Source: Dimorphilus gyrociliatus (taxonomy: Eukaryota; Animalia; Annelida). From it: a stretch of DNA of 64,000 nucleotides. The notes beneath the pieces were generated by a model, which saw only the letters and a list, made by a program, of their open reading frames with translations, searched no databases and had not been told where the DNA came from. Where the stretch lies: assembly GCA_904063045.1 (NCBI GenBank), contig CAJFCJ010000012.1, positions 682,001-746,000 on the forward strand, given 5' to 3'. Position 1 is the stretch's first letter. Each line of letters opens with the position of its first letter. The position numbers and the translations under genes are program-made. Of the stretch, positions 1 to 64,000 are shown piece by piece.

Positions 1-1654
1 ATTAATTAAGTTTTGAATATGGAACAACTCATTTTATCTTATTAAAATTCTCAAGATATTATTTATATGCATAAGTAGAATTGGAATGTAAATGGTTTTG
101 TTCATTGTTTCAGTATATCTTGAACAGAATTGAATAAATTTTAAGTTGAATAGAAAAGAGAAGTTTTAAAAAGTAAACTTAAATGTGAGAAAAGTGCAAA
201 CTGTTGATGAGAATATAAAAAACAAGTTTAAACTGATTGGGTAGGTAAGAGAGGAGAGAGAGAGAGAGAAAGGGAGAAAGAGAGAAAGTGGAGGAAAGTT
301 AGGGCTGAGAGAAGAAAAAGGGATAGAGTAAAAGTTAGGTTATTTTCATCGAAACTAGTAGCTCATTTAAATAGACAAACTATCATAAGCAATTAATAAA
401 TACAAGAATTCTTTTGATATAGTTTAAATGGTTAATGGATTCATTATCGGACATTAAAGAACGTTACTAAAATTATTGATAGCAACTGCAATGCATAAAC
501 TATTATTTGAAATGGTAGGCTATAGTAATTCTTAGAAAGCGTTGTCCTATTTAATTTATGTATTATTCAACGGAATGCTAAATATCATAATAAACATAAT
601 TATTACCCTATTATAGTGGGGCATAAATTAATAAAAGTGCTAAAATAATATCTTAAAATAAATAATAAGAGAATATTAAACTACACTACTTACAAGTTTA
701 AGAAAGAATGCGTTTTTGAGGTAATAAATATGCAAATTAGGCGGGAAAAAGTTTGTACTTGAAAAAGAAAATGAATAATCCTTCAGGAATTTGTTTAGGA
801 AACTCTTTACATTTCTAGTCGCGGTATGTAGTGCGCGCAAACAGTAAGCCTATACCATAGTTTGGAGAGGGCTCCAGCTTCCCAGCGTGACAAACTTTGC
901 AAACATGTGATGCGAAGACGAAACCAGGCTAAGTGCAGATTGCGATACATTCTAAAACGTCTGCTTCTACCACTCTATCGAGTACGCCGTTTTTTTCTCT
1001 CTCTTCAATCTTTTTTGAATCAAATTTCCTCCATTTTTTCGAAAGAAAAAAGACTTTCACAAAGAGGTTTGCTTTAATTTTTCTTTATTTCATACCTTAA
1101 CTTAAAAAGCGCATGCTTCAATATTCGGACAGCCAGATATAGGCCTTTTCTCCGTAGTTGTAGAGCTACCCTGCACTGCAAAATGTTTGCTTGCATTCCT
1201 TTTGTTCTAGGCCTTGTTTTTCTCTGCAAGGTTTCCCTATACAATTTAATTAGGCATTTTTATTTTTAGTTCCTGTCTGAGGAGTTTGTGTAAAGGCTAA
1301 GTTGGATGGGTCTATACTGTTAATGTGACCTAGTTTTAATATGGGCTGCCAGCTGCATTTTATCCTATTTTGAAAGTTTTTTGTTTGCATGTTTTTCTTA
1401 AAAGTTTGGAAGATATATATTTCTTTAACAAAATCATTGATTTATTATTATTCCTATTACTTTTATATTTATAAATAATGCAACCATTTTTGTTTCATCT
1501 CCGCCTAATCAATTCAAAATTTTATCATATTTCTTTTATTTTTATTTTTCAATCGTTTCAACGATTTGTTATTATTTCTTCTTCCAAAGTTACCTGGATA
1601 TCTTACGGGGTGGTGTAAGAAAAAAAAGAGAGATAGACAGTCAGGCTGTGTGTG

Positions 1655-1658
<4 letters not shown>

Positions 1659-1712
<54 letters not shown>
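1659..1712. repeat. (AG)n microsatellite, about 27 units
   Basis: Perfect AG run seen directly. It produces the spurious RERERE ORF 1566-1754. Confidence 0.95.
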
Positions 1713-1720
<8 letters not shown>

Positions 1721-2021
1721 TCAGAGAGAAGGGGAGGGTACAAGAGGAAAATAAGCAAAATAAAAAGCGAGAAAAAGAGACAAATAAATGAAAAAAGGGA
1801 TATAAGAACAAGAAAGGACTAAAGAAGAGAAAAACGTCTTGTACTGTTTAGTTCTACTCTTATATTTGCTTCCTCAAAAAACGACAAGTTTATGTTTTAG
1901 CTATTGAAAAAAAAATATGAGTGCGTTCCTTTTTTTTAAAAAAAAAAGAATGAAAATATTATGATTTTTTTAACGAATTTATTAAATTCTCCTTATCCAG
2001 GACCGCCTCGGGCTGCGTGGA

Positions 2022-5000
2022 ATGCAAAAGAAGATGGGCCCGCCCACTGAACGGGACCCACCTCCCTATCCGGGACATTTACCTCCACAAGCTTACTCTG
2101 AAAACGATTCGTCTATGGAGAATCTTTCGGCCTGTACTCGACAGGAACCGCAAGGCCAGGAAAATTCTACCGCAACTACTCCAACAGCACTGCCTGACAC
2201 CCATTTTCTTTTACCTGAAAAGTGTAAAAATTCAATATTACATAAACTGGGCGCTGTTGTGGTACGGAATGAAGACGGCCAGACTGAGATAAGAACGGCG
2301 AAACGAGGGTCAAAATTGCCTCAAGGTATTTACTACAAACCAATTTTAATCTAGTTTATGGCCCATTTTTAGAGGCTAGCGATAACACTAAAGTGAAATT
2401 TAAACATTCTTGCATTTTTTCATCCTATTCAAGGTCAGAAGATCAAGGTCAAATCAAGACCCGTTAGTGAATATGAAAATGTAAAATCCTCAACTAGTAA
2501 TGCTTCCAATATATCAAAATTACCAACAACAAAATCAAGAGGACCTAATGAGCTTTTACAATCTTTAAAAAATCCATTTCGAAAGTACATGGAAGCCGGT
2601 ACAATGAAGAACTCAGAAAACCGAAAGTCAGCAAATAGGTCAAAGTTACCACCCCCAAAAACCGTATCAAAAATTGATAAAGTTCAAAAGAAGGGTACCG
2701 GCGAAGACCAACAACAAACACAGCCCGTTGGCGGTCCCTTAAAAACCGTGAAAGCGCCTTTATTATCCAGACCAAGCGGAGTTCCGACTTCTTCGAGTAA
2801 GACGAATTACTTTTTACATAAATAAGAACATTCTTTTAAAGGATAGTATCTCTCTCATATAAACATCGCATCGTTTAGGTATAAGAATTGCGTCACATGT
2901 TCCCAATCTATTCATTCGAAAGGAGGAGGAAAAATCTTTAGCAGTTACAAACAACGCAAAGCGTCCTCTACCGCCTATTCCCTCCTGCCGAGATTCTTTA
3001 CCGAGTTCTCGCGAAAGTTCTATTTGCAAAACCGAATCTTCGCCACCTGTCTCACCAGGAATTCGTCAGGTTTATTTACAAACCATCTTTTTTTATTTTT
3101 TAAGTCAAAAAAAGTTTATTTAAAACAAGAAACTTTAGTTATATAATTACTTTTTCGATATTCTTAAGGTTATACATCAATTAACTAATGGTACTAGAAA
3201 ACCCTCCCCGCAGCCTTCGGGGACTGCTCCCGCTCTAAACAACCGAGTCGCGGCCATGCGTCAAAAATTTCAAGACGGCCGAGAGTGCTTGTCAGCCGAT
3301 AATACCAGACCTACCTCACCAAAAGGTCAAAGGTCACCGTCTCTAACGCAATCAAATCCTGATCTTATGCAAATTGATGACAAAAAGCCAATGAACGAAA
3401 TACATACGGAAAAGAAGCCGGAAGAAACGGAATGTTTGAATATCACTGCCAGAACGGCAAGAATGATTAAAATATTATCAAAAGAGAATAGAACACTTAG
3501 GGAGCAATTGCAAACAAATTGCTGTAAGGTAGCAAAATTACAGCAGTTGGAGGAAGAAATGGCAAGAATAAAGGATGAATATGATAATTTAAGCAGACAA
3601 AATAAGAAGAGAGAGCATTTAGAGAGAAGCGTCAGATTAAAATTAGAAGATCAGTTAAGAACAGTTGAAGACGAGAATTTAGATATGAGAAGTTTGTATA
3701 TTCCATATTGTAATAAAGTATATGTTGTAATATGTCCAAATTAATCCTACTTCAGAGAAATTAGAAAGGCTAATGCGGAAATTAGAAGAAAAAGAAATGT
3801 TAGATCATTCAAACGATTCAGATCTTTATCTAGAAATGAGGAAAAAAGATGCTATTATTTCACATCTTTTAGCGCAAAGTATAATTTTTTCATTTTTAAA
3901 CCCATAAATCATTAATAAATAAACGAAATAACTCGATTTGTACAGATAAAAAGTACTGTAACGAAAAAGAACGTCTACAAGTGGAGCTTGCAGCACAAAG
4001 AGTTCACTGTGGTATGGATAAGGCAACATCTTTCGACGCCAGTTACCTTGTCAATTTAAATGAGGAGCAGGAACCTCGATTCTATGTGCTGCAAGATCCA
4101 CCTCCAATATCCCCTACAGCACTGCCTGTATACCGGCTTCCACATTTCGAACCGAATAGGAAATCTCAATCCAGCTCCCCAAAATTGGGGAGAGAGAGTA
4201 AACTATCGGTAAAAAACACTAGAGGATATTCAAATTTTAATTAATATTCATAATATTGACTATCATAAATTATAATTAGTTCTTTTAAAAATATAAAAAT
4301 AAAGCCTAAAAGACAAAGGAAAAAACAACAATCAAACGCTTCATCCCAAGTCGAAATGAATCACGATGAACCTAGAGAAGAGACTTCTATATTACAAAAG
4401 ATTTTACAAGATATGAGAGATAAAGATAAAAAAATAGCCGATTTAGAAACTCGGATAAAAAATGTAAATTATGATTTGTTATTGTAGTTTTTCCGTAAAC
4501 AAAATTACTGAATAAAAACCAGAATTAATCAAATAAATAACTAAATTGGAGATTTTCTTGGAAAGTATGTTTATTATTTTACTTTTCCGAACAGAATGAA
4601 TCCGTCAGAGAGAAAGAGAAAATCCTGCAACAAATAACAGAAATACAAGCACAATGTTCCCCTCAAGGATCTCCAAAGTAAATACAATCTATTAATATTA
4701 ATATATTATATAGTAATTATGAAATATTTCAACGTAATACGATCTGTGTATTTACCCTTAAGGAGTCAAAAACGGGAAACAAACTACCCTCCACACGTTA
4801 GTCCGAATGCCTGCGCTCAGCTAGAAGAGCTTAAAACAGCCCAAGAGAAAATGGAAAATCAGTACTAATTAATTAATTAATAATTAGAAATGTTTTCTTC
4901 AATTTTTAATTATCTAATTAAATAGTTGTGTTATTTGTATTCTGATCTGTTTAATATATTATTTTCTTATTATAGAATGCAATCTCTAAAGCAACAATTG

Positions 5001-5413
5001 TTGGAAAGAGATAAAATGCTTCGTAAACTAACTAATGGAACACCATCACCTCCGCCTAGTCCACCTCAATTAGTAACGGTTGGGGTAACAATGACTTCGC
5101 CAATCCTTAATAGAGCACCAATGTTATTTAATACCGCTGTTAGTGAAGCAACAACTCTCTCAAATACGGATTTAAGGAGTGGTACGATTAAACAATACTC
5201 TTTTCTATATATTCAAAAGTTCAATTAATTATTCTCTCTTTTTTTATTTATGCAAGGTCTACAGCAGGCTACGTCTAACAGCAGCAGCGCTTGTGGTCCT
5301 TTACAAAAGGTTGCACAGGTTTGTATAGAAAGAAAGGTCTTTATTCTAATACTAATTGACAAGTGTATCTAAATATTATATTACAGGTTTTAGAAGAGAA
5401 TATTTGGCAATAA
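2022..5413 (+). CDS. AMOT: Angiomotin-like protein (multi-exon)
   Basis: The N-terminus has PPPY (PPxY) and the angiomotin motif RQEPQGQE. The coiled coil KVAKLQQLEEEMARIKDEYDNLSRQNKKREHLERSVRLKLEDQLR resembles AMOT [45 protein letters not shown]. A later segment MQSLKQQLLERDKMLRKL resembles AMOT IKTLHAQIIEKDAMIKVL. Exons join in phase through GT-AG introns and end VLEENIWQ* at 5411-5413. A splice acceptor at 2000 means an upstream exon (UTR or coding) exists. Confidence 0.85.
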
Positions 5414-6014
5414 ACTTCAAATGAAAGTATAGGCCAAGCTTTCAACCAAAAACCAAATCGTCAGCAAAAATCAATCAGAAGCTAAAAGTTTAACCGAAAT
5501 ATTGAACCAAAACGTTGCTGGAGTTAGACGAAGTCTTTTCGAATATGATACTTCTTTTTTGCCTAGTTGACAGTTTTAGTATTAGAAAACTGGGATCTCT
5601 GTACTGCAAAAATACTGCACTTTTATTTGTATAGTAAAAGATAAAAAAAATGAATGAAAAAGTTAAAAAAAAGAAAATTCACAATACAGTGAAAAGTCTT
5701 TTTTGTACAAAAAGAAAGAAATGTTTTTAACATATTTTACACTGTATTGTTTATATTTTGTATGTAATTTCATATAAAAAAAGAGGAGGAAAGAAGGAAA
5801 AAACAATTTAATTAAACAAGAAGAACAAAGTTTAATAAATATATAGAAAAATTAAAGTTTTTATCATTTTTGAATTTTTCTTATAAATGAAAAAAGAAGT
5901 GAAAAAAGAGTAATTGAATACTTGAACGTTTTCAATGAATAATATAAATTTAGCAGTCTTTTAGACAGTTCTTTTTTTCTTTTTATATTTTTGGGAAAGT
6001 AACACAAAAAATAT

Positions 6015-6028
6015 GCAGTAGATGGCGC
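6015..6028 (+). promoter_or_regulatory. CTCF-like motif GCAGTAGATGGCGC
   Basis: Close match to the CTCF core CCASYAGRKGGCRS, located 2 bp beyond the LRRN-like stop codon between two convergent genes. Confidence 0.55.
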
Positions 6029-6030
6029 CT

Positions 6031-9000
6031 TCATGTGGCTTGTATACTAGAAACAACAGAAGTGGCTGTTATAAGAGAGCTCTTTGAATTGAACCTTTCC
6101 AAGGGTATAATACTGCTTGTTATAGAACCGTCCATAGTCGTAGAATAAAGCTTCCTCCTATGCCATCGCTTTACACATACGAGAAACGTTATTACTATAA
6201 CCAATCCAAGGATTGATCCAATCATGGCTGCTAGAATACTGACAGTATCAACAGTGTATATCCCTCTACTCTGATATTCTTGAGGTTTCGTCAAGGTGAT
6301 TTTGCAATTTAATTTTTTAGTTCTTGTCTCAGTTTGTATGACTAAACAAATTTCGTATGACGTTTGAGGTTGCAGATTGTGCAGAGTATAACTATTCATA
6401 TATGGACGAATTTTAACAGTTTTGTATGGATAATTGTATTCAGAAGAAAAAGGCCTATACTGTATTCTGCAATTGGGAACAAAAATCATTATTAACTGAA
6501 GATAAATACATATAGAACAGACTTAACCTGTAATCACTGGAATATATGGTTCCGGCAGTGCCATTCCATTGTATTTTCAGGAAGTCTGTGCTTATCGCGG
6601 GTAGTAAAATTGTAGCTTCTGGACTATGCACTTTGAGAAGGGTAGATTTCGTATCTGTTCCCATAATCGATTCGGCTGAACATATTATCGGTCCAGTATC
6701 TGATGGTCTGACAGAATGAATGATTAATGTCCCTTTTCCCGTTATGTAAAAACGGCTATAATTCGATGTTCCATTAATTACTCTGCCATTCGCTAGACGC
6801 CAAACTATCGTGGGCGAAGGATCACCGATCGCTCTACAGTTGAGAATTAATTTTGTTCCTTCTTCAACCTGGAAGAAAACAGTTTTTGTTGTCAATTATT
6901 TATCTATTGAGACTTTGGTTTTTCCTTTCGTGTCATAAAAGAGATGAGAAAGGAATGATAATTATATTCGTAAAGAATTCCCTTGACCTAAATTACTATT
7001 CTTTCCAACGAAATTCCAAAAAAATCCTCTCCTGAATATATTCAATTGAGCGGACAGTTAAATTTGCATATATTTTTATTTTTTTTCTGGGACCTATCAG
7101 TAAGACTGGCGAAAATGTAAATACTCTCTAAGAGTATACATTAAACATGCAATATCTATACTACTGTTTGTTTTTAGTGTTTGTAAACAAACACACTACT
7201 ATATAGAAAGGAACGAAGAGAGAAAAATGATAAAACTAATGAAATGACAAACCTGAAGGATGTTACTGAAAAATCGTATTATTGTAGGTTTGCATTTTGC
7301 AGATATTTCCAAATTCATTTCAGTGAAACTAAAACTGTTTCTATTTTTCCAGCACCTCGGCCTTGTGCCTCTCAAATAAGTCTTGTTATCCCTTAAAGCG
7401 AGTCTTAACCATCTGTTATTGCAGTCACACAGAAGCTTATTATGTTCAACCTTCAAACGTAAAAGATTTGGCAATTCGCCTATCCTGAAAAAGCAAGAAC
7501 TATATAATAGAGTTCTAGAATTTCCTATAATATGGAGTATTCATTAGATATCTCTGTAAATCATTATTATCAAGTATCATTGATTTATGTAGTTAATTAA
7601 GCGATAGAGAATAAGGGCCTGCAAGCATTTGTATTGCAAATAATGCTGAAGGACCTAGTTGAGGAAGATGCTTATTCATCAATTCTATTCATGATCAGCA
7701 TCTTATTTTTGTAACTTTTGTAACGAGATTAATAAGATGTCGGTGCTCTTTATATAGTTCTTGCCTGGACGGTACAAAAAGTAGAGAGTTCTCCTGCAAA
7801 TTCAATTCCTGCAGATTGTTAAGTAAATGAAAAGCTTTAGGACTTATGTACTGCAAATTAAGGTTATTATGCAAATCTAGTGTCTGCAAACTATCTAGTT
7901 TGTAAAAAGCCAGATCGTCGATGAACTGCAAATTTTTACAGTAGCTGACGGAAATGCGCAGTACTTTAAAGCTGCTGAAAGATTTCTCAGATAAGTTGGT
8001 AAATAAATTATCATCTAGTGATAAAAGTTTGGACAATTGCAATCTTCGAAAAGATTTTGTTGGTACAGTTTTTAAGCCACAGTCTTGTAACATCAGATTA
8101 ATATTGTTTAATTTGTAGAAAGATGTCCATGACATTTTTATCATTTTGTTCCCCGACAAGTCGAGAATAGCAAGTTTTTTTAGTTTGATGAACTGACGAT
8201 CACTTAGATGCGATATATTATTATTGCTTAAGTACAAAGCCCTTTTTTAGAAAAACATAAAGTGATAATTAACCACCACTCATATAAATTTATTAAATAA
8301 ATAAGATTGGCTTTTCTTTCTTCCTACTATTCAGCGCCATCTATCCTTTATAAATAAAAAGAGATAGATAAAGAGTATATAATATAAAAAGATGGCTTTA
8401 AATAAATCATATTAAAATTAACTTGATTAGACAAAAAGGTTAGGAGATGGATAAATGGATGGGAGTAAGGAGAGAGAGAGAAGGAGAAGGAAAATCCTAG
8501 ACGAAGAATGACAGAAAAAGAAATAGAGACTGATTGACTGAGTAGTGAGAAATGAAAGAAAGAGAAAAAGACTATTTTTACATTTGATATACAAGAAAAA
8601 GCAAAGGAATATTTAAGCTATAGTGAAGAATCATCATTAGAGATATTTAAATTAAGTGATATCTATTCTGACTGTGAATGAACTGTTCTTAAACCTTTAC
8701 CTAGGTGATTCATCCTAATGAGTTTTTTTCTCATTCGACTCTAAATTTAACGTCTTAAGTGATTTTAATTAGGCAATTAAGTTAATTACAATAATTGCTA
8801 TATCAATGCCGACTAGAAATCGAAAGAGAATGAGAGAGAGAGAGATAATGGATGGATGAATGAATAAAGAATGAACAAAGGAAAAAAAATGATTAAATGA
8901 ATTGCTATTTCTTAAAAAGTTTCTTATATATAAGAATGGCGGTTAAGATTATCACTTTAGGCTTTTCAATTTAAAAATCCAAGGATTTAAGGAGGTAATG

Positions 9001-9595
9001 GAGTTATCACTCATTCGTAAAGTCCGTAAAATCGGCGTTCCCGTAAAAGCATCCTTCATCACTTCTTTAATTTGATTGTCGTTAATTTCAAATCTTTTCA
9101 AGGATGGCAGAAAACCAAGAAACGTTAAATATTCAAAGCGATTGAATGATAAATCAATCATTTCCAATTTTGATTGATTAACGCATAGGGATTCGATGAG
9201 GTTGTGAGCAGCATTAAATCTCTTTAAAGGAAAACTCTTGGCTTAGCTATAATGCATTGTTATATTTGATTTGATTTTTTTTACTTTACATTGTATCAAT
9301 GTTCTATTTTTTCCTGTTTTATTTACATATGAAATATAATAATGATGCTGTATATATATATATATATATATATACTGTATATAATATGTCAAGAGTATGC
9401 CTTTAAAGATTGCGGTAGATTGGTGACGTTTCTGATTGGCAAGCAATTTTCCAATTGCAGTACAGATTGCGGTAGATCTGGAATTCGCGAGAGACTTTTG
9501 CAGATAGCGTTCGTCGCGTTGCAGCGGCAGGAACTCGGACAATTTGCCGTTATTGTTCGAATTAGAATGCAAATGATTATTGTGTATTGCTTCAT
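6031..9595 (-). CDS. LRRN/NLRR-like receptor: signal peptide, LRRNT, LRRs, LRRCT, Ig, FN3, TM
   Basis: Exons about 9595-9401, 9236-8956, 8241-7765, 7484-7253, 6868-6528 and 6466-6031 join in frame. Features: signal peptide MKQYTIIICILIRTITA, LRRNT CPSSCRC, LRRs, LRRCT KLLCDCNNRW, Ig LNCRAIGDPSPTIVW, FN3 RPYMNSYTLHNLQPQTSYEICL (LRRN-like) and TM ILAAMIGSILGLVIVITFLVCV. The exon 1 donor is uncertain. Confidence 0.85.
8331..8346 (-). promoter_or_regulatory. CTCF-like motif (GGATAGATGGCGCTGA on minus strand)
   Basis: AGATGGCGC core in intron 2 of the LRRN-like gene. Confidence 0.4.
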
Positions 9596-11449
9596 TTGTG
9601 GATGGAGCTATTTAAATATAGTGATTATCTGAAAGAAAGCAGAAACATAAGTTAGAATATCATTTTCGATTATTCTATTTAATTCAGAAAAAATAATTGT
9701 AGTTTCTTTTATTAAAATATTAATCAATATGCTTAGCATGCAACAATAGAAAAAAGTAAACGTAATCTTATATATAGAAAAGGGGAGAAAAGTCCCTTTA
9801 ACCCGTATAAAGCTATATTTCCGTTTCCTGACTAGAAGGAGCTATATAGTATATTGATTTAGTCTACTAATGAAGTATGTAGAAAAATTTCTTCAGGTAC
9901 CTATTCCCTTTTTACTTCTATGAATGATGATAAATTCCGTTTTTTTAAATAATTTAAGGATATTTTTTATCTAGTTTACTGACAATTCCCACAGATTATC
10001 TGACCTTCTTAGAAAGTATGCAAAGCAAAGAATCATATCATCAAGAATCAATTGAAAAAAGTCATCTCTAATGTGCGATTTTTAGCTGACGTGGTCATAG
10101 AAAAAGGCTGATAGGCCCTTTTTTATCCTTTTTAAGGAATTTCCTTTGGAAAAAAAATTTCTTTTATACAATATAGCCAAAGAAGAAGGGAAGTATTTAG
10201 GGCATTTATTTTGAGAGTTAAAAAGGACGAATAGATATTAACAGACTGAAAAAAGAGAGAGAGAAAAAAGTATGTAAGTAAAGTGAGATAGGAAAGGAAA
10301 GAAGGGTAAAAGCGTTACTTTTTTATGCTTACTAAACCTTAAATTTTTTCTATCGATTTTAAAAAAAAATGATGAAAAGGAAATTCAGAGAAGGTTGTAT
10401 GTCTTTTTTCTAAAATATTCGTTTTACAAGTAATTCTGTTATTAAATTAGGCTTAATTGAAAACTATTACAAGCCACTTTCACAAAGTACGTCTTTTGCA
10501 TTTGAAGCAGGCTTTAGAATCATTTATAGTAAATTGATCATTAACACTAAAGCCCAAGCGCCTTATGTCTTCATCAAGAAGATTTCGATTTTTGACTTTA
10601 GTGCCATTTTGAGACTGTTTGATGAATAATTTGTTGGAAATTGCCTCTCACAAATCACTATATAATGCAAAAATTCCCGTAAAATAATCAAAACACATAC
10701 TCTTTTTGTTCTTTTGGTCGTTGAATAATTTTTTCTAAATATAAAGATAAAAGGCGAATATTCTAGAATATTTTCTCATTCAGCAGTAATATCAATTTCC
10801 TAGAAATTGTTTTGTTTTCGTTGATATGACCTCTTAAAAATTCATATAATTGTTTTCAAAGGCGTGCCGAAATGATCATTAGAGCGCTAAAGCTAACTTT
10901 TCATCATGTTCTCAAGGGTTTTATCTCTTTTCTTTCCTCTATTTCTCTTCAACTTTGAAAAAAGTCCGTTTCAAACAGTTGATCAAAGAACTTTTGTTAA
11001 TTACTTTTATTTTTCGTACTACTATGAAATAGTCAACATACCGCCACTGAAACTTTTCTCTTTCCATTATCCTTCTAACTGTTTAGCATTTATTTATACA
11101 AGTCTCGAGAATTTTTTATTCATAAATAAGACATGTGATAAAGATCTTCCTTTCTTCTTTCTCTTCAGCTATCTTATATAAGAATTTATGCTTTTGGGAG
11201 CAAAAGCGTATGAAATATTATATGAATGTTCTTTTTTCATCTTTTCTATCAGTATAGTCTCTCGAACTTTTTGATAACTTGAATAGGAGAGAGAGCAAAA
11301 ATGATTCGCTCCTTCTCCCTCTATCGCTCTCTTTCTCTTATCGCTTTTAAGTGGGTTTTAATGAAATAATTCAAACCTAATTAATAAGTTAACAAAGATC
11401 GATGAAAACTAATAAATTCGTAAAATCTGGGTCAAACCCATCCGTCAAA

Positions 11450-11650
11450 GGCGTCGTAGCTTAATGAATGATAAACGACCGTTCTATCGCTGTGGCACAA
11501 ACGTTTTATTTCGCCTTATTACGTCCGCAAGACTAGGTCACGTGACCAATTGCGGTATTGCAGCTTTTCTAGTAGCTGGCGGCAAAATGTCGCGATTTTT
11601 TACGATAGAGGCGCCGCATCAAAGTGAAACTATCGCCTCGGGAGGCCTCT
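11450..11650. promoter_or_regulatory. GC/CpG-enriched promoter-like island with palindromic E-box GTCACGTGAC followed by CCAAT
   Basis: GTCACGTGACCAAT near 11538-11551 and locally high CpG in an AT-rich background. Confidence 0.45.
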
Positions 11651-14600
11651 GATATATTTTTGGTCTCATAAATATTAAATAGGCGGAAAAAAATGGACAA
11701 AGTATTGGAATGGAATTGATGTTTTTTTTTCTGTATGCAAGATTTATAACAATATTCACGATATGTTGCCTGACATTCACAGATTTTGCAATAATATTAA
11801 TAAAATATAATAAACAGCTCAGTCGATTGAAACATTTACCTTGGATTATTTTCCGCTAGAATATTCGCAATAGAAACAGAACTATTTACATGCTATTCAT
11901 TAATATTCATAAACTAGATTAAAATTTCTCAGTATAAAACATCTATTGTATGAGAAAGGTTGATGGAAACTATTACGAATATAAGAGACAATGGCAGTTT
12001 AGAGAACTCATTTAAGTCAACCAATTGAAATAAACTATTGCTATTTCTATCAGAGAAGGGAGATGAACCCTTTCTTCCAAAAGGAATAGAATTGGAAGCA
12101 ATTTATTTCAACGTCCTGTCACTCTATCTACAATTATTCCTCCCTTCCTCAAGACTAAAACAATTTAGATATTTCTATTCTAATTAGGCTCCAGAATAAA
12201 TACAATAAATATTCATGAATATTAATTACTATTCAAATAATTAGTTAATCAGTAAAATTTTTCATTTTTATTGGTAAATTACGTAAAATTAAACTCAGTA
12301 TACACGCAAAGAAAGGATTAAGAATGAAAGGAGTATAATTGTAAATGACGTAAAGAATTTCGCTGTGATGTTGTAGTTTCTTTTTACTATAACTGTAACC
12401 ATTTTACCAAATAACAATTGCCATATATACACACACCGCATTTTTTGTAGTTACCGTATAGACTTTATTGCAAACTTTCATATTTTGTTTATATATAAAG
12501 ATATATATATATTGAAATATGTAAATAATAAATATTTTTTATAAGTAAACAATATTTTTTTATATCTATTTATATTCAGAATGAATTTTTTAGTGAGTTT
12601 TATATTGCAGTTGGGGGAATAAGATAAAAAAAAAAAGGCAATTTGGGCAAAAATCATTCGCTAGACCGATCCAAAGCTTTTTAATAATCTCTAGACAATA
12701 TATAGTAGCTTGTTGATTGGTTAACTCTGACATTTATATATGGTTTTGTAGGCACCCACTATTTTTAAATATATATAAATATATGTAAGATTATAAGTTT
12801 TGTTATGTTATACAAAATCATCTAGGTAAGTAAAAAGTTAAAATAAAGTCAATAGGTGAAGACACGGCTTAATGGAATTTCCTTTGATCTTGGATAAAAT
12901 AGCTGTTTACTTCCGTTTGCGTTCTTTTCATAATTAATATTACTTTAAGAAAGAATTTACAACAAAAAGTAGAAGAAATGGATTAAAGGTTAATTATTCT
13001 ATTAATTTTATCTTACAGTTTAAATAATCTTGAGTTTTAGCCTATAAATAAGAATATCGGGCAAACAAGCCAAAGAATAGAAGTCAATTTGGTCTAAATA
13101 ACTCGCTAGCTTGACCCTAGAGCCCATAATCGTGTTCTCCATAGTGGGCAGTAGTACTTTTTTTTTAGAGTGTTATACTTTCTATACAAAAAAAATAAGC
13201 GTCTCTTGTCGTAAATGAAAAAAGAGAAAAAGTATTCTTATGGGAGGAGATTTGGATGTAAAACCTGTGTCAAATTAATTTTGTCCTTATGTTATTCAAA
13301 ACCAAGGTAATTTTTTCCTTTTAAGCGGTAATTTTCAGTTTCCTTTGTAATGAAAAAGGATCTCTTCCTTTGCACAATAAATACAACATTTTACTCCCGA
13401 TAGACTAGCAATTTTAGGCGTTCATCTCCTTCAAATACAACTGTGTATAGTAATATCCTAATTTTGAAGATGCAAGTATTATATTCCAATCGAAGTTTTC
13501 CGTCAAAAAGTCAGTCAATACATCACGTTCTACGAGTCAAGAGAGTTCACTTTATTCGATTAGAAAGCTAATTCGTTTAGTCACTTGTTTATATACGTTT
13601 TTCTGCAATCGATTTCCAGAAGGATTATAGCGATTGGGAGCAGGTAGAAATGCCTCGCAGATGTTGTTTTTTTTTATATATTTATAGTAGCAATTCCATG
13701 TACGCTTGTTGCTATGACTACTGAGACGAGGGCTTAATGCATTCGGGTGAAGATGGAAATAACAAGGGACGAGTGAACGTGATAGTAATGTGTTAAGATA
13801 CGTTATCATTACCTTAAGAAAATATAACTTGTAAAGTTTTCAAAGTAGAAAGGAGTGCGATAAAAGATTTAGAACACATATAAAATATTTGTATACGAGT
13901 AAACGTAAATGCAAAAGAGGAAGAGAAAGAATAAAAGAGAATAAGAGAAGGAGGGAGAAAAAGAGTGTGAGTGACTTGGTGAGTGAGTGTGTGTGTGAGA
14001 GAGAGAGAGAGAAAGAAAAGCAGAGAGGGAGTAAGGCAAATTGTAAAAGGTATTGCGCACACGATACAAACTATAAAAATATCACAGCTAAACTAGTACG
14101 AAAAACAAAATAATTTACGTAACAAACAAATAAACAATATAGTGAACCAGATTAACTCCATTTATGGATATTTAAAGTTATGAATAGTAAATGGTTCTAC
14201 TAAAATGAAAATCGTGGAGTACATTACATACTCTTTTAATACATTACATTATTGATAAATATGCGAGGCGTTAAGTGAATATGACATGCAGTGGCAAGAA
14301 AGTCGAAATTAATCAGATTGATTGCAGTTTTCTCTAGTATTTTTCTTTTTCTTTCCAGATGTTATTCTTTCAAATAGCTTTTTTTTTGTTACTTTTCAAT
14401 TAGCGTGTTTTTATATCATTCTAATAGGAATAATAAAAGATTTTTAAGCCTTTCTCACTAAGAAATTTTAATAGTGACATAGAAATCAATTTTAATTAAA
14501 TCTAAACTTATTGCATGCACTTTTGCCGATTATACAGGAGAGAAACCATGTGCGTAAGAATAAACTTTTCTTGAAGGCACTTTCGATGGCAAAAAAGCAT

Positions 14601-15470
14601 TATGGGAGTTATTAGAGAAGATAGTTTAAGTTTTTTAGTAAAAAAAGAAATACAACTAGAAGACTTTGTTCAATTATTCATAGTCTCATCACTCTATGTC
14701 AATAGACTGAGATTGATATGGTTATATAATATAAATAGCCGAAGAGTAATATTTAAGCAGTCACTATTAAAAGTATAGATACCAGTATAGTGTTAACTAA
14801 GAGAAGGAAAAAGAGGGAAAAAGAGGAATAGATATGTATACAAATAGATATAAATATATGATCAGACTAAAATTTCTTTGAGAAAGTGCAAAGAAAAATA
14901 TATAAATTTTATTATGTTTTTTCAGCTTGTTATATATACTCTTTAAATGACATATAAATATGTTCACCAAGACACTAATTAGCTTTTTATTTGATATTTT
15001 GTAGATGTAGAAACCTTTCTTTTCATTTAAAAACACAACCATATACAAGTTAAAAAAAAGAATGACAAAAACTATTAATTATCAAATATTCTATATTAAT
15101 CGCATGTTAATTTTTCTATTCCTTCCGCATAGTTTAGATCGGGGTTAATTGATCAATTTATTTTGTATAAATATAGGTCAAGAGGAGATAAACATAAAGT
15201 AAACTAACAGCTTTATTATTGCAACCTTTGAGCTTGTCTCCTTTTACCCGATTACCATCGTAAAAGTTAATGAAACTACACATAATTTTCAATTTTTTCC
15301 TATACTTTGATAAATGACTTTTTAAGCTAATAACTTAGTCCAGACTATGAATTTTTATTAAATAAAATGTTAAGCACCTGTAAATATTATATTTTTTAAT
15401 CGATATAGGTTAAATGCTATCTGTTGGGAATGCTGCAAATTTTTTCTCTTGCTCTCTCCCTCTCTCCCTT

Positions 15471-15503
<33 letters not shown>

Positions 15504-16077
15504 TTTCCTCCCTCCCTCCTTCTTTTTTTTTATCTATCCTGTTTTTTACAGATTTCGTTGTTTTTTCAAAAACAAAGACTACGTTTGAAGAGTGAAAAGC
15601 TGATTACATTTTGAAAATTTTACCAAATTGTTATAAATAAACAATAATAATTCAACTGACAATAGTGAAGTAACAACAGCACTTGATTTTAATCACTAGA
15701 ATGATATTTATCCTCTATTTTTTTCACTTCATTTCTCTTATTTTCTCAACTCCTACTACCTCTCTATTCTCTATCAACACGACGTATAACTGATTTAATG
15801 CTAAAATCTAAGAGAATCAAGCCTTAAGTAGCTGAGTATGTCGGAGTTTAAGAGTAAACTAAGAGATGATTAAGTGTAAAGGTTTTCTTTCGCTGACAGA
15901 AGGATGAAATATTCGGTATTTACTACAAATTTTTATAATTCAACAAAAAAGTAACACGAATATGTATAGGAAGCTGCTATTAATCTATATAAATCACCTT
16001 AGAGACATTTTCTGTTAATACTAATCAACGCGAAATATGGCAATATTACCCAGATATAGCATGGTATGTGTGGTATA

Positions 16078-16080
<3 letters not shown>

Positions 16081-16115
<35 letters not shown>
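16081..16115. repeat. (TA)n microsatellite
   Basis: Perfect TA run seen directly. Confidence 0.95.
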
Positions 16116-16118
<3 letters not shown>

Positions 16119-17378
16119 ATTTTCATAATATACAGTCCTATAAAAATTATACCAGTTTGCATAGAGGTCAAGAAAATATCATAATCCAAAAATACTTTTC
16201 TTAGATTTTAAGGAAATTCCACTTCCGTTTTCAGTATGGAGAAAATAGTGTAAACAATATTTATTATTCTATTAAACAAATCAATTCCAGAAATTTGATA
16301 AAAATCACAAATTTCTCTTCCAATTATTCTTGACTTGTAAATGGTAAAGAATAATTATTTGCAAAATTGATTATCAATCTTTTCCCTGTTGTACCAATGA
16401 ATAAAAAATCTATTGGAATGTTCTATTCAGCGATTACGTAAATTCCTTAACGTCTTGATTTATTACCTTCTTATTTATTCAAGTTAATGTCTACTATCTT
16501 CCATCAATCATAGTAGAAATTCGTAAGATGAGGCATGGGTAAAAAGTAAATAACCTGTAATTCGTCTAGACACACCATATCTAATTAACCAGTTAAAGTC
16601 ATTAGAAACCTATGTTATTTTAGCGCAGCTGACCGAATCTTTAGCGAAGAATGATAAACTTTGGATTTGGTATTAGTATAAACCTACTTTGGCATAAAGT
16701 AGGGAAAAAGTCTTATAATAACTGTAATTCCATGAAGTATATTATGCAGTAAATTCTCTTTTTGTCTTTCTTTCATTCTCTCTTTTTATTTAAAAGAATA
16801 GAAACATTCCTTCGGCGTAAAAATATATCGGAATCTTTATTGATTTTGTAGCAAAAGGAGAAAAAGAAGACTTTTTCTTTCTCTTTCTCTTTCTCTATCT
16901 GTCTCTCTTTGCCCGTCTGTTTTTCTATCTATCTGTCTCCTTCTCTCTCTCTCTCTCTCTCTTTCTGTCTCACTCTCTCTAACCTTGTACTTTATATTTT
17001 TTAACGGATAATACACGTAATACAAATAAACAAATATAAGAGAATAAAAGGAATTTTTCCCTTAATTAAGCTTTCTCATTTACTTAAAAAAGATAAAAAC
17101 TTTTCTCCTCCCAATTGAAAAAGATAGCGAAGGGAGAAGAAAGATTTTATTCCCTTTCTTTCTTTTTTATCAGAGTTTTATATTCCTTCAGAAATGTATA
17201 AACCGAAAAAGAGTTTAAATAATAAAAAGGAACGTTATCGAAAACTTTATACATACTTGATTAAAGAAATTATTGATCCGTGTACAACACGATTAGACAA
17301 ATAGCGAAGATGGAAGAAGATACGCGTTTCATCGAATTTCATCTATGACGTCTCTGATCGGAAAGGCTTGTTATAGTT

Positions 17379-18853
17379 TAGCGCCGCCTAGAGAGAGAAT
17401 GGCTTATACGTCTCTGAATCTAATACAATTGCCCTATAAACCATCTCTTCTCCTTATTTATATTTATGATAAAAAAGAAGAGAGAATTGAAAAGAAAATA
17501 TCCCTAAATATTTATTGAATATCGAAAGTTTGAAAAACAGTGATTTAAATGAATGGAATATTTAATTTTTCAATAAATATATTAGCGTTAGATATAAAAG
17601 TAAATTTTTTAGCCTAAATCTGCTCATAAATATTCATAAACTTGTCTAATATATCAAAAGTATACCTAACGCCATCTACTGAATCAAATTACACAGTCTC
17701 TCTGAGTTTTCTTGCGAGTGAAATGTCATAGGGGTATGGTATTGTATAATATTCCTTAAGCATTATACATTTCAAGCCACTTGATATATAATATCTATAG
17801 TTAAGATGAATTTACAATAGCTACACTCCTAAATTCAACATCAAAAGGCTGGTTAGGGAGAGCCTATAACTTTTTATTCTTTCAGGAAATCATACAAACC
17901 TTAGATATTGAAGCCTTATCAGTATTCATACATAATCATAATAGTATTTCTCATGAAATATTATAGAAAAAAACCAAAAAACACTTTTGTATATATTTTC
18001 ATCAGTATTAAGGTAAAGATATGTTTAAAAATAGCAAATAAAAGTTCTAGGAGATTACTCTCCGGATAATCCCTATTTTAATCAATCTCTAAGGAAAGAG
18101 GGTGATTTTACGTAGTGAGTAAAAACCTTTCCCAAGGCCATTTAAAAGTACTTGGAAAGAATATAAATAGTAATATATGTCCATATTATCTCTATCTTTT
18201 CTCTCACCTTCTTCCCTATTTTCTTCGTTATCTTTCATTCCTATTGTTAGAGCAACATTTCCATCTTACTTTTAGTGTTTCTATAAAGTAAATTCTATAT
18301 ATTCTTTTTGAAACATATTAAGGTAATCAAGGATGAAAGGGAGTAGACGTCCAAATATGGATTTTTGATATTGAAGCATTAATAATGTCTTCTTTTATTG
18401 TAATAGAATTACAGGCAGAGAATAAAGAAATTTACATATTTCTTTAGTATAATCCTATTCCATCTTTGAATAGTTATAAGCTTTACTTTATCCAAGTATA
18501 CATTCATGTTATTTTTTATATTAATATTAATCAATATATCACTTTTATTCTTTATTGTTTACTTTGTATAAAAGATATTTGTACGGTGTGGATTTAGGCA
18601 TCTGTTTTTCACAAAATATATATGTGTTTTAAAGAGATATAAACAAAAATAATATATGTTATTTACAACTCTTTTAATACCCTTTTCTTTACCGATAAAT
18701 CTAAACTTTATGAAGCCTTTTCTTGATTTATTAACGTTCTAACCTTGTTAACCTTTTAACACTTTTAACCTTTATATAAGCATTATAAAAATTTTTCCAT
18801 AAATAATATTCTGTTTATTAAAATAATGTTAAAGTTAGTACCGCCATCTGTTA
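17379..18853 (-). promoter_or_regulatory. Three minus-orientation CTCF-like motifs (17379-17393, 17668-17682, 18839-18853)
   Basis: Reverse complements are CTCTAGGCGGCGCTA, TCAGTAGATGGCGT and CTAACAGATGGCGGTA. The last also fits a YY1 site. Confidence 0.45.
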
Positions 18854-19804
18854 GGTTCAAATGGGATCTTATATTATTTTAGTAGATTTCTTTGCAAAGG
18901 CATATCATTACATTTCATTCAATAAAATATTATAAAATTGATTTATTAAATGCTTAACTTAATGATTTTTTCCAACTTTTAAAAGCAATATCTCTCGTTT
19001 ATATGAGAATTTTCTCTTAAAAACTCGGTATTTAACTTAAAAGAATCGATAAAGCAGTTAAGTCTACGTACGTAAATAATACATAATATAGTACAAAGTA
19101 TCTATCTAGATGTATTACGGTAATATATTTACATATATATATATATACGGTATATGTATATAAATTTCTAAAGCAAAAAAAAAGATAAAAGCACATCAAC
19201 AGATAGGAACTTTCTTTCAAGCTGAAACCTTATTTTAAACACAATTAGTATAGGTATTTAATCTGTTTTTTCCCCTTTTTTTAAGTTTCTTTACTTGATA
19301 AAGAGAAAAATAGAGAGCCGAAAGGCTATTATCTACAGAAAAGTGAAACTAAAACTGTCAAAGAAAATTTCCTAATCCTTGATAAATAGACACTTGAAGC
19401 TGCTCTAAAATGCTAAGTAAAAAAAGACTTTTCTCCTAACTCATCAAGAAATCTAAAAAGTAAATTGCAGCCATCTTTTTTTTCACTTTACTTTTACTTA
19501 TTAGTTCAAATTGGAAAATCATGTATAAATCACTGAAATTTATCATGTACGAGTTGACAGACTTTACATCAATTAGCTTTTAAGCTAATTAGCTTATTAA
19601 AATTATAATGGCTTAAGTAATAAAAGTATGCTCACACTTTATATTATTTACAAACTAAATATACTCTATTTTTTTAAGCTATTCAATTCATTCGTATATG
19701 TTTTCTCCGTTAATAATTAATATATATATATATATATATATGATTATATATAGCAATTGCTCTTATTGGTTTGTAATATACATTGACCTGATAATCTCTT
19801 GAAT

Positions 19805-21232
19805 ATGAAACAATATATCCTAATTCTTTTGATAGTTAGCACTAATTTCTGTATGAATGATTATATTAATATTATATATTATACTGTATTACTCAACAAT
19901 CCCAAACGATGGAGAGTGGTGAGAGCTCGAACGCTGTTGATGGAAAGTTCAATCCTACTCTGTCTCCCTGTATTCATTCTCAACAAGAAATATTTGGTGA
20001 TTTATATATTTCATGGTGGGGTGTAAAATTTGAACAAGTCAATCTAATTAGAACAATCCGAATACTTAGTTCACAGGATTCAGTATTCATTTTAAAAGAA
20101 TTCGAAATTAGAACCATCATGAATAAAATGAATTTTTCAGTTTTCTCCAAATTTCAACTATGCGAAAACGTTCCATCGGAAGTGAAATTCTCATATTCTT
20201 TAACGAATAATTGTAAGCCAAAGCCGCAATACTCCATTCAAGTTTTTATGTCGTCAACTTCAATTCCCAGAATGATATTATGTGAAGTCGAAATATGAAC
20301 TATGTCAAATCTTGCAAAAAATAGAGAAACATTACAAAGTTCCATTCATGGTAGTTTGGGAGGAAGTCAGAATGCCGTCGATGGTATGAGCAACGCGAAA
20401 TGGAATTCCCTAGATCCAACTTGTGCTCATACAAATAGTTTATTAAATTCTTGGTGGTTGGTTGATTTAGGTGAAAACTGTGTGGTTTTCGCTATTTCAA
20501 TTATAAATAGATTAATTAAGGGTGATCGCCTAAGAGATTTACGAATTGATTTAACGGATACAAAAGATATTTTTACAAGTGAAAGGACAACTTGCGGGCA
20601 GTATAGAAGAAGTACTATTTTCTTGTTCAACAGTAAGATGTCCAAAATTCTCTTATGGACGCTTCCTATCAATTCAAAAATATACGCATCCATACAACGA
20701 AAGCCACTCTAACAATTATCTATCATTATGTGAAGTTGATGTTTTTGGATTAAATACTAATATATCAAGAAACATTGTTATAATTTTGAACCGTAGTTCA
20801 TTATTAACAGAAGTCAATTTCAATAATATAGCTATTTGTGGTAATCCTGATAATAATAATCAATATCAAGCCATTGATTTGTCATCACTTAATTTAAATA
20901 GTGTTAATATTGAACTCAAAGGTATTGGTGTTGAAGATTCATGCATTAAATATGAAATAATTTTATCAGCTGTATGTGATAATTATGCTTTTGAAAATCA
21001 CCATTATCACAACTATACGAATACCTCACAGAATTTTTTCAAGTATTTAGGTTTGAGAGAATATCATTTATCTTCGAAGGAAAATAGATATTACGAAGAA
21101 ATTGATATGACTGATGTATGTTATTATAACTGTAATTGCTTGAATGATAATATATTATCGATTGAACTAGATATATTTGGTTTAATTGGTAATCTTTTTA
21201 AGCAAGATATTATCATAACAGTCAATACATGA
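19805..21232 (+). pseudogene. Tandem F-type lectin (FTP/fucolectin) domain gene with three reading-frame disruptions
   Basis: Signal peptide MKQYILILLIVSTNFC from 19805. FTP motifs SSNAVDG...CIHS...LCEVEI and NLAKNRETLQSS...NAVDG...CAHT...SWWLVDLG...LSLCEVDVFG. Frameshift near 19880-19895, in-frame TGA at 20296-20298, second frameshift near 20600-20612. No plausible intron resolves them. Confidence 0.7.
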
Positions 21233-21552
21233 AGACTGTTGGAATGGAATGTTTGTTTATTTCGCATAATATTATCCATGCAAGAATATCTAAGGATATT
21301 TTAATTTCTTAATGAAGTAAATATTGTACTCTTCTCCTTTATTGTCTACAGTAAAGAATCTTATTATATACAATTATTAATCTTTGATATTGTTGTTATT
21401 ACTTGAGAATATATTTAGTAGCTTTCAAATGTAGGCCTAAAAAAGTCAATACTACACTATTACAAGCAATTTCTACTTGTCTCCTCTTTACTCACCTCTC
21501 TCTTTCTCTTTCTGTCTTTAGTTTCTGACATAATCTTGGCAGATATTCTAGT

Positions 21553-22716
21553 ATGGCACCAATTTTGGGATATTGGAAAATTAGAGGAGTTTGTATTATT
21601 AAAATATATAAAAAATATATCTTGGACGTAGCTGATAGAATCAATTTTCTTCTCTCTTTAGTATGTCCAACCTATAAGACTTCTATTAAAATTTTGCTAT
21701 GTTGATTTTATAGATAAAAGCTATGAATGTGGACCAGGTAGTTGCTACTTGTTAATCAATCGCAATACATTTTCTCTAATTGGTTTTCTTATTTAACAGC
21801 TCCCAGGTATAATAAAGACTGTTGGCTAGAAGAGAAATTTAATCTTGGACTAGAAATACCTAATGTTTGTTAATAGCAATTGATTTACGTTTGATCTTCT
21901 CATATCTTATTTTAATAGCTTCCTTATTATATTGACGGTAAATTTACATTAACTCAAAGTACCGCCATTTTGCGTTACATAGCCAACAAACACCATTTAA
22001 GTAAATTATTATTATAATATCATATATCTCAAGTTAATGTCATTAAACAACATTAGGCGGAAATTCAGCTGAGGAAGATGGAAAAATAGACATGTTAGCT
22101 GAACAATTATTTGATTTTCGAGAGAAATTTGTAGAAGTTTGCTATCACGACGCCCATAATCAGTATAAATGCGAGAAATTAAAAGATTACGTAATAATAA
22201 TTATTACTCTGTTAGAATATTGCATCTATATTATTATGTACTGTATATTTGTAGGAAGTAATTAAAGATCTATATATAGAAAACCTTGATAAAGATTTAA
22301 CAATATGGGAGAATCTATTAGCAAAAAATGATAAAAATCAAGAATGGTTACTTGGTTCAAAGGTTATCAAATAATTGATTTTGAATTCTTTTATAATATT
22401 ATCTCTTTTTTTGATATATTTAACAATGGTTTATAGATATGTTATGCTGATTTTATTCTTTATGACCTACTTGAGCAGCACCTTCTCTTTAAACCAGATT
22501 GCTTGGAAAAATATCCTAAATTGAGAGAATTTATGGAAAATTTCAAAGTATTTCTATAACGAATTATTAAATTCATTAGTTATATAATTAAAGCATATTT
22601 TTTAAATAGTGTTTTCTCTTTTGCAGTCTATCCCGCAAATTAAAAGTTATATGGAAAGTGATTCATACTTTAATAGACCTTTTAATAATCCGATGGCAAA
22701 TTTTGGTACTAAATAG
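21553..22716 (+). CDS. GSTM: Mu-class glutathione S-transferase, copy 1 (8 exons)
   Basis: Spliced translation [12 protein letters not shown]|YVQPIRLLLKF...ECGP|APRYNKDCWLEEKFNLGLEIPN|LPYYIDGKFTLTQSTAILRYIANKHHL|...|SIPQIKSYMESDSYFNRPFNNPMANFGTK*. Catalytic Tyr and Mu loop present. All seven introns are GT-AG and in phase. Confidence 0.92.
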
Positions 22717-23004
22717 TTATATTTAAATTGTCATCGTGATGTGGTGTTTTTTTATGCTTAATCATCATTGAGTCTATTTTATCTTAATAAAATACTATCA
22801 ATAGAATTGTTCGCTGCATCTATCAAATTTACTCTTAAATTTTAATCTTAGTTATAGTATGTTTTTTAGACAAATTTTAACAGTGCACAGTGAGCAAATG
22901 TCGTAAACGTAGACTTCCGGTAACCTTTTTACTATATATAAAGTTGTTACCGGTATTGAACACTTTCCGTCAAATTTTTCCTCAATTCGCAAGAACAGAA
23001 AAAA

Positions 23005-24383
23005 ATGGCTCCAGTTTTAGGCTATTGGAAAATTAGAGGTGTAAGTATTTAATTTAACTTACAGATACGACAGTATTTAAAGTATAACAACTTGAAATGA
23101 AAAAAAATTTTAATTCTTATTAAATGTTGACCTCATATTGTCTAATTATAAAATTTTGTAATTTTATTATATAATAATTACATAATAATTATATAATAAA
23201 GTATGCAATTTGTTCCTTATTAAGCAATTAAACTGTAGAAAGTTGTAATCATAATTTTCAAAAATTCTTATCAAATTTAGAATATTCTAGTAAAAAAGTT
23301 TATGCTTTGTTACAGTTAGCTCAACCGATAAGATTGATGCTAAAATATTGTAATATTGAATTCGAAGATAAATACTACGAATGCGGACCAGGTAAGAAGA
23401 AGAAGAATAATTAAATTATAATATTAAATGTCTATTATTCATAAATGTTCTTTCTTATTCTTCACACCTCTAGCACCAGATTTCAGTAGAGAATGTTGGT
23501 TGAAGGAGAAGTTTACTCTTGGTTTAGATTTTCCAAATGTTTGTTTTTTTAATAAATCAAACATGTTTACATCAATTTAATTGTATTTTTATTTCATACA
23601 GTTGCCCTATTATATTGATGGAGATGTAAAACTCACTCAGAGTAGAGCCATTTTACATTACATTGGTAAAAAACACGGCCTTTGTAAGTTTATATAGTTC
23701 TTCTTTTATTGATTGAAGAATTTATTATATGTATTTTACATTTTAGGCGGTAAAACTGATGAAGAACAATTGAAAGTCTGTTTGATGACTGATGAAGTTG
23801 GAGACTTTAGAAGTGCATTTACTAGAATTTGCTATGGAGCACCTAGTGTCGAGGCCTTTGTAAATAATTATTTATATTTATCCATATAAGTTTATTAATA
23901 TATGGATAATCCTTTAATAGTATTGCCATTTATAACAGGAAAGTATGAAAGTTGATTATTTGGCTTCATTGGATGGTAAATTACAAAGATTTGAGGATTA
24001 TCTTAAGAAAAATGAATCTGTTGGAAAGTGGCTTGCGGGAGAAAATGTAAAAGATATACTAATTTAAATTTAACATAAATTTAAGGAAATAATAAATAAA
24101 TGTACGATGTATTATTTTCATTATTAGCTAAGCTACGCCGACTTCTATTTCTACGAAATTTTGGATCATCATAGAATTTTCAAGGAAGGATGTTTAGATA
24201 AATATACTAAACTTACTGCTTACATGAAGACTTTCGAGGTAAGCTTAAACATTCTTTCAACATATCCAATTTAATATGTATTTTCTATTTAAGGAACTTC
24301 CCGCTATTAAAGAATATTTAGCGAGCAAAGAATTTTTGAAGTATCCTTTGAACAACAAAATCGCAAAATTTGGCGGCAATTAA
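23005..24383 (+). CDS. GSTM: Mu-class glutathione S-transferase, copy 2 (8 exons)
   Basis: [12 protein letters not shown]|[11 protein letters not shown]...ECGP|[22 protein letters not shown]|[18 protein letters not shown]...|[29 protein letters not shown]. Seven in-phase GT-AG introns. Confidence 0.95.
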
Positions 24384-25327
24384 TTGCTGAAATATAAAAC
24401 TCTTACTGCGTTTTCATGGAAATAAATAGCAATAACATAAATTTGTCTCTCTTTCTTTTATATTAAAGGCGTAGACTGATAAGTAAAGTGCAAAAACACC
24501 CCGTCAGTAGTATTTTTTTGTGTCATCTGCACTCTGACATGTTACTGATCAGTAGGAGGAGTATATGTGTATAATGTATATATGTTATTTATTTGTTAAT
24601 TTTATATAAAAGGTAGTATTAGGTTGGAAAAAAATAAAGGCCAATTGGGTAATCACTATTTGAAGGACAATGTACATTTTAAAAGTAAACACTGAATATA
24701 AAGAGTACTAGATATACAAGATAATATATTTATGTCCTGTACCTCCTATTATCTATGACAGGGGAAACTCTGTAATATGCTGCAAGACACGAATTAAACT
24801 GGATACAAAAGCTAATGGATTTCCAATGTCATTCCACCAGAGAATCTTGTTTGTCCATAAACATGTATATATATATAATATATATATATACTATAAAAGA
24901 AAATAAGATGGTCAAGCTTCTAGTAACACTATAGCATAAATACTAAATAGGTCAAACTTCTAATGGAACTATTTTTATATTAATATTTCTCAAGAAGTAA
25001 AGTTAATATTAGATATTTTTTTATAAGAAAATATTGAAATCAATACATAAGAATCTTACAATCTTTAAGAAAGAATACGATTAAGTGGTGTTTGACTTTG
25101 GTATTTATATACAAATAGTATACATGTATATATATATACTGTATATACACTATACAGTGTATAAATTTTATATATTGTTTATTTCTAAAGAGTAATTGTA
25201 ATATATTACATAGTTTACATCGATAGTCCTATTTTCTCCAATTTTTAGCCTAAGATTCTATACTCTAAATGTGTGTACTCTTAAAAGTGTTTTATAAAAA
25301 TATAAGGAAATATATTCATAACATTTT

Positions 25328-25337
25328 GCGTTGTCAC
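25328..25337 (-). promoter_or_regulatory. Antioxidant response element core GTGACaacGC
   Basis: Matches RTGACnnnGC, about 155 bp upstream of the GST copy 3 ATG. Confidence 0.35.
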
Positions 25338-25490
25338 TGTACTCACCTCATGATTTTAAACTTTTCCTAAGGAAATTTCGCAATAGTACTGATAATTTCG
25401 AAACTAAATTTTCTATCTGCTGTCACAAACCGATCAGTTGTTGGCTAGCAAGAGTGTACTATTAACATCTTGAACTAGATCAAATTAAAA

Positions 25491-26733
25491 ATGGCACCTA
25501 CTTTAGGTTACTGGAACATTAAAGGAGTATGTTAATAACTATAAATCTATTACGACTTTTTGTTATGTTGTTCTTACAAAAAAATGATGAATACATGATT
25601 AATGTATAAAGAATATAGATTTAACTTTCTTGAAAAATTGTCTATAGCCTTTCAAATTCCACCATTTAACGAGTTATATATCATTCTTTCAGTTGGCTCA
25701 ACAGATAAGGCTTCTCTTGAAGTACTGCAATGTTGAATTTGAAGATAAAGTCTACGATTTCGGACCAGGTAAGGATTGAAACGATAGAATAATCTTTTAT
25801 GTTTAATTTAATAATTTTTTTATCAAATCTTTCAAGGTCCTGATCGCTACAGCGAGAACTGGTTAAAGGACAAATTCAATCTTGGTTTAGATTTTCCAAA
25901 TGTAATTAAAATACCAAAATTAATAGATGTTATCCCAATTCTTCATCCAAAAATAACCTAGTTTTAATATCTTCAGTTGCCTTATTACATAGATGGAGAC
26001 GTTAAGCTTACACAGAGTAAAGCTATCATGGCATATATTGCAAAAAAGTATGGTCTTTGTAAGTTGCAAGTTTATATTATTACCTAATTAGGAGCTATAA
26101 TTGTATATGTTGTTGTTTTTCCTTTCAAAGTTGGTAAAACACCTGAAGAAGAAGTAAAGGTTTACTTTTTGATGGATGAAATAGCTGACTTTAATATTGA
26201 CTTTATAAAGATTGGTTATGTTGCAACCGATGATGATAACTACGTAAATAATATTACTTGTAGTATACATTTTCTTATATACTAAAACAATGTTACGTCG
26301 ATTATAGCAAAAGATGATAAAAGAGTACCTGAGTAATTTAGATAGTAAACTGGAAAAATACGAAAAGTATCTATCAAAGAATGAATCTGGAAAATGGCTA
26401 TTAGGAGAAAATGTAAATATTCATTTAATAAATTAGAATATTTAATTAATTATTAAAACTTAGATTTCCTGCCCCGACTTTAACATGTACGAAGTCCTAG
26501 ATAAACATAGATTTTTGAAGGCAGATGTTTTGGATAATTTCCCAACATTAAATGCTTATATGGCTAACTTTGAGGTAAATAATCTATTTAATTTTTATTT
26601 TAGGAATGACCTAATTAATTTAAACATTATTTTTTAACATTACTAGAATATACCGAGCATCAAAGAGTATATGAGCAGTAAAGAGTTTATAAAATGGCCA
26701 TTATGTGGACCCATGTCTAAATTTGGCAGCTGA
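25491..26733 (+). CDS. GSTM: Mu-class glutathione S-transferase, copy 3 (8 exons)
   Basis: [12 protein letters not shown]|[11 protein letters not shown]...DFGP|[22 protein letters not shown]|[18 protein letters not shown]...|[28 protein letters not shown]. Seven in-phase GT-AG introns. Confidence 0.93.
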
Positions 26734-27279
26734 TAAGTGAATAAGGAGAGAAAAAATGTTAATTGGGACAAAGAGTTCAAAAAATTAATATTAGATATGC
26801 TCTTAAAAATACAATACTATTCACAATGAAAGCATCTTTGTGTTAACAATACAAAATATAAAAACAGCTAGTTAATCCTAGTGTAAAATGATATAGATTT
26901 ACCTGTTTAAATAATTTTATTTTTTTCTATTAGATTTCAAACAATAACGAAAATTCAAATAGCCTATTTATATCTCAGCACAAATAATAGATGTACCAAA
27001 GCATGTAGTACTGTAAATTGAGAGAAAAGGTAGCAATAATAATAAAGCAAGCAATTCATTCAGTATTAGTGACTATTGAAAATTACTCTCTTATTTTTTC
27101 GTTACATTTTTAAAGTTATTCAACGATTTTACAGAATCAGCTTTAATAACATATTATTAGTATTTCACAAATATTTTGGCTTTTATCATGTAAGAATTGC
27201 AAAATATACGTAAGATAATATTAATACGCTTTTAAATAATATATAAGTATATACTGTATAGGATATAAATTTATACTAG

Positions 27280-27281
<2 letters not shown>

Positions 27282-27311
<30 letters not shown>
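27282..27311. repeat. (TA)n microsatellite
   Basis: TA run seen directly. Confidence 0.9.
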
Positions 27312-27313
<2 letters not shown>

Positions 27314-28760
27314 TTTTAGGCTAAATCGATTTTTTTTAGAGGATGAAATCAATAAATATGTTTTGGTATCTGTCTGTGTAACTTAAGTGCTACCGTTATC
27401 TGCTCTAATCTACTCTATTGAATATTTTAAGGAGGTTGCTGTTTTTGTTATATTTTTTTTCTGGTTAACTATTAAAGGCAAAAACGAATTATTAAAATAA
27501 TAGATCTCTCTTTCCTTTCAGTAAAAATTTAATTATAATATAAAATTTCTATTCCTATCGGCCATCCTCTTTGTCATCTGTCCTATCTTTCAAGTATAGG
27601 ACTAAAGATAATTTACTGTACTATAAAATAAAAGAAACAAATACAATTGAATAGATTTCGTACGAGAAAAAATATCAAACTATTCTTTATTCTGTATATA
27701 TTAGTATAGACAGTATATTTCAGGGTTCAACTCTTGTCATTTGTATCAATTGTGCAAATACAAATCTTGTTGATTTTCCATTTGAAAAACGGCCAAAATC
27801 TAGATATATCGAGATTTTAAAGTGAACAATTTATCAAATAAGTTAGGTCTAACCGATTTCCGGAGACATGCATTCTCAATTCACAGCTCTCTAGTTGTAT
27901 TTATCTCTTCAATCCTATCACCCCACCCTTTCTTCATTCAGCCTTTATCTTTTTATACGTTGTTTATTTTGTAAATACTATTGTGAAAAAAAAATGGGAG
28001 GACGAGCAAAGTTGGATAAAAATGGAAGGTGGAAAAAAAAGACCCTATATACAGTATATAATCTTATTTTGATTGATTAACATTTATAAAATTTGAATTT
28101 AAAGGAAGTAATAAAAGAATTTCACAACTTTAAAGGTATGTTTATTAGCTCAAAGACAGCAAGTAACAATGGTGTATTATATTTATTTATATTTACTTTT
28201 AAATAACTCTATTCTGGAATGAAAATATGACATTTATTCACCTCATTTCTCTTGGGAAAAAAGATAAACGTTGTTTTTATACAAAAAGAAATTATTAACT
28301 TACCAAATTAGTCTAATATATTTAAATAAAAATAAAACATTAATTTCAATTGTATAAAAAGCATGGACAGAACGCCAATATGCTATAGAAATTTTGTACT
28401 AGTAACAAACTACACCGAAGTGTCTGTAGTAGTATTAATAATAATATATATATATAAATATACATATATATAAATCAAGGTATGTATATATATATATATG
28501 TATACTGTATAATAAATAATTATAGTTGAGTGTCTATGCATATAAAATGTACATATTCAGTATATATACATACATATTTATATGTATATGCAATTATTAT
28601 GTATATATATATATAGGAAATGTTGTATATAAAAGTCATATGGATAGTTTATAGAAATTTCTGTAATAAATTTAGCCCTCAGTCTGTTTAATAGTTTTGC
28701 ATAAAGGAGACAAAAGCACCAAAATTATTCTCTTTATGAAATCATTTATGATATAAAGCT

Positions 28761-29636
28761 TTACAGTTTCAAGAACTTTTTCTTTCCAGTCCCTGCACTA
28801 GCCTTAATCTTCTCTCTAGCTTTTCGCTCTTTTTCTTCTCTTTTTCTCTCCTTTTCAACCATATTCTTTAATTCTTTTAGTTTCTTTTTCAATATGTCAC
28901 GTTCTTTTGTCATCGACCCGCAGAATGTCTTTTAGGGAAGTTGATCAAGGTTAATCTAGTTTACTGTATGTGATTAGGAAAAGACTTACTTTTAATCTAT
29001 TGCTATCCATGCCGAGAAGAGTTTCACCATCGATTTTTTCATCTTTAGCCGCTTCGCAAAAGCATTTCAAGTTATTCTTTTCTAACCAACAGCAAACTTG
29101 CGGAACCATCCAAACTATTGGGGACTCCAAAAGTATGGGTTTATCGGCTTTTTGTCGAATTAAAAACGAATAAAATTAATATGTCGAGAAGTTACTAATG
29201 ATCATATTTACCACTTGATAACTCAGAGCCATCCGTCAACAGCCTTTCTCTTTTCTCCGGTTCTAGTTCTTTGAGCGGGCGTTCATTTGTACTTTCAGAA
29301 GTGTGAGTCACGCTTATTAGAACTATTCCACCATTATCTTCCGAGTTATCTAAAGGGAATGTTGCCACTTCACCGCTGTTGGATATCACACTGTTTGGTT
29401 CATAAGACGCGTGAGAAGCAACTGATGAGGTTTCTGACGAATCCCTATCATCGGGGATAGTAAAAAATACGTATAAAATCAACTGCTTAATCAAAAAATC
29501 TTGCTAAGTGATAGTTACGACAATTGAATTATAGTATTAGTAAAAAATAGTAGAGTGAAATTCTTAGAAGATGCTTGATTAAATATAAATAACAGTAATA
29601 AAAAGGAAAATAGTGGGTAAATTATACATATACATT

Positions 29637-29670
<34 letters not shown>

Positions 29671-32600
29671 GATGTTAAAGTTAGATTATCAACACCAACC
29701 AATAATCGACGGATTCCTCTACTGATTGTACAACATCACGCTGTCTTCGAGGAGGAACTTCGGGTCTAATCATGATAGATAAGAAGAAAAGGTAAGGAAT
29801 CAGAGGGTTAGTGAGTTTTTGTTATTAAAAGCAAAGCTTGACGAAAAGTGGGAGAAAAGTGACTGAAACATATCTTACCTATAATCCTCGAATTCAGGTT
29901 CCGATTTAACTTGAGCAGGCAATTTACTGGGAGGTTTTCTATTCGCTAGGCTACTTTTTCCTTTTATTAAATTGACTCTATCCTTGGAGGCAGTCGTATC
30001 TAAAAGATGGTCAGTTGTTGGTACATCAAAATTCGGTAGGCTATTACCATTTCTCTGGTCTACAGCTAAAAAGGATTGCGTAGAAAGGGATATTTGTAAA
30101 TGCTTGATAAAAAATAAAGGAAAACATTCCTCTCACAAAACAATAATATAGGAAAGGGAATACGATAACAAATATAATATTTAGAAAAACAAAGGAAACA
30201 ATCATTCAATAGAATCTATAAAATATTCCTACCGTCTTCGGCTCCTAACGATATCCCTGAATTCTTTAATTTTTCTTCTAACGTTTTTATGTATTGCTGT
30301 TGGGCTTCTTCCCTTTTAGCCATTTTTCTTATTGTCTCATTCGCTTCTTCGAACCGTGAATCGGCTTTTTTACAGTCAATTTCCATGTGCTGTTGCATTT
30401 CTGCTAATTTCTCTTTGGAGCCTTTCATTATGGACTGATAGTTAGATATGTCTGATTGAACTGCTTGTAAAGCTCTCTCGCTATCCCTCAGTTTCGCGCC
30501 CATTTCTTCACATCTGTTCATTGAATTAAACTTATTGGAAATCCCATAGGAGAAGAGAATATTTTAAGCATACAAAATAGAAAATAGAATAAAGTTAACC
30601 TCTTCTCGTATTGCTTTTTTTGTTTTTCAACATTCTCTAACACTATAACTCTTGCACGTAATTTTGCTAGTTCAGCTTCAATAGCTGCATTTTTATATTG
30701 AGCATCTTTCAATTTAATAAATAACTCTTCTCTAGTTGGCATTTCAGGAGTTTCCGGTGAAGCATCCTCTGACGACGGTAATTGCGTTCGTAATTCCTTT
30801 TCAGTTCTTTCTAGCTCCGAATCCTGTTGTTTTAACACTTCTTGTTTCTTTCTAACCTCTTCTAGTTCTTTTCGCTCAGTTTTTGCTTTGTCTTTCTCAA
30901 CAGACTGTCGAATTAGCTTCATCACCTGTGTTTATTAATACATTACTCTATTCACCAGTCACAACAATATTGAAAAGTTTTCTAACCTCGCTATTTTCTC
31001 TATCACGTTCGCGGCCTATTTGGAAGACAACTTTACCAGAAGTGCCTCTGAGAACTTCAGCGGCGTAAACTTGAGTCACACCTAGCAAACTCTTTCCATC
31101 TACTTCAATTATTTGATCTCCGACCTCAATACGGCCATCTTCCTCTGCAGCACCTCCAGGAGCCATTGTTTTAATAAAAATTCCCAATTTTTCCAATCCG
31201 GCATCAGCTCCTACTCCCATACCAATAATAGAGAGTCCGAGACCGGAAGCACCTACAAAAACAATAAATTTAAATTTGTTACCTTGTCAAGTAGTAATCT
31301 CACCTTTGTTTAGTTCAACAGGAAAGACATCCATTTTTTCAACCCGTTTTTCCAATTCCCACTCGGCACTGGCCGCCAAAGGATCCATTTCTTCATTCTT
31401 CCTATCATAATCTTCAGGAGGGTATGTTAAGAAAACTCTAATAGGGTCAGTGCTAAACTTGAGCTTTGAAGGGGGTTTGTAATCAATTAAATGCTCCTCT
31501 GGTTCCGATTCTTCAGGTAAACCAGTAATTTCATAAAATCCTAATTCATTTTCTCCATCATAATCATCGAAAGCATCGTCTCTTATTTCTTCATACTCGT
31601 CTGTTGTGTAATATTAGTAAATATAAAATTGAATAATATTGATAAGATAATATAGATAATATGAATTGTTATTGATATTTCTTTGAGCTAAATTGAGTAC
31701 TTACTATCATCCAGCACGCCACTGTCTTGAGTTGCGTCTGGCTTGGGAATTTCGGGTTCTTCTCTACCATCGGGACGTTCTCGTTGCTTTAATAAATCAT
31801 CAGGAGTTGGGTAAACATTTTCACTCTCCGTTGGCGATGAAATATCTTTTACTTTAGTTATTACTTGATTTACATAATTCACATCAGTGCTTTCTTCGGG
31901 ACTAAATCCATCAAGAGTCAATGTCTCTTTCGGTTGATCTCTCTCGTTTATTTGCGCAGCTTCTTCAACTGCCAGAGACAATTCCTCAAGTTTTTTGAGC
32001 GTAGCTGGCGAGCCGTGAGTCAAGTGTGTATCATCTACAATAGTGGATTCTTCCAAAGTATTTGGCGAGTCTTTAAAGTCGTCCTCCATTGTGTCCGACG
32101 AAGAATCGGGGACTTCGGTACGAGGAAGAGGGGGTGGGGAATCGCTTCTTTCAGCTATCTCTTCTCCAGCACCATCTTTTAGCACTTCTCTGGTTTTTTC
32201 ACGATTTTTTTTCCATTGTTGCAAAGAGTCAATATGATCGGTGGTAGTATCATTACCTATAAAACGGGATGGAACATTCCTAGGTGACGTAATTTTGGAG
32301 TCTTCGTGATTCCAATTCTTTTTTAGAGGTTTTTCTGGTTCTTCTCTTATTGCATTACTTGTTGAATTGGGTAGTGTTCCTTCAGAGCGTTTAGGGATGC
32401 CGCGTGAATGAAACGTCTCCAATGTCTCTTCATAAACTTGAGAGGGGGAATCACCGTGACCTTTATCATCAAATGACTTCCACGGTTTAGACGAGGACTG
32501 CGCCTTTTCTTTATGTAAATCATTGCTTTTGTACACCGGCGAATAATTTGTTTCAGGCATGTCGTCTTCGTGATGTTTAATCCAGCTGGCTTCTTTCTCA

Positions 32601-34889
32601 GCATACTGTGAAGTAAAATTTTTCTCTTTTTGCATGCTCTTTGATGGCTTTGGTATCATGTCTAACTGTTCGCCTCTCCATGATGTACGATTAGGTTTTG
32701 CATCTTTTTCTCTTTCCCAATTTTCTTCACTTACGGCCTTTTTAGATAGTCTATCCGAATGGCTTCTTTCCAAAGAAACTTTATCCCTTCTCAATTGACT
32801 ATCGCTCTTTCTTTCATTTCTAAGGCTAGGTGCTGTTTTTGAAGGACCCTGCGGCTGGCTCTTTCTTTCGAATTTTTCTAGAAGAGACTTTGTTGAGGGA
32901 ACGCTTGTTTCGTCGACTAGATCCCTAGTCAAATCACTTTCGGATCTGGAAAGATTTCTATCACGATAATTACTCCCTCGAAAGCTACTTTCTTCTGGAA
33001 AAACATCCAAAGGCATAGAGTTTATATTTTCAGTTGAGGCAGCTTTAAGAATATTTTTAACATCGTCCGTGCTATCGGCCGAGGATCGCCTCTCCCTCTG
33101 ACTGTAGACTGGACTACTAGTTGAAAAGGATTTCTTAGCCCCTTTCTTCTTTGATGGCAAGGCATTTTCTTGTTCCAGCCGTTCAAAAATAGCCCTTGTT
33201 ACCTGAATATTAAACGAATACAATCAAATCTTGTTCAAGGACTTTAGTACGACCATAAAAAGTAAAAACTACATTTTTTATTGACAATTTACGAAGATAG
33301 ATATATCTTTAGGTTCATTTATATAAAAAAAAGCATTTAAAATTTACGACCTCCCTAATAGACTATTGTTAGTTTCAAGAAGACTTTACACTGTTTATTA
33401 GGAGGAATATACAAAAAAAAAACGAAGAAGCTAAGAACTACCAAAACCTTAAGTCAATAATAATAGTGTCTATTTGATCTTTCTGTTAACTTATCAATGC
33501 AGTCCTATATTGGTGTTCTATTACATTTTCGTGATATTTCTTTATCAAAATATATCAGTATGTAGCTATAATATTATAGCATGTTTAAGATTATTTAAAT
33601 GTTAACCATATAAAATTCGATATACATAAAGCAAAAATATAAAATGTAATTTTTTTAAGTTATAAAGGGAAAAATGATTATTGAATATTAACTCTTGAAA
33701 TTGTCTTGGTTTTCTCTTTGTTCTCGTTTTGTTCTTTTAAAAATTTTATATTAATATTGCAGTTGAATTAAAAAATTCTTTTTAATCTTGTCATTTAATC
33801 TTCTTACGTAGGCGTTATTTTTTTAAGAGTACACTTCTTATACATTATGTATATAGATATACACATATCTGCATATACTGCAGCCAATAGAGGCTCTTAA
33901 CAACTGTTAAGATATAAACAGTTCATTTTCTGTGTATGGCTTTTGCAAAACATTCGCAAATAAATATATATATTTATATATATAAGGATAATATCTTTTA
34001 GACCGGATATTACATTGCTTAACAAATAATACTAATATATATATATATATAAAATATATATATAATAACAATAAATAGTAAATGAAAGGAGGGAAGAGGA
34101 AAATTTAAAAAGACCAATTTTTTTTTGCCTTTCAAATATCAGTTCTTATGTTGTTAGGCAAACGATTATTCTGAATTTACAAGAGTAAACTTAGTCCTAT
34201 AATTCATATTTTGTTCTTTTTTTTTTTAAAAAAAAGAGAAATATAAAAGGAGCATATTTTCAATGGAAAACCTTACATATTACTATGTAAATAGGTTGGA
34301 AAACAAACGTTTATAACTTGAAATGATATAAATTTATATAAATATAGAGACAGAACGAGAGAAAGAGAGAGATTTCTACAATTGATTGATGAAAGAGAAA
34401 AAATATCTTAAGACCTTTAAATAACATACAATATGAACTTGAAAGCATAAATAGAACTCAATTGAATAAGTCGTAAATAGTTCCTTTTGCAGGTGAAATT
34501 TAGACCATAAATATAAATATATGAGTATTAAACTTCTGGAAAAGTTCTAAATTTTTACTAGTAGCTAATCTTTTATCGCATTTAATAACTTAATGGTGAT
34601 TATATTTTTTGTGACCACCTGTGTATGACACAGCTGGTTTACTAACAAAGTTAACATAGGACTTTATTTTTATATATATTATACATGTATACATATACTA
34701 TCAACTTTGAGTAACTTATTGTGAGTTAAATAAACAAACCTGAAATCTTTCCACATGATTCGTAGTATTAAAGTACTTTTCGGGATCTTCTTGATAAACC
34801 TGTCTGACACGGGTTAAGCTTGTTTCGTCTGGATTCTTTTTCTCTTTTTTCCAATGCGAAGGTCCACCATAAGATTTATACACAGCCAT
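28761..34889 (-). CDS. PPP1R9A: Neurabin/spinophilin: PP1-binding motif, PDZ, coiled coil, C-terminal SAM
   Basis: Exon 1 (34889-34740, ATG preceded by an in-frame TAA) gives ...NHVERFQ, which splices to [12 protein letters not shown] (exon 33202-31705). Then [16 protein letters not shown] (PP1 site), [55 protein letters not shown], a coiled coil, [13 protein letters not shown]...[15 protein letters not shown], ending GKKKFLKL* at 28761. Confidence 0.9.
29639..29664. repeat. (AT)n microsatellite in a neurabin intron
   Basis: AT run seen directly. Confidence 0.9.
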
Positions 34890-35372
34890 TTATATTAAAA
34901 AAATAAATATTTTGGCCAGTCCCCAGATAATTTTTTACGTTTTCTTTTTTTGGTAATTCCTTATTTATATTGTTTTCTTTTTTACGTAGAAAGTTTCACT
35001 ATTGTCAATTAAATCCAATTTTGCTGTGCTTATATCCAATTAACAATTTTCCATAAGTTAATGAGCATTCTTTTCATGTAGAATATTTTGGAATGTCAAT
35101 ATCCGTCAATTGACCTGATAAGATGAAATTTTTGTACATATTAATAATAATGTATGAAGAAAACGCCTTTACCGCTATGACTAACCGATGATTGCGGATC
35201 TGAAGGCGTCTAAAATTGAAGAAGCTCCAGCCGAGCACATAAATATAATATCTTTAGAAAATTTTGGGCGTGTATTATCAGGTTAAGTTATTCCGGACGA
35301 TAAAAATAGGTAATAAAACGTATGCCTTACCTGATACCATTTTAATCAATAAAGGTCAAGGTCGTTTTGCGT

Positions 35373-35421
35373 AGTGGCATCTTGCGGCTTGAAGAAGTTA
35401 TTATAGTGTCATCTAGCGGCC
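35373..35421 (-). promoter_or_regulatory. Two CTCF-like motifs (GCCGCAAGATGCCAC; GGCCGCTAGATGACACTA)
   Basis: Located in the short interval between the SLC6 stop codon and the neurabin 5' region. Confidence 0.45.
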
Positions 35422-35525
35422 ATATAAACTAATAAAAATACGTATTTTTCGCTAAAGTATGTCAAATGAAGAATACATTGGAAAAAAAAACGAACATCTT
35501 ATTTTTATTTATATTTTTCCTTTTT

Positions 35526-37653
35526 TTAAAGTTTATTAGATGACACTGACGTAACGTCACAAACAGATGACGATTTTATGAAATTTTCAACTTTAATATC
35601 AGTATCATCATCCAAATCTTCGCCACTAAATTTCCCATTAGCCTCAATACATTTCCTCTGACATGTTCCAATAATTGAATCTTTATCAGTAAAGTTAATC
35701 TCTATTACTCTTGGTTTAAATTCAATTTCTCTATTAGCCGGCTTCCAATTTTCTCTTGGATTAAGTAAGAATTGAATTGTTTTTAGCAATGATTTGTGAT
35801 ATTTATAACTTATAGATAGTTTATAAAATGCAATAGCTGGAATGAAAGATACTGGAAAGAATGTTATGCATAATCCAATGATATTAGCCCAATTTGGGAA
35901 AGGATGTTGTTCGTAACTTGACCCTTTATATTGATAAAAGGAAAAGAAGACTATACCAATAATTAGAAATGGAGTTCCGGCTAACCACAAACTTCTAAAC
36001 CACAAGTTTGGCCTTTTACCTAACATTTCTGATATATTATCAGAAAATCTTTTAATACCATAGATCCAACTTATGGTAATAATTTCAAAGAAACCTATGA
36101 ATAACACCGAGAAAGATGCACTATAATCGTCGAATAATTGTAAAACGTACATTCCACCCCTCGTAGTCATTGGTAGGCCTAATAGAAAAAGTACAAAGCA
36201 AATACTAGCCATTAAATACATAGGCTTTTTTCCGGTTCTTAAGGTTTCAGGATATATATCTAAAATTGTAGTATGTACTGTAGTAACAACAGAAAATTGT
36301 GTCCCCAATCCTAATGTTAATAGCATTAGAAAGAAGATAAGAGACCATAGAGATGATACAGGTAAACTGGCTATTACTTCTGGATAAGCTATAAAAGCAA
36401 GGCCACTTCCATGAACTGCAACTTTAGAGACTTCTGTTCCCATTTCATGGGCCATATAGCCAATTGATCCAAATACGACGAATCCGGCTGAAAAATTGTA
36501 TTACTTTTTGTTTGAGCCAGAGGATTATTATTCTAACTACCTAAGACGAACCTATAAAGGATGTCAAACAATTTCCAATTGATATTATAATTGCATCTTT
36601 GTAACAATTATTATTAAATTTGTTATAGGATGCCAAGGTAATTAACCCTCCCCAGCAGGGGGATAAGGAAAAAAAAATTTGAACAGCTGCGTCACCCCAT
36701 ACCTTTGCACCCTTCAATATCGAAAAATCAGGTTTTATATAGAATTCAACGCCTTTAATACTTCCCTCCAAAGTAGCTACTCGAATACCCATTATTAAAA
36801 TAACAAAGTAAGGAAATAGGGCCGTAAAATAGGCCACCTTTCCTTGAGATTTTACACCTTTTAACAGGCATATACAAACCAGAAACCACGAGAGAAATAA
36901 ACATCCTAACTGTTTCCATTTTATGGCTCCGAGATTTCCTATACCATCCGAAATGTCAAGTGCGTGTCCGTGAAAATATTCATAGCTGGGCAGATTCAGA
37001 TAAGAAGTGTCAGTAAAATTGGATGAAGAGTATAAATTATATGCTAGTCTCATATCTTCGCTATATAAAGTTATATTATTCCTTGCCCCGTTAAAACAGG
37101 TTCTGTTGAACCAAAAACCCTGATTATCTGTACAGTTTTTTTGGTTTTCTACATCGTCTAGACCACTACATCTTCCTGTATTCCATTCATGGCCGCAACC
37201 TCTCCAAGGAACATCCTTCCCTAGAGAAGCGAATAAATAGAAAATCGTCCAAGCTACGATCATATTGTAATAGATTCCCACAAGAAAAGATACAAAAAAC
37301 ATTCCCCAACCGATTCCCTCCATTAGTGGACATATTTTCCAAATAGAAATGATACCCTCGCTTGCATACTGACCAAAAGACATTTCAAGAAAGACTAAAG
37401 GCATTCCCGCCAATAGTAAAATAATCGTATAAGGTATTAGGAAAGCCCCTCCTCCGTTTGAATAACATCTGTACGGGAATCTCCACAAATTTCCGAGGCC
37501 TACTGCATAGCTGAGACAGCTAAAGATAAATTCTAATTTCCCGCCCCATTCCTCTCGTATTACGGTCCCTGATTCCTTGGCTATCTGTCTATGCTCTGCC
37601 GTTTTCATAGACTCTCTGCCGTTTTTTATGGTTTCGTTATAGCTCTCCGACAT
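35526..37653 (-). CDS. SLC6 sodium/chloride-dependent amino-acid transporter, glycine-transporter-like (2 exons)
   Basis: TM1 YAVGLGNLWRFPY (Gly, not Asp, so amino-acid type), TM6 QIFFSLSPCWGGLITLASYNKF with the GlyT Trp, TM8 LGLGTQF as in GlyT1. The two ORFs join through a 64-nt GT-AG intron (36551-36488) to give SFIAGFVVFGSIGYMAHE. Confidence 0.93.
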
Positions 37654-38111
37654 TTTATTAGATTACTATTTTAGTATAAATTTCACATTAATTATTATTG
37701 TTTTTATTCAAATTTTATTGTTTCTCCTTAATTACAGCCTATGATATTTTCAAAATAAACAAAATGGTGATATTTTATATATTTTTTAATAGGATTACGA
37801 CAATTGTGTAGCTTTATTTTCTTTAAAAACTCTCTCCAATTATGCCTAATATCCATTGTTCTTATTAAATAAAATCCATGAAAGAAATCAGAAGCTTTAA
37901 GCAATATCGGTGGTTATAATTTAGACGATAGATGGCATATATTTCATTCTTAAACATCAGTCGGTACACTCTATTTCCGCTATTTTTCATGAAATTAATT
38001 CACGCGGAACTCGTAGCCAGACGAGTCTAAAAATCCAATATGTCGCCACTACATCTCTGAACAATAAACCCTTTCAAACTCGTTTAAAATTCTTTTTTCA
38101 AAAAATTAACT
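37654..38111. promoter_or_regulatory. Probable bidirectional promoter between SLC6 and DIP2
   Basis: The two start codons are 458 bp apart head-to-head. There is local CpG and a GATAGATGGCAT motif at about 37927. Confidence 0.55.
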
Positions 38112-39178
38112 ATGGCTGACGATAATATAGAATATAGTAAATTACCTTTGGATATTCGGGCCAAATTAGCAGAACTGGATTTGGAATTGTCTGAAGGTAA
38201 ATTTTTTTTCACCCGGAAATTTAGGCGTTTATTTCTTTCATTTATTAATTTTTATGTCAAAAAAGCTAAAAGTAGTGATAATTTATGTGTATATCCAATA
38301 CAAGAGTAGTCCTGGGAACAAGGTTAAGAAAAACTCATTTTCTTTACAATATTCTTTGTTTATCTTTTTGGGATTTTGTTTACTTGTTGATAGTTTACTA
38401 TTTATTTTAACCTTTTAATTGCCGACAAGTTGTTCTAAAGGATCATATTATAGCTATAGTTTAACGAAACAAATGTGACAATCTACTTAAAAAACATTCC
38501 AAAAAAAACGTAACGAAAAATTTTACAGATGAATTCTTATTTGTAGAGATTGTTCATTATTTTCTTTAATTGATACTAATATGACCTTAGTAAGAGACGA
38601 AGAGAAGCAAGTTAATTTTATTCTATTTCTCTCTTTTGTCTTTTATATCTATAAAATGTATATAGCTGCAAAGATCCATTCGAGAAGAAATTATTCTTAA
38701 TTATATATTGTGGTGGTAAGAGAATTCTTTTTTTTTGTGAAAACTACATTGTAATTATATTCCTTCATGAAACAATTGTAAGAATTCCTATTTGCGATTA
38801 TGTTTGTTATTTAGGTTTGTGTTTTCATTCATCGAACAAAGATCTTTGGACTTTTGCTTAAAAATAAGACAAATGTACATATTGTATCACTTTTTTCTCT
38901 ATATCTTTACAATTTCGTAATGTTTGATATAGTTTTTACTAATTAGGTAACACTATGTTTTAGAAATAGCTTTATAGCAGTAAGTTTATTATTCTTCGTT
39001 ATTCATAAAAATTTTGTTTAGTCACATAACATTCATTTCTTCATTGACAAGTTATGTGGGCATTTACATAATAGTAACGTTATTGGTTGAAACTACAGTT
39101 GTAACAATAAGATAATATCTCTTTTTAAGCTAAATAGAGGCAAGATGTATTTAGAGGCAATTTCGTTAGATCACATGT

Positions 39179-39216
<38 letters not shown>

Positions 39217-42200
39217 TGTATATACAGTATATACTATTTTACTCCCTTCAAAATTCTTAGGCCTATGTAATCAATATTGATTGATTAAAAGCATCGTGAA
39301 GTTTAACAGAATTTTTTTGTTATTTTCAAAGAGTATCCATTTACCATGATTTTCATCAAAAAACGATTAAAATAGGATAAGAATAATCTCAAATAACTAG
39401 TATATTTTAATCAAAGAATTTCCCTCCTTTTATTTGAACTACTTAGACCAAATTTATAGGATAAGAGTAATATTAACAGGGGTCCAGTTGCCTATATCAT
39501 AAACTGTTTATAACGCCCTCTTTACTATCCAAGATCTATAAATATTGCCGGCTTGTGTTCTTTTGATTTGATAAATTCCTTTCTGGATATTCTCGTATAG
39601 AAATATATATTTCGAAGTGAATATAGGCTAATTAATAATAAAAACATATATTAAATATTTTATTAGACAAATAGAAACAGAGTAATTTAAGCTTGTAAGA
39701 CTAAAAGCAAGCTGATAATAGAAAGAAGAAAAACCTATTATTTTTTAAGTCGTTACAATGTCTATTATCAATATCGTTAACGGCTAGACTGAAATTGAAT
39801 CCTCTACAGTATTATTCGCTGATAAAAGTTTATTTTTAAATTCCTGACTTTCTTTTAATATTTAACAAGGTACACACCCAAAGTTAAATTTCTTTGCACT
39901 TCATACATTTGTCGATACATTTTACGATTACTTCTTCTCCGGGGAATGTTTTTTAGGAAATGAGTACTAATGACTAATATCTTATAACAGGAGATATCAC
40001 TCAAAAAGGATATGATAAAAAGAAAGCTAAACTGTTAGAAAATTATACAAAATATCCGGAAAATTTAACTGGTAAGTACTTGAAAAATATTCGCTATCTC
40101 TTGTCTTTTTTGTATGGAATGGTTAATTTAATGAAATTTTGCTTTTTATTGTTTATTTCGTAAGACTCATCAGAATAATATTCAATTAATCAAAAGAATA
40201 TGAAATTTACTTGAAAATTTAATTAATATTAGCATATCTATTTTGTTTCCAGCTTGTATTTATCTCAATAGATATGGGAATTAATTGCTTTACTTATCTT
40301 ACAATCTTTTCCAGCTGGAGGAGGAAGTAGTAGTTCTACTAGTAGTGGAGCGGCACCAGCAGCTGGTAGAAGACACAACAGAAGATTGACTCGAGAAGAT
40401 CACCGCTATCACTCTGGTTGGTAATTTCATATATTAAACTTAGTTGAAACGTTGTTGTTACTTTATTTATAAAAATTGTTCAGGCGACCAGCATGGAGGT
40501 ATGAGTAAAACTTTTGGTTCCAATATTTTTTGATTTATATTTTTTAGAACAATTATTTTTTTTTTGCTTGAAATTATATTTATACTTTTTTTTTCTGCAT
40601 ATAATGAGAAACTCAGATTAAATTTAAAAGAGATTTTTTTCCTAAGTTCTTTTATTTTGTCGATTATTGTTATCGTATAAAAAAAAACAACAAAAAAAAA
40701 TTTTATATGTAAACTTATATAAGAAACAATGAGCTAATTATAAAATGTTTCTATCAAAATAGAGTTCGTGCTTTGAGAGTAATTCTACCAAAAAATAAGA
40801 AAGTAATTTAAACAAATTCATTGGCATCTTTAACCAAAAGAACAATGACAACGTATAAAAAGAGGGGTCTTTGTTCTTTTGTTAAAAGTCTTTAACCTAA
40901 ATTTTTTATTTTTACCTTAATCAGCAGTAAATATTCCTGAGTTCCTTGTTGACATTTATATTACCTAACAGTTTTCAATCAAATTTTTGGTGACAGTTCT
41001 TGGGAAATGGAATTAATTATTCACATAGTACCCATAGACATCCCATTTTTTAAATAGAAGAACTGTTGTATTCCCAAAGATATGTTATCTACAATGAAAT
41101 TTTTAATAATTTAAAAAGAGAAACTTGGATTACTAATAGCTGAACTTACAATGTTTTTTTTTTTCTTAAATAAGTTACAACGAATATTTCAATTAATAAT
41201 AGGAATTAACCTTGAAATTTTGCTGTAGTTTTTTTGTCGTTTACTACTTAAGATAATTCTATTAAATAATGTTTTTACTGATATCCCAACAATAATTTAA
41301 TTAACCGATTGTTTAAACAAGACATTTGAAAATGTAAGTTTTATTCAGGCTGCCTAGATCAAAGTTTTTGACAGAATAATAAAAATCAGGTACAGTTAAT
41401 ATTCGATTATATAATTTGTCTCGGATTTAAAAAAGGTTGTGGAACACATTTATTTGAAAATTTATCAAAATATTTTACTTATTTTTTTTAGAACAATCAA
41501 TACTCTCATGCACCTTCTCAAAGCAGATGTCATAATTTTAATAAATTTACTCCTATTTGTCTATTTCAGAAATAAGACAAGAGGCCGTTAAAAAAGCATT
41601 GGCCCAGTTTAAACACGATCAAAAGATACCCATGCCTTCGAAGAGACATTCGAACCAGGCTGCGGTGGGGGACCAGGCTAGAAGAGTAACTGGGAATAAT
41701 GACCCTCCTTTACCAACATCAACAAGACCAGTATCAGGTAGGTTCACCATTTTCAAAAATAAAATCATAAATTGTTCAAATCCTCAAGTCAATACACATA
41801 AAAAGACAAATATCTTTCACCTACTTTCGGTTATTAGCCTTGATTAGCTTGCGAGAGAAATATAGGCTCTCATTCCACATACCAAATTGGCACTAGCAAA
41901 TGATTTTTAGAATTCAAAAGTCTTCTTTCATTTATTTCTTATTATTTGCTTTATTTGTTTTGATATACTGCTATATTAACGTATTACGGTGAATTACACT
42001 TATTACTATGGCATTATGAATAGGACTGTACAGTTGACCGTTCCACTTTTGCGGTTCATTGCTACGCTAACAATAGAAGTACCAGATAATTATATAGTGA
42101 TTTGCATTTTTGGGCGTGGCCGTAACAATAAAAACCTTCTACAGTAGCCTATGGTAAAATTAATTGACGACAAAGGCAAAACTAACCTATTTCGTAATAC

Positions 42201-45200
42201 TTATGTTCTATGACATCAGTAGATTGCTAAATTAATCGTGTTGGCCAGACACCATTGGCTTTCAAATATATACTTGATGCTTGGGGAATAATCATTCACG
42301 GATTAAAAATTCACTGACAAATAACGTTGAATAGTTCCAACGTGTTGTTAATGCAGTTTAACATAAAAGTGATGTGCTGTATATAATGGAATTTTAAGCG
42401 ATGTTCTATTTAATAAATGTGAATAATTTTTAACTCTTTGTTTAATAGAGTCGTCATCAGAGGAAGACGAGGTATTCGACCGAAAATCTCCTCCAAAAGA
42501 AAATAGAAAATGTATGATATTAGTATATATATTTTATATATATTTCAATTGTATAAAATTTACTTATAAAAATAGCAAATTCTGGTCATCATCCTCGCCA
42601 TAATTACGTAAATATGGCTGGGAGCTCTGCTCAGACAGCTTTATCTCAAATAATGCAACAATGTATGTATAAGCTCCATTAACACTCTTTGGTTATTATG
42701 ATAAAATTTCTAATTATTAGCAACTCCACCGCAAATACCGCCTATAACAGATCCTATAGAGTCAGGTATGTAGATATATATAAACATATACAAACCTTTA
42801 TATGGAAAGGGAATCTCCAATGAAAACTTGCGCTCTTTCGCACTCTTTGAATATTGCACTTTATTCTCACATTGATTTACTAAATGTGTAAGCTGTCAAA
42901 AATTATAAAGTCGCATGGGACTTTTAAGCAGTTACATTCTGTGTATAATGATTTACTCCCTTCTCCAATAACAAATAACTTTGTTTGTCGAACATTCTGA
43001 AAGCCAAGATATTACTTACCACTTATTTAGCTAAAAAGAGCAATAAGTTCATTGGAATTCCTCTAAACTCGAATAACAGCTTCAATTCAAAAATCTAATG
43101 CTTTTTTCGTTCGCTTTCACAACGCCAACTTGTTCGGTATGTTTATGTGTTGAAATACTATGCATGCTTGTTGTATTATATGAAACAAAATCCTCCTTGC
43201 CTCTGTTTTCTTCAAAACTAAAATGAAAACATATAGCGGAAGAATCACAACCATCTTCTTGCCCATCAGAATCACCTCCTTCCCCTCCTTCGAAAAATAT
43301 AGGAGATACTGATCGTCCTGAGTCTCCCCAGCAACAGCCACTTTATGAAAACACTCGGCCAGTAAAAGTGTTGGAACATCATTCTCAATTATCTAGACCG
43401 AAAGAGCGAGAGGAACGTCCTGTTCCGGCTCCAAGAAGAATAAACGAATCATCTTCTCCAGATAATTTAAGTGGTGGAGCTGGTGCTGCCGCTTTAGCTA
43501 GTTCAGGAGTTGCCTACGCACAATTAGAACGTCCTACTGATTTATCAGAGAAGAAAAGAGAGAAAAGAAGAAGAAATCAATTGCGATCAATTGACGAGGC
43601 TAAAGATCTAAACTCTTTAACATCTTCTGCGTCGTCTAGTCCGAGAAATATAAGCGTATTGCCGGTCACCTCTCTTATGCAAGCTAAGCAGCAAGTAGCT
43701 GATGTTGTTCAGGATTCAACTCCAAGAAGTTCAGGTGAATGGTCTCTTAATAACACTGCTAGAGCAGATGATTTTTTTAAGTATTTCGCTTGCCCCTTAA
43801 ATCGGAATGTATATTGGTTATCCCAAACCTCTTTCCAAATTCAAACGTTCTTAACTAAGAGCTTAAGATAATGTTAAACGTTGGTTGTTTGCTTTATAAT
43901 TACCTACAGCCCTCAAATCAAGCGTTAACTCTTGTAATATCTCAGAAGTAGGAAATGTTATTTCAAATTGATTTTCTAGGTACCACTTCGTTTGACAGTA
44001 CCTCTCTTCTGAGTAAATGTTTCAAAACTTATGTCCATTAATAGGAAGGGTTGCACTGTCTAAAAAGCGCTCAACTTTTGGTTTTATACTTCTCCGATTC
44101 CTGCTTCCTTTAAATTTATATTAGATTGATATGTCTACACTTTTGTGGCTCAGCCGTAAACATAACCGAAATTTAAACTCTTAGCTTGCTCTTTATCACT
44201 TGAAAAGTAATTTTAAGATGCTAGATGATTTTTCTTAATTTATAACACCCTCATTTGTAGTAAATTAATAAAGATATCATGCACCATGGCTAACTTGTCT
44301 CATCAAAACATTTAACTCTAGCCTTTTTAACATAAATTCTTTAACTAATAAACAAATGTAATAAACTTTTTATGTTATGTTAAAATAGTCCTACAAGCAT
44401 CACAACCCCCTGATGTTACTAATAATACAAGCTCAGCCGGAAGTGGAAGATTAGCTCCCCATCTGTCTTCAGTTCGAGGTGTCCCAAATCTTGATTTAGA
44501 AAGTGGAGACGGTAATTGAAAATTTTTTTCTCTTTAAGATTTTCAATCAAACTAATTCGTCTTTCTTTAACGTACTAGTTTTGAAATTAAGCAGAATTTC
44601 ATCGAAAATTCAAAATTTGTGTGAAACTCTAAAGGTGAGTTTGCATGAGAGTCGAGCTATATAAAGTACATATTCGAAAGTTGTAAGATTATTTTCAGGC
44701 CAAGATATTAATGTAACAAATGATAATAGTATAAATAAAAAAATAAATTATTACTCGGAAAAATTCACCGCAATGAGATCAATCCCTACCTTGTACATAG
44801 GCGAAATAGATTTATAATAAGACAAAAATATTTTAGAAGCCAAAGCGTCGCCCTTTACCCGACTACTTTATAGATGAGGATGAGGCAGTTTTAGAACGTA
44901 AGTAACACGAAACCGATTTCATTGTATTCATAAAACAACAGCGACCGAAACGTAGAGACGTTACTGAATTCTTTAAAGACGAAGATGATTTGGAGAGTAA
45001 GAACATCTTTATCTGTTATTGTTCTAATTTTGCAATGCTGCTTATGTAATCATTGAAAGAGTATAAATTGACCGAAATGACTTTTTTCTGAAAACAGTTA
45101 ATGTTTCAAAACCATCTCTATTTTATTGATATGAAAACAACCTACTATATGCATGCTAACACTTTCGATTTCTATATTTCTCTTATATTACAAGAGTCTC

Positions 45201-48200
45201 TGCGTTGAGGATGTTGTTATAAAGAATGCTGAATATTTTATAGCACGATTTATCTTTGTGCAGCAATTTTTCAATTTGTTTCAATTATATAGCTCCAGCA
45301 TTAGATCCGACTGCACCCAAACCTGACGGACCGCAAGTTATTCCAATAGAAGGAAATCAGCTCATTGTACCTTCAAGTTTACAAAGGAGAAACTTAGAGT
45401 CATCACTTCATCGATATGGAACGGGAATGCCAAAAACTACTGCCATTAGTGTTCTAGATAGCAGTGGAAGGGCTTTCGGCACCATAACCTATGGTATGTA
45501 TTTGTTATCCATTTATCTACTTGATTTAATTATTTAATAACTTCATAAACAGGAAAATTACTTACTAGAGTCAACAAATTAGCTTACAATCTTTTGCGAA
45601 TTGGTTCAAAATCGAATCCTTTACTTAAACCAGAAGACACAGTTGCCCTTGTTTATCCGAACAACGATGCACTTTCATTTATTTGTGCCTTCTATGCTTG
45701 CTTGACGGCAAACTTAGTTCCAGTTCCAATCGAAGTTCCGTTGTCGAAGCGAGACGCTGGTTGTCAGAATATAGGATTTCTACTTGGTAGTCTAAATGTT
45801 AAAGTTGCAATTACTTCGGATGCTTGTCACAAAGGATTGCCTAAAAATCCAAACGGTGAAGTGATAACATTCAGAGGCTGGCCTAGACTGCATTGGTTTG
45901 TCTCAGAACATTTAAGTAAACCTGGTAAAGACTGGAATCCACCTGCAAGATTGCAAGATCACGCTCCAGCTTATATTGAAGTAAGATAATTTTAATAGTC
46001 TTTTATTTGCTATAATTTCATAGTATTCTTTATCTTCTTAGTATACACACGATAAAGATGGAAGTGTCCTTGGTGTTACTCACACAAGAGCATCAATGTT
46101 AGCACACTGTAGAGCCTTATCGGTTGCAGCAAACTACACTGAAGGTAGTGATGAAAGTTAAAGTTATTACTGCGAAATAGTTAACGCTTAATTCTATTTT
46201 GCAGGTGAAACAATGGTCTGCGTTTTAGATTTTAAAAGAGATCTTGGTTTATGGCATTCAGTTTTGACTGTGAGTTAAAAATGATTATATTTGATGTTCA
46301 ATTGCAAATTATTTTAAATATTTCAGAGTATATATAATGGAATGCACGTTATTTTTATTCCATATCAATTAATGAAATCTGATCCAGCTTCCTGGTTGAA
46401 GATGGTCACTAAATATAAAGGTATGATTTTAGTAATTATAAAAATTAGCAATTTGTTTTTTAATTTAATTTTGATTTTTTACAGCAACTATTGCTCTAGT
46501 TAAATCTAGAGATATGCATTGGGCATTACTGGCAACCAAGGATCATAAAGATATTAATTTACAATCTCTTAGATTTTTACTGGTTGCTGATGGATCAAAT
46601 CCATGTTAGATATAGATTTATACTAATTAATATAAATCTAAATATATTTTTTCTATAGGGTCTCTAACTTCCTGCGATTCTTTCACGAAGCATTTTTCAA
46701 GATATAATTTGAAAGAAGAAGCCGTTTGTCCGTCGGGTAGTAGCCCCGAAGCGTTAACTATTTGCATGAGACGCCCCTCTAGATCGGAAAGTTCATCATC
46801 GAATAGTAATACAACTGGTAGGGGAGTACTATCGATGAAAGGGCTATCGCATGGCGTTGTTAGAGTGGATAGTGATAGTAGTTATACTTCGCTAGCATTA
46901 CAAGATTGCGGCGTTATTTTAGATGGAGCTTCTTTGGCTATTGTATCTATTGATAATCAGCCAATTTTATGTAAAGCTGACGAAGTCGGTGAGCTCTGCA
47001 TTTCCGCGCCATACACAGCTCACTCTTACTGGGGACTTTCTGGAAAATCATCTAAAACTTTTGAAGTAGTACCCCTTTTAGAAGATGGAACACCTGCGGT
47101 TCCAAATCAAAAATTTGTCAGATCTGGTGCGTATTTATAAAAACATTCTTTAAAGCGGCTAATAAGTTTTCTTCATTTTTAGGATTGCTCGGTTTTGTTG
47201 GTCCTGAAGCCTTAATATTTGTCTGTGGTAGCAGAGATGGATTAATGACTGTCGGAAATCGAAGGCATAATACTGATGATATTATAGCAACAGTATTAGC
47301 TGTAACTCCTGCCCAAGGAAATTTTATATACAGAGGACGAATTGCCGTCTTTTCTATCAGAGTTTTAAGGGATGAGAGAATAGTGATAGTAGCAGAACAA
47401 AAACCTGATGCTAATGAAGACGAGGTATAGTTAAACATTTGCTTCTTCAAAATTGTTAGCTAATTATTAATATACATATACTCAAAACAGAGCTTTAAAT
47501 GGATGAGCCAGGTTCTCCAAGCCGTCGATGCAATTCATAATGTCGGAGTATACTGTCTTGCTTTAGTTCCAGCTAATTGCCTACCGAAAGTAAGATTTAG
47601 AACAAATAACATTTATTATTATAAAGGTCACTTCTAATCAACAAAATTTAGACTGCACTGGGGGGTATTCATGTCCACGAGACAAGAAGACGATTCATTG
47701 ATGGAAATTTGCATCCAGCATGTGTACTTATGTCTCCTCACACTTGTGTTACAAACTTGCCGAAACCGAGAGAGCATCATCCTGGTAAGTTTTATTTCCC
47801 TCTGCATGCATTTATTCAAAATGTTTAATGCTGTGATTTTAAATTTTTTACATATATTCCTCTTCAGACGGTATATTTCTGTGTTATCTGTCAAGTTTAG
47901 AAAGTTATTGTCAAAGTGGAACCACCTTTATTTTTTGTTCTAATAATTTTTTCCTTTTCGAGATATTAGTATTCTAGTAGTCCTATATTTTTTGATAATA
48001 CTATATTTTCAAGCTTTTATAAAACCTTATAAATTGAGAGTTTATAAGAAACAGTTTTGTCTGTTGTTCAAATCTTTATGATCTTATTTTAATATTTTGA
48101 TATTACTTTCAGATGTCGGACCTTCAGCAATGTTTGTAGGAAATATTGTTCAGGGTGCTCGACTTGCTCAAGCCCAGGGCAGAGAATTACCTAAGGAAGA

Positions 48201-50352
48201 CGATAACTCAACTAATGTAATTGTTTTTAAATTGTATAATTTTTCATATGAGTAATATTTTTAAAATTTTTAGAATTTCCTATCTGAAATCCTGCGAAAT
48301 CGTGCTCAGCAACATCCGGACCATGTACTCTTTACTTTAAAAACTTCTAAGAACGACTCAGAAAAGTTAACTTGCTCTCAACTTCACAAAAAAGCGGAGA
48401 GAATCGCTTGTGTTTTAACAGACAAGAATAAATTAGTAGCTACCGATTTAGTTGCGTTAATGTTTCATCCAGGAATTGATCTAATAGCCTCATTCTATGG
48501 CTGTTTATACGCTGGTGTCGTTCCTGTTGTTGTTAGGCCACCTAACGAACGTAACATTCCAACCACACTCCCTACAGCAAAAATGGTAGTGGAGGTCTCT
48601 AAATCTAAGCTTTTGTTGACAAATGGTGCCGTAGTCAAACTATTAAGGTCAAAGGAGGCATCATCTGTTGTAAATGTTAAACAATGGCCACCCATAGTTG
48701 ATGTCGATGATTTAGCAAAAAAGAGAGTGTCTTCGGTTTATCGTGCACCAAGCAATGAATTAACTTGCTACGTTGATTTTTCGGTGTCGACTACTGGTAT
48801 GTTAGCTGGAGTTAAAATTTCTCATGGAGCAGCATCTAGTCTGTGCAGAGCAATCAAATTGCAATGCGAATTATATCCAGCAAGAGAAGTTTGCATCTGT
48901 TTAGACCCGTACTGCGGTCTAGGATTAGTCCTGTGGTGTTTGTCAAGGTACCAAAATCATTGAATATCTAAACGTGCCGAGCATAAATATTTACTTCTTT
49001 CCCTTCAGTATTTATTCTGGCCATCGATCTATTTTGATACCGCCTTCCGAAATTGAGCATTCGCCGCAGCTCTGGATGACAGCATTAAGCCAAAATCAAA
49101 GTAAATTGAATCTATTTATTGTCCTTTGAGTGAAATTTTAAAATCTGCTAACATTACTTTGTAGTTCGCGATACGTTCTGTTCGTATGGAGTTATGGATT
49201 TGTGTACTAAAGGTCTCGGTGGCCCATCAAATACGATTCAAACAATGATAAAGCACGGCGTTAATTTATCGTCTGTCCGAACAATGTGTGTTATTGCGGA
49301 AGAACGACCCCGCATTAAGCTAATGTCTGCATTCACTGCTCTATTCTCTGCGCTTAAATTGAATCCAAGAGCAGTTAGCACAAGTTTTGGTTGTAGAGTT
49401 AACGTGGGTGTAAATCTTCAAGGAGCTTCTAGTCCAGACCCTACACAGGTGTATGTTGATTTGAAAGCCTTGAGAAACGATAGGGTGGCTTTAGTTGAGA
49501 AGGGCAGTCCACACTCTCTCTGCGTTCTTGAATCGGCTAAACTATTACCAGGTGTAAAGGTTGTTATCGCTAATCCTGAAACAAAGGGACAATGCGCAGA
49601 CTCCCACTTAGGAGAGGTAAGATTTATCAGTACAATTTTCTTCTTTATCACTATCTGCGTTTTCATTAAACAGATTTGGGTATCAAGCCCTCATAATTCC
49701 TCTGGATATACTGTTATTCAAGGAGATATTCAAGAAGGGGCAATTCACACAGATCATTTCGAATCGAAATTAGCTACTGGTGACGTTTATACAACATTTG
49801 CTCGAACTGGATATTTAGGATTTGTGAAAAGAACGGAGATGACACAAAGTGATGGAGGTAAGTTATAAAGGAAATAGTACCTTACTATTAAACCCAATCA
49901 AATATTTTGTTTTTCCACAGAACGCCACGACGCACTCTTTGTTCTTGGAAGCTTAGAAGAAACGCTTATCATGAGGGGAATGCGCTATCACCCTATCGAT
50001 ATAGAAGAAAGTATATTGAGATGCCATCGAAAGATATGCGAATGGTATAGTATTGTTTTATTTGCTAAGATAACGTCTTATCGGCAAATTTTTTTCTAGC
50101 GCCGTATTTACCTGGACCAATCTACTAGTCGTAGTAGCTGAATTAGATGGACAAGAAAACGAGGCAATAGACTTAGTACCCTTAATCACTAATGCTGTTT
50201 TAGAAGAACACTATTTAATTGTTGGAGTTGTTGTGATTGTTGATCCGGGAGTGGTACCAATTAATTCCAGGGGTGAAAAGCAACGCATGCATTTGCGTGA
50301 TGGATTTTTAAATGATCAATTAGATCCAATCTATGTCAGTTATAATATGTGA
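38112..50352 (+). CDS. DIP2: Disco-interacting protein 2 (DMAP1-binding domain plus two AMP-binding/FACL-like domains), about 25 exons
   Basis: LAELDLELSE|GDITQKGYDKKK, RYHS|EIRQEAV, PPDVT, SSKIQNLCETLK|KPKRRPL, LPKTALGGIHVHETRRRF-type segment, HTCVTNLPKPR, TSFGCRVN, and the C-terminus LDPIYVSYNM* (stop 50350-50352). The constitutive introns are GT-AG and in phase. Confidence 0.95.
39183..39233. repeat. (AT)n run ending in the perfect 24-bp palindrome TATATACTGTATATACAGTATATA
   Basis: Seen directly. It contains back-to-back TACTGTA and TACAGTA units. Confidence 0.9.
40484..40498 (+). other. Candidate 15-nt DIP2 microexon (adds GDQHG)
   Basis: ttcag|GCGACCAGCATGGAG|gtatgagt. Phase 1 to phase 1, open frame. 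Confidence 0.6.
44837..44897 (+). other. DIP2 mutually exclusive exon A (KPKRRPLPDYFIDEDEAVLE)
   Basis: ttttag|...|gtaagt, 61 nt, phase 0 to phase 1. Confidence 0.8.
44942..44996 (+). other. DIP2 mutually exclusive exon B (RPKRRDVTEFFKDEDDLE)
   Basis: caacag|...|gtaaga, 55 nt, phase 0 to phase 1, homologous to exon A. Confidence 0.8.
47868..47870 (+). other. Candidate 3-nt DIP2 microexon (adds one Asp)
   Basis: cctcttcag|ACG|gtatat inside an unusually long (329 nt) intron. Confidence 0.45.
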
Positions 50353-50828
50353 AACCTGAACTTTTTTTAAGTATATTAGGAAGGTTTGTAAAGCTTTTTG
50401 TATGTTAATTTCTGGTTTCTTTAATCTTTTATAAAATATGAAATTTGTATATAAAATAAGTTTATTTTTGCATCATCGTTCGCTTTGAGTTTTTTCCTTT
50501 CCAGTGTGTTGAATATATTCTAAGAAGACTAGTCATATCTGTAAATCAAAGTTTAAGCAGATAAGAAATAAATCTTACTTATGCAAATGTTTTGACTTGA
50601 TTAATGTTTGATATTTTTTGTTTGAATGTAGAATTGCAATAGAATAAAAGCGTTCATATATGAAAGTGTCAATGTATTAAGTGTACTTTTCATGATTAAT
50701 TTAATGTATTCAAGCTTTTTTCTTTCATAGAAAAAATTTTAAAGTAGATTATGCTTTTTAAGTTTAATCTATGTTTTATTATGTGAGAGTAACGTCTACA
50801 CTTTTTCTTTTTACATAAACATTACCTT

Positions 50829-51836
50829 CTATTTGGTAAATATGACTTGCGTCCAGGGCGGTTCGGAAAGATTAGTAATGTCTAAAGGTAAATTATTGCA
50901 TTCGTATAAACGCTTTTGTACTGTCAGTTGGGCAAGTTCCTTCAAAGTAGATACCTTTTCAAACACATATGAACAAAAATAAGATTCCAGTTCTTCAAAC
51001 TTTAAACTGTCAGATAAATTTTTTAAATTCTTTCTGAATAAATCAAACTCCGGTGATAGTTCTCTTTTCGAAAATAATCCAATAGTTTTACATGCATAGT
51101 AATAACTGGTAGACATATTTTTTATTATATGCTTAAAGTTACTGTCTCTTTCTAGTTCACATATTCTGTTGACAATTTGTCGTAGGAAGAATCCAAAAAA
51201 TTTTAAATGAAAGAAACTACCATGTCGAAGTAATTCGAAAATAAAGTCACTGTTTTCAATATTAATTAAATTTGATCCATATATTTCGTTTTCAAGCCAT
51301 TCAGAATTAGCTTTTTCTAAATATTCAGCTATCCAAGTAATTATAGACGGTAAACGTATTCTATTATCAGATTTCTTGAGAAATTTTCTAATATTCGAAG
51401 CAAAGTCTGTTATGTCATTCCTAAATCAAACAATGGAAACAAGATAATTAATAAATAAAAGTAAAACAATCGGCTATTTATATATATATATATATTTATA
51501 CAGTAAGTGCATAGGCCTACACGAAAAAATCATATGTCGAATTGATAAGCATTGCTTTTATAACGTATTCATTCATTTAAAATACATTATCAATTTTACA
51601 TAATCTAGCATAGATGTTACTCAATTTTCAATGAAAAAAGAATTTTAAAAGAATCGGTCATATTTAAAGAGATAAAAATTTAGAACGTTGAAGGATTATA
51701 CTTGCCTTTTGTGGTTATATCTCAAATATTCAATTAACTTTTCTTTTGAGTTTATTTTTTTTCCTTTAAATATATCTGATAATTCTTTTGAATCTAGAAA
51801 TTTTGCTTTGTAACCTAATATGATTGAAGCAGCCAT
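50829..51836 (-). CDS. Small uncharacterised protein with a C-terminal SOCS/BC-box-like motif (about 210 aa, 3 exons proposed)
   Basis: The proposed exons 51836-51706 (GC donor AG|GCAAGT), 51420-51221 and 51131-50829 join in frame. The C-terminus VSTLKELAQLTVQKRL...LPL resembles the SOCS-box consensus. The splicing is inferred. Confidence 0.5.
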
Positions 51837-52085
51837 CTCGATAAGATAGATTAGGCTATGTTGCTTAACCAAATGAAATAGCCAACCATGTAATGTACGG
51901 CAGTAAGCCTAATAGTACACACAACTCTCTAGTTAATTCCTATCGAAAATAGAAATAGTAAAGGGTATTACAACAGTCACAAACTCTCGATATGCATAAT
52001 CGAAAGTAAGTTTTGAAAGGATTTGTATTTATATCAGAAATAATAATTAAATTAACGTTTAATCTTATATGAACTAAAGAGAATA

Positions 52086-52095
52086 AAAATGGCGC
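52086..52095 (+). promoter_or_regulatory. YY1-like motif AAAATGGCGC in the divergent intergenic region
   Basis: Matches the YY1 consensus AANATGGCG, between two head-to-head genes. Confidence 0.3.
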
Positions 52096-52657
52096 AGGTT
52101 GTTTTTACTAAAAAGAAACGAATTGAGAACTTTTACAATAATTCATCCTATTGTTGTTAAGGATATTATATTTTAATGAAAAAAGGCATAAAAACTCCGA
52201 AAAATATGTCTTTTTCATTCATAACCTTCGCCAGATTCTTTTTATACTATGTACTGGTATAGAAGATTAGTAAATATAAATTGTTATAAACAGCAATATA
52301 GTCTATTATCAGGTATAGACCTAGAATTTAATTTTTAGTATTCCTTCTCTATAGCTTAATTATTTTACTTTAGTTAACAATTACAATAGATTGTAATAAT
52401 TAGATACTTTATTATATAATTTATCATCAATGCAAAGTATGCGACTAACTGGGGCAATTTAAACGTTCAAACTATAATATTCCTAGACTCTTTGGACTAT
52501 TTTTATCACTTGCAACAATGTTATTCAGGCTATTTAAATGCGAAGGCGTATAAATCATTGATCGGAAATATTGAACGGTAAAGGGCGCTGCAGAATAATT
52601 GTGTCTATATGTTTATAAAATCACCGGGGTAACGCAGGAATTCCTTAGGGAATTGAC

Positions 52658-54481
52658 ATGACGCTTTTCACAATTTTTATCATTTTCTGTTCATTTTACA
52701 CTTATCAGCGTGAGTATTACATAATTGATTGCATAATAAGATTTTTATTTAATTTATCGTTGAATTTTCGTCTCTCTTAGCTTGCCAAATAACGTCAGAC
52801 TTTAAAGTTGTAGCAGACGTTGATAGTTCAACATGTTACCTTGCTCTTGATCATAGAAGGACGTTAGAAGAAGCTAAACATGACTGCTCACAAATGAACG
52901 GTACGTTGGCGGATGGTAGAAATCTTGATATATTTAAGAAATTTACTAATTTAAATTGGCGCCAATTTTGGATATCTGGAGAAGAGCAAGTTGAAAGTGT
53001 CTGGAAATGGGGTAATAACAAGAAAGCTACTGACATAAACCTTGAAATTAAGCAGACAGCAAATTGCGCAGCTTTAATGAATGAAAATTCACAACCGCTT
53101 CTTATTTCTGAACAATGCAGACACAAAAGATACGGAGCCGTTTGCGGTATTTCTAGTGATGGTAAATGCGATGAAAAAAATGGATTTCAAATACTCAGTA
53201 CAAATCCATGTATAAGATTTAAAGACAATAAATACTCTTGGTTCGATGCCAGAGAAGCTTGTTATAGTATCAAATCAGATTTATTAAATTTCGTTTACAA
53301 GGTTTAAATAGCTTTTCTTTTTATTAGAAAAATAAACATACAGTGTATTTTCATTGCAGGATATTATCTTTCCTCCAAAAAGCGATGGTGTATGGCTTGG
53401 CTTAAGGCGTTCAAGGTGGATTTTAGGCAATAATGAGTTAAAAGAAAATTTCTGGGGTGACGGAGAACCAAGCGATTCGGGAACTTGTTTAACAGTTATT
53501 AAAGAATTTGGAAATTACGTTTGGAAGAGTGAACAATGCTCTGCTGTTCACAGATTTTTCTGTCAAATTGCAGAAGAAAACTATGTTGACGTTAATTTTT
53601 CTAAAGAAAAAGCGAAACCGTCAAAAAAGCCTATATCTACTAGTACTATGAAAACTTCCACAATTAGATCAACGAAACCGGGTAGTGTAAATGATAAGAA
53701 CAAAGAATCATCAGGCTCCAATGGAAAAAATCTTACAATTGGATTAATCGTTTTGTGTCTTATACTGTTACTTGTATTTATTGTTATTGTTGTACTCTTT
53801 ACTGCTTATAGACGCAGAACTAATTTAGCTCGTAAGAAGAGCAGATCTAAGGCATTTGCAGTAGCCCGAAGATGTCAGGACCCTTCCAAAATGTTTACTA
53901 CAGTGACGGCTAGTGAAGAAGCGCCTAAATCGATACCAGATGTCGTTTCTACTCACACTACTCACACCCGAACTAGTGATTTATATGCAAAATTTAAGCA
54001 ACAAATGAAAGAGTTAACTCCAAGGTGCGACGAGGATCAAACGCCTTTTACTTCAATGGAAGTAGCTCCAGACGTAAGAGATGAGCCCATTGCTAAAGAG
54101 GAGAAGGTTAAAACCGAAAATGAAACACGATCCAGACGTCATCATCACCATCATAAGCACTCTCATAGATCTCATAGACACAAACGAGAAGAATCCGAAA
54201 AAGGTGAAGAACAAGAGTCTTCCGACCATAGACGACATAGACAACGTAGACGCCATAGAAGACGAGACGAAGACGAAGAACCAGTAAGAAGAAGTAGATC
54301 ATTGAGCTCTAGAAGAAAAAAACCTGAAGAAAATGAGCCGAAGCCAAAAATTCGAACAAGATCAAATTCATGGGTTGGAAATATGGCTCCACCAGTTCCA
54401 CCAAGGGATAATGTAGTACCAAAAGTCTATGATGACGTCGTAATATTAGACGATAATACTAAAAGTGATATCGAAATATAA
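52658..54481 (+). CDS. Type I transmembrane protein with two C-type lectin domains (3 exons)
   Basis: Exons 52658-52709 (signal MTLFTIFIIFCSFYTYQ), 52781-53301 and 53360-54481. CTLD motifs FWISG/WKWG/EQC and SWFDAREAC/VWLGL/WGDGEPS/WKSEQC...FFCQ. Then a Ser/Thr stalk, TM LTIGLIVLCLILLLVFIVIVVLFTAY and a long charged tail. Confidence 0.85.
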
Positions 54482-54945
54482 ACGAAGAAAGATATGAATA
54501 ACATTATTCCAAATTTTTATTAGTAGTTTAGCAGATAATTTACGAAATAAAAATGTATTAAATAAGTTTCTTCCTCAAAATATTAAACTTTTCTATTGTT
54601 TGTTGAAATTTCAAAGAAGATGCTAAACAAATAAATTCAATTAAAAGAAAAGAAGTATATTCTATTTATATACCGTGTATATACTGTATATGTAATGGTT
54701 TATTGAACTATTTTTAAGGTTTTCTAGGAAAATAAAGTCAGGAAATGTAAAAATTCCATTATGTTGATTAAGTTTATACTGTAAATATTTTATCGATCAT
54801 TAGATATTATTTTCTTCATTTTAGCTTATCAAATAAACTATTTATTGAAATTTATGTCCAGATAAAATATGTATATATAATGTATTATACAGTATACATT
54901 ATATATCCGGGCTATTGTCATGATCTAACAGAGTAAACTTTAAGT

Positions 54946-55075
54946 GTTACGCCATCTATAAGATTTCTAATACATTAAATTGTTATAGCTTTATGATATA
55001 TGCATAATTTCTTATTTCTTATTATATTTCGGCTTTTTTTACGTATTTCTTAGAAGGAAAGATGTTGCCATCTCT
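54946..55075 (-). promoter_or_regulatory. Two minus-orientation CTCF/YY1-like motifs (TATAGATGGCGTAAC; AGAGATGGCAACA)
   Basis: Located between the convergent 3' ends of the lectin and FaNaC genes. Confidence 0.35.
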
Positions 55076-56817
55076 ATTTCTAAGAACTTAAATAACTGAC
55101 CATTTTTTTCTTCTTTTGAATGAGAAAATATAACAAAGTTATTGAAGAAAATCTGTTAAAGTACCATTTAGCATCTTCGATTAATAGTTAGCTATGAATA
55201 GAAGTTATTACATGAATAAAGGCAATTGGAGATGAGTTATCTAAATCAAGAAATACAGTTTCTTTCGAAATATGATAATAACAGACTAAAGATTAGATAA
55301 GTTTTTAATTTAATTAAATAAATTAATATAAACGGAAAAATTAAGAATATTGAATTCTTCTTATATAAAATTGATTATCAAATAATTCAACAACAATTAG
55401 ACAACGAATAAGAATAAATGAATCCAGTTGGTGGAAGTTGGGTACTTAATCTACTAAGTCACTGTATAAAATCTCCGTAATCAGTATAAAAGCAATTCTT
55501 AAGAACAATTATCGTTCATAGTAGATAGAAAAAGGTACAATCATTATTAAAGAATTAACGATGTGGAAAATTGACGATATGTCGTACTAAAATGCATTCT
55601 TTTTTTATCCAATGGTCTAAAATAGCTTAGCTTCTTCTTCCTTAGAGAACTTTCCGTGTTTTTTAAGTGTAAAAAATAAAAAATTGTTTAATAAATTAAT
55701 ATTAATTTAAAGAAAATTTTGATAATACGGCTGTCTGACTAATCTTCTCTTAGATTCTAAAAAGGTTGCGTAAATGATCAAGTCAATTTAGTGTATGTCA
55801 TTGAATCCCAACACGGAAAACAAATTTTGATTATGCAAATTTTTTTTTTCTTCAGGGATTATAAAATTCTATCTAATCTAGAACACTAAAATTGTCCAAA
55901 AACTGGTTCACCTTAATAGGAAGTCTCATTTGGAAAAAAACAGAACAAGCACTTTTATATAGTAATCCTTTAATCCAGAAGAAAATAGAATTTTCCGGTT
56001 ACAGTGGTATTCACTTCCTCTAAGGTTATTCCATATTATTATTAACGTTTTGCTATATGCTATTCTTTCTATTTTTCTTTCCTTCCCTCTCTAGATCTCT
56101 CCCCTTTCTCCCTTTTATATTTTAAATGGAACCGTTCTACACATAATTCTATATCCTTTTATTTATATAAACAGATATTTTTACGATTGATGATGGATTT
56201 ATGTGGTCTAAAACCTAATATATACCACTATTAATTTCCTTATATAGCTCCACCTAAGAAGGTCAATAAACAAATACTTAAGCTATTAGGGATACGTGGG
56301 TGCCTTATCAATTCAACTATAATGACTATCGTTCTAAGAAAGGTAAGATCTTAGAAGCAAAGTGTTCTCTGTATTAACTACGTTGAATACGCTTGCTTAG
56401 GGCTATGCGTGTCAAGTGTTGTAAAAATAGTCACAAATTTGCGTTCACAGCAAAACAGAAAAAGGGATTGTCTTTAAGAGTGAGGAAAGGGGGAGGGGAA
56501 GGGGGGAGGGGGAGGAAGTGTGTGTATGTATGTGAGAGAGAGAGAGAGAGATAAAACTTGTGACTTGTTAAGTTTATCTGTTAAGGATAAAATACATAAC
56601 AGTTTATACAGTATCTTGTACTGTATATAAATAGGCTTTTTAATTTCTAATATTAGTCTTTTGTTAAGAGAAAAAGCGAAAAAAATTGACATAATGATTC
56701 TTATTCTCTTTTGTCTGTAAATATATAATTGAATTTCTTTTATACGGATATTTTAAAGTTAATTGCGTAATCAATTTTTGTATATAACATGTTCATTTAT
56801 TGAAAGATGAGATATGA

Positions 56818-58554
56818 CTATACTCTGTTGAAATTATCTGTTCTATCAGATTTAAGAGAACCGTTCATTCTGGTTGTTTCTGAGACATAAGGATCTCTTG
56901 AAAAGTGAGAACCTTGGGAATACGGTCCATACGATTGATAACAATATTTACAAAGTTTTGTAATTAATTCCAAAACTTCAGCCAATGTTAAAACGCTAAT
57001 TCCAACCCATAGACCTAACTGTCCACCAACGTCAGACAGCAATTGACTTTGACTATAATCTTCAGCTTCAACAGTTTTTACAACGTTAGCGTCTGCAATA
57101 TAAACGTTTATTCTGGAAAAATCTTTCATGGCTTCAAAACGATTTTCAGGGCCAAAATATTTCGAGTACACTTTATTTTTCTCCGCGTCTTCAGATGTTT
57201 TGAAACGTTCGGGATAACCTTCAACTTCAGTTATGTCAACATAGGCCTCTTCACCGTCAAAAGAAGTTGCGGGCCATTTAGCAAGAGAATATGTAACATC
57301 ATACGTGAGTTCTCTGCAAGGAGGGAAACAACCACACATTCTCATCTTTGTTGCATTTCTTGTTACTTCAGCCGTTACATTTCTAGCGCACATAACTCTT
57401 TTGAACATACTTTTCATCGCATTCCAACATATGTCACTGGATGAATTTCGACAAAATTCTGGCAGATCATCGTCTACAGTACACATTTTACTGTTATTCA
57501 AGTACTTTTCATGATCCGGTAAATAAGGCGAGATGCATCCGCATCTCGCAACTACTTGTTCTTGAACACATTTCTTTTGACAAGTAATCAGTCTATACGG
57601 AGCGCCTCGACTATCAAATGGGTCTTCCGCTGTGCAATTGCCGTGGGGCGGTCCAATACGAAGATTGTCTCGTGCTTTTACTGCAAGGCTAACAGAAGCC
57701 CCTGGAGGTATGTCGAAGCCCTCCGTATGGGGATAGGGCTGAGTAAATGGTCTATGAATAACTATTCTGACACCCTCAGAGGATGACATTGGACTTAACC
57801 ATTCATGAGTTCCCGGGATTACCCTTGGATTTTTATTTACTTCTAACATTCCAGAACCAGTAAGAACAGTCGTACTCCACCCGTTTTCAATTCCTTCCGC
57901 CAATGTAGCTTCCGGATGATCCGGTAATGGTGCATTATAAGTAAAACAATTATAATAATAATGATCAAAGAATTGGCGAAATTCTTTTTCTCTATCGCAT
58001 TCAATACCCCCAAATCGACAAGTGACTATAAACTCTTTGAAAGGTACTCCCGCTTTTTCAACTAGCTTCCTTTCGATATTCGTAGCGATAGACGTTCTTG
58101 TTAAGATTGCTGAGAAAACTTTGCTCGCTCCTTTATCATAATTCTTTTGCAAGGTTAAAAAATATTTTGAGACAACTTTCATATATTCATTTATAAAAGG
58201 ATCGTCTGATACATTCAACCAATGAACCGGCAGTATATTGGTGACATTAATAAACACTCTATTAAGTTTGTTAAGTATCATAATATCGAGATTTCTCATG
58301 TTACACAGACTTATCGATGGAAAAGAGACGGCTGAAGGAACAATCTCGACAGTTACTTTTTTCGGATATGAGTAGTATTTGTGTAATAATTGATAAAATT
58401 GCATTCCGAACATAGATACTGCAGCTGCACACATTATCAACCAAAAGCCTTTTGCAGCCTTCGATCTTGTCTGTATAACTTTTGGAAAGCCATGCATAGT
58501 TGTCGTCCTCGCAAATTTTTGCATAATTGTATTGTACTTCCGGTTGGGCCTCAT
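56818..58554 (-). CDS. FaNaC: DEG/ENaC channel of the FMRFamide-gated (FaNaC) family, intronless CDS
   Basis: 578-aa ORF with TTMHG, TM1, KYYSYPKKVTVEIVPSAVSFPSISLCNMRNLD and FFDHYYYNCFTY (FaNaC-type), a Cys-rich thumb, and TM2 QLLSDVGGQLGLWVGIS. A splice acceptor lies about 19 nt upstream of the ATG, so a 5' UTR exon lies further right. Confidence 0.93.
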   Translation of the reverse strand: MRPNRKYNTIMQKFARTTTMHGFPKVIQTRSKAAKGFWLIMCAAAVSMFGMQFYQLLHKYYSYPKKVTVEIVPSAVSFPSISLCNMRNLDIMILNKLNRVFINVTNILPVHWLNVSDDPFINEYMKVVSKYFLTLQKNYDKGASKVFSAILTRTSIATNIERKLVEKAGVPFKEFIVTCRFGGIECDREKEFRQFFDHYYYNCFTYNAPLPDHPEATLAEGIENGWSTTVLTGSGMLEVNKNPRVIPGTHEWLSPMSSSEGVRIVIHRPFTQPYPHTEGFDIPPGASVSLAVKARDNLRIGPPHGNCTAEDPFDSRGAPYRLITCQKKCVQEQVVARCGCISPYLPDHEKYLNNSKMCTVDDDLPEFCRNSSSDICWNAMKSMFKRVMCARNVTAEVTRNATKMRMCGCFPPCRELTYDVTYSLAKWPATSFDGEEAYVDITEVEGYPERFKTSEDAEKNKVYSKYFGPENRFEAMKDFSRINVYIADANVVKTVEAEDYSQSQLLSDVGGQLGLWVGISVLTLAEVLELITKLCKYCYQSYGPYSQGSHFSRDPYVSETTRMNGSLKSDRTDNFNRV

Positions 58555-61304
58555 ATTTTTTTTCTTTTTTTTCTGTTAAAATAAATTGTAACAAAGTGAT
58601 GATTATTCAATAGAAAATTACTGAAGTGGAAAAAATCTTTCGTATTTGGTTTGCATATATAACATTTGATGAACTATTATGTACGAGTGTTTTCTTATGT
58701 AGAAACAATCGATACTTTTCAATCTAACAAACAGCAAGAAAACATATTTACTTCTGCCAACTTGTATTGATATGGGTCCTTTATTCGGATTACTATACAT
58801 TTTGTAATAAGATCTGGGAGAAAGTTTCCTTTGAGTGTATAAAAAGAACCGAAGAAGGGACTTATTTTTGAAAGGAACAAGAAGACTACCCCTCAGTAAT
58901 TGTATATTAATAAAAAATTCCACGTACAATAACTAACATTTACTAGCACTTATGTCCCTTTTTATTTATTTGTTGATTTAAGATTATAAATAATATTTAC
59001 TATAGTTATTTGTGTAGAGAGTCTTCTTTTTTCTTGCTTTGTTTTTTCCCTTCATTCTACTTTTTTAGTTTGGGAAATTATTGAGAGAGCTATATAAATA
59101 TATTCTAACCGTAAAAATAAGTTGATAATCTATTACGTTCGCAATAAAAATTACATAACTCTTATACGCAATCCATAAGATTGCTACTTCATCAGAGGAG
59201 CTTGCCTAATGCACTTTTTCGCTGTTATTTTTTTTTCTTTTCTCTCCTGTCTTCTACCTCATCGTTTTCTCTGTTCTTTTTTCTGTCTGTCTCTATCTCT
59301 GTCATTCTTTGTCTCTGATTATTGCAAATAATATTGATTGCGGTATCGGTTGTATACTGATCAAATACGACAAAAATTGATCGATATTACATGTATAGTT
59401 ATTTATATATGGTTCTTCTTTCCTGTTAGATATCTACAAATAATCTCATTCAGATTTACTAGAACTCGGTTAAAAACTCCTGATTTCGATACAAAAGTCA
59501 AATACTGTCTTGAGAGAGTACATTAAAAAGAATAGTTTGCGTTACGGGATTCTAATTGACAAAAAGCCAGAATAAATTGACCATTTCCTTAAATTTATTT
59601 GTAATCTATTCGTAAATTTGGTTTATTGTATTTTTTCACGTTATTAATAAGATGATTAGATAAATAAATTGATATCCTCAATCTTTTATTGGGCTTTGTA
59701 ATGCTATAGCAGAAACTATTACCGATGCAAATATTAATATCTATATATATACATATTTATATATATATATAATATTCTAATATATTAGAACAAGCGAAGA
59801 CAAATTTTTAGAAAAATAGAAAAAATGTAACCAAAGTTGGAACTTGGCTCTTGGTAAAAAAATTTATGGTCTATTTATTAATAAATCCTCATTACGTTAA
59901 TTAACACGAATTCAGGAGCGTTAACTTAATTAGGTGTTTTTTATTAAGTCAAAGATTTTCCGCACAAGTAATTAAAGTGATTATCATCAGTTGTATTGTA
60001 ATATAAATAATATAAATACTAATCAAGCGTTAATAAATGGAAAAGTATTAAAGATCAATTCTGTTAGTAACAATGATAAATAACTTGAATATTTCGCAGA
60101 AAAAGAGAGAGAGAGAGAGAGGAAGAGGAAGACCAAAAAAATTTCCAATAGAGAAGTAAATTTTTGATGAAATTTAAATGTTTTGTTCAGTAAGGTTTAA
60201 GTTCAGTTTGACTATTTATCTAAGTCATTTCCTGTAATTTGATCTACTTTCTTATTCCAAGTGCATCTAGTACGTGGAGAAATTAAGGAGAGAGAAGAAT
60301 GAAAGAGAGAATAAAAAAGAGAGTAAGATAGAGACAGGTGAGAAGGAGGGAAGAGAGAAAGAGAGAGATGTGGAGTTTATTTTTATAGGTGAGAAAGAAT
60401 ATAATGAATATATTATTTAAGTTATTTTTAAGTATACCAAGTTAAGAGAAATGTGTTTCAAGACTGATGATAATTAAAATATATCCAAGTATATAGTGAT
60501 TATTTTCTGTAATTAACAAGTTCCTGCTGGTGTTCTTACAGTGGCATTAATTCAATACAAAGAACATATCATTTGACTTATTTTCTTGTCTTTTTACATA
60601 AATATAATATTATTTTTAGGATTTGTTTTTCATCCTGATCACCTGGTCATAGTTTTACAAGTCTCTTGTCCTTTTCTTTAGTATCATGGGTTTTACCATG
60701 TAAATTTCAATAAGTGATTAAATCTCTCTAACAATATATCTATAATTGACGTTTATACGCATAATTAATATATTTAACACATACCATTTCTAATTTGCAC
60801 ACTTAATTTCATTTTCTCACTATTCCACATGGTCGTAATGCAATCAGAAACCCAATTAACTTTTATTAACATTCTAACTACACGACTACTCATTAAATTT
60901 ATTTACTCAAAATTGACAGCTATTATAAACCATAAACTTTAAAATTATTTACAGTCACGAATGGGAACGAGTTAGCAGTTGCAAGATGCGTGAAAAGAGT
61001 AATTTTATATTTTTCATCCTAGAGAGCAGTTTACATAATGGTCTTTTCCTTTAAGAAAGAACGTACGTTCAGAGAAAATAGATAGGAAACGAGAAAGAAA
61101 GAAAAATAACAGAAAGAGGGAAAAGAGTAACGCAACGACTGATTTCTCTTCAAGAAAAACCATATTTCCCTAAGCAACTAGACCATTTCTCTTTGAACTT
61201 GATCTTTAGATTTAGTTTAGTGAGATGGAACAATGAAAATTATAATGAGACGGCATCGTGTAGAATATTCTTGTTTTTTACACTATTACAATACTACAGT
61301 GAGA

Positions 61305-61395
61305 CAAATAGAGAAAGAGAGAGAGAGACAGAGAGACAGAAAGACAGAGAGACAGCCGAACAGACAGAGAGACTAAGAGAGATAGAGAGATAGAG
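61305..61395. repeat. AGAG/AGAC purine-rich low-complexity tract
   Basis: Seen directly. Similar tracts occur at about 255-300, 13960-14030, 15450-15510, 16860-16980, 56520-56550, 60100-60370, 62740-62830 and 63830-63860. Confidence 0.85.
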
Positions 61396-64000
61396 AAAAA
61401 AAGCAATAAATTTGACGGCGGGAAAACAATAACTTTTATACTTGTACCAATAAATTCAGAATTATTTTTAAATATATCTGAATATACAGTATTCTGATAT
61501 TCAGTATACATGTTTTGGGAATTTTTGAGGACACTCCTTGTTTACTATTAACAGTGACGGCTATCTTCATATATACTTTAGTGTGAAATTATGATTCTCA
61601 TAAATTTTTTTCAACAAAAATCATCACTTTTACTGATAATTAGAGTGTCAGTTCATTGATCTCTTGAGGTTTATAATATGAGAAAAAACGTGTATTGCAT
61701 TTAAATTTTGCAATTCTTTTATGAAAATTACCTTCAAGTTTATATTATAATTAAATGAGTCTAATGGAAACGGAAGGTTAGTAAGTTCTCATCTCCGATA
61801 TCTGTCAGAGATAAACGTTACTAATAATTATAAATAAGAACCTACTTTTTCTCATTTTAAAACATCTAAATGTTTACAAACAAAATTTTATAAACATAGA
61901 CTAGGCAAAATTTACTAAAGGTTATGCATCATTAGACTTTTATTTAGAGAATGTGAGAATTTTTTATTAGCATATTCTTCTTATATTTTCTTTATAGTTT
62001 TGATATTCTAAATGTATAATTTACAAAATACACGCCAATAAAATTCCTTTACATTTTATATTTGGTAAATCTGTTAGGTTTTGTACTACTCTTGATATTT
62101 ATCCTGTTCTCGTTAAGAGACAAGTGATTTATTCAACACAAAAGTTTCTACATAGTACTGTTAACTTAGTAAGAAGTCTAATTAGCCAACTGAAATAATC
62201 CGATTAAAGTCTCTCTCACCCTCCCTCTATCCACCCTCGTTCTCACTCTCTCACCCTTTTATTCTTTTTCCTTTTCCTTCTCGTCCTTTTTCTAGGCACC
62301 CTTATGTTCCTTTTAATAAAAAGTCTAAATACTCCCCTCTTTAGCAATAAATGAAAAAACTTAAACAAGTGATTAAAATACCATCCAATTTGTTTAATAG
62401 TACAAATATAGTATTTAGTAATTAAAAATAAATGCAATTGGAATATATAAATAAGGTTTTATTAATGAAATCTCTATTATGTCTATCTTTAATCTGATAA
62501 AAACACTTGAGAGTTTTCGTAAACGGTAGAAAGAACTAAGGTGAGCAAGCTTTATTACGAAGAATCTAGCAGTAGAACTTTTATATGAAACAAACCATTA
62601 AAAGATAACACGATTGTTCACTGGACCGTTATTGATGGACTGTAAACTGGCTTAAAGGCAAAAATCTCTACTGATTAAAATCTTATGAAGAAAAAAAAGT
62701 CAAACTAATGTTTAAAGAGAGACAAGGACAGGAAAAGAAGGGAGAAAGTGCAGAGTGAGAGAGAGAGAGAGAGAAGGGTAGAAATACTATGAGGAGACGA
62801 ATAAGTAAAAGTAAAATGAGAGAAAGGAGACATAATTATGGAGCTTTTAATTAAATGTAAATTTATTACTAATTAATTCCTTTCAATAATTTTAATGAAG
62901 TAACTGCTCAAAGAAAACATATTTCAGTGAATGTCTCTAGGAATCATCTACTAAAAATTTTTCGCCTTTGTTTGATAGATTGTTGTATGACAAAAGGCAT
63001 ATGAAGAAAAGAACAACCAAGATTTCTGTTTTCTCGTCTGTTTATCATTTCTCTCCTTGTCCCTCTCCTGTTTGCTTCTTCACTCTCTCTCTCTCTCTCT
63101 ATTCCATTCTTTTATCTCTTGTCCCCTATTTCATTTTGCTCTCAGTCTGTACCCCTGTCCCCTTTTCTATTTTCATCCATTCATTCTATCTTTCTATCAT
63201 TCTGTCAAACGCTATATAAAACTAGAAAAGACCGTTAAATGTACAATTTTTTTCCTTTTCTTTATTTTTTTATGTCTAATTTGGGAGTTTTGGAGTTGTA
63301 AAAGCAGAAGAGAATATTCTTTAAAGCTTTTATATACTAATATATTTGTACTGTATATATGCTATATATATACATACTATTCTAAAAAACTGATATATAG
63401 TTTACTAATACATTTTTATATTTACATATAGGTATACTGTATATATATATATTTGAAATGATGATAACTATTTTATATCTCTCATCAAGACAGTAAAAAG
63501 TAAAAACATTGATTATTTTCTTTCGATACAGGACTAAATGTTACATAGAGTAGAGAGATAGACAAATTGAATTTCCTTTTTCTAGATACCACATATGTAG
63601 AAAAGCTTTTTATACAAAATAAAAGGATGAAATGAAATGAAATGGTTGGGAAAAAAGTATATAAGATTCCTTTTCTGTATTTTTTTCAAGTTTCTCTCTT
63701 CAAGGTAAAATAATTTAGAGGAATACATTCTCTATCCATAATATTATACTATTATACGTAATTTATACATAAAAGTTATAGGAATATATTGAATAATCTT
63801 TCGTAAAATCCTGAATTCTCATAAGCACTTAAAGAGAGAGAGAGAGAGAGAGAGGGGGTGAAGAAGCGGAAAAAGCTTAAATGGAAAAAACAGATAGAAA
63901 CGGTAGTAAGAAAAGAATAGAAGAAATAATAAACAAACTATGTAAAATTACAAATACGAAAGGAAGTAATTCTATTGTAGAAATTTATATAAAAATATCA

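Follow-up and report, generated by a model that had tools for sequence, protein, structure and literature searches.

Steric hindrance keeps exons 2 and 3 of alpha-tropomyosin mutually exclusive, and tandem homologous alternative exons are also found in Dscam1 and 14-3-3 xi. Catalogues of tandem-duplicated clusters of mutually exclusive exons exist for human and for Drosophila (Hatje et al. 2017, PMC5740500; Kassiopeia, PMC3923563). Exons are classed there as mutually exclusive when no reads join them to each other, unless their joint inclusion shifts the frame, and a pair belongs to the steric class when the distance from donor to branch point is below 50 bp (PMC5740500). We analysed a 64-kb stretch of Dimorphilus gyrociliatus DNA (hereafter the window) in which an earlier note had placed two adjacent exons with homologous peptides, here called A and B, within a DIP2 gene; every coordinate that it gave was correct. 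Our reading, to which we assign a probability of roughly 0.8, is that an ancestral exon was duplicated in tandem and that both copies were kept as mutually exclusive alternatives, giving two DIP2 isoforms. The pair is a standard case of tandem-duplicated mutually exclusive exons of the frame-shift class, possibly of the steric class as well.

Like the catalogued clusters (PMC5740500, PMC3923563), the two exons are adjacent, similar in length and identical in phase, they encode homologous peptides, their lengths are not divisible by three, and one appears to be the major exon and the other a regulated one. The frame does shift on joint inclusion here, so the pair would qualify whether or not reads joined A to B. 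Unlike the catalogued clusters, the DIP2 duplication is young and restricted to a single small lineage of annelids, and unlike the human mutually exclusive regions, 87% of which lie in secondary-structure elements (PMC5740500), the exchange in DIP2 concerns a probably disordered linker. The likeness to alpha-tropomyosin lies in the position of the branch point of B, which would be very near the donor of A (spacer of 44-47 nt); the difference is that introns of 54-67 nt are routine in this animal, so that the margin is small, and that the frame shift provides an independent safeguard. With Dscam1 and 14-3-3 xi the locus shares conserved intron elements close to the exons, but it has two exons only and we found no significant or conserved competing pairing. 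Our search found no literature on mutually exclusive exons in DIP2, and DIP2 is absent from the main texts of PMC9741552 and PMC5740500. The mechanism is known and its use in DIP2 is apparently undescribed; taken alone, the pair is nothing out of the ordinary, and it offers a clean, recent example of how, in a compact genome, two tandem copies of an exon come to be used in a mutually exclusive way.

Two homologous exons and the reading frame of DIP2

The gene lies on the forward strand of the window and spans about 39.98 to 50.35 kb. Pfam searches carried out exon by exon detected PF06464 (DMAP_binding), PF00501 (AMP-binding, on several exons) and PF23024 (AMP-dom_DIP2-like), and these domains, on neighbouring exons, confirmed the gene as DIP2, in agreement with the earlier note. 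The order of the domains is the one expected for DIP2: a DMAP1-binding domain, two adenylate-forming (FAAL-like) domains and a DIP2-type C-terminal AMP domain. The exon at 45552-45977 showed 50-67% identity to DIP2 orthologues; no sequence match to solved structures was found for this exon, and no match came from a word search in which the downstream exon (45295-45492) served as query. The features of the alternative region are collected in Table 1.

Table 1. Features of the alternative region of DIP2 (positions in the window; L004 is a related genome described below)
Feature	Position	Strand	Description
Upstream constitutive exon	44578-44634	+	ends ..KIQNLCETLK, phase 0; common donor for A or B
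Intron preceding exon A	44635-44836	+	202 nt; poorly conserved (41% identity to L004) save for its final ~20 nt
Exon A	44837-44897	+	61 nt; KPKRRPLPDYFIDEDEAVLE and 1 further nt; DIP2 motif with its near-invariant Pro-Leu
Spacer between A and B	44898-44941	+	44 nt, GT..AG; 47 nt in L004, sequence diverged
Exon B	44942-44996	+	55 nt; RPKRRDVTEFFKDEDDLE and 1 further nt; Asp-Val-Thr for Pro-Leu-x; two residues shorter
Intron following exon B	44997-45292	+	296 nt; three conserved blocks
Conserved intron block 1	44997-45050	+	from alignment to L004
Conserved intron block 2	~45145-45165	+	TGCATG at 45150-45155, then CTAAC
Conserved intron block 3	45185-45230	+	85-95% identity to L004; CAAGAGTCTCTGCGTTGAGGATGTTGTTA
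Downstream constitutive exon	45293-45493	+	phase 1; ..PALDPTAPKPDG..; common acceptor

The homology of the two exons was examined by comparing the peptide of exon A with all six frames of the window. Exon B was the top non-self match, with a BLOSUM62 local score of 50, while the 99.9th percentile of the 31,968 background windows was 27. The likeness of A and B is far above chance expectation. Of 20 aligned residues, 10 are identical, at a nucleotide divergence of ~35%. Both exons are entered in phase 0 and left in phase 1, so each is compatible with both flanks, and local joining of either A or B to the downstream exon gave an open frame that reads through. Since the length of each exon is 1 mod 3, joint inclusion and joint skipping both break the frame, as the earlier note had stated. 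Inclusion of A together with B leads to a stop five codons into B (..LEPTET*), and skipping of both leads to LQH*, with the stop four codons into the next exon. Exclusivity at the level of the protein is guaranteed by the exon lengths. Joint inclusion and joint skipping each create a premature stop, and such truncated messages would probably be degraded by NMD.

The splice sites of both exons had been described as strong. This was correct for the donors, which are consensus (GTAAGT for A and GTAAGA for B), and not for the acceptors, which stand at the weak end of the range of the gene, with pyrimidine fractions of 0.35 (A) and 0.50 (B) in comparison with 0.40-0.75 for its other introns. Pyrimidine-poor acceptors are common in regulated exons. 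The proposal that the spacer is shorter than the constitutive introns was borne out: transcript contigs over 42400-48300 supported 14 constitutive introns, which measure 54-67 nt plus one of 333 nt, and the spacer is below every one of them and 10 nt under the shortest (54). The observed sizes agree with the published median intron of 66 bp in Dimorphilus gyrociliatus (PMC7854359). Given the 44 nt of the spacer, the distance between the donor of A and the branch point of B is at most ~33 nt, and direct splicing of A to B would probably be hindered in a manner similar to that of alpha-tropomyosin. With a margin of only 10 nt, and with a spliceosome that in this animal has adapted to short introns (PMC7854359), a steric block can be proposed only tentatively.

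Two further observations concern the introns of this gene. An intron of ~650 nt (43735-44386) stands among introns of mostly 54-67 nt, and a low-depth contig of set X4 (see below) lies inside it, starting from 44108. Inside the 333-nt intron (between 47784 and 48113) the three letters ACG at 47868-47870 are flanked by ..cag and gt.., and the contigs of sets X3 and X4 contain 8 extra letters (ACG + ACGTT) between 47784 and 48118, which fits the inclusion of a 3-nt microexon together with a diverged exon start.

Transcript contigs joining the alternative exons to constitutive exons

The RNA evidence consisted of assembled transcript contigs, not of raw reads. Matches to the locus occur in marine and coral metatranscriptomes. 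A coral metatranscriptome (X1) was 100% identical to the window, presumably because it derives from the same species, and its coverage was thin. One X1 contig of 248 nt joined 44387-44510, 44578-44634 and exon A; the joint from 44510 to 44578 was present in X3 and X4 as well. X3 and X4 carry different organism labels (A and B, respectively), and their differences from the window are practically identical. They are one taxon, ~8% diverged in exons from the window, and the labels are perhaps two names or lineages within one species complex. In X4, a close relative with exons ~92% identical to those of the window, a 4387-nt contig contained the joint from 44897 to 45293, with GT..AG borders and a depth of 262. 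In X3 two contigs end at 44897 and 44996, and behind both ends stand 30 identical letters that match the beginning of the exon at 45293. Its upstream contig stops exactly at 44634 and its 4210-nt main contig begins exactly at 45293; the upstream contig of X4 likewise stops exactly at 44634. The graph in X3 has the shape that a bubble with two branches would leave in an assembly at k=31.

The joints that the earlier note had named as a check were in part recovered: 44634 to A in X1, A to 45293 in X4 and X3, and B to 45293 in X3. Among the 15 of 22 joints listed, none led from 44634 to 44942 (upstream exon to B) and none from 44897 to 44942 (A to B). The junction of exon B was seen in the close relative only, and the window's own species, with its thin metatranscriptome coverage, showed A only. 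No coverage of B was detected in X1, in X2 or in the spliced contigs of X4. Since B is absent from the spliced contigs of X4, which represents the same taxon as X3, it may be rare or condition-specific.

X3 had no intronic coverage, and its bin-mean depths could therefore be converted to branch depths. By rough contig arithmetic these were ~19.3 for A and ~6.6 for B, with a sum of 25.9 in comparison with 26.3 for the upstream exon. In the 44567-44763 bin, a model with exclusive exons, in which both branches overlap the upstream exon, came within 1-3% of the observed value, whereas a model with B placed behind A was 11% low. Rough as this arithmetic is, the X3 depths point to exclusive use of the two exons, with roughly one message in four containing B.

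These depths bear on an alternative in which exon A would in effect be constitutive and B a 'poison' exon behind it, which would tune the level of DIP2 by NMD and would yield no alternative peptide. Poison exons are often highly conserved at the nucleotide level, and B is very highly conserved; the stop that appears early in B when it follows A, and the lack of B in the spliced contigs of X4, also agree with such a role. However, the X3 depths agree with alternative use of A and B and do not suit an exon B that is nested behind A. B also keeps the family motif in its own frame, it is as close to the single-copy orthologous exons as A is, despite the ~35% divergence from A, and both changes that it shows against the related genome are synonymous in the frame of the motif. 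We consider a poison exon unlikely. We prefer the reading in which the mature message would contain A or B, never both, between the exon ending at 44634 and the exon starting at 45293, with A as the apparent major form and B as a regulated minor form.

Conservation of the exons and of the following intron

When the exon 45552-45977 was used in a word search, an ORF of 98% identity was recovered from a Logan contig of 18.6 kb that belongs to a related genome (L004, SRR23372228). Positions 1-18073 of this contig are collinear with 37.7-55.6 kb of the window, including the genes that flank DIP2, at 70-88% nucleotide identity. A further contig, L047 (SRR23372231; P0228 cluster), carries the same sequence as L004, so the comparison covers two genomes. 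Exon A was 95.1% and exon B 96.4% identical to L004, which makes them the two best-conserved exons of the gene; the values were 80-93% for other exons, 41-68% for introns and 62% for the spacer. Exon A differs by three substitutions and exon B by two, all five of them synonymous and at third positions. Only 5 of 38 codons are changed in A and B together, whereas the constitutive exons on either side have changes in 97 of their 227 codons (Fisher p=5e-4). Both alternative exons show extra constraint at synonymous sites. Such constraint is typical of regulated alternative exons. The splice sites of both exons are kept in both species, and the comparison indicates that both exons are under strong purifying selection.

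The same comparison weighs on whether exon B might be a decaying or unused relic of the duplication whose splicing is noise. The poor pyrimidine tract at its acceptor and the lack of B coverage in X1, X2 and X4 would be compatible with this, but B carries only 2 differences in its 55 nt while introns differ at 32-59% of sites, and at intron-like divergence the probability of two or fewer differences is below 1e-7. Its splice sites are retained and conserved intron blocks follow it, and in X3 its junction to 45293 occurs in about a quarter of the messages. Because of the 96.4% identity, the synonymous-only changes and this probability, exon B does not appear to be a relic, an explanation that we strongly disfavour. 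The earlier note had held that use of one exon only, with decay of the other, would speak against its proposal; what we found was a conserved exon B that is spliced to 45293 in the close relative. Its further claim of two DIP2 isoforms that differ just before the first AMP-binding domain gains support from the selection acting on both exons, from the contigs reaching 45293 and from the X3 depths.

Three blocks of the intron after exon B are conserved as well, and no other intron block in the region is as conserved as the one at 45185-45230. It was examined as a possible third, decayed copy of the exon and this was rejected: none of its frames resembles the motif (stop-to-stop ORFs), and apart from A and B themselves the top six-frame matches to the peptide of exon A lie elsewhere. 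The TGCATG of the second block is located 154 nt after exon B; L004 has TGCATG followed by CTAAT at 7247-7257, and the + strand of the 64-kb window contains just 8 copies of the hexamer. From sequence alone, the TGCATG/CTAAC element may be an Rbfox-type enhancer or, alternatively, a distant branch point. The choice between A and B would probably be steered by the conserved blocks after B, one of them with UGCAUG.

Exclusivity could also be brought about by competing RNA pairings between a docking site and selectors, and not by spacer length and frame. The block at 45185-45230 contains TGTTGTTA, which can pair with A-rich stretches just upstream of A (44811-44820) and just upstream of B (44931-40). 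These pairings are, however, AU-rich, measure 7-10 bp and are retained in L004 only in part. Shuffles gave duplexes as good as the best ones that the regions upstream of A and B form with the intron after B in the window (fractions 0.50 and 0.33), and folding of the entire alternative region was likewise no better than that of shuffles (z=+1.04). Conserved mutually exclusive pairings of the docking-site and selector type were not found among the duplexes examined, and we judge this mechanism to be very unlikely; the frame, probably helped by the short spacer, is our preferred basis for exclusivity. A perfect 11-nt inverted repeat (44654-44664 / 45285-45295) brackets the exon cluster, its second arm overlapping the downstream acceptor. 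It was not retained as a functional element: L004 lacks conservation of the first arm, by our estimate chance alone would yield about 0.5 such pairs, and the repeat is probably fortuitous.

Age of the duplication and the motif that is exchanged

The match of both peptides to a conserved DIP2 segment, given in the earlier note, was confirmed, and the segment was found once in every orthologue examined (~120 proteins), directly after KIQQLLNTLK. None of these proteins, which include many annotated isoforms (wasps, stick insects, crickets, termites, Schistosoma, cuttlefish), varies at the segment. The DIP2 of the window is thus similar to that of other animals (PMC12055004) in the order of its domains and in the motif that follows KIQQLLNTLK, and differs from those examined, which are single-copy and have no isoform differing at the segment. 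The annelids Capitella, Owenia and Ridgeia have a single small exon with the same borders, counted in Capitella as 58 nt running from phase 0 to phase 1, and their next-best six-frame scores of 26-31 equal background. The bdelloid rotifer Didymodactylos has the same separate small phase 0-to-1 exon in single copy, in Hymenolepis the segment is fused to neighbouring exons, and among 39 metagenome DIP2 loci those that hold the segment have it in single copy. A degenerate DNA pattern for exon B gave no match in the JGI metagenomes. The search of other DIP2 genes that the earlier note had suggested revealed no such pair in the orthologues and loci just described.

When A or B was compared with the single-copy exons of other species, 8-14 identities were counted, and A and B share 10 of 20 with each other. 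Since A and B are each about as similar to the single exons as to each other, the duplication is old in comparison with the split of the window's species from L004. The distribution points to a lineage-specific event, confined to the lineage of the window's species, in which the ancestral small DIP2 exon (58 nt, phase 0 to 1) would have been duplicated in tandem.

We then considered what the exchange would change in the protein. In an alignment of 47 DIP2 proteins the Pro-Lys of a basic cluster is invariant, and conservation is at least 90% for the Pro-Leu that follows (P28, L29) as well as for one Glu and one Asp. Exon A retains the Pro-Leu, whereas exon B has Asp-Val-Thr instead and retains the Glu-Phe-Phe; in its own frame B reads RPKRR..EFF.DEDD.LE. 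Residues 183-805 of the Capitella orthologue, a construct that omits the other DIP2 domains, were modelled with AlphaFold on the basis of the 47-protein alignment; pLDDT was below 50 for residues 1-44, the segment included, and confidence was high from the next exon onward. According to this model the downstream exon (45293-45493) begins the confidently folded first adenylation-like domain, and the segment is probably a conserved short linear motif in a disordered linker outside the fold. In the published nomenclature (PMC12055004) this linker would lie between DBD1 and FLD1, ahead of FLD2.

Exchange of the two exons would thus swap a linear motif made of a basic cluster, Pro-Leu-x-Glu-Phe-Phe and an acidic tail, at a site that is probably a disordered linker running from the DMAP1-binding domain to the first fatty-acyl-AMP-ligase-like domain. 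Isoform B would lose the near-invariant Pro-Leu and gain a Thr three residues after an Arg (R-x-x-T), which we mention, as speculation, as a possible basophilic-kinase site. A pair of isoforms that differ only in the motif, both under selection, marks the motif as functionally important and provides a natural comparison of peptide A with peptide B for the DIP2 linker. DIP2 regulates diacylglycerol pools and lipid signalling as well as neuronal morphology. A more specific proposal is that the swap acts as a regulated switch on a DIP2 docking motif, with the spacer kept just under the minimum intron size; we hold this to be possible but doubtful. If it were true, B would change partner binding, localisation or the control of FAAL-like domain 1 in certain cells only; in view of the UGCAUG that is conserved downstream of exon B, these may be neurons.

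Outside DIP2, the minus strand of the window contains at 56821-58575 a stop-free frame of 585 residues without introns, which by eye resembles an amiloride-sensitive (DEG/ENaC-type) channel.
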